Below, one piece after another: positions 1-64,000 of a DNA stretch of 64,000 bases. Below the pieces are notes generated by a model. It did not search any database. It was not told the DNA's origin and worked only from the letters and a program-made list of their open reading frames with translations. Positions within the stretch are counted from its first letter, which is position 1, and every line of letters starts with the position of its first letter. The DNA comes from a virus, in the IMG/VR virus record IMGVR_UViG_3300035698_024657, positions 66,255 through 130,254 of that record. One strand, 5' to 3'. The position numbers and the translations under genes are program-made.

Positions 1-477
1 ACCATGAACGGTTACCTTTAGGTCCGCAATATCACTATCTTCGACTACTCTGCGAAAATCTGCACGAATGTCTAAATCATAATTAGTGAACCCAATAGAT
101 TGCGTAGATAAATTACCTTCAGCAATTAAATATGCTAATAAACGTACTTGATTTGAAGGTAATTTGCTTTTACCAAATATAGGAATTTCACGAGGAACTG
201 CAATACGGTCACCAATAGTTACAGATTGTAAAGGTTGCCAACCCCCTACGGTAAGTAGTGGATGGGTATGAGTAACTTCAATAATGCGTCCAGATGTAGT
301 CGTGACTTTAAATACTTCCTGTTTTCCCGAATGCATATAATTAGCGGGTTGTACAGTACGTAATTTGTTCCAATTATTAGATAAAGTCAAAACTTTACCT
401 TCTTGAGAATTAACGACATCTTGAATTGTGCGCAATGTACCGTCAGCCATTACTAATTGACTGTCAAATTTTACGCA
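1..477 (-). mobile_element. Intein with LAGLIDADG homing endonuclease in DnaB P-loop (partial)
   Basis: Immediately after GRTGAGK the protein reads CVKFDSQLVMADGTLRTIQDV (block A), SGRIIEVTHTHPLLT (block B, TxxH) and RLLAYLIAEGN (LAGLIDADG-like). Confidence 0.88.
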
Positions 478-1104
478 TTTACCTGCACCAGTTCGACCGA
501 TGATTAAGTATAATTGGCCTGCAAACATTCCACCCGTCAATTCGTCTATCTCTTTGATCCCATATTGTATTCCCTGATACTTTTCAGGATGTTGTTCTTT
601 GTCAATATAATGGCGTATCCGCTCATCAGGCTTATCAAAAACAGAAGTACGTTCAACAATAGAGGTAGTACTGGCAGTTAAAATTTGTTGCGCAATATTT
701 GATGCAATCTCAACAGGATCTATGTCTGCCTCAAGACCTGCGCCAATTTCTTTATACACTGAATACAATTTACGTTTTGCTGTATACTCCTTAAGTTCAT
801 CTATATAGTATTTGGAGTACTTATCTATTCCAAACGCGTGCAACTCTCCAAACAATAAAAGAATATCAGTTTTATTGTTTGGATCATGTTTAGACAGCCA
901 ACGATCTAAAATATTGCGATCAATAAGTTTGTAATATTTTCGATAGAACCTTTCAATAATCTCAAACATGTACTGATGCCGCGTATCATAAAAATCGGCA
1001 ACATTCATATTATTGATTTGCTGATTCAGTACATTTTCATCGAGTAAAAGAGCAGTAAGTACTTTTTTCTCTGTTACAGAATTATTGAATGTAGTTTCAG
1101 GCAT
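1..1104 (-). CDS. dnaB: Replicative DNA helicase DnaB-like, intein-containing (runs off left edge)
   Basis: Not in the ORF track; translated by hand from ATG at 1104: MPETTFNNSVTEKKVLTALLLDE...DFYDTRHQYMFEII (DnaB N-domain), then LTGGMFAGQLYLIIGRTGAGK (Walker A). Frame is open to position 1. Confidence 0.9.
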   Translation of the reverse strand, partial: MPETTFNNSVTEKKVLTALLLDENVLNQQINNMNVADFYDTRHQYMFEIIERFYRKYYKLIDRNILDRWLSKHDPNNKTDILLLFGELHAFGIDKYSKYYIDELKEYTAKRKLYSVYKEIGAGLEADIDPVEIASNIAQQILTASTTSIVERTSVFDKPDERIRHYIDKEQHPEKYQGIQYGIKEIDELTGGMFAGQLYLIIGRTGAGKCVKFDSQLVMADGTLRTIQDVVNSQEGKVLTLSNNWNKLRTVQPANYMHSGKQEVFKVTTTSGRIIEVTHTHPLLTVGGWQPLQSVTIGDRIAVPREIPIFGKSKLPSNQVRLLAYLIAEGNLSTQSIGFTNYDLDIRADFRRVVEDSDIADLKVTVHG

Positions 1105-1399
1105 TTGGTCCGTTTTCCCACCGTTTCAGTGCGGCCCATACATCAACTTCATCCGGACTATCATTGCACCCACTGGGACAAGTGGTAGCATGTGCCCACA
1201 TACGAATTACGGCCCAATATACAAGCTTCTTAGGCAACTTAAATGCTGCCCATAACCAAATAGTTTCATTGAAAAAGTTCTTGACATTTATACGCCCCAA
1301 CCATACATGATACGTTACTTGCCACCACATAGTAGGAGGTAAACAGTCCTCAAGGCCCAATGCTTTTTGAATTTTACGTTCTTTTCTACTAATCATCAT
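1097..1399 (-). CDS. Small protein with KExx(I/V)QxALG leader
   Basis: N-terminus MMISRKERKIQKALG; Trp-rich remainder; overlaps both neighbours. Confidence 0.75.
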   Translation of the reverse strand: MMISRKERKIQKALGLEDCLPPTMWWQVTYHVWLGRINVKNFFNETIWLWAAFKLPKKLVYWAVIRMWAHATTCPSGCNDSPDEVDVWAALKRWENGPNA

Positions 1400-1733
1400 A
1401 GTGATCCGTGCCGTGCTTTAATGCAGTTATTTCAAGTGTCCCGTTAAATTGGGGGTATTTTTCATTTACTGCAGTATTTAGTTTTGGTAATAGTTGACCA
1501 TAATACATCGCGTGCACTGTAAAATTCTCCTTAATAATGGTATGAGTAACATTAGTATTACCTCCACCCGGCATATGCGTGACTTTAGAGACCTCCCCAC
1601 CTTTCGATAATGCAACTGTGTTAATTATTCCGGTACCTGGTTCAGCCTCCGTCAGAGTAGCAGTCACGTAAACCACGTACTTTCTTGGATAAACCCCTAA
1701 CGCCTTTTGGACTGCAATTTCTTTCTCAGTCAT
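1389..1733 (-). CDS. Small protein with KExx(I/V)QxALG leader
   Basis: Likely start ATG 1733 (MTEKEIAVQKALGVYP), overlapping the dnaC-like stop. Confidence 0.75.
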   Translation of the reverse strand: MTEKEIAVQKALGVYPRKYVVYVTATLTEAEPGTGIINTVALSKGGEVSKVTHMPGGGNTNVTHTIIKENFTVHAMYYGQLLPKLNTAVNEKYPQFNGTLEITALKHGTDHYDD

Positions 1734-2514
1734 CGAAAAAGTCACTTTCTAGCTTCTCTAAAATTTGTGGGCGATAATTTCCTACGAAGATAATTTCGGT
1801 GAGGCGTTCCATGAACATTGCCGCAATCGTTTGCCCTACAGTGTGCTCGATATCTGCCTTAATTTCATTTGACGTAACGATTAAAGGCTTCTTGAAATAA
1901 TCACACCGTTTCTTAAATAAAGGTAATAACAATCTTTGCACATTGTCATTCTGATCCTGAAAGCCTTTGTCGATTTCATCAATTACTAAAAAGTCCATCT
2001 CTACGACTAACTTTGTCAAATCTTTACGGACATCGGGATCACGTAACGCCATAAATGCTTTATCAACTAAATCAGACATCAAAATGAAATACCCAGAGTA
2101 TCCACTTTTGAGTGCCTTCTTTAATACCAACGTGGCAAGAAAACTCTTCCCTGAACCATTTCCCCCTTGCATAAATAATCCGAATCCCGTTTCAAGCGCT
2201 TTTGCCTGTTGACGGTTATATAGCACGATACGTCTGAAATGTTCCGCGTTATCCTGCTTGAAACGCTCATCTATGTCTTGATATGACAATTCCCTAAAGG
2301 CAACAGGAATATTCGCATGTGCCAGCGTATAAGCATCATTGAACGCAGTTACACATGCGCACTTAGCAAACTTTTCAGCTTCTTCCTCACCTACAACCCG
2401 CGTACCTTTACAAATGGGACATGTATCACAGTATTTGCTCTTCATCGCAAGAACTTCATCTGCAGACACCTTAAATGCATCAGAATCAAATCGAAGGGGA
2501 ATCTTTTTAATCAT
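1726..2514 (-). CDS. DnaC/IstB-like AAA+ ATPase (helicase loader)
   Basis: CPICKG...CAC zinc motif, ANIP, Walker A GGNGSGKS, Walker B FLVIDEI, LIVTSN. Confidence 0.88.
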   Translation of the reverse strand: MIKKIPLRFDSDAFKVSADEVLAMKSKYCDTCPICKGTRVVGEEEAEKFAKCACVTAFNDAYTLAHANIPVAFRELSYQDIDERFKQDNAEHFRRIVLYNRQQAKALETGFGLFMQGGNGSGKSFLATLVLKKALKSGYSGYFILMSDLVDKAFMALRDPDVRKDLTKLVVEMDFLVIDEIDKGFQDQNDNVQRLLLPLFKKRCDYFKKPLIVTSNEIKADIEHTVGQTIAAMFMERLTEIIFVGNYRPQILEKLESDFFDD

Positions 2515-2529
2515 TCAAATCGCTTTACG

Positions 2530-3123
2530 TTAAAAGGCGTCCGCAATATCTTTATCGAGAGCTTTTGTACTCTTGGGCGTCTGTGCGGCAAGCTGCTTAA
2601 ATTTATCGGGATCAACAGGTTTTCTCGTCTTTGTCGTAGCTAACCATTGATACAACATAGTATCACTCGATATTAGCGGAATTGACGCAACAAATTTCTT
2701 ATTGAATTTCTTCGCGAACAACCATTCAATCATCTCTTTATACACTGCATTATCTTGAATCACTTCATGCATATTACGGAATTGACTAATACGGATTGCA
2801 AATACTTGCCACTGCTTCCCGTGAATATCAAATTCATGCGGATACTTTGCACTATACAAATTTTGGAAAAGCCTAAGAAAATGCTGTACGTTCCACGCCG
2901 TAATATCGGCATCCATATTAATCTTACTGCCTTTAGTATGTTTTACCACCAAACTTCTCTTTGGTGGATCATATACAGTGTCTGGTCTATTCTTAAGTTG
3001 CTTATTCTCTTGCTCCAACTCTTTATTATGTGCAGTAAGAGCAATTTTCTGGTGATTCAAAAAGTATATGGCTTTATCTACCTGAACTTCATCATCTCTA
3101 ACGAAAAAACGGACACATATCAT
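2530..3123 (-). CDS. Hypothetical protein, possible replication initiator partner
   Basis: 197-aa ORF directly upstream of the DnaC-like loader; function inferred from position only. Confidence 0.55.
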   Translation of the reverse strand: MICVRFFVRDDEVQVDKAIYFLNHQKIALTAHNKELEQENKQLKNRPDTVYDPPKRSLVVKHTKGSKINMDADITAWNVQHFLRLFQNLYSAKYPHEFDIHGKQWQVFAIRISQFRNMHEVIQDNAVYKEMIEWLFAKKFNKKFVASIPLISSDTMLYQWLATTKTRKPVDPDKFKQLAAQTPKSTKALDKDIADAF

Positions 3124-4592
3124 ACGGTAACTTCCTTATATGTTACTCGAAAACGTGATTCACTTTTATAAAGGCGTTCACGCTTTTTAGAATGTCTATG
3201 CAAATATTTATAAGGATCAATAAAATCCACTACAATTGCGTGGTCTTTTCCTTCAGAGGGTGTCATACATCGAAGACGTTGAAATACTTTGATCGCAGAT
3301 TCACCACCAGAAGCAATAATTGTTGCATCAAGTGAAGGAACGTCAATACCTTCGTCCCCAAGAGTTGTAATTAATGTAAGGAGTTGTCTACTTTTCAACT
3401 TACGCCAAAGTACCGCACGATCTTTTGACTTACTGTTGCTAAATCTTGCATTAGGAATAAGAGCTTCAAGAGCATTACCGTGATTAATCTTCGTAACTAA
3501 AATCATACAAGTCTTACCCTGCGCTTGTAAGCTGCGAGCAACTTTAACAATTGCAGCGTTCCTCAACTTATCGTCAACAATCGCTTGCTTATAAATAGTA
3601 GCATAAGCGGTCTTACCCTCAAACTGAATGACTTTAGGTAACTTGATCAGATGCACAGTTGGTCTCACAAGATAACCAGCATCAATCAGTTTACTATAAT
3701 CAATCTCATATATAATAGGTCCAAGTAACCCTTCCAGTAATCTTTCCGTATTATCTTCTCTAAAAGGTGTTCCCGAACAACCTAAAATATATTCGGCGGA
3801 ATACACCTTATTCTGCAAAATGTATTTATGAGTTGCACTAACTGCATGATGACATTCATCTACCCAAACAAATTTTGAGGTTTCCACTAATTGCTGTATC
3901 GCTAACTTTTTAGCGATCGCAGGAATTCGCTCCATCTGCTTTTTGGGAATTTTCTCTTTAATATCATATGCAGCCATTAACGATTGAATCGTCGAAACAG
4001 TTATAGGTTGAATATCACATTCACCGTCACCAATAAGGCCTACTTGTGCCTCGGGAAGAAATTGTTTAAACTTATCAACAGTTTGCCGTGCGACGTCGAT
4101 ACTTTGACATATACTCAATACTGGAAAAATTCCCAGTCGCTGAACCAACATAATTTCCATTAACGTTTTGCCGGAACGTGGGCGAGCCCAAATAATTCCG
4201 CGTTTCTTTTCATACGCAATATCTACTGCATCATCTTGGTACGGTCGGGGCTGTAAAATTAATCCAGGAATAGGTTGCTGCGGATACGCCATTCGATTAT
4301 CTTCAATACTATATGGAACTCCATACTGATTAAGCGCTTCCTCAACATATGGCAATAAGCCTGTGAGAAATTTACCCGTCTTTACACTAAATAAGTGATT
4401 CTTCCCGTCCCATTGTTCTTGAATGAACTTTTTATTGCTCATTGCCTTAATAAAATGACTATTATGTATCTCATAAGACAGAAGCGCATCAAGATAGCTC
4501 CATATTTCACGGAGACCTGGATGATCGACATCTTCAGGAACAAGTTGACTAAGAATAGTCTTAATTTCTAATCTTGCGATCCCGCCAACCAT
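3120..4592 (-). CDS. Superfamily 2 DNA helicase (UvsW/ResIII-like)
   Basis: PRPYQ Q-motif, RPRSGKT, VDECHH, GCSGTP, DEGIDVP, QRLR motifs. Confidence 0.9.
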   Translation of the reverse strand: MVGGIARLEIKTILSQLVPEDVDHPGLREIWSYLDALLSYEIHNSHFIKAMSNKKFIQEQWDGKNHLFSVKTGKFLTGLLPYVEEALNQYGVPYSIEDNRMAYPQQPIPGLILQPRPYQDDAVDIAYEKKRGIIWARPRSGKTLMEIMLVQRLGIFPVLSICQSIDVARQTVDKFKQFLPEAQVGLIGDGECDIQPITVSTIQSLMAAYDIKEKIPKKQMERIPAIAKKLAIQQLVETSKFVWVDECHHAVSATHKYILQNKVYSAEYILGCSGTPFREDNTERLLEGLLGPIIYEIDYSKLIDAGYLVRPTVHLIKLPKVIQFEGKTAYATIYKQAIVDDKLRNAAIVKVARSLQAQGKTCMILVTKINHGNALEALIPNARFSNSKSKDRAVLWRKLKSRQLLTLITTLGDEGIDVPSLDATIIASGGESAIKVFQRLRCMTPSEGKDHAIVVDFIDPYKYLHRHSKKRERLYKSESRFRVTYKEVTV

Positions 4593-4819
4593 GTGACCTT
4601 TCCTGTATCTTTATCTATAATCATATGTAAACTCGCATGGACATCTGCACGTTTATTCAAACGATGGACAATCCCATTAAATTGGTCATGTGCCTGACGT
4701 ATCGTAGTAGCATTCCTTTCATATATAGCATGATGAGTATATCCATTCATCCTAATATACCCTTCATATTTTCGAAATAAGCCTAATGCTCGTTGTATTT
4801 TTTCTTCTTTCTTATCCAT
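4568..4819 (-). CDS. Small protein with KExx(I/V)QxALG leader
   Basis: MDKKEEKIQRALGLF; third of a tandem trio. Confidence 0.75.
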   Translation of the reverse strand: MDKKEEKIQRALGLFRKYEGYIRMNGYTHHAIYERNATTIRQAHDQFNGIVHRLNKRADVHASLHMIIDKDTGKVTWLAGSQD

Positions 4820-4822
4820 TAG

Positions 4823-5011
4823 CTAATGATGGAAACACTGAATTGGATAATCTGGCAAACGGTGACAATCATGACAATAAAAAAGGACATCACAATTACT
4901 ATTTATTCGCGCATACATCTCATCTGCAGGATATGTTCTACCACAACAAGCGCACATATGTGTAGGATATGCTCCTAAAGCCTTTTGGACTTTTCTCTCT
5001 TTCTCATCCAT
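4823..5011 (-). CDS. Small zinc-ribbon protein with KExx(I/V)QxALG leader
   Basis: MDEKERKVQKALGAYP then CACC...CHDC; TAATG overlap with the upstream gene. Confidence 0.75.
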   Translation of the reverse strand: MDEKERKVQKALGAYPTHMCACCGRTYPADEMYARINSNCDVLFYCHDCHRLPDYPIQCFHH

Positions 5012-5232
5012 TATCTAAGCGGGCCTATGAAGGCCCCATCAGGCACACCATGTAATCTATCTGCGCATAGTTGCGCGGTGGCGCATAGTGTACAGAAGTA
5101 CATGCGCTTACAATGTACAGCGCTTTGGTATAACCACTTTTCATCAACAGTAAATATCTTTTTACAATTATCACAAAGGAATTCGGGCAACGTGCCCAAT
5201 GCTTTTTGGACGTCTTGCTCTTTCTTATTCAT
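5011..5232 (-). CDS. Small zinc-ribbon protein with KExx(I/V)QxALG leader
   Basis: MNKKEQDVQKALGTLP then CDNC...CTLC. Confidence 0.75.
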   Translation of the reverse strand: MNKKEQDVQKALGTLPEFLCDNCKKIFTVDEKWLYQSAVHCKRMYFCTLCATAQLCADRLHGVPDGAFIGPLR

Positions 5233-5800
5233 TTATACAATGTGGATAAGAAGAAATTATATGTGCAGGAGAACCTCCATATACATAACCCGGCAAAGTG
5301 TCTTGATTTACTACAGACTGGCTAAGTATCACACAATCCTCTCCAATAGTTACACCCGGATTGATTGTAATTAGTCCACCTTGTAACCACACCCGGTCTT
5401 TAAGGATCGTCTTTGCGTACTTATTAGGAAAGTGTGTATTCTTTACTTGAGGAACTCTACAAACATGTGACCAAATTTGGCAATTAAAGCCAATGCAGCA
5501 ATCCTCACCTATTTCAAGATCTCCAGTAGCGTCAAGTGAAGTATATTGCGCCACCCAGGAGTTTTCCCCAATCGTACAATCACCATGCCCGTGAATTGTT
5601 ACATGATTGTGAAGAGTAACATTATCTCCAATACGTACAGTACCTCCTACTGCAATACATACCCCATCTTCAATGCGCGCGTTATCACCAATAATCAGAC
5701 TCAACGGCTTACCAGAGTGTCCAGAAAATTTAACATCGGGACTTATACTGGAATGGAATCCGGCAGTATATGTGATAATAACATCGAAATTCTTACTCAT
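5225..5800 (-). CDS. Hexapeptide-repeat (left-handed beta-helix) sugar acyltransferase
   Basis: Repeats IGDNARI, IGDNVTL, IGENSWV, IGEDCCI; PGVTIGEDCVI...GGSPA C-terminus. Confidence 0.88.
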   Translation of the reverse strand: MSKNFDVIITYTAGFHSSISPDVKFSGHSGKPLSLIIGDNARIEDGVCIAVGGTVRIGDNVTLHNHVTIHGHGDCTIGENSWVAQYTSLDATGDLEIGEDCCIGFNCQIWSHVCRVPQVKNTHFPNKYAKTILKDRVWLQGGLITINPGVTIGEDCVILSQSVVNQDTLPGYVYGGSPAHIISSYPHCINE

Positions 5801-6905
5801 AAAATTCTTTCACGCTATCTGCAATATATTGAATATCAGCATCAGATACCCACCAGCCGCAAGGCAAGCAGATATGTCTTTCCATAAACGCCGTAACGCC
5901 GGGAAGGTCTACGGGATCTGCATGAAAACCGCTATACAAATCATTATTCACGTGCATCGCTGATGCATGAATACCTTTATCTCGTAAAAAAATTGTCAAC
6001 CCATCTCCTTTGTTGCCCACAAATGTAGATACCCATGCAGCCGATGGTCCCGTCCAAGATCTTTGAAGAATTCCATCGAGTGCCTTACTAAGACGTAAAT
6101 CATTCATGACATAAGTAGATAAACGCGCACTTAGATTGGGCGCAGTCATCTGAGCAATACCAATACATCCTGCGATGTTATTCATATGTGCTTTAAATCC
6201 AATCTCGGGTACATCACATGTCCAATCAATCTCGCCACTAGGAGTACGGAATCCATCTCTATCTGGCCCAAACCACTTCAACTTATTGGCCCGTGCCATA
6301 TCATCGGCATCTCTGAAAGCAATAGCGCCCCCGTCTCCCGTAGTTATATGCTTGATTGCTTGAAAAGAGAAACAGACGTAGTCACCATATCCACCGTCAC
6401 CTAAAATACCGCGGTGTGCATACATACTGAATGCCTGCGCCGCGTCAACAATAAGTTTGATCCCGTGCTCTTTACAAATTGCATCAATTTCCCGCAATGG
6501 CCCAAGATCTCCACCCCAACATACGTACATAAGAACTTTAATATCGGGATATTGTTCAATACGTTTAAGTAAAGTATCCGGAGAAATCATACCATGAATT
6601 GGATCGACATCAACCCACACGGGAGTTGCGCTAAGTGTTGCAATTGGCGTGTTAGTAGCGATACACGTCATGGGAGTAGAAAATACTTTACTGCCTGCCT
6701 CAACGCCTGCTAGCCGGAGTGAAATTTGTAAGCTACTGGTACACGAATTAGTAGTCAGCACTTTATCATTATGTAAATGGGCACGAAGACATTTTTCGAA
6801 CGCCTTAACGCTTTCTCCTTCAGCAACGTAACCGCTTTGTAGTACTTCACCCATTTTATCTACAGCGTTCTCCGGAACATAAACCTTAAACAAAGGAATC
6901 ATCAT
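5793..6905 (-). CDS. DegT/DnrJ/EryC1/StrS family PLP sugar aminotransferase
   Basis: TNSCTSSL, IVDAAQA, FSFQAIKHITTGDGG (PLP lysine). Confidence 0.93.
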   Translation of the reverse strand: MMIPLFKVYVPENAVDKMGEVLQSGYVAEGESVKAFEKCLRAHLHNDKVLTTNSCTSSLQISLRLAGVEAGSKVFSTPMTCIATNTPIATLSATPVWVDVDPIHGMISPDTLLKRIEQYPDIKVLMYVCWGGDLGPLREIDAICKEHGIKLIVDAAQAFSMYAHRGILGDGGYGDYVCFSFQAIKHITTGDGGAIAFRDADDMARANKLKWFGPDRDGFRTPSGEIDWTCDVPEIGFKAHMNNIAGCIGIAQMTAPNLSARLSTYVMNDLRLSKALDGILQRSWTGPSAAWVSTFVGNKGDGLTIFLRDKGIHASAMHVNNDLYSGFHADPVDLPGVTAFMERHICLPCGWWVSDADIQYIADSVKEFYE

Positions 6906-6914
6906 ATTCTCCTA

Positions 6915-7841
6915 TTAATACATTTCTTCAATACCCATTTGAATATTACATACCTGCAGTTTTAAATCTTTTTCCGCATTGACGTTATATGCAATCATTT
7001 GTATAGCGTCTGATGTTTTTATGAACCCTGACGCAATGATAATAGCTTTATGCGGAGAATTATCGGCACACCACATATTTAGTTTACTCCATCCATGATG
7101 GGATCCCAAAGACATTGCAGATAATAACAATTTAAGTATTTCGGGTTCCTCCAAAGCAACTATATGTGCCCAATCCCCGTATTGTTTTAATACTGCATAA
7201 CCTTCCGCAGCCCCCGCTAGTACAATCGGGATATAATGATGCTGTGGATGATACGTCCACCGAGTATGTTGCCATTTATAAAATGTACCAGGTACCTTTT
7301 TATGTTTATACATAAGGTATGCTGAATTTTCTGCTGGACCCATAAATGTACGAAATGCAGGACTATTTTCGGTAAGAAATCTGGCATTAGAACATTCATA
7401 TACATCGATCTCCTGCACAGGATACCATCCTGCACTAAAGTGCCCCTTAAGTACGGTGCGTCCCCGTTGAGGGAAACCTACAATATATTCATATTCCCCT
7501 AATTCCCTCTCAGACTGTAGAGCAAATTTACTAAGTGCCTTAAATAATCCAAGCTGTCTATGATCTTTTTGTATACCTACGGCAAAACATCTACCAACGT
7601 TGATAGGTTCATCGGAAATGCACAATTTACGAGGTTCTACCCCCCAAATACCTACTAGAATATCATCACAAAATGCTCCGTATATACGAACCTTGCCGCA
7701 ATGCACAGTGGTGAACCACCAGTCAATCCATCTGAAGGATATATCGCTCGTGACAAATAGTTTATTGTGTAGATTTCTATACTCTATCAAATCCTTTGAC
7801 ATGTCAAGTAAACGGAACTTAGGCAAGATGTAAACCTCCAT
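6915..7841 (-). CDS. GNAT family N-acyltransferase
   Basis: AVGIQKDHRQLGLFKAL acyl-CoA binding motif, IVGFP. Confidence 0.75.
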   Translation of the reverse strand: MEVYILPKFRLLDMSKDLIEYRNLHNKLFVTSDISFRWIDWWFTTVHCGKVRIYGAFCDDILVGIWGVEPRKLCISDEPINVGRCFAVGIQKDHRQLGLFKALSKFALQSERELGEYEYIVGFPQRGRTVLKGHFSAGWYPVQEIDVYECSNARFLTENSPAFRTFMGPAENSAYLMYKHKKVPGTFYKWQHTRWTYHPQHHYIPIVLAGAAEGYAVLKQYGDWAHIVALEEPEILKLLLSAMSLGSHHGWSKLNMWCADNSPHKAIIIASGFIKTSDAIQMIAYNVNAEKDLKLQVCNIQMGIEEMY

Positions 7842-8514
7842 TCAAATGAAGGGTTTGACCTGCCATATAAGGAGTGTCTATCAAGAAATCGATAGAATTC
7901 ATAACTTCCTTAAAATTCCCGAACCTACCCAATGGAATAGTCTTCTTCAACGCAGTCTGATGTTCTTCAGGAACTTTTTCAATCATACCATATTCAGTAT
8001 AACCTAAACCAATCCCAAATGGTAAAATATTATGTCTGACTCCTTCAGGGAGTAATCCTCTTACCATGCCTTCCATTGCCGACTTAGTTACACTATACCC
8101 TAAAGCGCCAAAAACTGGGCGATGCGCAACGACAGAGCTTACGAAAATAAGTCTGCCATACCGTTGTTCTTTCATCCTGGGCCACAACCTACTAACGATC
8201 TCTAATACGCCGGTACAATTTACCTTGAACTGTTGGTGCAAGTCAGCAAAAGATAGTGTACTCATAGAAGCATTTACAGTAAGACCTGCTAAATGGATAA
8301 GATTAATGGGGGCATTCTTCATAAGCGCAGTATTTAGAAGAGGATCAGCAAATATTGCAGGACCATTAGATAAATCGTATTTAATAAGGTGTGCCCCTTC
8401 TAAACTACCAGGATAGTTTGAACCATATAATCCTATAACTACTTCGTCACGTTTTAACAATTCTGCAACGACTCTTTTACCAATTCCCCCTGATGCGCCA
8501 GTGACTAAATACAT
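7819..8514 (-). CDS. SDR oxidoreductase, FabG/PhaB-like
   Basis: VTGASGGIG, FVSSV, YSVTK (YxxxK), IPLGRFG, GQTLHLNGG. Confidence 0.88.
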   Translation of the reverse strand: MYLVTGASGGIGKRVVAELLKRDEVVIGLYGSNYPGSLEGAHLIKYDLSNGPAIFADPLLNTALMKNAPINLIHLAGLTVNASMSTLSFADLHQQFKVNCTGVLEIVSRLWPRMKEQRYGRLIFVSSVVAHRPVFGALGYSVTKSAMEGMVRGLLPEGVRHNILPFGIGLGYTEYGMIEKVPEEHQTALKKTIPLGRFGNFKEVMNSIDFLIDTPYMAGQTLHLNGGLHLA

Positions 8515-8523
8515 AATTTTCCT

Positions 8524-8757
8524 TTACCAGATCTCGAGATCGTGTGAACCGCAATTACTACAATATATTAGACTACCATCAATAGTTGCGGCCGGCTCAC
8601 CTTCAGTAGTATTCAATATCGTATGCGTAGTGGCACAAACCGAAGGCACACAGGTAGTTAATATTCTCCCGCAATTACTACACCATACAGCTTCCATCGA
8701 ACCAAGTGCACACTGTATCTTCATTTCTTTGATATTCAGCGTGATTCTACTTCCCAA
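8524..8757 (-). CDS. Small zinc-ribbon protein with KExx(I/V)QxALG leader
   Basis: LNIKEMKIQCALGSM then CSNCG...CSNCGS; start uncertain (TTG 8757, CTG 8739 or ATG 8787). Confidence 0.65.
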   Translation of the reverse strand: MGSRITLNIKEMKIQCALGSMEAVWCSNCGRILTTCVPSVCATTHTILNTTEGEPAATIDGSLIYCSNCGSHDLEIW

Positions 8758-9200
8758 TACTCTGGGTGATCTTTCATCGGACCCCATCTCTTATCATCCT
8801 CTATACTTGCTTCAACTGTCACATTCGATACTCCAATCATAAGGGTATCATCAGTAAGCGTTTGCCATGCATTGGCATAGTTTGCAGGAACATACAATGC
8901 TTTAGGAATATTTCCAGACAACGTAAACTTCTCAGGCTTCCAGGTACTGCCTGGCTGAGTTAGCATCATACCCTCAGGAAGTAAAACAAACTTAATTCCC
9001 CCCTTCAAACAGATAAATATTTTTGCTTCATACTTATGGTGATGGAATCCTCGCACAGTACCTGTTTGAAAGTTATCACATACATAAACTCGCTTACCCC
9101 AAAAATCGAAATCAGGTAATTGGAGAGGAATATTCGTAAAATGTCCTCTATCATCTACGAACAGTTCTCGGTCAAACAATTGTGCTTTCATCTTATCCAT
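8736..9200 (-). CDS. Cupin sugar epimerase/isomerase (RmlC/FdtA/WxcM-like)
   Basis: DDRGHF, KRVY, VRGFHHH, ALYVPANYANAWQTL; start moved to ATG 9200 (AAGGA RBS). Confidence 0.85.
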   Translation of the reverse strand: MDKMKAQLFDRELFVDDRGHFTNIPLQLPDFDFWGKRVYVCDNFQTGTVRGFHHHKYEAKIFICLKGGIKFVLLPEGMMLTQPGSTWKPEKFTLSGNIPKALYVPANYANAWQTLTDDTLMIGVSNVTVEASIEDDKRWGPMKDHPEYWEVESR

Positions 9201-10134
9201 GATTTTCCTTAAACTGGAGAGTTGATATATTAGAATACTTGATGTGTGAAAAGTCTTTAATGCGTCCTTCACGATAAATGCGAGCAATATCTTTTACAGT
9301 GTCACATATAGAGAATTTTGGCTTAAACTTTAACTGTTGCTTTGCCTTTTCTCCCGATGCTTTATAATTTCGCCGATCTTCAAACTCTATTTCAGTAACG
9401 TCAATTTTAACCGTAGGAATCACTTCTTGAACAATATTAGCGAGATCAATAATCTTGTAGTTACGTTCAAGCAGATTAAAAGTACCTGGACACATCGCAA
9501 AACTTTGCTGCACCAAAACTTCTGCCAAATCTCTTACATGAAGCATAGGCCGATACTGTTCGCCGCCAAATACTGATATCCTACCTTCAATAAGGGCACG
9601 GATCGCCAAAATATTAACCACTAAATCGTTACGTAGTCTCCCCGTTACTCCATGAACGGTACCTAACCTGGAAATGAAGACTTGTGGTTTACCTTTCAAA
9701 ATCTCTTCGGCACGTATTTTAGTCTCGGCGTAGAGGGACAATGGGTTAAGAGGAGATTCTTCAGTTACGAGATCATTATTTGCACCGTATACTGAACACG
9801 ATGACGGAAAAATGAGTCTACCTTCAAAATGGTCACGTAAGATCTTAACTGATGTAATATTCGCCACCTCGGTCTCATGCGGACGGGCAGCGCAAGCAGC
9901 ATCGCCAACAATTCCTGCTAAATGTATCACTACATCTGGTTGAAACTTCTTCAAAAGGGGTACCATAAACTTTGAATCGCCTACGTTACCTGCCTGAAAG
10001 GGGATATTTCGGAGATAATTATCCTCGTACAGAAGATTGTCCACTACTAAGACGTCGTGCGTCCCTAAAGTGTTTAATATATCGACGACAGCGTGCCCTA
10101 CAAGGCCAGCCCCCCCTGAAATGAGGATGCGCAT
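9193..10134 (-). CDS. NAD-dependent sugar epimerase/dehydratase
   Basis: ISGGAGLVG, HLAGIVGD, SSCSVYG, YAETK, RLGTVHG. Confidence 0.92.
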   Translation of the reverse strand: MRILISGGAGLVGHAVVDILNTLGTHDVLVVDNLLYEDNYLRNIPFQAGNVGDSKFMVPLLKKFQPDVVIHLAGIVGDAACAARPHETEVANITSVKILRDHFEGRLIFPSSCSVYGANNDLVTEESPLNPLSLYAETKIRAEEILKGKPQVFISRLGTVHGVTGRLRNDLVVNILAIRALIEGRISVFGGEQYRPMLHVRDLAEVLVQQSFAMCPGTFNLLERNYKIIDLANIVQEVIPTVKIDVTEIEFEDRRNYKASGEKAKQQLKFKPKFSICDTVKDIARIYREGRIKDFSHIKYSNISTLQFKENHG

Positions 10135-10712
10135 TATTTGCCCCCTTTACGATGTTTTGCAGATTCAGACATTTTTCGTCGGGTTTTGGCAGACATTTTC
10201 TTACCTTTCCAATAAGCTAATTTAGGATTACCTTTCATTGTCCTTTTAATCTTCTCTACCGTCGCTGAAGAAGGTTTTCGCCCTTTCAACGTGGCACTAA
10301 TCTGGGCACGTTGAACCAAGGACATAAGTTTACCATAATTAGGATTTTTCTTCCCTTTAAATTTCCCCTTTAAACTATTACTAATTTTTCGACGAGTCTC
10401 TTCAGAAGGTAATGGACTTGCACCTCCCGAAGATAAATTACAAAGGGGACCTTTTCCCTGATCTCGTCTACCTACAACGCCTATGAATAATTCCTCGTAA
10501 ACAAGTGCATCAATTTCACTAACATTTTTAAGAGGAAAGTCAATTTTTACATTTTCGATACCAATTTTTCTAATTTTATTCTGCAAAAATGGATTACTTC
10601 TACCCCTGCCTAAATGGTCCCAGATTTTATACCTATGCCCGTGACCTTTGCCCACATAGAAAGGTACCCCAGTACAATCCGTGTATACGTATACATAAAA
10701 ATCGGTTGTCAT
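10134..10712 (-). CDS. Free-standing GIY-YIG family homing endonuclease with NUMOD3 repeats
   Basis: FYVYVY...PFYVGKG...R, GPLCNLSSGG, then SEETRRKIS / KNPNYGK / SAKTRRKMSES repeats. Confidence 0.85.
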   Translation of the reverse strand: MTTDFYVYVYTDCTGVPFYVGKGHGHRYKIWDHLGRGRSNPFLQNKIRKIGIENVKIDFPLKNVSEIDALVYEELFIGVVGRRDQGKGPLCNLSSGGASPLPSEETRRKISNSLKGKFKGKKNPNYGKLMSLVQRAQISATLKGRKPSSATVEKIKRTMKGNPKLAYWKGKKMSAKTRRKMSESAKHRKGGK

Positions 10713-10722
10713 ATATTTATTC

Positions 10723-11667
10723 CTATTTAGGTAAAAGCCCTTCCGCTATTAATAGATTTTTTACTTCTTCACGCGATGCAAATGGTCCATCAGCAGAATC
10801 ATAGCCATCTACCATTTCTTCGCCCAACTTCTCACTTTCGAACGCCCCAATTATTTCGACAGTTCCTCCAGTATGTTCCGCAAAAATGTTCGCGATGTCT
10901 ATAATCCGGATAGATGGTAATTCGGGAATACTAAATATTCCCCTATCTACTGAGTGGACTGGGGGTGATGCTATTACAAAATTACCGAATATTGGAACTA
11001 CGCTACGATACTCCAAACTATCAGTAACGGTACGCATAATCAAACCAATAGCCTGAGGGAATGTGGTAAAGAATCTCGTCATCCTTTCGTCGGTCACCGG
11101 AAAAACGGGATTTTTTTCGTTCAATTTATCTCGATACAATGGAATCAGCGACCCCGCAGAATTGAGAATATTACCGTAGCGTACACCAACAAATTTCGTC
11201 TTACTTGCTTTATGTGCCGCATTCGCCCATATCTGTTCGGCGATATTTTTCGTCATTCCATAAAGAGTTCGTGGAGCAACGGCCTTATCAGTCGACACAA
11301 AACATGCAGAAGCAACGTCGTTTGCTAAACATGCACGAGTTATGTTCTTAGTTCCGATAATATTCGTCTGTACTGTCTGCATAGGATTATGTTCACAGAT
11401 CTTAACATGTTTTTGCGCAGCGGTGTGTACGACTACATGCGGCTTATAATGTGCAATCGCATCCATCACACTTTGTAAATCACGTACATCGCCCAATACA
11501 AACTTTACGTTATCCTCTCCAGCATACTTCAATGCCATTTTATACTGTTTCTGTTCGTCACGAGAAAACACTATAAACTGATGAAGAGATCCGGTCGTCT
11601 TATGTAAGAAGTCAATCAAATACGAACCAAGACTACCTGTTCCACCTGTTACGAAAATGCGTGCCAT
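10723..11667 (-). CDS. UDP-GlcNAc 4,6-dehydratase-like (PseB/CapE/FlaA1, Polysacc_synt_2)
   Basis: VTGGTGSLG, FSRDEQKQ, GDVRD, HTAAQKHV, STDKAV, YGMTK, VRYGNI, TDERMTRF. Confidence 0.92.
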   Translation of the reverse strand: MARIFVTGGTGSLGSYLIDFLHKTTGSLHQFIVFSRDEQKQYKMALKYAGEDNVKFVLGDVRDLQSVMDAIAHYKPHVVVHTAAQKHVKICEHNPMQTVQTNIIGTKNITRACLANDVASACFVSTDKAVAPRTLYGMTKNIAEQIWANAAHKASKTKFVGVRYGNILNSAGSLIPLYRDKLNEKNPVFPVTDERMTRFFTTFPQAIGLIMRTVTDSLEYRSVVPIFGNFVIASPPVHSVDRGIFSIPELPSIRIIDIANIFAEHTGGTVEIIGAFESEKLGEEMVDGYDSADGPFASREEVKNLLIAEGLLPK

Positions 11668-12504
11668 CTATTTATTTCCTCCGCATGGACGACCCTTACC
11701 TATTTTTCCTGCTTTTATCATAGCGTCCTGAAGCCGCACATGATTTGCGCTACCTGTAACATTATCTCCATTAACACTGAAACTATTCTTTGAACAAAAC
11801 CAACCATACCAATTCAATAGCCTTCCGCCTCTATACCCTGCAAAGAGTATCCTATCTCCAAACAATCCTTCAGGATTCTCAGGAGATTTAATACTTCCAT
11901 GCTTAATATCTTTACCTGTAGGAAAACCTACATTTTTAGCTACGTCAGTCTTAGATATCATACCCCCCATAGACACAAGTATGCCGTAAGCGTAACAATG
12001 TTCCCCATCGTTCACGACACCTCCGCCATATTTAGGATGTACCCAACCTGGCCAGGATTCACTAAATTCGGGCCGTTGTAAATTACCTGTCAACCCGTAT
12101 AGATTGCCTTTCTTTCGTAAAAGTTTGATTGACTCAACAAACCATTCATGTGGATCACAAAGTGTTTCCCAGTCATCTTCCAAATTGATAAAGTAAGCTG
12201 TATCAGTTGCATCTAAAAGTGCTTGTGCAGTATCCCCCCAATATGTCCAGGGTTCAATCATTAACTTATGTACATTGGGAACAGTTTTCAAGTACTCAAT
12301 ACACTCAGCCGACTTCAACAAGGGTGTGTTGTAATATTGTAAGGACTCCTCTGTAGGCACTGACTCAAAAATAATAAACTGCCAATTCGGATAAGTATTG
12401 TGTTCTACAAATGATTCAATATCCCGTTTAACTAAATCATGGCGACCTGTACTTGTAAGCCATATAGATATCTTAGGATAATCAAAGTCTTCAATCAGAT
12501 CCAT
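11668..12504 (-). CDS. GT-A fold glycosyltransferase-like, paralog 3
   Basis: YPKISIWLTSTGR, INLEDDW; start moved to ATG 12504 (AAGGAG RBS). Confidence 0.75.
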   Translation of the reverse strand: MDLIEDFDYPKISIWLTSTGRHDLVKRDIESFVEHNTYPNWQFIIFESVPTEESLQYYNTPLLKSAECIEYLKTVPNVHKLMIEPWTYWGDTAQALLDATDTAYFINLEDDWETLCDPHEWFVESIKLLRKKGNLYGLTGNLQRPEFSESWPGWVHPKYGGGVVNDGEHCYAYGILVSMGGMISKTDVAKNVGFPTGKDIKHGSIKSPENPEGLFGDRILFAGYRGGRLLNWYGWFCSKNSFSVNGDNVTGSANHVRLQDAMIKAGKIGKGRPCGGNK

Positions 12505-13291
12505 CTGGTTCTCCTTTATCACGTAAACCAAAATATCCTGCGTCTAACGCATCCATGTAAATCTTCTTACTCCATGCCCGATCACGCCCAGTAACTTCAG
12601 TGTGCCCTATATGGGCAAAGGATCCAAAATATTTCAACATCACCCCCATATACATATCATGGTTTACCATCGCCTCATTTTGATGGCACTCAATCCGCCA
12701 GAAATCTTTCAACGGATGGTCCCTGGGATATCCGCCAATCCGTTGCATCTTATCTACATCTACAAATGTAGCACCCCCTGCAGTAGGCCAGTAGAGGTAA
12801 TCAGATATTGGGTGCCGCTTGACACCCACAAATCTTTTGTCGGTTTCATCGACTGTAGGATTAGATAAATCATTTCGAAAACCTAAAAGGTTAGGGTCGT
12901 CTTTGAGTAATTCAATACCATCAAGCCACTGGTCTTTCGGATCACATACACATAAGCAGTCATCTTCAAGACATATGGCATATTCCGCATTAGTCACTGT
13001 CAAGAATTTAGATAGAACCGTTCCAAATGGTGGCCACGGTTCTGCCCATATGCGCATATCAGTGCTCTCAGGGACTACCTCTCTAACTTCTTTAAGATAT
13101 TCTAAGCACCTATCTGTCTGCATAAGAGGAGTATTGAAATACTGAAGGCTCTCTTCTGTCGGAATAGATTCAAAGATAAGCCATTCGATATTAGGATAGG
13201 TATTATGCTCAAGAAAACTATTTATAGTAGTTCTCAAGAATTCAAACCTACCTGTACTTGTAATCCATACCGAGACTTTAGGGTAATCCAT
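12491..13291 (-). CDS. GT-A fold glycosyltransferase-like, paralog 2
   Basis: YPKVSVWITSTGR, ICLEDDC, RIGGYP, FAHIG. Confidence 0.78.
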   Translation of the reverse strand: MDYPKVSVWITSTGRFEFLRTTINSFLEHNTYPNIEWLIFESIPTEESLQYFNTPLMQTDRCLEYLKEVREVVPESTDMRIWAEPWPPFGTVLSKFLTVTNAEYAICLEDDCLCVCDPKDQWLDGIELLKDDPNLLGFRNDLSNPTVDETDKRFVGVKRHPISDYLYWPTAGGATFVDVDKMQRIGGYPRDHPLKDFWRIECHQNEAMVNHDMYMGVMLKYFGSFAHIGHTEVTGRDRAWSKKIYMDALDAGYFGLRDKGEPDGSD

Positions 13292-14183
13292 TTTCTTCCC
13301 TCTTACTTAGAAAATACTCACGTGATTTTTTCGGCTGTTTATTCAATCCATCACCGCACCAACCCTTTTCTGCCGCTTCTGCATACTGCTCCACAGTCCA
13401 TCCGCGATCCCCTCCCTGTACACCATGATGTCCGATATGCGCAAGGCAACCATAGTAAGAGAGATTGATTCCCGTATACATTCCAGCTTCACGCATCTTA
13501 CGCGACTGATCATGTTCAGTTTGTATATACTGATCAGGTGAATGATCTTTAATAAATCCGCCGATATCACTTACTTTATACGCGTCCATCAATTGCGCAC
13601 CACCAGAGCACCATTGTCGCCATATAACGTATCTCGTGTCTTCAATACTAAATGCCTCAGGAAATCTTGGGCACCCTTCGAATACCGTCTCATCGCGCAA
13701 ATCCATACGTACCCCAAGTAATCTCGGATCAGCATGAAGTAATTTAATGTTATCGACTAATTGTGCACCTGGATCGGTAACAGTGCGTAAATCATCTTCA
13801 ATATTGATATAGTATCCTTCAGTATTTTCTAAGAGTTTCGTATACGTCAAACCCAGGCGTTCAAAAGGTTGTATGTATATCGTAAAAGTAACATCAGGAA
13901 ATTTCTCTTCTAAAGAATTCAAATACTCTTCAGTGGCAGCCTCATCAATGTATTCTAATGCAAAGAATTTCTTTGAAACATCAGTCATTTGTGAATGTAC
14001 AATAACAAATTCGTAATTCAAATATGTGCAATGCTCGATCCACGATTCAATTGTAGTTATCAATACATCAAGTCTACCTGTAGAAGTTACCCATACACTT
14101 ATTTTAGGGAACTCCGCAGCGTTAGCATAATGTGACTCATAGTCAAAAGATGGATCACTAATTTTTGGCGTAGATCCTGGCAT
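13278..14183 (-). CDS. GT-A fold glycosyltransferase-like, paralog 1
   Basis: FPKISVWVTSTGR, INIEDDL, DIGGF, LAHIG. Confidence 0.78.
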   Translation of the reverse strand: MPGSTPKISDPSFDYESHYANAAEFPKISVWVTSTGRLDVLITTIESWIEHCTYLNYEFVIVHSQMTDVSKKFFALEYIDEAATEEYLNSLEEKFPDVTFTIYIQPFERLGLTYTKLLENTEGYYINIEDDLRTVTDPGAQLVDNIKLLHADPRLLGVRMDLRDETVFEGCPRFPEAFSIEDTRYVIWRQWCSGGAQLMDAYKVSDIGGFIKDHSPDQYIQTEHDQSRKMREAGMYTGINLSYYGCLAHIGHHGVQGGDRGWTVEQYAEAAEKGWCGDGLNKQPKKSREYFLSKREENGLP

Positions 14184-15090
14184 AGTCTACCAACTCCTTG
14201 TATGCTTTAGGCATATGTAACTTAAGATACGTATGAAAAAACGGACTAATCTTAGCCTTAGTAGGATAAACAAATTCCTTCCCTACAGTCATATTTTCAA
14301 ACATCACATCTGGGACATGCCAACATAGTGGCGCATCCATATCCACGTCATTAAAGTCTGCAATTTTATACCCCAATTGTTGTATTCTATGGGCAAACAT
14401 AAGTTCCCCTACATAAACTGCCCAGTCACGATAACATTTTCCCTGATTAAACCAATCTTTGCCCCAATACTGATCGAACAACTGATAGACATGTCCTCGA
14501 ATAAAAGAGAAAAATCCCGCATTATAATACACGGAGGGCGAAGCCAATACATTACCTATGATGTCAGTATATTTAATATGACCGGGACATTGAAACGGTT
14601 TTACGGTCATCCATGCACCAACTAAACCAATCTCATCGTCCTCACACATCTTATCAATACCATCTTTATACCAACCATCCTTTATAGGAGTACAATCTGC
14701 GTCACATGTGAAATAATACCGAAAGTTAGGGTACGCGTGATATAGGGCCTGCCTATCTGCAAACGGTCCAGGATACTTAACTTCTGGCGCATCCAAAACT
14801 TTAATAGTCGTGCCAAATTTTGTTGTCGTCCCATCAATTTCTTGATAATATTCTTTAGTCAGCGCACAATCCGTATCGGCGTTAATGATCACAAAATACT
14901 CAAGGAATGTACCCGGATCAAATTCCACAAAACCTTCAATCGATGTCTTAATGAAGTATAATTTTTCAAGGGGATCTAAAATTTGTCCCCCAGCGGAATC
15001 TTTATTGAACGGGGTATCCGCCATATTATATATAATTATCGAAGCAATCGCATAATTTTTCGGCAAATGGTTATACTGGGAATGTATCAT
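14158..15090 (-). CDS. Putative GT-A glycosyltransferase
   Basis: YYFTCDADC (DxD), IGLVGA, GFFSFIR; lies within the GT cluster. Confidence 0.6.
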   Translation of the reverse strand: MIHSQYNHLPKNYAIASIIIYNMADTPFNKDSAGGQILDPLEKLYFIKTSIEGFVEFDPGTFLEYFVIINADTDCALTKEYYQEIDGTTTKFGTTIKVLDAPEVKYPGPFADRQALYHAYPNFRYYFTCDADCTPIKDGWYKDGIDKMCEDDEIGLVGAWMTVKPFQCPGHIKYTDIIGNVLASPSVYYNAGFFSFIRGHVYQLFDQYWGKDWFNQGKCYRDWAVYVGELMFAHRIQQLGYKIADFNDVDMDAPLCWHVPDVMFENMTVGKEFVYPTKAKISPFFHTYLKLHMPKAYKELVDYARIYAKN

Positions 15091-15680
15091 CGACTATATA
15101 CCCACCCAATTTGATACCCTTTAAAAAGTGGTACTACACCAACGTTTTCAAAAAATTGCTGAATATACGTGCCCTTACCTATTTCATCATTCACATGATC
15201 ATCTACTACAATGAGTGCACCCTTTTGCATGTGGCGTTCTATAGCAAGAAATTCTTTCACATGATGAAAGGCAGACGCATGAGGATTATCAGCATCAAGA
15301 TCAAATGAATCTAAATACAATAAATCAATTGGATGAGACGGCACAAATTTCCATAAATATTCAACGGAATCTGAGACAATTACTTCCACTTGATCATTTT
15401 TACATAGCTGTCGCGAAATATCACAATTTTCCTTTGATATATCAATAGATAGTACATTACCTCCATGCATTTTGACAAACTCACTGAATAATACTGTACT
15501 ATAACCATCTCGCATACGTTTACGCATTTCCGTATCAGTATTCCGTACAGTACCTGTTTCAACGATATAATAACTACTCTGTTCTTTATCTACTAAATAT
15601 TGGAACATTATTCGAAACGTTTCTTCTCTAATAGTCAAATTATTTGCGTATATACCGTTAAATTTAGACATAAAATTCAT
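15087..15680 (-). CDS. Class I SAM-dependent methyltransferase (Methyltransf_24-like)
   Basis: IVETGT.R, SIDIS, SDSV, DLLYLDSFD, IVVDD, GKG. Confidence 0.82.
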   Translation of the reverse strand: MNFMSKFNGIYANNLTIREETFRIMFQYLVDKEQSSYYIVETGTVRNTDTEMRKRMRDGYSTVLFSEFVKMHGGNVLSIDISKENCDISRQLCKNDQVEVIVSDSVEYLWKFVPSHPIDLLYLDSFDLDADNPHASAFHHVKEFLAIERHMQKGALIVVDDHVNDEIGKGTYIQQFFENVGVVPLFKGYQIGWVYSR

Positions 15681-15686
15681 ATTTAT

Positions 15687-16490
15687 CTAATCCTTTAACT
15701 CCATCTTGCAAATGGCTTCCCAAGATTCCTTTAAATTTCGTCTTACCCAATCTCCATCATGCCGCTTTCTGGCCTTTGCAGCAGGTTTCTCCGCCCCTAC
15801 ATGCCCGAAATGGTATATACAACTATCCGCAACTACTCTGAATTCTATAGGAAGATTTTCTTTTTTTGCGGTTTTATATAAATCACATAAAAAGACCCCG
15901 TCTTCCCCAAATTCAATGGTTTCATCCAGGCCGCCCATTTTCTCAAATAATTCTCGTTTAATAAAATATCCCCCAGTAGGATAATACGCCGAATCTTCTA
16001 TTACGTCCCGATGCTCTCGCCAGGTGGCATTAAAGTCGTCTTCTCTGAATGTTTCAGGAGAATCTCCATAATCCCACTCATTATGTGCGCCTCCCTTAGT
16101 TTCAACATGTGCCGTAGGATAACTATATACTGTTGAACATAAATGTTGAAATAGCATATCAGCCTTAACCTTAGCGATAAGTGCCTCATCCCAACCAGGC
16201 GCAGGATAAATATCATCATCCATAAAATGGAAAAATTTTCCTTTTGCTTGTGCAAATAATATATTTGAACGAGAAGAAATAGATAAATTTTGCGCAGAGT
16301 GTGTATATACAGATACAATTGCGTCATGCTTTGCTGCAACATTATCTAATTCAGGAGTTGCCATATTTCCGTGTACTAAGACTTCAAAAGGATTCACAGT
16401 ATTTTTAGTTAATCCTTTTAGCATTAGATCTAAATACGTAGGATTATCTAAAGATACGCATACAATTGAAATTACTGGATCATTATTCAT
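15687..16490 (-). CDS. Glycosyltransferase family 2-like
   Basis: ISIVCVS, FMDDDIY, MGGLDE, GEDG, CIYHF. Confidence 0.85.
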   Translation of the reverse strand: MNNDPVISIVCVSLDNPTYLDLMLKGLTKNTVNPFEVLVHGNMATPELDNVAAKHDAIVSVYTHSAQNLSISSRSNILFAQAKGKFFHFMDDDIYPAPGWDEALIAKVKADMLFQHLCSTVYSYPTAHVETKGGAHNEWDYGDSPETFREDDFNATWREHRDVIEDSAYYPTGGYFIKRELFEKMGGLDETIEFGEDGVFLCDLYKTAKKENLPIEFRVVADSCIYHFGHVGAEKPAAKARKRHDGDWVRRNLKESWEAICKMELKD

Positions 16491-16502
16491 AATACTGTTC
16501 CC

Positions 16503-17243
16503 TTATTTTGAAGGTAATTGGTCCCCTACATGAAGTATTCCGTTATACAATGTACCCCAAGGCATCTTCCACTTACGCATAAATGTGCCTTTTGCGTTTT
16601 CTCTATGCTGTGCCTCATTAGGAATCTTATCAGTGGTGATACATTGAAAATGGTATACACAACAATCGGCTACTGCGCGAAATTCGTAAGGCTTGCCCGC
16701 TTGTTGTGCCGCAAAATAAATCTTCGCAGCAAAATCAGGATCAGTACCAAAACATGGGAAGTATGCTTCATCATACCCACCTACCTCATCCCACAATGCT
16801 TTCGTTACAAAAATAGGACAATACGGCGATATGACATCTTCAGTGTTACGCTCCGCCAACCACCTCTTCATGAGGGCATCCTCATCAAAGTCTTTAGGAG
16901 TTTTACCAAAATCCCAAGGTGAGTTCATACAAGCATTGTTATACTGTGGCTCAATCATCAAAGAAGTCAAATACTGATAAGGAATATCGGGATTAATTTT
17001 TGCAACAAGTGCAGTATCCCAGCCAGGACCTACCCACATGTCATCATTCAAATAGCAAATATAATCCCCAGTTGCTTGTCTGCCCAATAAATTGAGCGCT
17101 TTAGGTAACCCAAGATTATTCTCTGCCGTATTTTGATGAATGAGTACCTCATGGTCAATAACAGTATTCTTCTTAATAGAATCTACAAGAAATTTCGTAT
17201 ATTCTAAATTGTCTAATGTGGGGATTAAAATTGATATTTTCAT
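16503..17243 (-). CDS. Glycosyltransferase family 2
   Basis: ISILIPT, YLNDDMW, VGGYDE, TDPDF, CVYHF; paralogous to 15687..16490. Confidence 0.88.
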   Translation of the reverse strand: MKISILIPTLDNLEYTKFLVDSIKKNTVIDHEVLIHQNTAENNLGLPKALNLLGRQATGDYICYLNDDMWVGPGWDTALVAKINPDIPYQYLTSLMIEPQYNNACMNSPWDFGKTPKDFDEDALMKRWLAERNTEDVISPYCPIFVTKALWDEVGGYDEAYFPCFGTDPDFAAKIYFAAQQAGKPYEFRAVADCCVYHFQCITTDKIPNEAQHRENAKGTFMRKWKMPWGTLYNGILHVGDQLPSK

Positions 17244-18115
17244 AATTCACGCAACTGTGTATCAAAATCTGCAATTTGTAACTTTGCTAATTGGTCCGGC
17301 CAATTAGTAACTAACGTTTTATCTGCCCGAACACTATCATCACGGCGTATTTCGATATCCAAACCTTTCTCCGTCATATAGTCTACCAAGATATCATATT
17401 TACTTAACTGCGGCGTAGCAATATGCAATAAATTTGGAGTAATTTCAATTTGCTTATCTAAAATACGCCAACACATCTTGCCGAATTCTACACCAGTTAT
17501 CGGAGATATATACCACTCAGTATACCCTCCAACGCATTCCTGTTGCTTGAACCACGTAAACATTTGAAATGCAGCAGGACTGAGCTCCTCGCCAAGTAAG
17601 CAGCATCTAAATACTTGTGAACGTTGTTTAACTACTTCGTCAGCAAACACTTTAGCATACCCATATAATCCGTAAGATGGTGAAGGCTGGGCACTTTCAT
17701 GATAAGGGCCGTCTTTACCATCAAATACACAATCGGTACTGGGATGAATTAACTTCGGCCCATATATCATGGACAAGGCAATAGGTAATTCAGTATTAAT
17801 CATGAAATATTCACGAGTTGTAGGAGTCGCCCCCGGCTCAAATTTATTCAATACCCCAATACAATTAATGACCATATCAACATCGCCAATTTGCTCTGTT
17901 AAATCTTGCACGCGATGTATCTGAGGTATAGTAGGATGTACTGCATCAAAAAGAATTCGAGTATGATCTAACACTCCCCCATATACGGCATCGAGCTGAT
18001 TGAATTTCTCCTCAGATCGCGCAGTCAAGACTAAATCACACTTATCTTTCAATACTTTATAGACGGAACTGCCTAACATACCAGTAGCGCCTATAATTGC
18101 AACGCGTTTCCTCAT
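17240..18115 (-). CDS. RmlD-like NDP-4-keto-6-deoxyhexose reductase
   Basis: IIGATGMLG, INCIG, HPSTDCVFDG, YGYAK. Confidence 0.88.
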   Translation of the reverse strand: MRKRVAIIGATGMLGSSVYKVLKDKCDLVLTARSEEKFNQLDAVYGGVLDHTRILFDAVHPTIPQIHRVQDLTEQIGDVDMVINCIGVLNKFEPGATPTTREYFMINTELPIALSMIYGPKLIHPSTDCVFDGKDGPYHESAQPSPSYGLYGYAKVFADEVVKQRSQVFRCCLLGEELSPAAFQMFTWFKQQECVGGYTEWYISPITGVEFGKMCWRILDKQIEITPNLLHIATPQLSKYDILVDYMTEKGLDIEIRRDDSVRADKTLVTNWPDQLAKLQIADFDTQLREL

Positions 18116-19030
18116 TTAAAATTCCTCTACTTTCAAAACAAGTTCACGTAACCTGTCAGAAAACTTATGTTTTTCTAAAACAATCTTCTGGCCATATTCT
18201 GCCATAAGTTTGCGGCGTCCTTCATTTGCCAAATAATATTTTACTTTTTCAACGCATTCTCCAGGCGTCTTATATGTATCGCACATCTTACCAATTTCAA
18301 ACCAATCTTCAATCCCCGCAACATGATTAGTCAATAGAAAACCACCCGCACCCATAATTCGGTAATCTCGAGCACTCATGGACAGCGCTACTCGCGGCCA
18401 ACCCGAATGCCCAATATTTACTTTAGTACATTGGCACATCTTATTATGGTCACGGTTAAAAATGTTTGTCCAGTGTTCAAATTCCGCCGACTCCTTCGTA
18501 GCAAAATCTTTGAGAGCAGTAAGTGCATCGTGTCTGCCGTCATGCACGGTAAGGTCGGATCCCGCGAAAGCCACATCAGCATCATACGCAAAATGATCTT
18601 TAGACGCTAAAGATTCTATACAATGCCAAATAGGTGAAATCCCTTCAGACAACCAATGAATATTGTCTATTCCTGCTTTCCGATATTTCTCAACGTTACC
18701 CTTACCTATCGTAAATTTTAGGTGGCAATGTTGAAACATTGGGCCATTGGAATTCAAGAAGATATTGATATCATAGCGAACATCGAAATTCCACATCACT
18801 GTTAAAACTTTTTTCGAAAGTTCCGCAATAATATCATTATACCTGATATCTTTAGCTAAAAGTACGAAATCTGGTTTATGCGTATCTACCATTTCTAAAA
18901 TGCCTACCGCACCCGGAGCAACTCGGGGATCATTCACCGCAACAACAGTATGTCCTAATTCTTCAAGCCCTCCCTTCACATAATGCCCCGATTGCATATC
19001 CAACATCGGAAAACCTATCACAATCTTCAT
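18116..19030 (-). CDS. CgeB-type glycosyltransferase (Glyco_trans_1_2)
   Basis: DVAFAGS, SARDYRIMGAGGFLLT, EKVKYYL...R..MAEYG. Confidence 0.85.
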   Translation of the reverse strand: MKIVIGFPMLDMQSGHYVKGGLEELGHTVVAVNDPRVAPGAVGILEMVDTHKPDFVLLAKDIRYNDIIAELSKKVLTVMWNFDVRYDINIFLNSNGPMFQHCHLKFTIGKGNVEKYRKAGIDNIHWLSEGISPIWHCIESLASKDHFAYDADVAFAGSDLTVHDGRHDALTALKDFATKESAEFEHWTNIFNRDHNKMCQCTKVNIGHSGWPRVALSMSARDYRIMGAGGFLLTNHVAGIEDWFEIGKMCDTYKTPGECVEKVKYYLANEGRRKLMAEYGQKIVLEKHKFSDRLRELVLKVEEF

Positions 19031-19034
19031 TTAA

Positions 19035-20195
19035 TTAGCCCAATTCATTTAACTTTTCCAAATATTTAGATGCTAAGACATCCCACGAATAGTTTTCTTG
19101 AATAATAATACGATTAGCATCACCTAACTGTTCCAATGTAGGAAAATTATCACATGCGAATTGCATTTTTTGCATTAAATTATATGCACTGGGGGTAAAC
19201 ATAGGTACATCACCATAAGGCAAAATAGTTTGATCCATGACATCTACTAATAGAGGATAATCTAAAGGAAACCATTCATTCATTGGTGGCGCATTCGTAG
19301 TAATTACCGGCAAGCCACAAGACATCGCTTCTAATATGGGGAGACCTAATCCCTCACGCCTACTCGGTGCCAAATAAATTTTACCGTTGCGATAAAGATC
19401 AATTGCATCGGGTACTTCAGCTAAACTGACATATTCTTCGCCCTGCGGATGACGTAAAGGGTTATGTGCCTTCTCACCTATCTGGCTATGAATATTTATA
19501 CTAACCTTACCTTTATATCCTTGAAATTCTAACTGACGGAACGCAGTTTGAACAATATCAGACCCTTTACGCACACCTGAGCCCCCAAAACCTACGCTAT
19601 GGAGAAAAGTGTACTGCTTTTGACTTATTTTATCGATTACATCAGAAACTTCAAGAGATCCTTTAATGTCTGAGGAAGACTGCACAACGCCATCTACTAA
19701 AATATGGCTGGGAGAACTTTTTCTCCCCAATTTACAGTTTTCTGGACAAAAATAATCGGTATCTATAGGAAAAGGGAGATGTACACATTCCCCTGGCCAA
19801 GATTCTGCGTAAATAGCTGCCCCTATTTTAGTAACATTGATTACAAGATCAATATACTCGGCATAAGGAAGAAATTTGGCGAGTTCAATACTATCAATCA
19901 TCGGAATGAGAACAATTTTAACTCTGCTCGCTGATAATATTTCAAAAAGATCAAAATTGAATGGGGTTTCAAGAAGAATGACAACGTCGGGCTCACACGT
20001 ATCCAAATATTCGTGAATTTGTGAGGGAGTAAGTGAAATATCCCCAAAAGTGTGGGGAATATCTACATCAAGTGTGCCCTTAATGGGATGGTTGATAACT
20101 AACTGACTATCAATGGGAAGATATTTTCGAAAATTTGAAGCAATCACACCCAGGCCACTATGATTCGAGTACGCAACGAGACCTATCTTGCACAT
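19035..20195 (-). CDS. Glycosyltransferase family 4 (GT-B)
   Basis: RKG, PSRREGLGLPILEAMSCGLPVI. Confidence 0.92.
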   Translation of the reverse strand: MCKIGLVAYSNHSGLGVIASNFRKYLPIDSQLVINHPIKGTLDVDIPHTFGDISLTPSQIHEYLDTCEPDVVILLETPFNFDLFEILSASRVKIVLIPMIDSIELAKFLPYAEYIDLVINVTKIGAAIYAESWPGECVHLPFPIDTDYFCPENCKLGRKSSPSHILVDGVVQSSSDIKGSLEVSDVIDKISQKQYTFLHSVGFGGSGVRKGSDIVQTAFRQLEFQGYKGKVSINIHSQIGEKAHNPLRHPQGEEYVSLAEVPDAIDLYRNGKIYLAPSRREGLGLPILEAMSCGLPVITTNAPPMNEWFPLDYPLLVDVMDQTILPYGDVPMFTPSAYNLMQKMQFACDNFPTLEQLGDANRIIIQENYSWDVLASKYLEKLNELG

Positions 20196-20196
20196 T

Positions 20197-21180
20197 TTAC
20201 AACCTTTTCTTAATTTCGTCTATAAATCCCGCAGTAATCTTATCTATGTTGTAATTCTCAAGTACGTACTGTCTTCCCTTGGTCGCAATTTCCTCTCTTT
20301 GACGAGGGTTACTGAGGAAGAACGCGATCTTCTCTACTAAGTCGGGATAATCCATAGGGGAATAGGTAACACAGTGTTCCCCAGCGGTTAAGACCTCATC
20401 AAAATAGGGAATATCTGGTGTAATCAGGCAACAACCCGAACCGGCAGTTTTGAGGACTCTGTTTGAGAAACCTAACTCGTATTGAGGTAATAAATCATTG
20501 ACAAAATTCAACCCAACTCTCGCACGAGAGTAAAATTTTGCCATCTCACCGCCTATTAAAATCCCATTGCTAAAGAAATGTGTATTTGGAATCTTCTCTT
20601 GATAGTCACCCCAGTGAAAAGATCCCCCACCAACCTGAACATTATGTCCATCGGTGATCAACTGAGATAGAAACTTTAATCTAACAGTCGATTGAGCGGG
20701 ATTAGGTCCACCAAGAAAACCAACATCAAATGAGTACTGCCCGCGACGTTCGATACACGTATGATATCGATGATCGAAGAATTGAGGAACCCAGATAACA
20801 TCTTTAGCATACTCCTTAAGTATTGGTACAAGGCCACGAGTTTCTAACATCAGTAAATCATAGATACCTTTGATCCCTTTGAACCATGCCCCCGACTGCC
20901 CATCATCGGGACCGTATTCATCGGGAATCCACTGTGCTAAAAATATTCCCGCGTCTTTCAAAGGTTGCAAAAGGGTATGATCAAAGTTCCTACCCATAGT
21001 AACAAGACAAAACTCTGGACGGTGCTTCAAAATTTGAGCAATTGAGTCACTGGTATGCGCAGTCAACTTATTAAAAGATACCATCTGAACGGAATGATGT
21101 TGAATTGTCCATGATTGTGCAATTCTTATACTATTCTGCGACGCATCCTCATCACAATAACCAATTACAGTTATTCGCAT
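20197..21180 (-). CDS. CgeB-type glycosyltransferase (Glyco_trans_1_2)
   Basis: [33 protein letters not shown]. Confidence 0.85.
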
Positions 21181-22163
21181 ACTTTTTCAAATACCCTCTG
21201 CCACTCTTTTATAAACCTTATAGGGCCAAAGAACTCGCGCACTACCTGTCGAGCACTGTCGGCCATCAACCGTGACTTCAATGAGGATTGTGACGACAAT
21301 GCAGCAGTAATTCCATCCCGAAGTTCTATCGGGTCATTACTAAATACGCCGTGCATACCAGATTTAAAAATATTACCTGGTTCACAATAAGCAGTAGATA
21401 CTATTGGAGTACCTACAGCAGCGGCTTCCAACAAAGACATCGGAATAGGTGACATTATTGATGGATTAAAATACACTCCCGCATTCACTAATAGATCAAG
21501 GATTTCTTCACGTGGTCGGGCACCTTTAGAAAACTTGCCAATATTATCATTCCCATAACCATATAGTGAAATATTATCAAAATGGGGTTCAGCAGAAACA
21601 CCAAGTACATTCGCCCAAAGCGTAAAGCCACAAGCCCAGTCTCTGGTGATCATCTCATTTGTAGTCGTCATAATCTCGGTACCGGAATAATCTGTCTTTT
21701 GGGGAAATGCGTCGACATCAAATGAATGATAGATATACGAAGAATTTTCATCCCTTTCCATATCCCACGCTTTTTGCGACGTAGGGGTAATAAATACATT
21801 ATGCGTAAGATACTGATGCCTTATATTTTTCCACTTATTCACTTCACCCGGATAATTTTTAAATGGCCAAGTATGCTCAAGCATAACTGCAGGAAGATAC
21901 TTACCCCAAGAAGAACAAAAAGTCTCAATAAATGGGTGCCAATGAATTAACATTAAATCAAAATCATCGGGATTTACTCCGGCAGCCTCAATACCGTGAA
22001 TATTATCAGGTATTTTAGCACTTCCGGGCCATACGCTTTTTGGTCTTTTATCTTCTGGCCAAAAGCCATGTGAATCTATGACATGAAAAAATTCTACCAT
22101 TGGAATCTTTGCTAATTCCAATTGATAGCTTTCATGCGCGAAATGGGTTAAAACGCGTAGCAT
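21171..22163 (-). CDS. Glycosyltransferase family 4-like
   Basis: [25 protein letters not shown]. Confidence 0.85.
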
Positions 22164-22196
22164 ATGCCCTCACTGATTGTCGAATTTAACTCCATA

Positions 22197-23366
22197 TCAT
22201 TGATTCAAATCAGTGATAGCTTCCGCAAGCTGCGTTGCAGCACTCGTCCACGAAAAATCACGTTCAATGAGTTCCTCACGTTGCTTTGTAGCATTTTCTT
22301 TTGAAATCTCTTGATGCTTATATAAACGGTGCACCATTCGCGCATACTCTTCAAGATCAGGAATAGCAAGTTGTTGATAATGTTCATATACTCCAGGCCA
22401 ATGAACTACGTGACCTAAAGGTTTCCACTCATAATCCAACATAATAGAATACTTAGGATTCAAAAATGCTTCTGAACCTGTACCACCAGTAGTAATGATA
22501 GGCAATCCCATCGCGGCGGCTTCCAGCAAAGGCATACCCCACGCCTCGCCAGCAGACGGCAGGATAAACGAATCTGCATTACGATAAAGTTGCATCATAT
22601 GCTCTTCAGACAACGCACCATGAACAAGATAAATTCTCGGCCCCTGATCTGGCGCAATACCCATCTGCTGTCTAATTCCTTGTATCTGTGCATCAACCCC
22701 GATCTTATCTATCGTACCTGCACCAACTAAATACGTCTTTAAAATAAGTCCGACATCAGAATTACCTTTAAACGTGTTTAAAAATGTACGGATAGTTGCG
22801 AGCATATTTTTACGGTCACCTTGTTGAATCCATTGACCAACACTGAGGAAGTTATACTTCGTCGTGATGACCGTATCATCAAGTAGCGGGGGACCTTCAG
22901 GAGTGTACATATCAAAATCAATTCCAAACGGCACTATTCTGATAGGTTTAATAATGTTTGATTGCATAAATGCAGACATGCAAAAGGCAGACGGGACAAA
23001 AATTGCATCCATTTGATTACATTTAGCTGCCCACTGCTGTGCAGTTTTATCCGTTTCCATCATCGTAAACCCGATAGATTTCTTGAATGGACTTTGATCC
23101 CCAAAGAACTCGGTGGCAATTGAAAAATGCACCAACGTAGTATTGGCGTGATCAAGTTCTTTCCCTTTTTCGACGAGTCCATTTAAAACTGCCTGATCCG
23201 CGGGATCAAGTGCAAGATTGCCAGAATTGATCCAAACAATGGGTTCTAAATACAAATCAAATATATCCAACTTATGCAATTCCAGAATAAACTTCCGAGC
23301 CACCGTTGCATATCCAGAAAAATCTTGAAAGGGTGCTTTAAATAGAACTTTTAACTTCTCTGACAT
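22197..23366 (-). CDS. Glycosyltransferase family 4
   Basis: SGYA, FLSVGQW, DRKN, PSAGEAWGMPLLEAAAMGLPII. Confidence 0.92.
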   Translation of the reverse strand: MSEKLKVLFKAPFQDFSGYATVARKFILELHKLDIFDLYLEPIVWINSGNLALDPADQAVLNGLVEKGKELDHANTTLVHFSIATEFFGDQSPFKKSIGFTMMETDKTAQQWAAKCNQMDAIFVPSAFCMSAFMQSNIIKPIRIVPFGIDFDMYTPEGPPLLDDTVITTKYNFLSVGQWIQQGDRKNMLATIRTFLNTFKGNSDVGLILKTYLVGAGTIDKIGVDAQIQGIRQQMGIAPDQGPRIYLVHGALSEEHMMQLYRNADSFILPSAGEAWGMPLLEAAAMGLPIITTGGTGSEAFLNPKYSIMLDYEWKPLGHVVHWPGVYEHYQQLAIPDLEEYARMVHRLYKHQEISKENATKQREELIERDFSWTSAATQLAEAITDLNQ

Positions 23367-24640
23367 TATCGAGTCTCCTCATCGGGTACCATAATTTTAG
23401 GTGAATCAGCAGGAATTGGATACGCTGACACAGTAAATTCTGGATAAGGTGTCCAATTGGCAACAGCTTTCTTTACGGCATCTTCAAACCGCTGTTGTAC
23501 GGGTTTCAAAGAATACTGTGCTAAAATATGATCACGACACTTTGCACCCTTTTCCTGTAACATTTTCTTATTATAGTATGCTTCATCTAACGCAGCGACA
23601 AATTTCTCATCCGTAACGTATCGCGTATGAATATACGGAGTTACCTGGTTACCATACAAAGGCATAACATCCGCAGAAAGTAACCAACCTGTATCATCTG
23701 TAATTAATCCTGCAGGTCCTGGACAATTAATTGAAATTGCGGGCGTCCCTGCAAGCATAGATTCGGCAATAGGCATGCCAAAACCTTCGGCAGTTGATCT
23801 ATTTACTAATACATCCATAAGATTATAGAATTTATTAATCAACTCATCGGTTTGTTGTGCAGGATTTGCATTACTGAATACAATAGAAGAATTACGATAT
23901 CTCATCCGCATCGCGTATTCAAGACTATGTCCAGCATCTGTACCCGGAGAATGTACAAACAATAATGCATCGTCCTTATCTTTTTGCCATGCATCGAAGG
24001 TTTCCATAATAGACAAAAGCTGTTTACGCTCTGCATGTCTACCAACAGTACCTACAATGAAAGTCGCATTCACATGTTTATTGCCGGTATAAGTATTGAA
24101 CTCCGTACGAAAATCTGTTTTCTCTTGAGTAGTTAATGGATGATAAATATTAGGATCAAATCCAATAGGTACGTAATCAACGGCGTCATCATTAATATCA
24201 GGATGACCCGTCATTAAATCGTAAGTAAATTGTGACCCGCATATAATATGATCACAACTATTATAAAAGGGCATATTATAATCAGGAAAAGGAAGATCAT
24301 CCCAAAGATGATAAAAAATTAATGGGCATTGTCGCCTAATTTCATTATCCATCTTAAAGAGATAATCAAAAAATCGCGGATCCGCATTCGCAAGAATTGC
24401 ATCAGGTTTTTCTGTAGTGAGAAAATGTCTAACATGTTCCTGATTTCCATATCCAGGAACGGGCCAAACCTTACAACCTTCCCAGTCTGTAGGTTGAAAA
24501 GGAAAACGTGCCTGGGGCTGAGAAGAGGCCATGAAAATTATTTCATGTCCCTTTGTCTTCATATGTCGTGCAAAAGCAGCAGCAATCTTACCGTAACCAC
24601 TGTTTATGGCAGGATTATCACTAATAACCAATACTTTCAT
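23366..24640 (-). CDS. Glycosyltransferase family 4
   Basis: ISDNP..SGYG, VGRHAERKQ, STAEGFGMPIAESMLAGTP. Confidence 0.92.
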   Translation of the reverse strand: MKVLVISDNPAINSGYGKIAAAFARHMKTKGHEIIFMASSQPQARFPFQPTDWEGCKVWPVPGYGNQEHVRHFLTTEKPDAILANADPRFFDYLFKMDNEIRRQCPLIFYHLWDDLPFPDYNMPFYNSCDHIICGSQFTYDLMTGHPDINDDAVDYVPIGFDPNIYHPLTTQEKTDFRTEFNTYTGNKHVNATFIVGTVGRHAERKQLLSIMETFDAWQKDKDDALLFVHSPGTDAGHSLEYAMRMRYRNSSIVFSNANPAQQTDELINKFYNLMDVLVNRSTAEGFGMPIAESMLAGTPAISINCPGPAGLITDDTGWLLSADVMPLYGNQVTPYIHTRYVTDEKFVAALDEAYYNKKMLQEKGAKCRDHILAQYSLKPVQQRFEDAVKKAVANWTPYPEFTVSAYPIPADSPKIMVPDEETR

Positions 24641-24715
24641 TCTCTAATCTCCACGATATAATTTACATCTATCTACTATTCTATATATACACGCATACTC
24701 GTAAGAGTGTACCAA

Positions 24716-25057
24716 TCAGTCAATCGTTTCAGCCGCGCGAGCCTCCCGCTCAAATCGAATATTACTGTACCTGAATCCTGCCGCGATCCACTGACAAAAG
24801 TACAAGAATAACCATGGAGGAATTGATATCCACCACCAACCAAATAACCTGAGCCGCGAATACTGTTCAACGTGTTTTAGCTCATGTTTCATGAACCTTT
24901 CAGTTATTTGATCTCTACGATAGACAAAGTATAGATTCCGACCAAAAGTCATACAACCTTGACCGGAAATCGTACGAACCCACTTTCGATTATAATGAAA
25001 ACGTACATCAAAATCTATATAGTCGTCACGCGCTGCTAAATGTTCCATATTAGGCAT
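24716..25057 (-). CDS. Small HExxH metallopeptidase-like protein (DUF4157-like)
   Basis: MTFG, HELKHVEQY, FEREA motifs. Confidence 0.7.
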   Translation of the reverse strand: MPNMEHLAARDDYIDFDVRFHYNRKWVRTISGQGCMTFGRNLYFVYRRDQITERFMKHELKHVEQYSRLRLFGWWWISIPPWLFLYFCQWIAAGFRYSNIRFEREARAAETID

Positions 25058-25066
25058 AATAATAAG

Positions 25067-25486
25067 CTAAAGAACTAACTCTATATGTGGCATATCAATA
25101 AAACTATGATCCCTGATAAATTCATCACTATCCCAATCTCCGCCCCATCTAATAGGTACATTTGCCATATGAGCAATACCTTTAACAATACCTGCAAGCA
25201 AAATAAATCTGTCCGTGTTCTGCCAATCAATGCCACCTTTACCATTACGTAGGTTAGGATCCCATGGCGCGATATCTACGGCGATCGACGGTTCTTGATT
25301 ATGTTTACTATCGGGCCACTGCTTTGTACTGGCACCCTCTTCAAATGCGATATTTTGAGCTTCTTCATCTCTATAACCACAAGTAATAGAAAAGTCCATT
25401 ACTTTGATTGACTCAATCATAAGCATCTGTAAAGTAGGATGTAGGGTAGCAAGACGTGCCCGCGAAGCCCTTCCAAAACTTGCCAA
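25067..25486 (-). CDS. Endolysin, M15 family peptidase (L-Ala-D-Glu type)
   Basis: CGYRDEEAQ, SKHN, AVDIAP, WGGDW, DMPHIEL; probable TTG start at 25486 behind AGAGGAG. Confidence 0.88.
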   Translation of the reverse strand: MASFGRASRARLATLHPTLQMLMIESIKVMDFSITCGYRDEEAQNIAFEEGASTKQWPDSKHNQEPSIAVDIAPWDPNLRNGKGGIDWQNTDRFILLAGIVKGIAHMANVPIRWGGDWDSDEFIRDHSFIDMPHIELVL

Positions 25487-25506
25487 TATACATTTCTCCT
25501 CTTTTG

Positions 25507-28068
25507 TTACCAAGACATTACAATACGTGACGCAGCGGAACCTCCGTAAGGATCTTGTGCGCCTATGCCCCAAACATAAATATCGCCAGAGCTGATACAG
25601 TAAAGTCGCACGGCGTCTGAATTTATTTCATAACTTTCAACTAATCTATTAGGGTACCCGTCCGCTGCAATAATGCCCCCATCATCACTAACTTCAGTAA
25701 TAGCCCTTTCCCAAAATTCCCCATCATATCTATAAATAGTGTTAACCGGTAACTCTCGAATTTTACCTAATATATTCCAGTCACTTACATATACGGTGGC
25801 GCCCTCGGAATAGTCTAACTCTTTTTCATACATATCAATTCGGAAACGTAAACCAGTCAACTCTTCATCAGTAAAGCCGTCAGTACGAAATTCCCACGTA
25901 ATCGTCGATTGTGACTCGGTTGAAGTGATTACACCATCATAAGCGGGCTTTATCAACGCTCTCGAAGGACTGATACGAATATATAGAGGATGTTCCGCAT
26001 CTGGATTCTTGATTCTATTGACAATCACGTGGAACTTATAAAGCTCATCAGGTACTAAATTCATACGATTAGTAACGAGTAACCTACTAAGTTTCACCGC
26101 ATACCCTTCCGTAACATTATCAGGGATAACAATAGCACCATCATCCTCATCATTATCATCCGGATTTGGTGGATTAGGAGGAGGAGGAATAGGTACCGGA
26201 GGAGGAACATCGGGTTGCGCCGGTGGTGGTGGTGGCGGAGGATCCGGATCATCTTGATCCTCACCATCTGGTGGAGGAGGCGGAGGTGGAGGAGGAGGAT
26301 CCTCTGGTGGAGGTAATGTTGGTGGAAGGGGAGGTAATGGAGGTTGCGTAGGTGGCCAATCTAAACCATCTCCTCCACCAGGAGGTGCACCAACCGTAGG
26401 GGGTCTATTATCTCCGCCACCTGGAATAAGAATTTCGGTAGCAATAGGAAATTTTACAAACCACTGATCGGGCGGAGAAGGCTCATCTATAGAATGGTTG
26501 CCCTTCTCTAATGGTGAAATTGTAGAATGCTCTTTTATAATATATGACGCATCTACAAATATAGAATTTGCGAGTTCAGCATTGCCCCGATACACTTTGA
26601 AATTACGTAACATTGCATTTGCAATCATCCTCCAAGTTTCAAAACGTAACGCACCTTTAATTGTGGCTTTAACTACTCCCTCTATTCGGAATTCTCCGTT
26701 AGTTGTCTCTGCCAGATTATCAGCATTAAAGGTAAAGGTATGCCGACGAACATTCGCGTCATTCGTACCTACTCCGAATAAATCACCATTATTATTAATA
26801 TACTGCGCTTTAGGAGAATTTGCATCGATGCCCGTACCTACGTTGCTGGCAAAACCAACTTTTAGGGGGCCCGAGCCATCTGCACTAAGTCTTCCAAGAC
26901 GAGGAGACATTGAAACAGCGCTACATTGATATCCATATTCCCATACAATAGTATATACTTCACTCGTAAGGAAAGAAAGGCCATTTGTTTGGAGACCAAA
27001 TTCAATTGCTAACTCTGGATTGATGTAAGTACCACGAAACAAATCACCGCCAAAACGTGTCGAGTGCGTAGTATAATCACTTAAAGCTTCGCCTTCAACA
27101 TCTGTGATAAATGTTTCACCCGCTTCAGCAGAATATGGCACTAATTGACGTACATCAGTTATCAAATTATCAGTATGTGCATCAGAGAGCGAAGTGAAAT
27201 GTGCATTCCAACACGTTACATACAAATAATTATCAGAACTATGGGTTAACATACTAGAAGGGACACCGGCTAAATGTTTACTACGAGTAAATCTGGGTTG
27301 ACCCGTTAAAGTTTCATCAATCCCCGTACTATTGAATATATTTTGTCCTTCATCATTATTCGTACAAAATAATGTAGTATCTCGAATACTTAAATATTGC
27401 GGTGCAGTCGCCCCCGTTGCAAGTTCCGCATATTTTTCCCACTGCAAACTGGCAGTATCTGCATTATATTTAAATACTGCTCCAAGATCACCAAAAGAAA
27501 CTGATACATATAACTCGTTAGAGAATATGGTAAAATTGCTGCACTGGCCCACACCATCAAATCCAGTAGAAAAATCTCCTACTAATCTCCAGGTACGCGT
27601 TATGGGATCCATAACGGATACCCCACCCTTATGCGCCAAATATACTTGTTTATTATAATAGATCAGATCACGAATATTCCCCGCAGCACCCTGAAATTCT
27701 CCGTACGTCTTATTAAGTATTCTATCCCAATCATCTTGAGGATTACCGGTGATATTATAAAAAATTTCACCCGTAGCATTATTTGCAATATATAGACGAT
27801 TATATTCAGTATCCGCAGCATATCCAGTGATATGGTAATAATCAGCAATAGGCAAACCGATATACGAGGCTGTCCAACCTTGCGATGATCCATCAGCAGG
27901 CGACTTTCTACGTAACCGCGCAGAAGCGCCACCTCCCGAAACAGTAGAGCCAGAGGGTGCGGCAGAACCGGATACAGTAATTGCCCAAAGATCATCGTTG
28001 GCGGCAAACCACCCAATAGTCTCTTCGCCATAATCCTCAATGTTCCGTGTAATATTTAACCAGCTCAT
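25507..28068 (-). CDS. Putative tail/baseplate appendage protein (beta-propeller-like, polyproline linker)
   Basis: 853 aa; beta-rich repeats (YNNRLYIA-type strands such as EYNRLYIA, NKQVYLA, NELYVS); long Pro/Asp tract; end of the structural module. Confidence 0.6.
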   Translation of the reverse strand: MSWLNITRNIEDYGEETIGWFAANDDLWAITVSGSAAPSGSTVSGGGASARLRRKSPADGSSQGWTASYIGLPIADYYHITGYAADTEYNRLYIANNATGEIFYNITGNPQDDWDRILNKTYGEFQGAAGNIRDLIYYNKQVYLAHKGGVSVMDPITRTWRLVGDFSTGFDGVGQCSNFTIFSNELYVSVSFGDLGAVFKYNADTASLQWEKYAELATGATAPQYLSIRDTTLFCTNNDEGQNIFNSTGIDETLTGQPRFTRSKHLAGVPSSMLTHSSDNYLYVTCWNAHFTSLSDAHTDNLITDVRQLVPYSAEAGETFITDVEGEALSDYTTHSTRFGGDLFRGTYINPELAIEFGLQTNGLSFLTSEVYTIVWEYGYQCSAVSMSPRLGRLSADGSGPLKVGFASNVGTGIDANSPKAQYINNNGDLFGVGTNDANVRRHTFTFNADNLAETTNGEFRIEGVVKATIKGALRFETWRMIANAMLRNFKVYRGNAELANSIFVDASYIIKEHSTISPLEKGNHSIDEPSPPDQWFVKFPIATEILIPGGGDNRPPTVGAPPGGGDGLDWPPTQPPLPPLPPTLPPPEDPPPPPPPPPPDGEDQDDPDPPPPPPPAQPDVPPPVPIPPPPNPPNPDDNDEDDGAIVIPDNVTEGYAVKLSRLLVTNRMNLVPDELYKFHVIVNRIKNPDAEHPLYIRISPSRALIKPAYDGVITSTESQSTITWEFRTDGFTDEELTGLRFRIDMYEKELDYSEGATVYVSDWNILGKIRELPVNTIYRYDGEFWERAITEVSDDGGIIAADGYPNRLVESYEINSDAVRLYCISSGDIYVWGIGAQDPYGGSAASRIVMSW
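26140..26425 (-). repeat. Polyproline/acidic low-complexity tract
   Basis: (GGA/GGT)n on + strand encoding PPTQPPLPPLPPTLPPPEDPPPPPPPPPPDGEDQDDPDPPPPPPP. Confidence 0.9.
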
Positions 28069-28081
28069 CTAACTTACCTCT

Positions 28082-29104
28082 TTAACGTCTACGACGATAA
28101 ACAATACGTGCAGTGCACTCCGTAATAGATGCACCCGCTTCAGCAATTATAAAACGTAAAGTATGGCCCGAGTAATACGCCAAATTTAAAGTTTGAGTAG
28201 TCCAACCATCAAAAGTGGCAGTGGGCGGCGCAGTGGAAATATTTCCAATTAATGTTTGATTTGGAATATATGCGGTTGATCCAGAATACAAATGTAACGT
28301 AACTGCTCCGGTAGAACCTTGGCACATTATCTGCAAGGAATCAAGTGTAAAATTACGTGAAAGCCTACCACTAAAAGTATGTCCGACTTGTGGATATAGG
28401 AAACCTATACTCTTTTCCATCTGTGTAACTAAATCTATTTCGTGAACATTTACAAGATCTTCAATGGTACCTACACGCCCATCTTTTATACGAAATGATG
28501 GACGATCATCGAAAATCGCATACCAAGTGCTATTACTTGTACTATAATACCCGTCCCCTGTATAGTCTTTTACAATGCTTCCACTCACATCAAGTACCAT
28601 TGAAGCAAGAGTAATGCCTGCGGAAGTTGGAGTAGCATCAACAGAAATAGTATAACTGTCATAAACTCTCGCAGAATATTCATTGCCCGCATCATCATAT
28701 TGAGTATTATCATACAGAGGAGTATGCGCAATATTAACATAGTATCTACCCGCAACCGTGACCCCAGTAGATAAATTCGTACGATTAGGTAATGCGGGAC
28801 GATATAAGGGATCTGCACCAAGACTTCCACTAACAGTAGTTGCAGAAGGCACAGTAATTAACTGACCTTCCGAATCCACTGCGGTGCCGGGAAATATTTC
28901 AAAAGTAGTACCATCCGCGGTGGCGACTTGCAATGAAGGCTCAGCAGTAATCTTAGACGATACCACACCAGAACGCACCATAAATGCTTTTAAATAATCC
29001 CGGAACACTTTTGTACGCGAGTAACTTACCATATTAAGGTCTTTAGCAGTCACATGCTGATCATCAAAAAACTGACTACCATAACCATTAAGTACGTTTG
29101 CCAT
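28082..29104 (-). CDS. Putative baseplate/tail-fibre attachment protein
   Basis: N-terminal FFDDQHVTAKDLN and IFPGTAVDSEGQLI motifs typical of myophage distal baseplate proteins. Confidence 0.55.
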   Translation of the reverse strand: MANVLNGYGSQFFDDQHVTAKDLNMVSYSRTKVFRDYLKAFMVRSGVVSSKITAEPSLQVATADGTTFEIFPGTAVDSEGQLITVPSATTVSGSLGADPLYRPALPNRTNLSTGVTVAGRYYVNIAHTPLYDNTQYDDAGNEYSARVYDSYTISVDATPTSAGITLASMVLDVSGSIVKDYTGDGYYSTSNSTWYAIFDDRPSFRIKDGRVGTIEDLVNVHEIDLVTQMEKSIGFLYPQVGHTFSGRLSRNFTLDSLQIMCQGSTGAVTLHLYSGSTAYIPNQTLIGNISTAPPTATFDGWTTQTLNLAYYSGHTLRFIIAEAGASITECTARIVYRRRR

Positions 29105-29137
29105 AATTTGCCTCTATATTATTGATATCTCTTTTAC

Positions 29138-30685
29138 TTACTCAAGTCCGGTAGCACCATTTCTAAATGGGGGTGGTCCGTTACTTACATGGTAATTTAC
29201 AAAATATGCTAAATCAGCAATATCCACAGCACCCGTATCATTCATATCTAATCTACGTACGGGCGCAGGAAGGGGACCACCATTAAACATATAGTTCACC
29301 ATCGAGGTAAGATCGTTATATTCAACTAATCCATCGTTATTTGCGTCACCTGGAATATACGAACCTCCCCAAATATCTGACATATCCATAGGTTCATAAG
29401 GATATTCAAGTCCCGTGCTTACTCGAGAAACTGTAGTAAATGTTCCAGGATTGAGCGCAGAATACAATATATTTGCAGGATAGTCGACATACCCTTTGAT
29501 CGAGAATTGGTGTAACTCAAAATCTCCTGAGCCACTCGCCCAAACATGACAACGCCACTGATAATATCTCTTTACATCACCAACAGCAATAATTTGGCCT
29601 AATGCAACGCGGGAAAATGTTTCGGCAGATAAATCAAGAATGGTATCCGCTGCGCGAATTTCAAACTTATACTGTGCCGCATTATATGTGCGCACCACCC
29701 AATCATATTTCCACTCATAATTAGTATAACCAAGAGGGGGAGTAAGTGTAGCTAAATCAAGTAAACTTCCTGGAGTATTCGTATTCGGCGCAGCGGCGCT
29801 TACAATAGTATCTTTTACAACTGTCTCTACGGCAGCAGAAAGAGAAGTATTATATACTAACATCGGATGAATCGCAGGGAAACCTAAATGCGAATCGCGA
29901 CCAGAAAGAAAAGTGTCATACGACTGAAAAAGTCGGTGAAAAATAGACGCAGATGAGGTTACTGTCGCAGTCTCTGAACCAAGAATAGTGGCATCAGAAG
30001 TAACCGCATTTACAATATATGCATCAGACAGTGCATCTTTACGTAAAGTAGTAATTTCAGCATTTGACGTAACTGACGCAATTTCTTTATATACTATTGG
30101 AGGAATAATATACGCATCGGATAATATCGTTTCGGTAGCAGGAGATACGTACGTTTCCGCATTAGAATAAACAGATACAACATCTTGTTGTACGTCTACT
30201 CCAATAATTTCAAATTCTACTGATTCAATAGCAGAAGTACTGCCATGATTAGTATCCAAGAAAAGTTTAACGAACCGCGCGGACTGTGGAGCAACTTGAT
30301 GATAATCACGTTCAATTTGTAAACTTCCACCAAAATAGAAAGTCGGAAAATTAATTTGACTCTCTATAACAATATTACCAAAAGTACCCGTCAACGAATC
30401 ATCTAACCCAACACGGTAGGCTTTTACGCAAATATCACCAGGAGTCGCTGACCCCCAAAGCGCAAACCCAGAAAGAGTACGAGATTGTCCAAGGTCTATA
30501 ATAATCCATTCATCACTTATATTCCCTTCACCTGTAGCATATCTCGTATAATCTTCGAGAGCAACCGCACCCTGATTTACGGGTAACCCATCGATGATAT
30601 TTGTCGCAGCACGAGTAGAAGCATCCCACTGAGATGAGTAAGATACAACTGTGCCTAATGAAGGAGCGATATTTGAATTAGCCAT
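29138..30685 (-). CDS. Virion protein: F5/8 type C (discoidin/CBM32) + S(D/N)AxI repeats + C-terminal dockerin
   Basis: AATNIIDG, EWIIIDLGQSRTLSGF, ARFVKL, EFEIIG (discoidin); C-terminal GDANNDGLVEYND...DMNDTGAVDIAD paired Ca-binding loops. Confidence 0.8.
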   Translation of the reverse strand: MANSNIAPSLGTVVSYSSQWDASTRAATNIIDGLPVNQGAVALEDYTRYATGEGNISDEWIIIDLGQSRTLSGFALWGSATPGDICVKAYRVGLDDSLTGTFGNIVIESQINFPTFYFGGSLQIERDYHQVAPQSARFVKLFLDTNHGSTSAIESVEFEIIGVDVQQDVVSVYSNAETYVSPATETILSDAYIIPPIVYKEIASVTSNAEITTLRKDALSDAYIVNAVTSDATILGSETATVTSSASIFHRLFQSYDTFLSGRDSHLGFPAIHPMLVYNTSLSAAVETVVKDTIVSAAAPNTNTPGSLLDLATLTPPLGYTNYEWKYDWVVRTYNAAQYKFEIRAADTILDLSAETFSRVALGQIIAVGDVKRYYQWRCHVWASGSGDFELHQFSIKGYVDYPANILYSALNPGTFTTVSRVSTGLEYPYEPMDMSDIWGGSYIPGDANNDGLVEYNDLTSMVNYMFNGGPLPAPVRRLDMNDTGAVDIADLAYFVNYHVSNGPPPFRNGATGLE

Positions 30686-30694
30686 AAATTATCC

Positions 30695-31279
30695 TTAATA
30701 CCATTCGGCGTACAATGCTAACGAAACACTTGTATTTTCAATACCAGACGTACGTGGTTGTGCTGCAAGTCCTACATAATAATCATGAGTCATTCGGCCA
30801 CTGCCACCAGAAAACGGCGTTAACACCAAAGGTGAAACACTACCACTCATAACCGTCCAATTGGCCGCACCGTGTTCAAAACCTACAACGGTAACATTAT
30901 GTAAGCCCCCACAACTAATACTTCCAGAAATATCGGTTGAATATGATCCACTATATGCACAGAGTTTAACATTTTGTACTCTTGACGCCGACCCAGAAGT
31001 AAAACTTATGTGCAATGTACATTGCGCGGAAGGCAAAGAAGAAATTAATACCGAACCTGCACCAATATCGCCCATTCCTGGAGAATTCGATACATATCTA
31101 ATATTCGGCAATTCTCCAGAATTGACCGTACCGAAAACATTCGTGGCAAATGTACTACTTTGATAATCATGCAGTGCAATAGAATCACCAAAATTCGTGC
31201 CAAAAAAGCCAATACGTGTGTGGCCCGAAATTGTGGTTACGTCATCGCCACCTTTCATGGTTACTGTAATTGCCATCAT
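30695..31279 (-). CDS. Putative virion structural protein (Ser/Gly-rich, beta)
   Basis: 194 aa in the tail module; four SGS motifs. Confidence 0.55.
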   Translation of the reverse strand: MMAITVTMKGGDDVTTISGHTRIGFFGTNFGDSIALHDYQSSTFATNVFGTVNSGELPNIRYVSNSPGMGDIGAGSVLISSLPSAQCTLHISFTSGSASRVQNVKLCAYSGSYSTDISGSISCGGLHNVTVVGFEHGAANWTVMSGSVSPLVLTPFSGGSGRMTHDYYVGLAAQPRTSGIENTSVSLALYAEWY

Positions 31280-33177
31280 TAATCTCCTAAAATATCCGCT
31301 TGACCACCATAGCTCGAATCTATCGTAGCTTTCTTATTTACAATCATTCCATTTCTTATATCGTACACCGTAGCGTCAATATCTGATTCATTAAATTGAT
31401 CGGTAGTAGTTTGTGCAACATAATAACGTTCATACAAGACAGTCAATTTCGAGTGCGCAGGGGAAATCGCCTGTAGTGCAGCATCAATAGCAGGAGCACG
31501 CCCATCCTGACTTTCAGGTAACCATACAATTACATCAGTCACAATATCCTGTCTCGCAGCTAATTTAGTATTAGTCCCTAATTTAGTATAAGATAAACTG
31601 CCACTATGAAAAGGTTCTATAGACCCTGACAATGCAGGTAATGTAGGAGTCACTGAAGGATTATATGGGCCCATCCACCTATTGAAAGTATCGTAATACA
31701 CCCACGCAGAATAGTAATGATTTGTATGAGTAGTATTTGGATGCCATAATGCACGTTGCGTACACTGCGGCTGAATCATATCACGTACAACATACGGTGG
31801 AGTATTAGGTGCTTGATGTGGTGTACCATCAGTTGAATACTGAATAGTTACTTTACACGTAGCGGCGGAGTCGCCAGAACAAGTAGGACAAGATCTTCCA
31901 AGATCCCATTGAAGAAGTGTCCCGGTGGCGTCGCCTAACATCTGTGCTTCAAAATTATGCATCCCTGCAGATTCGGTACATACAAATTGGGATTGAACAC
32001 CCGTATCTACCATAAAAGTACGTGTGGCTAATCCATAAGTACTTGTACGGTATGTGGCCGTAAATGCATTATGTATTCTCCCATCTACAGTTATCTCATT
32101 AGGTAATTGTTCCAGCCATACGGGATCCCCGCCAGTAGCGACACCTATAAGACCATCATGGCTCATAGGATCAAGTAAAGTGATTTCACCTGCTGGGGTA
32201 ATATCAAAGGTATACACTTTCAACGTTAAATTATCTACTGCTTCATTAAAACCTAATACAAATAGATCATTGCCTAAAGGAAGGATATCCCCCTTACCAA
32301 AATCATTAAGAAATTCAACACGATCGATCGCAGAGGTACCAATGGCACCCGTAGTATTATTGACCTCAATAGTTAATATCTGCCCATCGACCACAGCCTG
32401 AGTACGAAAAACAAGAACAACCATCTCATCGTTAACTTTACAAATTGTGGGCGAACTGTTAAAATTTACACCAAACGAAGTATCGATTGTTTCGACGGCA
32501 CCTAAATCACTGAGCACTCCGGTGGCAGATACCCTAAAAGTACGCATGTCACAATATTCACTGGGGCCCTTTACATAAACGAGTACATATAGATCATCTA
32601 CAAGGTGACAAATGCGACTATCCCCAATACCGTCTGAAGTAAATTCTAACGCGGGGTTTACAGTGATGGTCCCATTAGCCGCAATCGTAAAAGTAACAAG
32701 AGTTCCATAATCTTCATCGTCCTCGGCTGCCGCACCACATGATATATATACACGGTCCGCATTCGCTGCAGGAATTAAATCTCCATTATTCCACTGAGGG
32801 GCAAAATTAGCGCTGTCCGTTGTAGTAATATTACCTGCAAGATCGACTGAAAAAGTATACACATATCCTGCGCCCGCGCCCGCTTCCGGTCCATTGACTT
32901 CGAGAACTAACCCTTCTTCTACTTGACACGCTCGAATATGACCAGTATAGACATTAGTAAAATGTAACTCGGCAAGATAAGTATCATCGATATTACCGTT
33001 AGCGTCGATGCCAAAACTTCTGGCATAGCCATCATTACCGGTGGCCCCATCATGATATTTGCCAAGGCCGAGATAAATATTACCAATTGCGCGAACAACA
33101 AACGGATATCTAAGACCCGATAAGGGTCTTGGAAAAAATAGAAAACTATCTATAAAAGTCGAATCGCCTCTAGCCAT
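31279..33177 (-). CDS. Putative baseplate-associated protein (propeller-like repeats; C-terminal PAH wedge motif)
   Basis: Repeated TFxIxxxGxI blades; C-terminal AALQAISPAHSKLTV resembles the gpI/gp7 wedge end. Confidence 0.55.
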   Translation of the reverse strand: MARGDSTFIDSFLFFPRPLSGLRYPFVVRAIGNIYLGLGKYHDGATGNDGYARSFGIDANGNIDDTYLAELHFTNVYTGHIRACQVEEGLVLEVNGPEAGAGAGYVYTFSVDLAGNITTTDSANFAPQWNNGDLIPAANADRVYISCGAAAEDDEDYGTLVTFTIAANGTITVNPALEFTSDGIGDSRICHLVDDLYVLVYVKGPSEYCDMRTFRVSATGVLSDLGAVETIDTSFGVNFNSSPTICKVNDEMVVLVFRTQAVVDGQILTIEVNNTTGAIGTSAIDRVEFLNDFGKGDILPLGNDLFVLGFNEAVDNLTLKVYTFDITPAGEITLLDPMSHDGLIGVATGGDPVWLEQLPNEITVDGRIHNAFTATYRTSTYGLATRTFMVDTGVQSQFVCTESAGMHNFEAQMLGDATGTLLQWDLGRSCPTCSGDSAATCKVTIQYSTDGTPHQAPNTPPYVVRDMIQPQCTQRALWHPNTTHTNHYYSAWVYYDTFNRWMGPYNPSVTPTLPALSGSIEPFHSGSLSYTKLGTNTKLAARQDIVTDVIVWLPESQDGRAPAIDAALQAISPAHSKLTVLYERYYVAQTTTDQFNESDIDATVYDIRNGMIVNKKATIDSSYGGQADILGD

Positions 33178-33211
33178 TGTGGTATTTACCTATTATTAAA
33201 TATTGCATACC

Positions 33212-36200
33212 TTATCCTACTGTAGGAGGCGTGTAACCGTCCTCAGACAACACTAATTCATAACCGATTCTTGTTAGATCCATCAATAGACGTAGGTCAT
33301 AAATCGGGCCAACATTAACAGTATTATTATCATTCACCAACACAATATAACCTACTGCGATCTTATCTGAAACCAAACTACCGCTTGTAAAGGTAGCATG
33401 CGCACCCTGCCATAAATTGTCTCTCCATGAAGGAGAATCAGTAAATCTCCAGACACCTGAGCTAATAGAAGAAATCGGTCCGGTGGTGGATTTCAATTTC
33501 CACTGAGGAGTGGCGTAAGCATTCCGAATATCTGGATTCACTAAGGTAAAGGCATTAGCTGCACGAGTAATTCCATGATGCGTGCCACCGTGTACTGCGG
33601 CATCTAACATAAAATCAAGTTGCTTACGGTAACCCGGAATAGATGCACGTTGCTCCGCTGAGCCAGATATTCCCGCGCCCGTTACGGCGTAGTGTACTGC
33701 AGAGTACGTGACAAAATTCGTAACATACCATGAACGTTCAAAATATGAATATAAATCGGATACCCCCGCAGTAGGCCAGCCCACAAATGTAGTTGCCCCA
33801 GTAGAATTAAATGGTACATTAGGGAATTCTGCATATTGCGTCCAACTATCTGTAGCCGGATTGAGATAAAAAACATCGCCATTATGTAATGCAACAACTA
33901 AAATATCGTTGTGCTTAGACATTGCATTAATTGCCCCAGTAAACGTATGATCAGTCGCCCATGCAGTACCATCATACTTCCACATTGTATAACCATTGGT
34001 AGCATGATTGATCGCGGCATATAAATAATCTCCATGAGATATCATCTTTACCACGGTGTCGCCTGCAACGGCGGGCGTGCCAGCTGATGCAAAATTAGTA
34101 CCATCATATGTAACCATATGATGGATGGGAGAACCACCCCATTTATAAATTTTACCGCTTGATTCATCAAATGTGCCACAGAAGGCATAACCGAACGCAG
34201 TAGATAATGATCGAATTGGGCCTACACCACTATTTTGCATTAAAAAGAAATACGTTCCGTCGTTAGGGGATACCCACAACTCACCATTTTCTAATCCTAC
34301 GTATAGTGCACCTAAATAGGAGAAGATGGCAGAAATCTCACCATTGTATCCGAAATAATGTGAGTATCTCCAAGTAGTGCCATCATCAGAAAATACTAAA
34401 TATCCTGAATTATTTCGGGCATATAGATAATCACCGTGTGCGGCAACAAGATAGCCAACATTATCTCCCGCGGTACCTAATCCACTTGGTGCGAATTCCC
34501 ACGTAACTCCATCAGAAGATCGGATAATATTTTCTTCGCTATCACCTGCAGCATATAAATAACCATCAAATACTTGAAGAGAGACTCCACCCATATCTTG
34601 TACTGTAGCTGGTCCATAATTTACATGGACCCAATCCGTCCCTCTAGTAGTTCGGAAAATCGAACCACTGGAATCGCATGCAGCATATAGGTGGCCACCA
34701 AATTCGGCAAAATCGTAAATATTATCAGGTAAAATCGTGGGATCATATATGGTCCAATCACCAGAAGCAAATGGATAAGTTCCACGAAGAATTTCACCTT
34801 GATCGGTACCCGCGTACAGGAAGCTTCCTGATTCTATGAGACTATGTACACGTTCAATGGAGGCATCAACGTCAGTTAAATCTACGAGAGTAGACCACGT
34901 ATCTCCCTCATCGTCAGATGTTAATAATAGTCCATTTATTCCCGTAGCCGCGAAATATGTGTCACTACTACCTGATGTAGTAAAATCACTAATTTCATCA
35001 GTAATTCCTGCTGCACCAGTATATTTTGCTTCCCATTCTTGGAATGGCGTATCTCTCGAAACATCAATCCACAATTTATTATCATGCACTTCCATCGCTT
35101 GTGCATCATAATCTAACGTACCAATAGCACCACCAACGTACGTTGCGAGGCCCGCTTCAGTAATGGTCATACCAATATCAGTGACGTCATCAGTTTCATA
35201 GGGCGTACACTTAAATAAAAGTGGATACCTATTTGTTTCGTCAGGCGCGTACATCGGCGTACCATTAGTATAAAGGGCTGTATTTGACGTATCTAATTGC
35301 GGTCCCGCAATACACCAATACATATTGTTGTGGAATATTACAGATTCGGTAGAAGTCACGTCATTGCGCATCGTACTTAGGCCCCAGGTCTCATCAGAGT
35401 CTTCAAGGAAGAAAAGTATATCGGAAACCGCTTCCGTATTCCATATATCATATTCATACGCACTTTCAGAAGAACCACTAACACGAGTACCTGAAGTAAG
35501 GCGATGTAACTGAAGACGTGGATAGCCCCCCTCGAGCGTATCTATAGGATAAACAATGGGTGTCGGAAATGGGCCAGTGCCTGGTGGCGCTTCAACTACT
35601 CCTGGGTAATCGTACGCAAAGAAATATAAATAATTTTTTGAATCATATACACCGCGACCATAATAAGGACGGTGAGTAGTTAAACCCCTCACAGGTACAT
35701 TACTGGGTGAGAAATGTTGAGAGGGCGCATTACCTACTACAAATCTGGAAAATGTTGCAGGATTATATGCTACGAGATTATAATATTGTCCCCAATCAGT
35801 ACCCCAAAGAAATTCACCGGGGTTCTTATAGTAAGTACCTATCGTCACATAACAGTTGCTTATAAATAGATCGTCAAATACAACAGTATGCCCAATATTT
35901 AGGGAGTACGTCCAAGTATCGGCAACCGGAAGACCTGACGGATTAGACGAAACATTTTGCGCCCAACTACCAAGACTCGTGGCTGTTTGAGTCACCTTCA
36001 ATGTAGGAGTAATGAGACTAAACGTACCGCTGCCAGAAATATATCTATCTTCTACGTAAGTTTGATCCGTGTACTTACCTTGCCCAAAATATGTTCCAAA
36101 GTTATCATATAGCGCAGTATTTTCACACGTAGTAATAAAGAGGTTATTCCGCACGGTCTCGACAGCGGTTGAACCAGAAGTAAACTCGATACCATACATA

Positions 36201-36304
36201 CGTAATACGTTATATAACTCAGTATCCGTAGAATACGTAGCAGTATAATACGTAGTTACCGAACGTAATAGACTTTGAAGATATTGGTCATAAGTAATCG
36301 CCAT
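33212..36304 (-). CDS. Baseplate wedge (gpI/gp7-like) with large beta-propeller insertion
   Basis: Follows gpJ; LYDNFGTYFG and YRKQL...GGTHHGITRA wedge motifs flank FGGHLYAA / RSSDGVTW / SDDGTTW (Asp-box-like) repeats. Confidence 0.62.
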   Translation of the reverse strand: MAITYDQYLQSLLRSVTTYYTATYSTDTELYNVLRMYGIEFTSGSTAVETVRNNLFITTCENTALYDNFGTYFGQGKYTDQTYVEDRYISGSGTFSLITPTLKVTQTATSLGSWAQNVSSNPSGLPVADTWTYSLNIGHTVVFDDLFISNCYVTIGTYYKNPGEFLWGTDWGQYYNLVAYNPATFSRFVVGNAPSQHFSPSNVPVRGLTTHRPYYGRGVYDSKNYLYFFAYDYPGVVEAPPGTGPFPTPIVYPIDTLEGGYPRLQLHRLTSGTRVSGSSESAYEYDIWNTEAVSDILFFLEDSDETWGLSTMRNDVTSTESVIFHNNMYWCIAGPQLDTSNTALYTNGTPMYAPDETNRYPLLFKCTPYETDDVTDIGMTITEAGLATYVGGAIGTLDYDAQAMEVHDNKLWIDVSRDTPFQEWEAKYTGAAGITDEISDFTTSGSSDTYFAATGINGLLLTSDDEGDTWSTLVDLTDVDASIERVHSLIESGSFLYAGTDQGEILRGTYPFASGDWTIYDPTILPDNIYDFAEFGGHLYAACDSSGSIFRTTRGTDWVHVNYGPATVQDMGGVSLQVFDGYLYAAGDSEENIIRSSDGVTWEFAPSGLGTAGDNVGYLVAAHGDYLYARNNSGYLVFSDDGTTWRYSHYFGYNGEISAIFSYLGALYVGLENGELWVSPNDGTYFFLMQNSGVGPIRSLSTAFGYAFCGTFDESSGKIYKWGGSPIHHMVTYDGTNFASAGTPAVAGDTVVKMISHGDYLYAAINHATNGYTMWKYDGTAWATDHTFTGAINAMSKHNDILVVALHNGDVFYLNPATDSWTQYAEFPNVPFNSTGATTFVGWPTAGVSDLYSYFERSWYVTNFVTYSAVHYAVTGAGISGSAEQRASIPGYRKQLDFMLDAAVHGGTHHGITRAANAFTLVNPDIRNAYATPQWKLKSTTGPISSISSGVWRFTDSPSWRDNLWQGAHATFTSGSLVSDKIAVGYIVLVNDNNTVNVGPIYDLRLLMDLTRIGYELVLSEDGYTPPTVG

Positions 36305-36307
36305 AAT

Positions 36308-37732
36308 TTATGTCCTAACAACGATTGTAAGTGTTCCTACAACAGCATATGAATCTGCAGGAATAACAAGGTTTCCAGAAGAATCTTGAGTAAGCGTACC
36401 CGTCGAAGAACTTTCAGCAAATGTAGTTAAAGGCACGGTCACATCATCCACACCTGTAGTGTCCGCAATTGCATTAAGTACATCAGACTGCTGTACTTCT
36501 TCACCGATAGTATAACTATTAAGGAAAGTAGTTAATGCAGTATTAACATCAGTAGTGACGCCTGCAGCAGTATACCCAGGCAACGCCCGAATAACACAGG
36601 CTACATCAATCTGTCGAGGAATAGCACTCTTAACTAAAAGATCGGCCCCCAAAACTTTTCGAGAATCATCTTCCATATATATTTGCAAAGATTCAATCAA
36701 AGAATTATAAGAGTATACTATAGTAACTTCTTCCCCTGCAGTCAATCCCGTAAATACAAATTTATCTGATCCCCTAATAGATCCTGCAAATTTACTTACA
36801 TCCTGTGTAAGCGTATAATGCGTCCCCGCAATTAACGTTCCAGTAGTACTACCAATAAGTGAGAAGCCATCCGCGGCCAATACATTAATAGGTTGTTTTG
36901 AAACAACAAAGGTATACGGAGCACTTACAGGAACAGTGTATACTTCAGAAGGTGCCTGCGCAGTAATAAGTCCACGAACATAAATATCAACGGCGCCTAC
37001 ATCATTACGGCGCAACTCGGCAACACCCTCAGCAGATGATGCAATCTTCGCATCAAGCACGTCCGAGATTCGAGTAATCGTTTGATAGTACCCATCAGTA
37101 GTGCCTACATTATTGCCGGTAATAACTGCCTTCAATCGAGAACGGAAACTTGTTAGAGTTTCAAAATCTGCACCGTTCGTAAAAGCATTAAAATTGTATA
37201 CTCCTGCGACACCCGTTATCGAATCTAAAATCGCGGCAAGCGCGCCAGGAGCAATATTTCCATCTACCCCCGCAACGAGTGCACGAACTTGAACATCTAC
37301 TTCATATCGGCCAGTCGAACCATTGAAACTGGTAATGCCTAAAGTAACGTCCTGCGTGGTCACATATTGTTGAGATGTACCATTAGGAGTGGCCTTACTC
37401 GCTACAGTCGTACCACGAGGAATAGTAATAGTCTCTGCGGGTGCCTCAAAAGAATAGAACGATGCAAGGCCCGTAGTTTTAAGGGGGCCTCTACGAAGTA
37501 GTTGAAAATTTCTACCTAACTGTTCAACATCGGAAGTACTTGCTAAATCAGGAGATTGTGCATTTGCAGTTCGATTTAAATCAAGGTATAGACTTTCAAT
37601 TTCCCGCGCAGGTGCATCAATAACAACGTCACGCGTAAACGTTCCTGGAGTAGTATCAACATTGGGACGTACACTATATAAAAAGTTACGCATTGCGTTC
37701 ACAACGTTTAAAAAACTCTTAATTACTGCCAT
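36308..37732 (-). CDS. Baseplate J / gp6-like wedge protein
   Basis: PGTFTRD, ITIPRGT, AGVDGNIAPG, NGADFET...RSR, GAVDIYV, IGEEVQQSD. Confidence 0.9.
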   Translation of the reverse strand: MAVIKSFLNVVNAMRNFLYSVRPNVDTTPGTFTRDVVIDAPAREIESLYLDLNRTANAQSPDLASTSDVEQLGRNFQLLRRGPLKTTGLASFYSFEAPAETITIPRGTTVASKATPNGTSQQYVTTQDVTLGITSFNGSTGRYEVDVQVRALVAGVDGNIAPGALAAILDSITGVAGVYNFNAFTNGADFETLTSFRSRLKAVITGNNVGTTDGYYQTITRISDVLDAKIASSAEGVAELRRNDVGAVDIYVRGLITAQAPSEVYTVPVSAPYTFVVSKQPINVLAADGFSLIGSTTGTLIAGTHYTLTQDVSKFAGSIRGSDKFVFTGLTAGEEVTIVYSYNSLIESLQIYMEDDSRKVLGADLLVKSAIPRQIDVACVIRALPGYTAAGVTTDVNTALTTFLNSYTIGEEVQQSDVLNAIADTTGVDDVTVPLTTFAESSSTGTLTQDSSGNLVIPADSYAVVGTLTIVVRT

Positions 37733-37763
37733 AAAATATCCCTCAAAATACTACTTATCAACG

Positions 37764-38360
37764 TTAACCGCTAAATATGACGGAGCCCGTAAGTGTACGG
37801 GTGCCTCCTGAAATTGTTGTTACCGTTACGCCGTAGTCCAATGTCCCTGGATCTGAAACATCCTCATAAACATCGATACTATTCACTTTTGCAATTTGCG
37901 CCTCACCCGCTAAATTGGGTATGCCGCGTTGTGAACTGATCAACGCCATTAAACTTTTAGATAGTTCGAATTTAATGACTGCTTTGATTTCAGAAATAGG
38001 AGAGTCTCCTAACCACTGTGCGACATTAATCGCAACTTCCGGATGAAAATCGTTACTTTCCGTAAGTACAAATTTTTCTAACGTCTGCGCAAGTTTATCT
38101 ACAAGGCTTACTTCTAATACTTTACCCGCGGCATTAAACTGTATATCATAATAATACCCCTTACCTAAACAGCGGGGACATTTACTTAAGGTATACTGCG
38201 CGTCACTCAATTTATGATTACATACATGCTTCAATTGAACATCAAACGCGGTATAATTAGTAGTAACGCTGTCCGTAGCATCAGCAACCGAAGCATAGGT
38301 AAATATTTGCGAATCAATGATCGAGGCATCTGACGTAAGAGTAATAGTATAACTTGCCAT
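37764..38360 (-). CDS. Baseplate gp25/gpW-like protein with Cys motif
   Basis: Directly upstream of gpJ; CNH...CPRCLG, DKLAQ...FHP...; wedge-initiator position. Confidence 0.6.
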   Translation of the reverse strand: MASYTITLTSDASIIDSQIFTYASVADATDSVTTNYTAFDVQLKHVCNHKLSDAQYTLSKCPRCLGKGYYYDIQFNAAGKVLEVSLVDKLAQTLEKFVLTESNDFHPEVAINVAQWLGDSPISEIKAVIKFELSKSLMALISSQRGIPNLAGEAQIAKVNSIDVYEDVSDPGTLDYGVTVTTISGGTRTLTGSVIFSG

Positions 38361-38369
38361 AATAATCCT

Positions 38370-38564
38370 TTAGAATATTCTAAAGCCTCCATCATCTTGC
38401 CCACCTGCCTGAGGAGTAGTATCAGTATTCCTCATAGTCGGTTGAATTCTACGGGGTACCGTATACTCACTTTCAATCTGCGCCCGTGAAATAATTCGAG
38501 CATCCGAGAGCACATCATTAGTAACATATGCATCAGAAGCAATTGTGGTCGTATCTGTTGGCAT
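38370..38564 (-). CDS. Small protein with two SDAxI/V repeats
   Basis: TIASDAYVT, DVLSDARII; AAGGA RBS. Confidence 0.6.
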   Translation of the reverse strand: MPTDTTTIASDAYVTNDVLSDARIISRAQIESEYTVPRRIQPTMRNTDTTPQAGGQDDGGFRIF

Positions 38565-38579
38565 GGATCCTTACCCCGA

Positions 38580-39104
38580 TTATAATGAATCAATTGCATC
38601 AAGTACTTTTATGTACTGATCAACCGAATCAATTTTATCCTCAATAGTAGTAACAGCTTTATCCGCAAAATCTACAGATTTTGCGGATTGCTGTGCTTCA
38701 AAATTTAACCCATTCACAATATTTTCCGCGTCTCTATATCCACCAAGAGATATGCCCTTAACCCCTGCTAAAGATAATAAGGTTTTAAGCAATTTAGCTA
38801 CTTCAACACAATCCGCGAACTCTGGACCAATATTCAATAAATTTAGGACACGTTTCTGTTGACTAAGAATTGCGCCCGCAGAAGAGAATACTTTAAGGAT
38901 TTCCGCCTGTTTCCGTGAGGCTATGCGCTTTTTATATGCATACGTGGCCAATTGTGCTATTAATGTACGTTTTGTTCTGTTCAACTGCATTCGCAATGCC
39001 ATACGTGCAGGCCGAGATAGCCCAACAAGTGCTTTAATGAAACAAGTTGATACCCCAATCTCATCAGACATTTTTCGCAATTGTGGAACAGTAATTGTAG
39101 CCAT
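38580..39104 (-). CDS. Hypothetical helical protein
   Basis: 174 aa; TAATG overlap with the upstream fibre gene. Confidence 0.6.
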   Translation of the reverse strand: MATITVPQLRKMSDEIGVSTCFIKALVGLSRPARMALRMQLNRTKRTLIAQLATYAYKKRIASRKQAEILKVFSSAGAILSQQKRVLNLLNIGPEFADCVEVAKLLKTLLSLAGVKGISLGGYRDAENIVNGLNFEAQQSAKSVDFADKAVTTIEDKIDSVDQYIKVLDAIDSL

Positions 39105-41950
39105 TAGTTCATGTCATCCCAAGTTGATCCATTATATACGCGAAGTTTATGGGTAGTACTATCCATATATATGTCACCCTCAGCACCACTTGCAGGTTCC
39201 GATCCAGGAGTAATATGTACAATAGTTGCAGCGGTTAACTTACCTTGAATTAATGCATCACCATTAACATCAAGTATGTCTCCAGTACGATTGACTGTCA
39301 TATGAGTAGTAGTATCGTCTTTAAAATCGAATGCCCAAGACGGAGCACTAGATCCTATCTGAAATTGAAAAGTGCCATCATTAAGTTGACCAAAATTCGC
39401 GTAATCGCCGCCAGAAAGATTACCATCTACTCCGTCAAAGAATATATTAGCATAACCATCGCCAGTATTCAAAATCTCTAAACTTGTACGAGTATCGCTT
39501 GAAGACTCGAATCTTGCTTGTAACGCGGCTGAACTATCTGTTCTAAAAGTGTCTGCATAAATAGCTACAGAAGAAACATTATCGTTTAAGCAGATATCAT
39601 CAAGTGTAGCAGAGGTATTCTCCCCAGTACTACCGGATAAAGAAATGTCTAAGTAATGTAAAGTGACCGCATCTTGCGGATCCCAAGGATCATCACACGC
39701 TAACTTACCTTGAATTAACGCATCACCATTAACATCAAGTATGTCTCCAGTACGGTTGACAGTTACATGGGTGGCGGAATCATCTTTAAACGCGAATGCC
39801 CAAGATGGCGCACTATTACCTAACTGAAATTGAAAAGTACCATCATTTAATTGGCCAAAATTCGCATAGTCGCCACCAGCAAGATCGCCATCTACTCCGT
39901 CAAAGTATATATTAGCATAACCATCTCCAGTATTCAAAATCTCTAAACTTGTACGGGAATCGCTTGAAGATTTAAATCTTGCTTGCAAAGTAGCTGAACT
40001 ATCTGTTCTAAAAGTGTCAGCATAAATCGCTACAGAAGAGACATTATCATTTAAACAAATCTGATCAAGTGTAGTACTTTTAAATGCGTAATTAGCAGCA
40101 ATCTCTGTACCAATACTTCCACTTACGGTGTCAGTATACTCTCTTACATTAGAGACTTGGTTATTGAGATCAAGACCAATACTTCCACTTATAGTGTCGG
40201 TGTATTCTCTTACGTTAGAGACTTGATTATTGAGATCGTCTCCAATACTTCCACTTACAGTATCTACGTATTCTCTTACATTAGAGACTTGATTATTTAA
40301 GTCATCGCCAATACTTCCACTTACTGTATCTACGTAAAGTTTAGTGGCCCCATCAGTATCCACAGTTGGAGGATCAAGAAGTGTAAGCTTATTACCATTT
40401 AAACTAAGGCTACCATTAATAATAGAGTCCCCGTTGGTGTATAAACCATCTGAAAAATAAAATCGATCTGCCACATTGTCCCATTTTAAATATTCCCCGG
40501 CGACGTTTGTGTCCTCGTAGAAATAGATATACGAATCTCGATCCGGGCCGTCATAATTTATGTAAATTTTATGGTAATTAATATGTAGACCAGCAATAGT
40601 AAGATCATTGTCAGTAGTTGCGCCAACGTCAGTAACTTCTTGAAATGTCGGAGTTCCTCCACCTACAGCATCTTTGAACGCATAGTTAGCTGCGATCTCT
40701 GTACCAATACTTCCACTTACAGTATCAACGTATTCTCGAGTATTATGAATCTGATTATTGAGATCATCTCCAATACTTCCACTTACAGTATCAACGTATT
40801 CTCTGACATTAGAGACTTGGTTATTAAGATCATCCCCAATTGAACCCGATACTGTATCCACGTAAAGTTTAGTGGCGGCATCATAGTCTGCAGTAGGAGT
40901 AGCTAAGTGGATGATTTTCTGGTTACTGAACATATCAATAGAGCCAGAGGTTATTCCAAGGTTATAGAAGAACGAACCTGAAGCATCTACTTGAATACCG
41001 TGATCAGTAAGTGATCCACGGGTAACGACATCATCAAGAGTATCAGAACTCGATCCACCGCCTACAGCATCTTTGAACGCATAGTTAGCTGCGATCTCTG
41101 TACCAATACTTCCACTTACAGTATCTACGTATTCTCTTACATTAGAGACTTGATTATTGAGATCGTCTCCAATACTTCCACTTACAGTATCTACGTAAAG
41201 TTTATTAGCCGCATCGCCACCCACAGTAGGAGTAGCTAAGTGGATGATTTTCTGGTTACTAAACATATCAATAGAACCAGAAGTAATCCCTAAATTATAG
41301 AAAGCAGAACCTGAAGCATCTACTTGAATACCGTGATCAGTAAGCGATCCACGTTTAGCGACATCGTCCAAATCATCAGTACTCGCACCAATATTATCAT
41401 CGACATAGTCGTATAGGTTTAAAACCTGGTTGTTTACATCTACTCCAATTGAACCAGATACGTCATCAACATATTTTTTAGTAGAAGCATCATAGTCAGC
41501 AGTAGGAGTAGGAAGATGGATAATCTTCTGGTTACCAAACATATCAATAGAACCAGAAGTGATTCCTAAATTGTACATATAAGAACCTGAGGCATCTACC
41601 TGGATGCCATGATTGGTATATGGGCCCGTATCTGTCACTTGTTGAAGGGTCCCAACATCTCCCTCAATACTAACTGCAGCCCACTTTATTCCAGTAACCT
41701 CACTACTGTCAGCAGTAAGCACATAATCATTAGATCCAACACCTAATCGAGTGTTTGCAGTACCAAAAGTATGGAGATCGCCTTTAGTAGTTAAAGTTGA
41801 ATATAATCGCCTGACTAAAGGCCCCGCGGCCCGTCGCCACAGCTCCTCGCCTGCCCCTTTTGCATCTCTGCGGGGGTCAATCGTAGTAGACTCATTCAAC
41901 GCTGCAAAAAGTTCCTGTCCAAGTAGCTTTTGTAATTCGGTCAAAGTCAT
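39104..41950 (-). CDS. Modular trimeric fibre protein
   Basis: TTKGDL...RLGVG...VLTADS...GIKW motif; repeated KIIHLATPT...DAATKLYVD neck-like motifs; 22-aa coiled repeats; duplicated C-terminal domain. Confidence 0.8.
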   Translation of the reverse strand: MTLTELQKLLGQELFAALNESTTIDPRRDAKGAGEELWRRAAGPLVRRLYSTLTTKGDLHTFGTANTRLGVGSNDYVLTADSSEVTGIKWAAVSIEGDVGTLQQVTDTGPYTNHGIQVDASGSYMYNLGITSGSIDMFGNQKIIHLPTPTADYDASTKKYVDDVSGSIGVDVNNQVLNLYDYVDDNIGASTDDLDDVAKRGSLTDHGIQVDASGSAFYNLGITSGSIDMFSNQKIIHLATPTVGGDAANKLYVDTVSGSIGDDLNNQVSNVREYVDTVSGSIGTEIAANYAFKDAVGGGSSSDTLDDVVTRGSLTDHGIQVDASGSFFYNLGITSGSIDMFSNQKIIHLATPTADYDAATKLYVDTVSGSIGDDLNNQVSNVREYVDTVSGSIGDDLNNQIHNTREYVDTVSGSIGTEIAANYAFKDAVGGGTPTFQEVTDVGATTDNDLTIAGLHINYHKIYINYDGPDRDSYIYFYEDTNVAGEYLKWDNVADRFYFSDGLYTNGDSIINGSLSLNGNKLTLLDPPTVDTDGATKLYVDTVSGSIGDDLNNQVSNVREYVDTVSGSIGDDLNNQVSNVREYTDTISGSIGLDLNNQVSNVREYTDTVSGSIGTEIAANYAFKSTTLDQICLNDNVSSVAIYADTFRTDSSATLQARFKSSSDSRTSLEILNTGDGYANIYFDGVDGDLAGGDYANFGQLNDGTFQFQLGNSAPSWAFAFKDDSATHVTVNRTGDILDVNGDALIQGKLACDDPWDPQDAVTLHYLDISLSGSTGENTSATLDDICLNDNVSSVAIYADTFRTDSSAALQARFESSSDTRTSLEILNTGDGYANIFFDGVDGNLSGGDYANFGQLNDGTFQFQIGSSAPSWAFDFKDDTTTHMTVNRTGDILDVNGDALIQGKLTAATIVHITPGSEPASGAEGDIYMDSTTHKLRVYNGSTWDDMN
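39238..40072 (-). repeat. Direct duplication, 465-bp period
   Basis: TLD(Q/D)ICLNDNVSSVAIYADTFRTDSS...GDALIQGKL occurs twice; caagtgtag at 39601 and 40066. Confidence 0.9.
40085..41650 (-). repeat. Nested 66-bp and longer internal repeats in fibre gene
   Basis: YVDTVSGSIGDDLNNQVSNVRE units (ccaatacttccacttac recurs) and three HGIQVDASGS...QKIIHL modules. Confidence 0.9.
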
Positions 41951-41953
41951 TAA

Positions 41954-43144
41954 CTATTCACCCTTAACCTTTTTGGCTAAATCATCTTTCTGAGATTTCA
42001 TAGCAGTACCTACGGGAGCCACTGTGACCAGGGGCATGAGTACATTCGCGGCGTTGGCATAATGTAACTTATTCACATAATCAACGAGATCATTAAATGT
42101 TTTTTGAAACGATTCGCCTAAAAGCATCGGTTCCCCACTATCGCCACCTAAAAGAACTTCCTTGCCTTCATCAACATCTACTTGCAGATTCCCTTCACTA
42201 ATTCCAAATTTTACATCGCCTTTTACATTGATAGTAAGATTACCTTCCTCATCTACAGTAAATTCAAAACCTTGATCCGCCTTAGTCTTAAGTTGGATCA
42301 TAATCTTTTTTGCGGCTTTTGCGTGTGTCCCATCGGTCAACACTACTTCACCGTCATCCGAAACTTTCGTACCTAAAACAAATTCAATGAGCGGATCATC
42401 TATCGCCGGCTCAGTAGTATCATTTGCATCTGCAGTACCCAATACCTTTAAACGAAATTCTGTAAGTGCGTCCTCTGCCGCCGCTCCAGGAAGAGCAGAA
42501 CCTAAGGGCGCACCACTGGTTGCGATAATATCTTCTGATTGCTTATCAGAAATAGTAGAAGCACGTTTAACTACACCAAAATCTAAAGTACCTGCATCAG
42601 TAATTGCACGATAATTCATAGAATTCTGTACAATTATATTATTGTCCCTGACCAATTGCCAATAATCACCGTCTGCAGATTTTATTAATACGTCTCCGGT
42701 ATTCGACATATGTAAATGCGTACCAGTAGTGGAAGGACGAGAAAATTGATTACTTTGACTTTCTTCGGTGTTATCCACATAAGATACTAACATCTTTTCG
42801 CCGACTTTAAGTTGCTTTAAATCAGCGGTGATCTCCTCACCTGTTCCTCGCGGCGTACCAACTAAATCTCTATAACCTACGGGTACGTATGCTAAAATAT
42901 ATGCATCAAAACCTACACCAAACCCTACCAATACGGTACTTCCTAATGTAGGCAATTCAAAAATACCTTGACCTGAGGGAGTCAATAAAACATCCTGACG
43001 AGTACCTGGATGATCTAACCATTCAATATTAACTGTACCCTTATCGGCGTTCGTACTAATAACGACCGCAGGGCGTAAAAACGCGGAAGGCGCAGGACGT
43101 GGCGCAGAATGCGTAGAATAATCTCGTGAATTAAATGATAACAT
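41954..43144 (-). CDS. Baseplate spike (gp5/gpV-like OB-fold)
   Basis: AVVISTNADKGTVNIEW...ELPTLGSTVLVGF N-terminus; beta-helix-like C-part; follows the hub gene. Confidence 0.65.
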   Translation of the reverse strand: MLSFNSRDYSTHSAPRPAPSAFLRPAVVISTNADKGTVNIEWLDHPGTRQDVLLTPSGQGIFELPTLGSTVLVGFGVGFDAYILAYVPVGYRDLVGTPRGTGEEITADLKQLKVGEKMLVSYVDNTEESQSNQFSRPSTTGTHLHMSNTGDVLIKSADGDYWQLVRDNNIIVQNSMNYRAITDAGTLDFGVVKRASTISDKQSEDIIATSGAPLGSALPGAAAEDALTEFRLKVLGTADANDTTEPAIDDPLIEFVLGTKVSDDGEVVLTDGTHAKAAKKIMIQLKTKADQGFEFTVDEEGNLTINVKGDVKFGISEGNLQVDVDEGKEVLLGGDSGEPMLLGESFQKTFNDLVDYVNKLHYANAANVLMPLVTVAPVGTAMKSQKDDLAKKVKGE

Positions 43145-45153
43145 TATATATTATCCGATTGGTGGGGCCTTGCAGGTGACCCAAGTATTTCTTGTTTTGA
43201 CGTAGTTTTAGTTGCAATATTTCCTGGATCTGCATTTAAGGCGTCTGCGGACATTTTTCCGGGAATACTATAATCTAAAATTTCAGGTAAAATTTCCCAA
43301 GGTTTTCGACCATACTTTAACTGTAAAGTAGTTGTAAACGTCTGCCCATACGTAAATTTATGGCTAATCTCAGTAATGTAATACACCATATTACGCATTG
43401 GAATATATATGGGCATATGTACACGCAATTCCGGTCTACCGAGAATAGTAACCGAACCAACGAACCGCGCAGAATTGACACGAGTCATCCAAGATTTCGC
43501 GAAATAGAAACAGTCTTTAGCTTGAGTAATATAAGGATGACTTATACTAAGCATTCTTCTACCGTACTTCCGCAACAAACTATTATCCTCGTAAAACCCA
43601 GTCATTTTTAAAATTTGTGGTGCATTTTCTACATAATTTGGTTGTCCTGCAACATAGACACTGGTTACGACATCCTTATCGCTTTCGGTAAATTGATGTG
43701 ATATCATATCATCTTCGCGAATAATATATATTTCAGGATCAGGATGCGTCAAAATATGGTAATTATCGAAACGGGGTTGGTGATACCAAAGATCCCCAAA
43801 CTGATCAGCATAAAACTCATAATTCGATAACTGCGCAACTTCGTTAGCGATTTCAAGATGACTGCGATATTCATTTTGCCAGTTTTGAAAAGATGCACCA
43901 AAAATTGTTTTATATACAGATAAATCCCGCAGTCCCTTTGCAGCAACGTCAAACGGTAAAACTTGAATATGCACACGACCCGGAGAAAAGAACAAATTGT
44001 CTAGTTTATCTCCAGCAGACCCCGATGGAAGCCAGTCACCTGCCTGAAATTTTAACCCAGAAATTACTGCTTGCTTTTCTACAGTTTTACCATCAACACT
44101 GTTACTTGGATCATATTCCGCGTTATATACAAAATGTCCCGTACCATAAACATTAAGGTTTTCTGCATCATCACCGCCCAATACAAGAGTCTTAATGATC
44201 TCCCAGCCCTGTTGCCCGGAAAATCTATTTTGCCATATCTTATATTGGCCACCTTCAGGAAGGCCGGATTCAAAAAGCGACGGATTTACATTAGCCTGAG
44301 TAACGTTCATAATTTTTGAAACGTCTGAACCCTGGATCCGTAGCATATTTGTCTTACCATCGAATTCGTCACTAACACTATCTACAAAACCGGTAAACGC
44401 AACAATCATATCATCGGGATCATTTTTAGACTTAAAGCGACGGGTCAATAAACAAACCATCAACTGCATCGGCATAAAAACACAACGACCATTTTCTAAT
44501 TGTCCGCCATATTTTTCAAAAAACGCAGATTGTTTTTCTACATTCTTCAATAACTCCTTAACCTCTGTAGCACTAAGCGTCTGAATATTCTTATTAAAAC
44601 GTTCCGCATCAGACTCCTTACCCTGGGTATCGGAAACTTTTGCAGCACCCGCACTATTAGCATCTTTCGGATACAATTTGTATTTATAGTCAGTACCATC
44701 AGTATATAATATGCTCATTAAACCATCACTCTCTTCGGAAGAAGGATGATGGCGCACACGTTGAATTACTTCAGTATTCAAAAAATCTTGTGCATTCTCC
44801 CAAGTGGGCGTAGCGGCCGCGTCGGCAATCTCAACCTTTTTACCATCGACGGAACTCGTAAACCTTCCAGCTACGCCAGACTTCAAATTTGAAATTTCTG
44901 CCACCATATCGTCAGAAACAAAATACTTATTATTTGTGTTAGTTAGCGAAACATTAAATTGACCAATTTTTCCAGTACTTCCGAGGGAAAGTTGTAACGC
45001 AGTAATATCACTAATATCGGGAATAGTAGTAAATGCACTATTTAGGCTACGAATAGGATCACCGTTTGAGTCTATTGAAATGAATATCAAAAGAGCTTCA
45101 GGATAGAAATTCTGTATAGACTGGTCATCAATATGTTGGGTCGCTTTACTCAT
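43144..45153 (-). CDS. Baseplate hub (gp27/gpD-like)
   Basis: FTGFVDSV, YEFYADQFGDL, ILGRPELR, YYITEISHKF, FTTTLQL. Confidence 0.75.
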   Translation of the reverse strand: MSKATQHIDDQSIQNFYPEALLIFISIDSNGDPIRSLNSAFTTIPDISDITALQLSLGSTGKIGQFNVSLTNTNNKYFVSDDMVAEISNLKSGVAGRFTSSVDGKKVEIADAAATPTWENAQDFLNTEVIQRVRHHPSSEESDGLMSILYTDGTDYKYKLYPKDANSAGAAKVSDTQGKESDAERFNKNIQTLSATEVKELLKNVEKQSAFFEKYGGQLENGRCVFMPMQLMVCLLTRRFKSKNDPDDMIVAFTGFVDSVSDEFDGKTNMLRIQGSDVSKIMNVTQANVNPSLFESGLPEGGQYKIWQNRFSGQQGWEIIKTLVLGGDDAENLNVYGTGHFVYNAEYDPSNSVDGKTVEKQAVISGLKFQAGDWLPSGSAGDKLDNLFFSPGRVHIQVLPFDVAAKGLRDLSVYKTIFGASFQNWQNEYRSHLEIANEVAQLSNYEFYADQFGDLWYHQPRFDNYHILTHPDPEIYIIREDDMISHQFTESDKDVVTSVYVAGQPNYVENAPQILKMTGFYEDNSLLRKYGRRMLSISHPYITQAKDCFYFAKSWMTRVNSARFVGSVTILGRPELRVHMPIYIPMRNMVYYITEISHKFTYGQTFTTTLQLKYGRKPWEILPEILDYSIPGKMSADALNADPGNIATKTTSKQEILGSPARPHQSDNI

Positions 45154-46135
45154 TACCTAAATTACTCTCTGCTTGTGCGTTACGTAGTGCCAAAATTTTC
45201 CGAAGAGTATCATCATTCCGAATAACTTGATTCGCGGAACGTGTCGTCGCTTCAGATAATGCGCCGGCATCGTAATGTATCAAAAATTTCAATTGATAAA
45301 ACAATTGAAAAGGATGTGTACCTTTTTCATTAAAACTAAACTCTGCAAAATGCCCGACATAAATACGATCACGGAATTCAAGGGCAGTTAATTGGCCTAC
45401 GCCAGAACTCTGCGACTGATCATTTTGATCTTCATCATACCATCTCTCTAATACGCGGAACGCGCGAAGAGCGGGAGAGTTTAATTCCGTAGGCGCCGCT
45501 TCTACGACTTTTGGTATAATAGGTAACCCAAAAATAGATCCCAATTGAATTTTTGGCTCAGGTGTAATATTTCCAGTAGTACCAGTTAATTGAATTTCTC
45601 CTATATCTGGACCCCAATGTTGAAATGCCCATCCAGCACGGGTACGAATTTTTTGGAAAAATTTCTTTTTACGCACATCAATAGATGTAGGATTCACATA
45701 AAGAGTGATCTTTTGCATAGTGGCGTCTTGTTCTGCAATGGCATCGATATATGGCTTCCTATTTGCGGGATCCGTTGAAGGATAATCATCGTAAGGTACG
45801 CCAAAAGCTCCTGTACTGGTATATTCTAAAAGATATAGTTTAGAAGAAAGTGCAGATAAATCATTAGATACACGATTATACGCAGTGAATATCCCATCAA
45901 CTACAAAATCTGCTTGTGACTGATTCACATCACCTAAAAACTCTTGAGGAGAAGGCCCAAGCCACGGGGCAGAGCCATCTGGAAGATTAGCATCTTCAAT
46001 ATTTTTATCGTAATACTGAGAATATTCTGGATATATATTACGATATCCACGAACACTTATCGCGGGAGTATCAGTAGTATACGAAGGAGGAGTAGGCAAC
46101 TTATAAAACTTGAGTTTTTCCTTTTTACTTTGCAT
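45146..46135 (-). CDS. Tail tube initiator-like baseplate protein
   Basis: LYVNPTSI...KIRTRAGWAFQHWG...IQLTGTTG, YVGHF; directly after the tape measure. Confidence 0.65.
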   Translation of the reverse strand: MQSKKEKLKFYKLPTPPSYTTDTPAISVRGYRNIYPEYSQYYDKNIEDANLPDGSAPWLGPSPQEFLGDVNQSQADFVVDGIFTAYNRVSNDLSALSSKLYLLEYTSTGAFGVPYDDYPSTDPANRKPYIDAIAEQDATMQKITLYVNPTSIDVRKKKFFQKIRTRAGWAFQHWGPDIGEIQLTGTTGNITPEPKIQLGSIFGLPIIPKVVEAAPTELNSPALRAFRVLERWYDEDQNDQSQSSGVGQLTALEFRDRIYVGHFAEFSFNEKGTHPFQLFYQLKFLIHYDAGALSEATTRSANQVIRNDDTLRKILALRNAQAESNLGNE

Positions 46136-46144
46136 TTCTCTCTC

Positions 46145-48076
46145 CTAATTCCGTTGGCCCATTGGCCCGACCGCGGTATGAGCGCTTGTGCCCGCAACAG
46201 TTTCACTGCCTGGATTATTTGTAACGTGGAACGTAATACCAACATGTGTATTCTTTGCAATTTCTAAATCAACATCGGGGCCCACTTCCATAGCTAAACC
46301 TGCATCCATTCTACCGCTATCAACATATTTCGACAACATGTCCAGAGATACGCCACCGTGTGCATCAGTATACTTTTGTTTACGTTCCATTTCCTCGGGT
46401 GAGTATTCACCTGTACCCATCAGTCGATCCATTCCCTGATTTACTGCATCGTTACGAAGGAGCATAGGCACTCCCGCTCCAGCAACATCTTGTACATACT
46501 CAAATATGTCCGCGCCTCCACCCAATACTTCAACAACTGCGCCCAATATATTCGTCCAAAATGCGGAAAAATCACTATACCACTGTTTATTCAACTCAGC
46601 AACATTATCAGCGTGTTCAGAAATAAGCTTATGCTTATCTGCAGCACTTTCCATCGTTTTAGCCGCCTGTAACATCCGCTCATCAGAAGTCATTGTCATT
46701 TCTTGAAACGCTTCATAAGACAATTCACCTTTAGCAAGTGATGGGCCCGCCTTTTTAAATTCTTGCCACTCCGGCATTCCCATCGCCTGTGAGGCTTGCC
46801 CTGCAGCACCCGGACCAGAAGTACCTTCAATCTGCATAAGTTTCTGATAAACGCCTTCCATTGCTTTCATATATAACGGAGGCGTTACCGCATCCCGATC
46901 AGCTAAAACATTAGATGCCTCATATGCACTAAGATCGCTAAACTTTGTATTCTGTCCATGTACTTTACTTGCTGCGGCATCCAATGCCTGGACAGTGTTG
47001 GTGTCCATACTGCCCTCCATTTCTTGTGCAAAAGCAGCAGTAAGTACTCTACCCTGAAAACCTCCGGCAGTAGTTTGTTGAGATAAACTCGCTTGACCCA
47101 TTTTCATTGCAAGGCCCATAGTCATGTATGAATTATTGACCCGGTCAGAAAATACTCCAAGAACCGCACCAGTATCCATTGCATTAACTCCAACATCCGC
47201 AAACTGTTTACCTAATGCAAAAATCTGCTCACTGTATCTCTCCATAGGTAAACCACTTTTCAAAATCGTATCTAATAAACTCTCAATTTGAGTATTCATT
47301 CCCCCAGCAGTACGAATATTGAACGTTTCGGAGAGGTCACGAATTTTGTCAGAAAGGTCTACAGGAAACGCAACATCATACTTAACTAAGTCAGCAAAAT
47401 TCTGTCCGCCCGTACCTCCCATTTCCCGCATCACGTCGCCGCCGCCGTGGCCCCGAGCTGCTCTAAGTGCAGCATTTAATAATGGTGCAGCTTTTGCACC
47501 CGCCTCACCAGCAGTTTTCCAACCAGTCGTCAACGTATTAAAAGATTCACGAATTGAAACATTACCCGCACCAAAAGATCGCTGTAAATTAGCCTGTTTA
47601 ACCTGGGCTTCATCTATCACAGCAGCGAACTTAATTACTGCAGCAATCGCTAATTGAATTGCCGCAGTCCAACCAGCAAAACTTGACGCAGACATACTGG
47701 TAGTCTTACCAAAAACTGTCATTGTTCCATCTAACTGATTTACGGACGTAGATGCGTTGACCGCGGCAGAACTAAATTTAGTAATGCCCCCACCAACCCC
47801 ACCTTCACCTAATTGCGTCGTTAACGACTCGGCTGCCTTAGTAAGATTAGATTTACCAATAGCTAACTGTTTAACGACGCCTTCTAATTTCTTCGCATCT
47901 TTCGCAAGCGCCTTATACTGAACACTCTCCTCTTTGAGACCCTTCTGTAACTTTTTAAGTGCTTTTATATATAGCTTAAGTTTTTTAGGATCACCAATAT
48001 TCGCAGCGGCGCCTTGCATAAGGTTATCGCTGGACTGTTGATTCTTAGTGCCCCCAAAAGGATTAGGTTCTTGCAC
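46145..48076 (-). CDS. Tape measure protein (short)
   Basis: 643-aa Ala/Gly/Met-rich helical protein after tube and chaperones. Confidence 0.72.
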   Translation of the reverse strand: MQEPNPFGGTKNQQSSDNLMQGAAANIGDPKKLKLYIKALKKLQKGLKEESVQYKALAKDAKKLEGVVKQLAIGKSNLTKAAESLTTQLGEGGVGGGITKFSSAAVNASTSVNQLDGTMTVFGKTTSMSASSFAGWTAAIQLAIAAVIKFAAVIDEAQVKQANLQRSFGAGNVSIRESFNTLTTGWKTAGEAGAKAAPLLNAALRAARGHGGGDVMREMGGTGGQNFADLVKYDVAFPVDLSDKIRDLSETFNIRTAGGMNTQIESLLDTILKSGLPMERYSEQIFALGKQFADVGVNAMDTGAVLGVFSDRVNNSYMTMGLAMKMGQASLSQQTTAGGFQGRVLTAAFAQEMEGSMDTNTVQALDAAASKVHGQNTKFSDLSAYEASNVLADRDAVTPPLYMKAMEGVYQKLMQIEGTSGPGAAGQASQAMGMPEWQEFKKAGPSLAKGELSYEAFQEMTMTSDERMLQAAKTMESAADKHKLISEHADNVAELNKQWYSDFSAFWTNILGAVVEVLGGGADIFEYVQDVAGAGVPMLLRNDAVNQGMDRLMGTGEYSPEEMERKQKYTDAHGGVSLDMLSKYVDSGRMDAGLAMEVGPDVDLEIAKNTHVGITFHVTNNPGSETVAGTSAHTAVGPMGQRN

Positions 48077-48750
48077 TACGCGTTCTCCTCAATAACAACA
48101 ATGTCGTCAGTACCTTCAATGCCACTCTCTTTACTGCGCGCAAGTTTAACCGCATCCGCTGCTTTTTGCCGCAGAATGGTGTCTTGTTCCTCATCATCAA
48201 AGAAAACATTTTCACGAGTATTTTCAGACTGTTCCTGAACGTGAAAGAACAATTCCCTATCTAACCAAGGTTTTGCGGCGTCAAAAACATCTGCAATCAA
48301 TTTTATATCCGCATTTGCATCAGTCATAGAATTACGAAGAATCCACTGTTGTTGTATCCAATTCAATTTTCCATCATGTAGGGATAGTACATGAGAAGGA
48401 TCACAGTGTTTATATACTTCCCATAATCCTATAGACTCATTGAGTTCAGTAAATTCTGGTAACGCCGCGGATAACTCATCAATGATAGCAGAGTGAAATT
48501 GGCCATACGCACTATGAATAGATCCAAAATATAGCCCAGGAAGATCAGTAATAGGTATAATACGATTACGTACCCTACACATAACTGTTCTTGAAAAAAA
48601 TTCAACATATTCAGGCAAAGTAGCACGCGAAGAAAACGCCTGATCAGTAAAAGTAAAGATGAAAGGAATCCCTTGCACATTTACTGCTTTAGAAGGAAAT
48701 TCCCCATAAATTATAGCCTTACGGAGTTGTTGAAGAACTATCGGAGCCAT
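48076..48750 (-). CDS. Tail assembly chaperone-like protein 2
   Basis: Between chaperone and TMP; likely ATG 48750 (MAPIVLQQL) behind GCAGGT. Confidence 0.55.
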   Translation of the reverse strand: MAPIVLQQLRKAIIYGEFPSKAVNVQGIPFIFTFTDQAFSSRATLPEYVEFFSRTVMCRVRNRIIPITDLPGLYFGSIHSAYGQFHSAIIDELSAALPEFTELNESIGLWEVYKHCDPSHVLSLHDGKLNWIQQQWILRNSMTDANADIKLIADVFDAAKPWLDRELFFHVQEQSENTRENVFFDDEEQDTILRQKAADAVKLARSKESGIEGTDDIVVIEENA

Positions 48751-49243
48751 CAGATACCTGCTCGTCGTCATTATTTGGAGAATCATCAAACTTCGTAGCA
48801 TCCAACTCAGGAGGTATAACACTCTTACCTAACAATGCCGCTATATATTGATTTACCATTTCGTCATACATGAATGTTAGACGAGTGACAACTGCCTCAC
48901 TTAGCTTCTTCACAAACAAAACTTTATAATCAAACAGAGAAATCGTATTATTCCCCGCAAGATTATGGTCTTTATTATACTCCTCCAACTCTTCGGAAGT
49001 AACCACCTCTTTACCGTTAATCATGGTAACGCATTTTGCCAAAAGGTGTACTTTAGTCAGGTAAGATAATTCTAAGGCAGCAACATTTCCAGTAAGACGA
49101 GCGACCTCTACGAGGTCGCCCATCGTCAATAATCGCATCTCTACAGTCCATGATTGGACCGGGCTACCTTGCCATTTCTCAAATGGGGCCAGTGTCTGAC
49201 TAAGTCCACAAGTCTGCACCCCTAATTGCTCTAACATACTCAT
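48719..49243 (-). CDS. Tail assembly chaperone
   Basis: Directly after the tail tube; VEMRLLT motif; acidic tail. Confidence 0.6.
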   Translation of the reverse strand: MSMLEQLGVQTCGLSQTLAPFEKWQGSPVQSWTVEMRLLTMGDLVEVARLTGNVAALELSYLTKVHLLAKCVTMINGKEVVTSEELEEYNKDHNLAGNNTISLFDYKVLFVKKLSEAVVTRLTFMYDEMVNQYIAALLGKSVIPPELDATKFDDSPNNDDEQVSDGSDSSSTTP

Positions 49244-49279
49244 TACGCATCTCCACTCAATTTACGAAACAATCAGTAA

Positions 49280-49759
49280 CTAAACTACTCTCGTACACTG
49301 TACGGACATATCTTCAATAATTAAAAGTCCATCCGATGAAATAGATTTTCCCCATTCAGTAATCCAACAATCTTCATACGTAAGAGTACGTAATCTAGTA
49401 CCTGCAGAATCCGCAAGAGCGGGACCAGTTACCTGATTGTTTTGAACATTCGTAGGTTTCCAAACAGTTTCGATCACATTAATAGATTGGACCTGCTTTT
49501 GAATATCTTGAGAAACGATTCCAAAATAATCTAACAATGTATCTTCATATAAACGTACCTTATTCAAGGTGACCTGATACGTAGGTACACCTGGAACAAT
49601 CTCAGTGATTTCACCCCCATTGGTAGCAATCTCTCGAACATGTTCATGTGTGCGAGATTGCTTAGGGGTGAAGGTTTTAAGCGTACCTACAGGAATGTTA
49701 TTTACCTGTATTTCGTACGAATAAAATACCTCTGCCCGTGTTTGCGGTAATCTTGCCAT
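49280..49759 (-). CDS. Tail tube protein
   Basis: 159 aa after the sheath; VREI...EIVPG, YEDCWIT motifs. Confidence 0.8.
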   Translation of the reverse strand: MARLPQTRAEVFYSYEIQVNNIPVGTLKTFTPKQSRTHEHVREIATNGGEITEIVPGVPTYQVTLNKVRLYEDTLLDYFGIVSQDIQKQVQSINVIETVWKPTNVQNNQVTGPALADSAGTRLRTLTYEDCWITEWGKSISSDGLLIIEDMSVQCTRVV

Positions 49760-49794
49760 AGTTATCTCCTATTAGACTTATCCTAAATTTCAAC

Positions 49795-51192
49795 TTATAC
49801 GTAAATGTAGAAAGAAACATTAATATAATTCAAAGGATACAAGAACTTAACCGAACCCGTTACATTAATTCTCGTAGGTTCAGCAGTGTCCTGTGCCGCG
49901 GTAATCGCAACCTCACCCGTAGTAGGATCATTTCGAGTACCATAAGCAGCAATTAAACCATCACGTACCAATGACTGCCAAATTGCAGCAACCGTAGCAG
50001 CGACGGCTGCAGGAGTACCTTCACTAATTACAATTCCTTTACCAATATAAGCCTCATCTAACTTATCGCGAGTAATTCTACGTACCAAATCATCAGCAGC
50101 AACTACAGAAATTTCTCTATTATCCGCAGTTGAAGTATCCGTAGTAATAGCATGACGTACTTTATTAACTCCAGATTTTGCATAAATTACACAAACTCCT
50201 TCATTCCCCATACGATTCATCTCATAGGGTTCATACTGATCATCAGGAATTACGAAACCTACAATCTGTTTACCTGTTACAGGGCGGATAAGCTTATCTT
50301 GCCCAGTAATTAAACCTGACATTGCCGCGGCAATATATTCACCACCTAAAGTAAGGGCGGTTCCTGCAGGAGATGTTCGAGTAACCGTTGCGGCAGGAGC
50401 CATCAAAATAACCCGCTTATTATCGTGCGCATCAGCCTTATCTACAAAATTCTGTACAGTATAAGTACTATTAAGCGCACCGATTATACATTCACGTTCA
50501 TGTCCAATATCTGGATTAGATTCCTGTAAACAGTGCGCAATCACATTATTCTGAATTGCAGAACCACTGGCAATCGGAACAACGTACGCAACAGTAGATT
50601 TTTTCTTCAACTTATTTAACGCAGTTGTCCAATTTGACGGGGTCGCAGGATTACCTGAAACCTGGACACACATAACTGCAGGTGCACCATTTTCAAGCGC
50701 CATCGCGGCACCGATAGTCATCTTACCTGTAGAAGTCGATTCGCTTCCATAAAAAGCTTTAACATCGTTAGAATCTACAAATATCGTTGGATCATATTGC
50801 GTAGATGGTACAGGATAGGTATACGAAACATAATATGTTTCACCTACACGAGGACCAGTACTACCTGCGGTAGAATTCGTACCCCAATAAATTGCTCCGC
50901 CGGAACCAGATGAGTCATAATAATTCGCCCATGAAGAGTATCCTGCACCTGCGCCAGGATAAGGTGAAGAAGTTAAATTAGAAATGTCTCCTGCACTACC
51001 ACTATTAGGTAGTAAATCAAAACTACCTGGCTTGGTAGCACTGTATGCACCGCGCACAATTGGATAATCAGTAATAACACGAGAAGATGGTCCACTTGCA
51101 ACAATGCAGGGAATTCGTGCATCTTCCGAAATATTGATTATCCGATTATTTGCAATACTGGTAACATTAACCGAAGGTGGTGTGTAAGCCAT
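49795..51192 (-). CDS. Contractile tail sheath protein
   Basis: MAYTPPSV, ALENGA, RHAITTD, REISVV, YPLNYINV. Confidence 0.9.
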   Translation of the reverse strand: MAYTPPSVNVTSIANNRIINISEDARIPCIVASGPSSRVITDYPIVRGAYSATKPGSFDLLPNSGSAGDISNLTSSPYPGAGAGYSSWANYYDSSGSGGAIYWGTNSTAGSTGPRVGETYYVSYTYPVPSTQYDPTIFVDSNDVKAFYGSESTSTGKMTIGAAMALENGAPAVMCVQVSGNPATPSNWTTALNKLKKKSTVAYVVPIASGSAIQNNVIAHCLQESNPDIGHERECIIGALNSTYTVQNFVDKADAHDNKRVILMAPAATVTRTSPAGTALTLGGEYIAAAMSGLITGQDKLIRPVTGKQIVGFVIPDDQYEPYEMNRMGNEGVCVIYAKSGVNKVRHAITTDTSTADNREISVVAADDLVRRITRDKLDEAYIGKGIVISEGTPAAVAATVAAIWQSLVRDGLIAAYGTRNDPTTGEVAITAAQDTAEPTRINVTGSVKFLYPLNYINVSFYIYV

Positions 51193-51242
51193 TACTTACG
51201 CCCTCCATTATTCTATTATACAACCTATTTATTCTCACAAAA

Positions 51243-52325
51243 TTAGTAACTTGTAAGGCCATCCGTATTTATTTCCTCAAGTACTGGTAAGATAAAGTCT
51301 TCTACCCAACTACTATACACCGATAAGGTTAAATCGATTGAGAATAATCGATCCGCCCCACGTACACGTACAGATTCGGGACCTTTACCTACATCTATAA
51401 TATAGATCCCTTCGTCAGTTAGGTCACTTACGAAGTCGTAGTCCATTCCAGTTTCATTCGCACTTGTGCCCATTTTAGCTTTACGTTGGGGATTTGAATG
51501 TTTTGCTAAATGAAAATACACAAAAAGAAGCTCAGCAATTTTTTGAGTAGTCGCCAAATCTTTAGATTCTATGAAAACTCGAATGGTCCCATCTAAACCC
51601 CCGCCTACTCGATAAGATACTGGCCCATTTACTCGGGCATACGCAGTATTATCATTAACTTCTGTCCAACTTCCAGCAGATCCCGTGAAAAGCTTAATAA
51701 AGGGGGTAATATCCGTAGAAGGAGAACTATCGAGTAACATGCTATACGACGCGCCAACCGAACCACTGGTGTGGGCAGATACAAAATAATTGGTGTCTGC
51801 CGCAAGAGTGATTAAAGGTGTCAAAGAAGTAGTTGCCCACTCATCTACATGAAACTCTTTACCCGCAATACTTCCACTCGCTAAAATGTTATCAGGCTCA
51901 CCACCAGAAACATCCCATAAACGAACGATAATGTCATTTTCATACGGTCCAATATATTTTAATGCCAAATCCACAGAACGAACAGGCATAGTATATGTCT
52001 CAGTCTTCACGCCAAATGCGACTAATGTATCAGTTGAAAGATCTATGGATGCACGGGGCCTTGAGCCAATTTGCAAAGTATCCCAATAATGTCCAATTCT
52101 ACTATCAATTGCCCAATGATCGTCAGTTGTACCTTCCGAAAACAATACAATTACTGGATAATTTTCAGCATCCCACGGATACTGTTCAAAGGCATCAGGA
52201 GAATTTTCTCCGGATAAGGATATAACTTCTACACCCGTATTTTCCCATCCAGTATTCAACGTAAAAATTTTATTAATGAACGCTGTAAAGTTCTGTTTAA
52301 TTCCGCGTGGTTGTTGATATTGCAT
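51243..52325 (-). CDS. Tail terminator/completion protein with inserted beta domain
   Basis: EQYPWDAENYPVIV; position immediately before the sheath. Confidence 0.55.
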   Translation of the reverse strand: MQYQQPRGIKQNFTAFINKIFTLNTGWENTGVEVISLSGENSPDAFEQYPWDAENYPVIVLFSEGTTDDHWAIDSRIGHYWDTLQIGSRPRASIDLSTDTLVAFGVKTETYTMPVRSVDLALKYIGPYENDIIVRLWDVSGGEPDNILASGSIAGKEFHVDEWATTSLTPLITLAADTNYFVSAHTSGSVGASYSMLLDSSPSTDITPFIKLFTGSAGSWTEVNDNTAYARVNGPVSYRVGGGLDGTIRVFIESKDLATTQKIAELLFVYFHLAKHSNPQRKAKMGTSANETGMDYDFVSDLTDEGIYIIDVGKGPESVRVRGADRLFSIDLTLSVYSSWVEDFILPVLEEINTDGLTSY

Positions 52326-52333
52326 TCTTCTAC

Positions 52334-53263
52334 CTATGCGGAAATAGTCGCATTTGAGGTTAAGGTAACGGTATCCGTATACGTACGTTTAACTACATCT
52401 GGCGCAAGAAGATATCTAACATCACTTTCCTCAATTCGTACAGTTTCAAATTCTTGATGCATTATTATCCCGCGCCAACGACTATCACTCTTATTGACAA
52501 TTTCCCAAATTACACCAGTATTTCTTCCCATAGTTCCAATGATTAAATCATAATTTTCTACATAAGGAATAGACGCAATCCAATGACGTAAGTCACGCCG
52601 CTTAACCCTACCAATCTGTTCCGCGGGATACTCTTCCGGCGCCATAGGTACTCTAACCAATACAGTATCGGTAGGGTTATATTTGGTAGCAGAAGTAGTA
52701 TATTGCTCAAAGGCAGCAGGATAACTCGTACCCCTACAAAGGGAACATTCCCTATTCGCAAATCCGGTAGACCTATCTACACAAGAACAAATATTTCGGT
52801 ATGAATAGGATACATCGCCCGGAGTATAATCTTCATTGAACCACACCTTAACTGCGCCTGCAGTCGCCGCAGAGGTACCGACAAGAATCTCTAAAGAGTA
52901 TTCAGTATCGTATACTATGGAATCTTTATCGAATACTCGAGTAAGTTCAGTCGCGTCATTAAACAATCTAAATACATCGGACTGAGTACGCGAATTAGGG
53001 TGAACGTCTTCGCCATCACCAGGTTGCCAAATATACGCAGAGTACTGAGTTGAGGTAGTATCCCACGAGGTAATAGATTTACTACGGAATTCCCCTTGGT
53101 CTACGCGATGAAACAAGAAGAACGGCTCACCCCCTACACGTATTTGCAGGGTGTGCGATTCGAGCATGTAGTCCTCGACTTCTTTATCCAAGCCAAGTTC
53201 ACATTCCCGAAATAATTCTTCGCCACTACCTAAAGGATTTCCACTATTAACAATAGGTGACAT
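52334..53263 (-). CDS. Head closure / neck protein with zinc motif
   Basis: GGEPFFLFHR, CSC...ECSLCRGT; neck-module position. Confidence 0.6.
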   Translation of the reverse strand: MSPIVNSGNPLGSGEELFRECELGLDKEVEDYMLESHTLQIRVGGEPFFLFHRVDQGEFRSKSITSWDTTSTQYSAYIWQPGDGEDVHPNSRTQSDVFRLFNDATELTRVFDKDSIVYDTEYSLEILVGTSAATAGAVKVWFNEDYTPGDVSYSYRNICSCVDRSTGFANRECSLCRGTSYPAAFEQYTTSATKYNPTDTVLVRVPMAPEEYPAEQIGRVKRRDLRHWIASIPYVENYDLIIGTMGRNTGVIWEIVNKSDSRWRGIIMHQEFETVRIEESDVRYLLAPDVVKRTYTDTVTLTSNATISA

Positions 53264-53799
53264 TATTGAGTGTACCTTAATACATGTCGAACACTTTGAA
53301 TATTTTCTTCAGGATATACCATATCCGGGACAACTTCTTTTGATATCAATTCAAAACCATTTGCTTGCAAATATTGTAAAAAGGGCATCGAAACTCCATT
53401 ATAGGTATTCATCACACTCTCATCATAGGAAGGTTTAGCAAAATCAATGGGTTCGGTCTCTTCATATTCTACCTCACCTCCAGGTGAAGTAACTCTAATT
53501 ACTTCGCGTGCAATTGCAATCGGATCGTCCAATTGGTAAACCATATTACCTAACCGTATACGCCCAGTAACAGAATTGTCAGGTAATGGGATGCCTTCAT
53601 TAAGATCATGTACTATATCCGGTCCCGCTTCTTCAGAATCAATATCTATAGATACATAACCGTCCTCGGGAGCATTTTCAGGACGGCCGTATGAAGCACC
53701 TCCCCCTAAATCGAGGTATGGGATATCTTGATAATCTTCATATTGAGAAACTTTCTTTTTACGCATATTCAATACTTTTCCTTTTCTAAAATTAAGCAT
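53263..53799 (-). CDS. Class I SAM methyltransferase-like protein
   Basis: LDLGGG, YVSIDI, DIVHDLNEGIPLPDNSV, EVIRVTSPGG. Confidence 0.7.
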   Translation of the reverse strand: MLNFRKGKVLNMRKKKVSQYEDYQDIPYLDLGGGASYGRPENAPEDGYVSIDIDSEEAGPDIVHDLNEGIPLPDNSVTGRIRLGNMVYQLDDPIAIAREVIRVTSPGGEVEYEETEPIDFAKPSYDESVMNTYNGVSMPFLQYLQANGFELISKEVVPDMVYPEENIQSVRHVLRYTQ

Positions 53800-53975
53800 G
53801 AGACATTTTCTTACCTTTATTCCAAGCAGGTTTACCCTTATTCCAAGGAATTCGCCCTTTATTTGCTTGACTCATTTTCTGCTTAGTTTCATCAGAATGT
53901 TTACGCCCTTGAGCATTTTTAGACATTTTCTGTTTAGCCTCTACAGTATGATGTCTACCATAAATTATGACAGCC
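53792..53975 (-). pseudogene. NUMOD3 DNA-binding repeat remnant of a homing endonuclease
   Basis: YGRHHTVEAKQKMS, GRKHSDETKQKMSQANKGRIPWNKG; no nuclease domain and no clean start after the upstream stop. Confidence 0.6.
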
Positions 53976-54755
53976 CTATGCGAACTTCGACGTTCCTCTG
54001 AGGGCCCTGGAAAGTGACCTCGGAAAACCGGTGGTTGAACTAAACATTCCACGAACATTAACGTGATCTAATGCATATTTCATACGCATTGCCTTTAAAT
54101 CTGTGGCATATTTTTGCATCATTGCACTAAAGATTCCAGAATACTTTGCACTTCTATCACGTGTCAGTGATATACCATTATCATTATATATAAAATGCTT
54201 TCCTGCCTCATAGATCCCTAATGCGGTAAGCCCGTTTATAAGCGCACCCTGTTCAATAATTGCATAATATGGTGTAGGGACATCAACAAAAGTATGATAA
54301 GTGATTGCAGGTGGATAAGCATTCCACCAATTCAATCCATCTTGCAAGAAATCGAGAATTTCTCGATCTCGCGGAAATTTATTTGCAAAACCCCCCATAT
54401 CGGCGTGCATATATAATGAGGACCGTAAACGTTCTGACATCACAGCTTTAACAATAGATTCTCTACGATCTTCAAGTTTAAATACATTAGGAATATCTTG
54501 AGTAGCTTCAAGACCTAATGTATCAGAACGCCACCAAGTACCATAATATCCATAAGACCATGTGGAATTTGGACTAATTTCATACCAATATTTACCGTCG
54601 CCAGCGCCAGAGGCTGTACCGTTAGCAACAAGTGTGCCGCCTGTTTGATACTGGATAGTTACATAAACATCGCCATCAGGTGTTACAGCATCACCATTTT
54701 CGTCCTTAAATTCGGTCCAAACCCGCTCAGACTGGTCGCGATATATAATCTGCAT
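53976..54755 (-). CDS. Head-tail adaptor with N-terminal Ig-like domain
   Basis: N-terminal beta domain (GDGKYWYE); C-terminal FIYNDNGISL motif; neck-module position. Confidence 0.6.
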   Translation of the reverse strand: MQIIYRDQSERVWTEFKDENGDAVTPDGDVYVTIQYQTGGTLVANGTASGAGDGKYWYEISPNSTWSYGYYGTWWRSDTLGLEATQDIPNVFKLEDRRESIVKAVMSERLRSSLYMHADMGGFANKFPRDREILDFLQDGLNWWNAYPPAITYHTFVDVPTPYYAIIEQGALINGLTALGIYEAGKHFIYNDNGISLTRDRSAKYSGIFSAMMQKYATDLKAMRMKYALDHVNVRGMFSSTTGFPRSLSRALRGTSKFA

Positions 54756-54757
54756 GC

Positions 54758-55183
54758 TTATTCATCCCGTATTGCGTACTCCCCATTAGGAAGAATTGCT
54801 AAATATCTCTTTATGTTGCGGCCATTCAAATTTGCTTGAAAACCAAGCGCAGTAAAATTCACAGTGGGTCCACCCTTAGACAAAATATCTGCACGGGGCG
54901 AAAGACCAAATTTCACGGTTTCTCTAATAAAATAGATAGGTCGAATATTAGTCAATTCACCAACATCTGCAGTACACGCGGAAAAATGGGTTAAATCACT
55001 ATTATCGACTTGCGTAGAGAATTTACCGTTTGACATATATACAGTGTACTTTTTCGTTCCCAAGATTATCGATAAACTCTCTAAATCATTTAATCGATCC
55101 AACACCTTGCAAAATAATACTTCATTGCCTTTACCATCATAGCCGTCAAGAATTTCACCATTACAAAACTTTGCTTGCCACAT
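54758..55183 (-). CDS. Hypothetical protein
   Basis: 141-aa ORF with AAGGA RBS. Confidence 0.6.
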   Translation of the reverse strand: MWQAKFCNGEILDGYDGKGNEVLFCKVLDRLNDLESLSIILGTKKYTVYMSNGKFSTQVDNSDLTHFSACTADVGELTNIRPIYFIRETVKFGLSPRADILSKGGPTVNFTALGFQANLNGRNIKRYLAILPNGEYAIRDE

Positions 55184-55309
55184 TATCTACTTTCCTTTTC
55201 TACTATAAAAGTAGACGTGAAACTGGTTGTATCCACTTCCACATCTAATTTATTGGTGGTTAGTATTGTATTACTATCCATAACAATCAACTTATATTAA
55301 AGTTAAGTC

Positions 55310-56035
55310 CTAAATATGTATCCAAGTTTTCCGTTTAACTACATTAGTAATTACTGTTGGGCTAACTCCAAATACTTTTGCAGTGGTTCTTCGGTCATAA
55401 TTGGGTAAATTAAACATTGCACGGATTTTAAAAACATCCCCTTTAGTCAATTTAGAATTAGAATGCCCTTCACCAATACATTTACCCTTACGGCTTTTAC
55501 CTATTTTAAGTTTCGTTGCAATAGAATGAGATTTTCCATACATTCCGTGATTCTCTCCTGCAATCTGTGGACGAGGAATACCTTTTTGCGCAGCACGCAT
55601 TTTAGAACAGTGTTCTACAGTTCTTACAAAACTTTTAGACCACTCGCCAATTTTCCACTTAGCTTCTTTAGTATGTATATTCCCTTTATTCATTTCACTG
55701 AGTTTCTTTTTAGTTTCAGCAGAATGCCTATAACCACTTGTTCCTTCTCCCCCATCAGTAAGATTGCAAAGTGACCCAGTACCTAAATCTCTACGTCCAT
55801 GATACTTAATCCAATACTTTTCGTAGTGAAACGCTTCTATTTCAGTAAGATTTTTATGAATAAAAACAACTTCAACGTTATCCTTACCTATTTTACGGAT
55901 CTTATTTTTCAATAACCGATTCGTAGTCCCCGCCCCTAAATGACTTAGAACACGAAATCTGGCCCCTCTCCCTTTTCCTACATAAAAAGGAACATTATCA
56001 AGATCAAAATACATATAAACATAGTATGTATTCAT
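55310..56035 (-). CDS. Free-standing GIY-YIG homing endonuclease with NUMOD3 and C-terminal HTH
   Basis: YYVYMY...PFYVGKG, LCNLTDGGEG, HSAETKKKLSE, SKLTKGDV...AKVFGVS...KRKTW. Confidence 0.87.
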   Translation of the reverse strand: MNTYYVYMYFDLDNVPFYVGKGRGARFRVLSHLGAGTTNRLLKNKIRKIGKDNVEVVFIHKNLTEIEAFHYEKYWIKYHGRRDLGTGSLCNLTDGGEGTSGYRHSAETKKKLSEMNKGNIHTKEAKWKIGEWSKSFVRTVEHCSKMRAAQKGIPRPQIAGENHGMYGKSHSIATKLKIGKSRKGKCIGEGHSNSKLTKGDVFKIRAMFNLPNYDRRTTAKVFGVSPTVITNVVKRKTWIHI

Positions 56036-56044
56036 ACTCTATCC

Positions 56045-56584
56045 TCAGGTGCGATCGTAAGTCAACGAAACTGTCTTTTGATTTACGGGCCCCGCTGCAA
56101 TACTCGAAGTCGTTTGTAACTGGAACGACATCATCGAAGTCCGTGCTCCTGAAGCATATCCTGGAGAACTCACATACGCAGCCAATGTTAAAGTGCCGTC
56201 CGTGTAATTAGGAAGGCCAACATTATTACTACCTGGAAGAGCTACAGGAATTACAGGAACAGCATGTGTGCTAACAGCCGGCAATGACGTCTGAGAAGGC
56301 GCACCAGATTTCGCATAAGCGCCGGAAAATATGACTGACTCTCCAGTGATGTAATCTCCGGCAGATTTATACAACTTCGCATTAGATACTGTAGAAAACG
56401 AACCAGACCATTGCGCCTTCCAGTATTTTGCGTAACTGTTTGAGCCTGCCGCAATGGGATTACCCGCCGTAGTCAAATCAATACTATCAGCAGAGCCGAA
56501 ATTAAGATTAGTAGCCAATCCCGTACCTTGGCCCGCTGCTGCTGCAGTCCCGTTAAATTCAACCCATGTAACCGTTACGGCCAT
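56045..56584 (-). CDS. Putative virion structural protein
   Basis: 179-aa Ser/Ala/Gly/Thr-rich beta protein in the head module; strong AAGGAG RBS. Confidence 0.6.
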   Translation of the reverse strand: MAVTVTWVEFNGTAAAAGQGTGLATNLNFGSADSIDLTTAGNPIAAGSNSYAKYWKAQWSGSFSTVSNAKLYKSAGDYITGESVIFSGAYAKSGAPSQTSLPAVSTHAVPVIPVALPGSNNVGLPNYTDGTLTLAAYVSSPGYASGARTSMMSFQLQTTSSIAAGPVNQKTVSLTYDRT

Positions 56585-56600
56585 TGTCTAATCTCCTTCA

Positions 56601-57293
56601 TTAACCGCGTTCTGCTGCTTCTGCAGCTTCTTGCTTTGCAATTTCTTTCTGAGCCACAGCTTCATTAGCGTCTTCAGCAGCCTCGAGGCGTTCTCTATCT
56701 TGTTGTTGTTTTTCAGTAAACGCTTCAGGGCTAATGTCCATACTAACCTTCAGCAGCAATTCGGAAGAATCCATTGAAGTTTCACGCATTTTAGGTGTAA
56801 CATCCATTTCAGCTTCGACCTTTGCAGCCGCAGTACGTTTATTTAAAAATTTATTATCTGTAGCCTGGATCGCAAGTCTACTTGAATTAACCTGTTCTTG
56901 AATATTTTTACGTGTTGCTGCAGTAATGTTTGCCTGAGTTTCTAATTCGGTGTGTGTACGGGTAGAATCACGAGATGCTTGATCATATTGGGATAGAATA
57001 TGTGACGCGGATTCAAGTTTTAACTGCGGAACCGTCACAGGTGCCGCTGCATCTACAGAAAACTCTGCATCCTCTGTACACCTCACCAAATTGCCTGCTT
57101 TTAAATGTGTTGCAAGACTGGAACATTTTAAAATAACTTCCGCAGTATATCGATTACTTAAATTTACGCTCTCATGACAATTGATAGCAAGTGTATCCTT
57201 ATCAATATCTAATAATACGGAATACCCATCCTGAGCGACTACAATAACATCCTCTAACTTTTCTGGCTCTGTTAACTTTTCTTGCTCTGACAT
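56601..57293 (-). CDS. Hypothetical protein (coiled-coil C-terminus)
   Basis: 230-aa ORF downstream of MCP. Confidence 0.6.
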   Translation of the reverse strand: MSEQEKLTEPEKLEDVIVVAQDGYSVLLDIDKDTLAINCHESVNLSNRYTAEVILKCSSLATHLKAGNLVRCTEDAEFSVDAAAPVTVPQLKLESASHILSQYDQASRDSTRTHTELETQANITAATRKNIQEQVNSSRLAIQATDNKFLNKRTAAAKVEAEMDVTPKMRETSMDSSELLLKVSMDISPEAFTEKQQQDRERLEAAEDANEAVAQKEIAKQEAAEAAERG

Positions 57294-57298
57294 CTTAA

Positions 57299-57493
57299 TT
57301 ACTCCTCTAACTTTTCAAGGTCTTCTATAATAGTTGTTACACTATTCCAAGCATCTGACGTTATATCCCTAATTGTCTGTTTATACGCCTTACATTGTGC
57401 ATCATCCAAACCCATTTGTTCAATAGTATTAAATAATTGCGCACGAAGACGATTCATAACTTTATCAATCTGCGCTTTTGCGTCTTGAGACAT
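57299..57493 (-). CDS. Hypothetical small helical protein
   Basis: 64-aa ORF with AAGGA RBS. Confidence 0.6.
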   Translation of the reverse strand: MSQDAKAQIDKVMNRLRAQLFNTIEQMGLDDAQCKAYKQTIRDITSDAWNSVTTIIEDLEKLEE

Positions 57494-57523
57494 TTATCGC
57501 AACCGTCCTTTTATCATCTTTTA

Positions 57524-57549
57524 TGGAGGGGGAAGTTATTCCCCCTCCA
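57524..57549 (-). terminator. Stem-loop downstream of major capsid gene
   Basis: Perfect 11-bp inverted repeat tggagggggaa-gtta-ttccccctcca; no U-tract on the coding strand, so termination is uncertain. Confidence 0.55.
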
Positions 57550-57583
57550 CAATTATAAAACATTCTATGAATATTATCCTAGC

Positions 57584-58558
57584 TTAGGACGGGAATCCAG
57601 AGAATGTACCTCTCGCAACCGAATTAGCGTTAACCAACAGCATACCGAGCTCTTCATAACCGACATAGCCGATCAGTGCTTCTTTCGGGGTGTCGTCCGG
57701 AAGCAGGATAAGATCAGTACGAATAGGTAACACACCAGTGAACCGCGGCTCTGAATAACAGTAAACCCAGTTATTCGGGACCAAACGAGAAACGATTATA
57801 TCGATTCCCCACAAAGATCCAACCAGGCCTGTCTGCCAGATTTCACGCTGGGTTACAGGATCCACATCAGTGTTCACCCACGAACGTAAATGAGAATACG
57901 AGACAAAATTCATCAAATACGCATACGCCGGTAAATCCCATTTCATGACAGTAGCGGAAAGCTGATTCATGAAATCCTTGGAACAACCACCAGTGGAAGT
58001 AACGATAGGGTTATTCGAAACGTTCGCGGCAACAGTAGTTTCAGTCAGTGCCAAGAACTGAGTATCCTCTTCAACCTGCACAGCGATACGAATCCGCTCC
58101 TGCATACGATCAAGGACATTGAAACGACGTTGCTGGATTTCTTTCAACCTAATTGCCGCGGGTGCGAAAATTTCCCACGTAATCGGCTCGACATATTCGC
58201 CTTCAACGATAAACTGGACTGATTCGCCCTTCTTAGTCACCGTAGAAGCAAAAGCAGTAATGTCGCGATCATACCTAGCTATCTGACCTTGACCAAGAAC
58301 GTCGATCTCGAAAAATCTACGCGCCATGCCCTGGTAATCCAACTGGGTACGAATAGGAATAGCCATCTGAGCTCCAAGAGCTTGACGACCCGCTTCTGTT
58401 TGTAGAAGCGTAAAAATCTGATCAGCTTCACTCGCATCTGTATATTGAGTGTAAGGATCAGTGGTAGAGAAATCAGCAGTCTTCTCTACACCGCCAAAAC
58501 CTGCATTAGGTGCGGTCTTTTGGAACCCCGGAGGGTAAGAACTAGCTTGCTTATGCAT
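57584..58558 (-). CDS. Major capsid protein (HK97 fold, Bxz1-like/encapsulin-related type)
   Basis: GRQALGAQMAIPIRTQLDYQGMARR, QVEED, TGLVGSLWGIDIIVS, GYVGYEELG; GGAGG RBS; follows protease and decoration genes. Confidence 0.88.
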   Translation of the reverse strand: MHKQASSYPPGFQKTAPNAGFGGVEKTADFSTTDPYTQYTDASEADQIFTLLQTEAGRQALGAQMAIPIRTQLDYQGMARRFFEIDVLGQGQIARYDRDITAFASTVTKKGESVQFIVEGEYVEPITWEIFAPAAIRLKEIQQRRFNVLDRMQERIRIAVQVEEDTQFLALTETTVAANVSNNPIVTSTGGCSKDFMNQLSATVMKWDLPAYAYLMNFVSYSHLRSWVNTDVDPVTQREIWQTGLVGSLWGIDIIVSRLVPNNWVYCYSEPRFTGVLPIRTDLILLPDDTPKEALIGYVGYEELGMLLVNANSVARGTFSGFPS

Positions 58559-58578
58559 AATAAGTAATACCTCCTAGG

Positions 58579-59130
58579 TTATCCAAACAGGACAACGCCT
58601 AAAGTATAAGAGTTTCCGGCTGATGGTACGCGAGTGACAAAACCAAGAGGAATAGGAGGAGCATCTACACCGCTTGCAGCGTGTGAGACTAGATTAGTCC
58701 ACTTACCCGCTGCACTTGCATACAACAGATCCATAAGACTAGCGCTTTCCATATTACCCAGAGTAGTGCCCTGCTCATAAGTCTTGGTAGCAGTACCGTG
58801 AATGATTTCAAACTCACTGTGACCATGTAAGAGAGTAACTTTCGAACCACTCGGTTGTGACATACCTGAAACAGCTGAGGTATAGTCTGCCGAGTTTTCC
58901 AAAGCAACACCCATAATAGCACTACCGGACGTGGAGCAGAGCGAAACATACGGGGCAACACCGTTGCCTACGTCTGTCCCTGCAGTAGAAAGCACAAATA
59001 GATTTCCTGCATACCACGTACCAGTCGGAGCCTGGTTGCTGTTATAAGGGGTACCTCCAATAGCAGCAGACGCGACGTTGAATGTCTGCTTGATACCAAA
59101 GTATCCCTTAAGTTTAATTTGTCCTGCCAT
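58579..59130 (-). CDS. Capsid decoration/cement protein
   Basis: Between scaffold and MCP; GSKVTLLHG, LLYASAAGKWT, GFVTRVPS motifs. Confidence 0.7.
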   Translation of the reverse strand: MAGQIKLKGYFGIKQTFNVASAAIGGTPYNSNQAPTGTWYAGNLFVLSTAGTDVGNGVAPYVSLCSTSGSAIMGVALENSADYTSAVSGMSQPSGSKVTLLHGHSEFEIIHGTATKTYEQGTTLGNMESASLMDLLYASAAGKWTNLVSHAASGVDAPPIPLGFVTRVPSAGNSYTLGVVLFG

Positions 59131-59172
59131 TAATTAATGACCTCCAAAATAGCGTTAAACGTGAAACGTGAA

Positions 59173-62100
59173 CTATCGTCTCCGGTTAGACCGGATCCAG
59201 CCTTTAGCTATAGCTTCATCTAACTTACCCACTTTAGCTAACTGATTTTCAATATTACTTGTGAACAATTTAGCAACATCCACACTTGCTGCAGCAGTAT
59301 CAACGGCGGAATTTGCATGAAGTTGGGGCACAACTTCAGCAGTTCTAGCCTGTTTCGAAATTCGGGCCTGTTGCTCAGCGGTTAATTGTGCATTATTCTT
59401 AACTGCAGGTTGAATACCTTCAGGAGCAACGTCTTCAGCATCGCTGCCATCTATCCGAATCTTCTCTACTGCGTCTAAAGAATTGTGCACCACACCATAA
59501 CTCATATCTTCCGCTTCTGGAATCTGATAAGCTTCAAGTGCTCGCTGGTTATGAACGGGAAGTTTCTCTAAATGCGACTTAACTGCACGAAGACTTGCTT
59601 CATCATACTGCACATATTCTGTGGCCTGCTTCTGGATATCGGCAAGAGTAAACGGAATAACTCCACGAGACGCAGAAACACGCGCCAAATGTAGTGCTTG
59701 TTTAGCAATAATATCGGATTGCTTCTCTGCCTTCAGATCCATATTCTCTTGAGCCAAGGAAGCGATCTTCTTATTCGCAGTTACCAAGTCCTGGGCATAG
59801 CCAGGATCCCCATAGGCTTTGGCGTAATAAGCTTTATCACTACCTTCAGCACCCTTACCATGACCATCTTTCGGATCTGGTCGCGTACCCGGTCTGGCCG
59901 TATTCGAGTCTTTATCCCCTTCAGCTGTATCATACAACGGATTAACTTTCTCAGTCTTACCAGGAGTAATTCCTTCTAACTGAGCAGTCTTACCATTTAC
60001 CAACTTCTGAGAATATTCCATACCGCGTGACGCAACTGTGCTCACGATCTCATCAAGGTACTCATCAGAAGTAAAGGTATCAAATTGATCCGAACCGGCA
60101 TCAGGGTCAGTGACATCCTCGAAATTAGTAGTAAATGCTTCAGTAGAACCATCTTCCGCAACTTTTACAACACCATAGAATGATTTCTTAGGTGCCCACT
60201 TATTCGCAAATCTTTTCGCAAAGATCGTAGGGGCATCGGTCGACTTACCTACTTCCGGATTATCCGCGGTAAATTGGCCAACGGGGCCAGTAAGTAATTC
60301 TACCCTACCATCTGGAATATTAAATTCGGTACTTACTTCTGTGGCTTTCATCTTCTCAAACTCAGGATACATCTCCTGCCACCACACTTGCATCTCATGG
60401 GACTCGATCGCCCCAACTTCGCCATAATCACCAGGATCTTTTGCACCAGTAGGTGGCTGAGCGGCTGCGCGCTTAGTAGGATTCTTTCGTGACGCTTCTA
60501 CTGCCGGGGTAACTTCCGGGGTAACTTCCGGGGTCTCTTCCGCAGGAACATCCCCTTCAACAGGAACTTCAGGCGTTTCAGGCGCATCAGTCACGGGTAC
60601 ATCGCCTTCGCCTTCGTCTGCTAATTTAACGGGCGACGAAGACCCACCACCAACAACATCCCGGAGCTTTTTCAGAAGCTGAATATTATTTTCAGTCAAC
60701 GTAAAGCTTGCATCTTTGGACATTTCGTCTCCTCCTTTGGAATCGACTTTTTTATCATCATCATCTTTATTATCTTTTTTATCTTTTTTATCGAACGGGA
60801 ATCCGCCTTTCTTGTCATCATCGTCTTTCTTGTCATCATCGTCATCGTTGGAATCCCCACCGTCTTTCTTATCAAATGGAGATTTTTTCTCACCATCAGA
60901 ATCGCCGTTATCGTCGTTATCGTCGTTATCGTCCGTCTCCGACTCCTCTGCCTTTTCCCCAGCAGGTTTCCCTTCCTCTGCATACAACCATTCACAAGCG
61001 GCTTGAATCTTTGCCACAGCGTCTTCAATCGCAGACTCAGCATCTTCAATAAAAGAATCTGCTTCAGCCGCAACTTTTATCGCACCTGTAGATTGTCGCT
61101 TACCCCAACGTAATTTATTCGCAAGAGCTTCCATAGCCTCTTGTTCACCGCCGCCTACCATCGATTTAGCGTCAGTTAAATCGCCAAGGATCAGTTCAAG
61201 ATCTTTTTTAGTATTTTCTAAAGTAGTACGCAAATCACTCTCGGATGACACATCAATAGAAATAGCCATCCCCATATCGTCACCACCAAGGTCTCCGCCA
61301 AGGTCTCCGCCAAGGTCTCCGCCAAGGTCTCCGCCAAGACCCCCGGTTCCGTGAGGACCTTCACCATCTTGTAACCCATCACCAAACGGAGGAGTACCAC
61401 CTTCGCCCATTCCTGCAAGAAAATCTTCAGGTGAGTCCAACGCTAATTTCGTACGGGCGTGCAATTTTTTGGCAGATTGCAAAAGATCCCCAATACGAGA
61501 AGCGCGATCATTAAGATTCTTTTTCGCAACGATTGCATCAATAAAAATAGTTCCCATAGGTCTATATTCCTTCTCCTGCTCAATTTGCTTACTGCCTTTC
61601 GCAGCCCATTCATGGAACAATTGAGTTTCTTTTACTCGAGGATTACCAATAGTCACATCTTTATCGCCCGTAAACTCAGACGTAGACGGAAGATTGGCTT
61701 CCCCAGCAGATTTATTGGAACGGGTATGCGCCATAGCGTGCACCTCTCCTTCTTTATTTCCTGATAATCCTCGAGAATGTTCACAATTAGGGCAAATAGA
61801 ATAATTGTTAAAATCGGAACTTCCTAACATTCGCGAAGTATATTTTTCTTGGGACTTTCTATGATATATTCCGTGACATATCATGCACGCATAATGCGTT
61901 TCATCATGAGTACCTACAACACCTTTAACTGCACGGGGTTGCGTGCGTGCGAAAGTACTTTCTAACAACGAAGATGGATTGGATATTTGATAAAAACCTG
62001 CGTCAGATGAAGGAACAAGATCAAACCCTTCCTTAATTAAATAAGGAGCGTTCCTCTTCTGCGTTAAAACTTCAAGAACATTGCCCGTCTGGAGAGCACT

Positions 62101-63165
62101 TTTAGCAATATCACCATTACGTTCAAATAGTAAATGATCTTCATTTGACCATGCTTCAGCAGAATTTCCCATTTGTTGCGCAAAAGAATTTAAAACACTT
62201 TGATAAAATTCTTCAGTAACATTAAGAGCCACTTCAATGGGACCAGCAGAAGAATGAATAAGGGGCAATAATTGATGGAACGCAGGTTTTGAGAGGCTGG
62301 CAATTTTTTCTAATTTATACCCGCGATGAAATGCGGGATTCGCAACAACAGACAATTCAAAAAAGCTAAGACCATAATTAACTTCAAAGGCCTTCGCATA
62401 AACCATTCTACGTGTAGCACTTGCAACTGCTTTAAGATCTTGAGCACGGTGCAAAATAAAGGGCAACCATTCACGTTTAATAGTACCCTTTTTAATTAGG
62501 TCGGTAATTTGGGTAGCGGGAACAAGAACACTTTGTCCTTTACTAAAACGAATATGAGGACAATAATTTTCCTCTACATATGCACGATTACCACAAACAG
62601 TGCACTCACTGTAATCAATGTTTGTACCCATAGAACAACCTACAGGAGAATCCGTTTCGAGCATACGGGCTACTTTCGGAGATAATTCTCTATCAATAGC
62701 CATAAGTACTTCAATACTACCATCTTCGTGAGGTGACCTCCCCGCTAAAATTCGGCCACGCTCATTGTCATCGAGAATTTGCCATTCTTTATTGCCAAAC
62801 GTGGAAGTATTGAAACGATTCAAATAAGCACTGTGTAGATTACCGATAGCATTATTGATATTATCACTACTATGTTCTACAAAAGCATGCTTACCAATAA
62901 AAGATTGATAGCCGTACCCTGCGCGATTATCTAAAAATTGGTCATATGGAAAAGCGTCTGAGTTAGCATTAGGCCCATCTACACAAAGACACCCAATCGC
63001 TTTAAATCGGGCGTACACAAATTCAGGATTAAACTTAACTACTTTTTGAACCGAATGATCCGCGGCCATAACAGAAATCTGCCCTACGACGTCATCAAAC
63101 TTTTGTTGAGAATCGATTAGCGCAGTGGGTTGAAGCACACTGGATGCATACTTTCGTAAAGCCAT
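59173..63165 (-). CDS. Prohead maturation protease fused to scaffold
   Basis: NANSDAF, FIGKHAFVEH, CSMGT..YSECTVCG, CPHI, EVNYGLSFFELSVVANPA; acidic low-complexity and coiled-coil C-terminal half. Confidence 0.8.
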   Translation of the reverse strand: MALRKYASSVLQPTALIDSQQKFDDVVGQISVMAADHSVQKVVKFNPEFVYARFKAIGCLCVDGPNANSDAFPYDQFLDNRAGYGYQSFIGKHAFVEHSSDNINNAIGNLHSAYLNRFNTSTFGNKEWQILDDNERGRILAGRSPHEDGSIEVLMAIDRELSPKVARMLETDSPVGCSMGTNIDYSECTVCGNRAYVEENYCPHIRFSKGQSVLVPATQITDLIKKGTIKREWLPFILHRAQDLKAVASATRRMVYAKAFEVNYGLSFFELSVVANPAFHRGYKLEKIASLSKPAFHQLLPLIHSSAGPIEVALNVTEEFYQSVLNSFAQQMGNSAEAWSNEDHLLFERNGDIAKSALQTGNVLEVLTQKRNAPYLIKEGFDLVPSSDAGFYQISNPSSLLESTFARTQPRAVKGVVGTHDETHYACMICHGIYHRKSQEKYTSRMLGSSDFNNYSICPNCEHSRGLSGNKEGEVHAMAHTRSNKSAGEANLPSTSEFTGDKDVTIGNPRVKETQLFHEWAAKGSKQIEQEKEYRPMGTIFIDAIVAKKNLNDRASRIGDLLQSAKKLHARTKLALDSPEDFLAGMGEGGTPPFGDGLQDGEGPHGTGGLGGDLGGDLGGDLGGDLGGDDMGMAISIDVSSESDLRTTLENTKKDLELILGDLTDAKSMVGGGEQEAMEALANKLRWGKRQSTGAIKVAAEADSFIEDAESAIEDAVAKIQAACEWLYAEEGKPAGEKAEESETDDNDDNDDNGDSDGEKKSPFDKKDGGDSNDDDDDKKDDDDKKGGFPFDKKDKKDNKDDDDKKVDSKGGDEMSKDASFTLTENNIQLLKKLRDVVGGGSSSPVKLADEGEGDVPVTDAPETPEVPVEGDVPAEETPEVTPEVTPAVEASRKNPTKRAAAQPPTGAKDPGDYGEVGAIESHEMQVWWQEMYPEFEKMKATEVSTEFNIPDGRVELLTGPVGQFTADNPEVGKSTDAPTIFAKRFANKWAPKKSFYGVVKVAEDGSTEAFTTNFEDVTDPDAGSDQFDTFTSDEYLDEIVSTVASRGMEYSQKLVNGKTAQLEGITPGKTEKVNPLYDTAEGDKDSNTARPGTRPDPKDGHGKGAEGSDKAYYAKAYGDPGYAQDLVTANKKIASLAQENMDLKAEKQSDIIAKQALHLARVSASRGVIPFTLADIQKQATEYVQYDEASLRAVKSHLEKLPVHNQRALEAYQIPEAEDMSYGVVHNSLDAVEKIRIDGSDAEDVAPEGIQPAVKNNAQLTAEQQARISKQARTAEVVPQLHANSAVDTAAASVDVAKLFTSNIENQLAKVGKLDEAIAKGWIRSNRRR
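61286..61338 (-). repeat. 12-bp tandem repeat (GGDL)n
   Basis: ccaaggtctccg x4 plus partial copy. Confidence 0.9.
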
Positions 63166-63167
63166 AA

Positions 63168-63602
63168 CTACCTTTTCTTCTTCATTACAAGGGAAATTTT
63201 AGACGCAGGAAGTTCAGATTTGCCCGAAGCATCATCAGGACTAAGTGAAGGGCAGCAATCCTTATCGGTATACTTATGAGTACCTTTAGGTACATCCTTT
63301 AAATCTCTTTCATAATCATTATGATTACGTAAATTTAACATATCCGCCCTCTGAATTATATGAATGAAATTTACATCAGAAACTTGGAGTGTCTTTTCAC
63401 CCACATCAGTAGTAAGAGAAATAGCGGTAATACCATCTGTAGTAGTAATAGAAGTAACCTGACCTAAAACATCATTAATCTTACCTGTAATCACAATGTG
63501 ATCACCCTTGTTGATGTGGGTAGGTTGTACCGAAGCCCTTTTTACAGCTTTAAATAAAAGCTGCGCCATCTGTTCAATTACGCGCAAGTATAAATACTCC
63601 AA
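63168..63602 (-). CDS. Hypothetical head-module protein
   Basis: 144-aa ORF ending 2 nt before the protease start; start codon uncertain. Confidence 0.6.
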   Translation of the reverse strand: MEYLYLRVIEQMAQLLFKAVKRASVQPTHINKGDHIVITGKINDVLGQVTSITTTDGITAISLTTDVGEKTLQVSDVNFIHIIQRADMLNLRNHNDYERDLKDVPKGTHKYTDKDCCPSLSPDDASGKSELPASKISLVMKKKR

Positions 63603-63713
63603 ACTATATGGTAACTTACGTTAATTAATATAGTACCATTTGACGAAAGGGGATTGACAAGATCCGAACAAACCGCGCCATTATAGAAATTGCCCAATTT
63701 ATGGCGGTGTAAA

Positions 63714-64000
63714 TTAAGTTATATTGATATTTCGGCGCACAGCCCCGGCAGCAATATGCGAAGTAGATTCAATGGTATCAATCGCATGAAGACTTATGTT
63801 AGACAATACTATACATTCATCATCATTTGTCAACATCCAGCCAGTTACTGCGCGCACAGGGCTTGAGAATTTGTAACTGATCCGTAATCTATCATCTAGA
63901 TCGCCCGAAGACCAATTCATCTCCGGAACAACGAATGTAAAACAATCGTGGGTTGACCCATCTCGCAGATTTACTAATGGAGATGGATCAGTGGTCTCGA
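63714..64000 (-). CDS. Hypothetical protein, C-terminal part (runs off right edge)
   Basis: Frame of ORF 63714..63920 stays open to the window edge (ETTDPSPLVNLRDGSTHDCFTFVVPEMNW...). Confidence 0.6.
   Translation of the reverse strand, partial: ETTDPSPLVNLRDGSTHDCFTFVVPEMNWSSGDLDDRLRISYKFSSPVRAVTGWMLTNDDECIVLSNISLHAIDTIESTSHIAAGAVRRNINIT

Follow-up and report, generated by a model that had tools for sequence, protein, structure and literature searches.

Tagged Genes of the Window

The window analysed here is a stretch of 64,000 nucleotides (positions 66,255 to 130,254 of IMG/VR virus record IMGVR_UViG_3300035698_024657), part of a 130-kb viral contig. Six small open reading frames (ORFs), all with the minus strand as the coding strand, specify predicted proteins in which a short common peptide, referred to below as the tag, is joined to a variable part, the cargo:

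1097..1399, minus strand, 100-aa ORF with a Trp-rich ORFan cargo and no Pfam or PHROG family; tag at 1349-1393
1389..1733, minus strand, 114-aa ORF from ATG 1733 (GTG 1745 also possible) with an ORFan cargo; tag at 1689-1733
4568..4819, minus strand, 83-aa ORF with an ORFan cargo; tag at 4775-4819
4823..5011, minus strand, 62-aa ORF with a CxxC...CxxC zinc-ribbon-like cargo module; tag at 4967-5011
5011..5232, minus strand, 73-aa ORF with a CxxC...CxxC cargo; tag at 5188-5232
8524..8787, minus strand, 77-aa ORF from TTG 8757 or 87-aa ORF from ATG 8787, with a CxxC...CxxC cargo; tag at 8695-8739

A first-pass annotation of the window had listed these ORFs, and their positions, N-terminal peptides and ALG codons read as it gave them, except that the start of the sixth ORF, placed by the annotation at 8757, is uncertain; since either TTG 8757 or ATG 8787 may be used, the tag lies 9-19 residues from the start. 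The first ORF overlaps the DnaB start (1104) and the neighbouring tagged ORF, the second overlaps the end of an IstB-like ATPase gene (1726-2514), the third overlaps the start of a ResIII/SNF2 helicase gene (3120-4592), and the sixth is located within a sugar operon.

All six predicted proteins carry KE-x-x-(I/V)-Q-x-ALG near the N-terminus. In a six-frame translation of the window, KE..[IV]Q.ALG occurs at 6 sites, and the shorter pattern Q.ALG occurs at the same 6 and at no others. The full motif was never found in 60 mononucleotide and 60 triplet-block shuffles of the window, where Q.ALG was seen 0.5-0.8 times on average (maximum 3). The shared motif noted in the first-pass annotation is thus real; chance predicts none. 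Codons at conserved tag positions roughly match genome usage (Ala GCA/GCT/GCG/GCC = 19/11/7/3), and all four Gly codons are used at the conserved Gly, 8-12 times each; AAA and CAA are somewhat enriched (86% versus 63% and 78% versus 63%, respectively). Since codon use is roughly that of the genome and synonymous codons vary, it is the peptide that is conserved and not a DNA repeat, in line with the first-pass annotation, and selection on the tag acts at the peptide level.

Once the tag was removed, no BLASTP similarity between the six cargos was detected (best pair, two CxxC proteins, E = 0.083), which upholds the description of a constant peptide on unrelated, variable cargo. Two CxxC pairs are visible in 4823-5011, 5011-5232, and 8524-8787; Pfam zinc-ribbon matches were obtained only for 8524-8757, and all of them fell short of the curated cut-offs, the best (E = 1.8e-4) reaching 21.9 bits versus 29.1. 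A weak homologue of the 1097..1399 product, G003_10046, was found, and the sole homologue found for 5011..5232 sits in a different neighbourhood of a related phage, G006.

Occurrence of the Tag in Related Phages and Databases

The whole 130-kb contig (G000) contains 18 tag copies, so the genes are not limited to the three separate spots originally noted. An adjoining 59-kb contig (G002), which shares a 127-base end overlap with the 130-kb contig, contains 21 further copies. The two contigs together thus have 39 copies, and about 12% of their ORFs are tagged. In uncultured related phages, 12-18 copies each were found (12 in G003, 18 in G006), 239 copies are present on 80 metagenome fragments, and a library of 1.84 billion proteins yielded 284 tagged representatives. 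The scan of the genome and of related phages therefore revealed many extra copies, as predicted. The nearest named relatives, which are distant and include phage G, gave 0 tag matches in 1.49 Mb, and no tag enrichment was seen in one reference genome each for 185,579 bacterial and archaeal species. Judged from these sequence searches, the tag is restricted to one lineage, a clade of large, uncultured, myovirus-like phages.

In G006, a syntenic relative, tagged genes occupy other slots between the same core genes and specify other cargos; they behave like exchangeable accessory cassettes. Tagged ORFs have a median length of 105 aa and a median pI of 9.0, compared with a pI of 7.9 among untagged ORFs no longer than 140 aa. 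The largest tag carriers have 226-265 aa, and tags were seen neither within the head module nor joined to a head protein: none of the 18 tags of G000 lies in the structural/glycan part at 75-130 kb, and none of the 18 tags of G006 lies in the structural block at 21-58 kb. At least eight tagged genes in G002 and G003 are located directly behind σ70-like promoter-like sites (TTGAC-type or extended -10), which are consensus matches only; the window region contains fewer such matches than its shuffles. Some tagged genes begin 5-6 bases past a -10-like box.

Sequence, Placement, and Modelled Structure of the Tag

Written out in full, the motif reads hydrophobic-(T/S)-x-K-E-x-x-(I/V)-Q-x-A-L-G-(T/S)-hydrophobic; at 15 residues (positions -3 to +11, with K as position 0) it is longer than the 13-residue leader first described. 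The tag probably forms a short, portable, self-contained, amphipathic α-helix of about 10 residues that is capped at both ends, with T/S-x-x-E, preceded by a hydrophobic residue, as the likely N-terminal capping box and Gly, followed by (T/S)-hydrophobic, as the likely C-cap. The invariant positions (K0, E1, I/V4, Q5, A7, L8, and hydrophobic 11) would lie on one helix face and are identical across cargo classes, i.e., LRV, KG-repeat, the "LPLW" family, zinc ribbons, and 58 others. Since a motif or profile was used to collect the copies, ascertainment exaggerates this near-invariance; in weaker copies, Q is replaced by E/H/Y, A by V, and G by N. The opposite side of the predicted helix (positions -1, 2, and 6) varies by cargo class. 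Position 6 is hydrophobic in 87% of LRV proteins versus 10% of the LPLW family and 14% of zinc ribbons, and position 2 is K in 11/11 KG-repeat proteins. Pfam and PHROGs gave no match over the tag, and a profile of 124 tagged N-termini gave 0 matches at E up to 10 among 177,635 PDB sequences, in agreement with the earlier remark that no named family describes it.

In 183 of the 239 metagenome copies, the start codon is exactly 3 residues ahead of K. Contrary to what was initially supposed, the tag is not a strictly N-terminal leader: it lies within 40 residues of the C-terminus in 24/239 copies and is internal in 10/239. It is C-terminal on two G000 proteins with long hydrophobic stretches, judged by eye to be membrane proteins, and some C-terminal tags, on zinc ribbons and membrane proteins, are followed by merely 2-3 residues beyond the Gly. 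The internal tag of one family sits between two strands in a structure model. In every case, the tag is placed where it would be accessible.

When 150 cargos were compared, they fell into 48 BLAST clusters, 33 of them singletons. The family of leucine-rich repeat variant (LRV) solenoid proteins is the largest class (61/150, about 40% of carriers), and the possibility, raised in the first-pass annotation, that the carriers are one ordinary paralogous family is therefore partly borne out for the tag overall. It does not hold for the six window proteins: none had a Pfam LRV match at E up to 1, and a profile built from 61 tagged LRV (PF01816) bodies matched five other G000 ORFs and none of the six. 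The non-LRV carriers are unrelated ORFans (all six window proteins are among carriers that are not LRV), zinc ribbons, the two membrane proteins, and a primase; after a crude LRV filter, hardly any of 137 proteins had a Pfam family match. The primase carrier is a DnaG-type core without the zinc-binding domain, and a NADAR fusion is also found.

In an AlphaFold2 model of the LRV family, the tag is helix 3-12, the first helix of a compact five-helix fold (pLDDT 94.8). In a second family, the tag helix was also modelled with high confidence (pLDDT about 91-94). A conserved 330-aa LRV-like protein starts with a diverged tag helix, K-Q-L-x-V-E-L-A-V-G, and tandem in-frame [tag-LRV][tag-LRV] proteins occur. 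The tag is, however, not part of the Pfam LRV repeat, and the one LRV protein found in a cultured phage, Moorella phage MTATph1, lacks it.

Comparison with Known Peptide Tags

The first-pass annotation likened the tag to the capsid-targeting sequence (CTS) of T4 internal proteins. Like the CTS of IPI-III and Alt, the tag is a short conserved terminal peptide in a large myovirus whose carriers, accessory or defence proteins, differ widely and are small and often basic, and in both cases carrier genes lie outside the head gene cluster. By eye, a T-x-x-E-F start is common to the 10-residue CTS string and many tags, strings too short for statistics; no real similarity is evident past the capping box. 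In T4, the sequence stands strictly at the N-terminus of a handful of proteins and is removed by the prohead protease, whereas the tag is also C-terminal and internal and occurs on about 39 proteins per genome, among them membrane-like proteins and a primase core, and many tagged genes follow σ70-like promoter sites.

Encapsulin cargo-loading peptides are short and terminal (mostly C-terminal, sometimes N-terminal) and dock unrelated cargo inside an HK97-fold shell. Their G-(S/T)-hydrophobic core resembles the ...A-L-G-(T/S)-L of the tag, but they bind in an extended form, while the tag is probably a capped helix. Short linear motifs that bind a hub, for example clamp-binding motifs, and N-terminal marker domains of polymorphic effectors, for example MIX, each recruit unrelated proteins to one machine. 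The tag resembles them in being one short terminal motif common to many unrelated proteins; it differs in that its sequence does not fit the clamp-binding consensus and it is carried by phage ORFans, not by known proteins of replication or known toxins.

Discussion

We favour, with a probability of roughly 0.4, the interpretation that the tag is a portable docking helix for one shared, hypothetical partner. The invariant face would serve as a common docking handle. In each genome of the phage clade, some 40 accessory proteins with rapid exchange would have it attached to a free end or, occasionally, to an exposed loop. Inside the host cell, probably during early infection, all of them could thereby bind the same conserved partner. 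A shared trans-acting surface predicts a cargo-independent face next to a cargo-dependent one, and the pattern observed therefore supports docking. Also in its favour are the accessible placement of the tag, the variety of cargo, selection at the peptide level, the cassette-like exchange of tagged genes, the promoter-like sites ahead of eight of them, and the large number of copies within a single lineage. No partner was found by any approach used.

The strongest competing explanation, somewhat less probable than docking, does without a shared partner. The tag would be the N-terminal capping helix of the phage LRV family, and accessory genes would be born by fusion of foreign or de novo sequence behind it, occasionally before it, the tag being kept as a very stable helix that packs on the hydrophobic surface of each protein. 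The prominence of LRV proteins among carriers, the confident models of both families, in which the invariant face may be buried in cis, the diverged helix of the 330-aa protein, and the tandem proteins all point this way, and intrinsic helix capping, which is established helix chemistry, can account for K, E, T, and G of the tag. Yet one would expect a purely structural helix to be tailored to each body, and just the opposite face varies in that way; the conserved face stays unchanged on zinc ribbons, hydrophobic membrane-like tails, a primase core, and beta-rich ORFans, and the C-terminal tags with 2-3 residues past the Gly have little body to cap.

Capsid targeting as in T4, where the helix would dock cargo on scaffold, shell interior, or portal during prohead assembly so that it is packaged and injected, gained no support and, though possible, seems unlikely to us. 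The small size and rather basic pI of tagged proteins fit it, as do a 1330-aa protein with a maturation-protease domain in the head gene set and the strong conservation of the major capsid protein (81-94% identity) and portal (about 69-81%), two of the best-conserved proteins in the clade; either could, being so conserved, offer an invariant docking site. Neither the absence of tags from the structural blocks of G000 and G006 and from head proteins nor the promoter-like sites before tagged genes would be expected, however; two carriers with strongly hydrophobic stretches and a carrier that is a replication primase core also speak against it, C-terminal and internal copies misfit a cleaved N-terminal leader, and the tag profile revealed no tag-like, protease-site-like motif in structural proteins. 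It is improbable that the tag is a degron or timer by which an AAA+ unfoldase or protease, be it one of the host or the classic AAA ATPase of the phage itself, removes early accessory proteins at a fixed time. Unfoldase tags typically occupy either free terminus, as the tag does, and a classic AAA protein (PF00004) adjoins a conserved tagged LRV gene in all four relatives covering the region; but nothing here links this protein to the tag, which is probably a well-capped, stable helix instead of an unstructured tail and also occurs between secondary-structure elements, and the primase and many LRV proteins would all have to be unstable. An element acting in DNA or RNA (a repeat, promoter, or translation signal) that is merely translated, or a cleaved RiPP-like leader, is close to refuted: the third bases of codons vary freely, conservation does not extend to the upstream DNA, copies occur at C-termini and inside proteins, and reversed-pattern controls gave 0 matches, despite the AAA and CAA enrichment and the short distance of some genes from a -10-like box. 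Folded domains of 40-190 aa make up the cargos, unlike the short cores of RiPPs, and no maturase was noticed beside tagged genes, adjacency having been checked unsystematically.

A broader form of the docking interpretation, which we put forward tentatively, is plug-and-play recruitment, in which the universal capped helix would dock about 40 fast-turnover proteins per genome onto one and the same conserved hub. This hub, not seen before, would organise early infection or else capsid cargo, and C-terminally tagged membrane proteins would anchor it at the membrane. The carriers in question comprise solenoids, zinc ribbons, DNA-binding-like modules, and a primase core without zinc domain and helicase-binding domain.

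Even if it is a structural cap, the tag would reveal that genes can be born in an unusual way, around a terminal segment that they share. If docking is true, more than one-tenth of the genes of a large phage would be addressed to one partner. That partner would be a central node of infection, hitherto unseen, in a phage clade that is widespread in the environment, and phages could plug new genes into an interaction network already in place by using the same 15 codons again. The tag could serve as bait to fish out the hub, and it could single out the accessory genes of this clade, probably devoted to host takeover or counter-defence, in metagenomes where ordinary annotation fails.

The six tagged ORFs

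Every gene in positions 1-12000 of the window is on the minus strand. All six ORFs listed in the first-pass annotation are present, and each contains the motif KE-x-x-(I/V)-Q-x-ALG (the tag):

1097..1399, minus strand, tagged ORF
1389..1733, minus strand, tagged ORF
4568..4819, minus strand, tagged ORF
4823..5011, minus strand, tagged ORF
5011..5232, minus strand, tagged ORF
8524..8787, minus strand, tagged ORF within a sugar-modification operon

The motif starts 3 to 20 residues past the likeliest start codon. Six-frame translation of the 64-kb window revealed six occurrences of the full motif and six of its five-residue core, Q.ALG, at the same sites; in 120 shuffles of the window the full motif was never found, and the core appeared 0.5-0.8 times on average. 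When the tag was removed, BLASTP detected no similarity among the six cargos, i.e., the remainders of the tagged proteins (best pair, E 0.083); the first-pass annotation had called them mostly unrelated. CxxC...CxxC modules are present in three of the six cargos. None of the six proteins could be assigned to a Pfam or PHROGs family, the 114-aa protein had no relative among the viral contigs searched, and Megablast of window positions 1-9000 against cultured phages returned no match. For the 83-aa protein, the ESM Atlas contained no feature match, and the structural neighbours were uninformative. A look-up of RNA data sets for window positions 1000-9000 yielded none.

The neighbours of the tagged ORFs are replication genes, coding for an intein-containing DnaB helicase, an IstB-like ATPase, and a ResIII/SNF2 helicase. 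The dnaB gene occupies window positions 1-1104 and extends to the left of the window (64611-67358 of the whole contig, G000). Its product, with Pfam matches to the DnaB N-domain and Intein_splicing, is 915 aa long, versus 464 aa for the orthologue in G006, a related uncultured phage.

Genome and related phages

The window makes up the right half of G000, a viral contig of 130,254 bases with an estimated completeness of 75%. The first 127 bases of G000 (G000:C1:1-127) are identical to the reverse complement of G002:C1:1-127, from a viral contig of 59,461 bases, which looks like an assembler overlap. In G006, the gene order is such that the far ends of G000 and G002 adjoin as well. Because of the shared end and this synteny, the two contigs are probably parts of a single genome of ~190 kb. 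The major capsid protein and its counterpart in Bacillus phage G share 37.5% identity; its other matches are from large uncultured or soil phages. The structural module is common to G001, G003 (another related uncultured phage), and G006, at 50-94% protein identity. A 1330-aa protein encoded beside the capsid genes (window 59173-63165, minus strand) is kept in the same three relatives; its match to head-maturation protease is limited to residues 152-210, and the remainder has no assignment. Cpn60, Cpn10, a classic AAA ATPase, and peptide deformylase are also encoded (G000 57401-59074; G002 44773-45066, 45857-47251, 55233-55820). Three paralogous genes for proteins of 190-240 aa (window 10134-10712 and 55310-56035; G000 20600-21286), with copies in G001-G003, look by eye like GIY-YIG homing endonuclease genes; their insertion sites are in the sugar, structural, and early regions.

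Census of the tag

In G000, 17 copies of the tag were found with a regular expression and 13 with a degenerate DNA pattern (reversed control, 0). A profile derived from 38 copies, covering positions -3 to +12 (with K as position 0), was run on all six-frame segments; at a threshold of at least 7.5 bits, it found 18 copies in G000, 21 in G002, 12 in G003, and 2 in G001, the next-best scores being 6.4 and 4.6 bits. Another 18 copies, each of at least 8.4 bits, are present in G006. G000 and G002 together have 287 ORFs of 50 aa or more, 35 of which (12%) are tagged by a loose expression. The nearest named relatives, phage G, LR745208, Tunturi_5, and Rctr197k (1.49 Mb in total), contained zero pattern matches. 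A scan of 185,579 bacterial and archaeal species, with one genome apiece, yielded 11 isolated matches, versus roughly 13 by our own estimate from the information content of the pattern; none were clustered, and few were close to an ORF start.

Metagenome contigs were scanned with a pattern that had T at -2 and T/S at +10 as obligatory residues and no start-codon requirement, and at least 118 stretches with a match were obtained. In 80 of these (270,203 bases), 239 copies scored at least 9 bits; 79 of the 80 loci had at least one copy and 60 at least two, often in small genes arranged in tandem arrays. A profile of 124 tagged N-termini, biased to carriers with leucine-rich repeat variant (LRV) repeats, matched 284 of 1.84 billion representative proteins at E up to 0.001, and among the best 150 of these the top match began in the first 8 residues for 139. 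A tblastn search of 50,697 cultured-phage records with one tagged LRV protein revealed a single LRV protein, from Moorella phage MTATph1, which lacks the tag, while a word-index protein search with P0001, a tagged LRV protein, matched only P0001 itself. No curated Pfam or PHROGs family covers the tag, in line with the first-pass annotation, which knew of no named family, and a narrow literature search found no printed description of it.

Position of the tag within proteins

The tag had been described as an N-terminal leader, and many more copies, at N-termini only, were expected in the genome and its relatives. The abundance was borne out, but the restriction to N-termini was not. A start codon lies exactly three codons ahead of K in 183 of the 239 metagenome copies (ATG 161, TTG 18, GTG 4) and within 30 residues in a further 19; however, 24 copies are no more than 40 residues from the C-terminus of a longer ORF, and 10 are internal. 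The three remaining copies have no canonical upstream start, with ATA or TTT at -3. Likewise, a tagged CxxC ORF in G000 (~21,750-22,120, minus strand; tag K codon at 22048) lacks any ATG, GTG, or TTG codon after the preceding stop and ahead of the tag. Such ORFs may have non-canonical starts or be decayed genes. Two adjacent G000 paralogues with long hydrophobic stretches, which had no Pfam match and which, by eye, we read as membrane proteins, carry the tag 7-8 residues from the C-terminus. In a family of 17 proteins, the tag is always located between two predicted strands, ~20 residues from the end.

Proteins that carry the tag

Complete N-terminally tagged cargos (150) fell into 48 BLAST clusters, the largest with 61 members, followed by 16 and 11 and then by smaller ones; 33 were singletons. 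The 61-member cluster consists of LRV repeats (PF01816). The possibility that the carriers are one ordinary paralogous family thus applies to the LRV cluster and not to the six mutually dissimilar window cargos. Pfam analysis of 137 proteins after a crude LRV filter gave 6 LRV and 5 HEAT matches and otherwise single ones. The median length of tagged proteins is 105 aa, and their median pI is 9.0, versus 7.9 for other small ORFs.

One carrier, tagged at the N-terminus, is a 239-aa primase core of the DnaG type, with DNAG_N and Toprim domains (G000:C1:46081-46800, i.e., 6081-6800 of locus L080, minus strand), for which Pfam reported neither a zinc-binding nor a helicase-binding domain. Several tagged zinc ribbons are encoded in the same genome, and a split primase is conceivable. 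In G003 (5096-5893 of locus L058, minus strand), a single ORF encodes a NADAR domain (Pfam E 2.6e-24), then the tag, and then an LRV-like part; NADAR enzymes act in counter-defence against DarT-type DNA ADP-ribosylation. Three library proteins, P0003, P0004, and P0005, each consist of two tandem units of tag plus LRV repeats, the units beginning M-T-x-K-E; they result from in-frame fusion of genes or, alternatively, from gene calls that read through.

Genomic context and promoter-like sites

The structural parts of G000 (75-130 kb) and G006 (21-58 kb) contain no tag. The two genomes share a core of the same genes, helicase, a 197-aa gene, IstB-like ATPase, and DnaB, into which tagged genes with different cargos are inserted at different junctions. 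We therefore conclude that tagged genes behave as exchangeable accessory cassettes. The only homologue found for the 73-aa putative zinc ribbon of the window is located elsewhere in G006. In every one of G001, G002, G003, and G006, a conserved tagged LRV gene and a small gene for a zinc ribbon come after the AAA gene. A gene trio (G000 768-2576, locus L078; also L090, L104, L117, and others) is kept in 6-8 sources; its members encode a tagged zinc ribbon, a 330-aa LRV/HEAT-like protein that opens with a diverged tag copy and has a basic tail, and an acidic 79-aa protein.

Eight tagged genes in G002 and G003 lie directly behind matches to a promoter-like consensus (TTGAC-like element, ~17 bases, (T/G)GTATAAT), from which early expression may be expected. 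No excess of such sites was observed in the window region. Extended -10-like boxes (TGTATAAT) end just 5-6 bases before tagged-gene start codons in G003 (L058) at 8601/8614, 10354/10366, and 11714/11726; this spacing would result in leaderless or nearly leaderless mRNAs. Another motif, (G/A)ACTATATTA, recurs in intergenic DNA (window 63634, i.e., G000 129888, minus strand; G003 29526; several G002 sites) and, in G000 as well as G003, immediately precedes the structural module. It is a candidate for a promoter read by the phage's own sigma factor.

Structure of the tag

In an alignment of 40 copies, position -3 is hydrophobic or the start Met, -2 is T/S, 0 is K (35 of 40), and 1 is E; these are followed by I/V at 4, Q at 5, A at 7, L at 8 (35 of 40), G at 9, T/S at 10, and a hydrophobic residue at 11. 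In helices, T/S-x-x-E is known as the classical capping box; the hydrophobic residue ahead of the cap serves as the "staple", and a C-cap consists of Gly with a hydrophobic residue after it. Applying this chemistry to the tag, we infer a helix with a capping box, a staple, and a C-cap. Accordingly placed helices were modelled by AlphaFold2 at residues 3-12 of a tagged LRV protein (pLDDT 94.8, 61-row alignment) and at residues 70-79 in a second family. A helical-wheel projection puts the conserved residues on one side, with positions -1, 2, 3, and 6 opposite them. The conserved side is identical across all cargo classes; positions -1, 2, and 6 differ by class. Codons at the conserved positions vary approximately as in the genome at large, and the DNA upstream of the tag is not conserved. 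Thus, selection acts on the peptide; the first-pass annotation had likewise taken the peptide, not a DNA repeat, to be conserved. Foldseek found nothing in the PDB at E <= 0.001 for the LRV-tag model; for the second-family model, VIA-align gave Z of 4.4 at best, with rows dominated by winged-helix proteins, which is a hint only.

Discussion

These facts call for a short, exposed, peptide-level element with a cargo-independent face, carried by one in ten genes of a single phage clade. The likeliest reading, to which we assign a probability of about 40%, is that the tag is a docking helix for one shared partner. Capsid targeting, proposed in the first-pass annotation by likeness to the T4 capsid targeting sequence, is a special case of docking, and the T4 work, as outlined in PMC3012670, offers a real precedent. 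However, since tagged genes have the promoter context described, membrane-like proteins and a primase are among the carriers, C-terminal and internal copies exist, and there is no link of any kind to head genes, we regard this special case as rather unlikely. A somewhat better, though still tentative, case can be made for the main rival, in which the helix simply caps LRV-family proteins at their N-terminus and is kept as new genes form around it. Such a structural cap is favoured by the AlphaFold2 models, which confidently place the helix within two folds, and by the diverged tag copy that opens the conserved 330-aa LRV-like protein; the invariance of one face across unrelated bodies and membrane-protein tails argues against it. 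A degron is improbable, and a DNA-level element or a cleaved leader is very improbable.

Co-occurrence over 84 sources, which are short fragments, was uninformative as to a hub for a docking helix, turning up only mobile endonucleases and the 330-aa LRV-like family. In a co-folding run without controls, the 330-aa protein (G000 1078-2073, 7-row alignment) was paired with the conserved tagged zinc ribbon encoded next to it (G000 768-1064, 5-row alignment); the score was 0.00 against a mark of 0.32, a result that speaks neither for nor against binding. Several other candidates were rejected. The tag fails to fit the consensus of the beta-clamp-binding motif, and its spacing is off by two residues from that of a helix-turn-helix fragment of the excisionase/MerR type. 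A Shine-Dalgarno sequence with an alternative start inside the tag is opposed by the conserved ATG at -3 and by C-terminal copies, which a substrate motif for the phage peptide deformylase also leaves unexplained. GroEL targeting and binding to an AAA N-domain were also considered and set aside.

We class the tag with the shared terminal address peptides found on diverse phage accessory proteins, among which it stands out for how many proteins carry it, how freely it is positioned in them, and how its helix is built.
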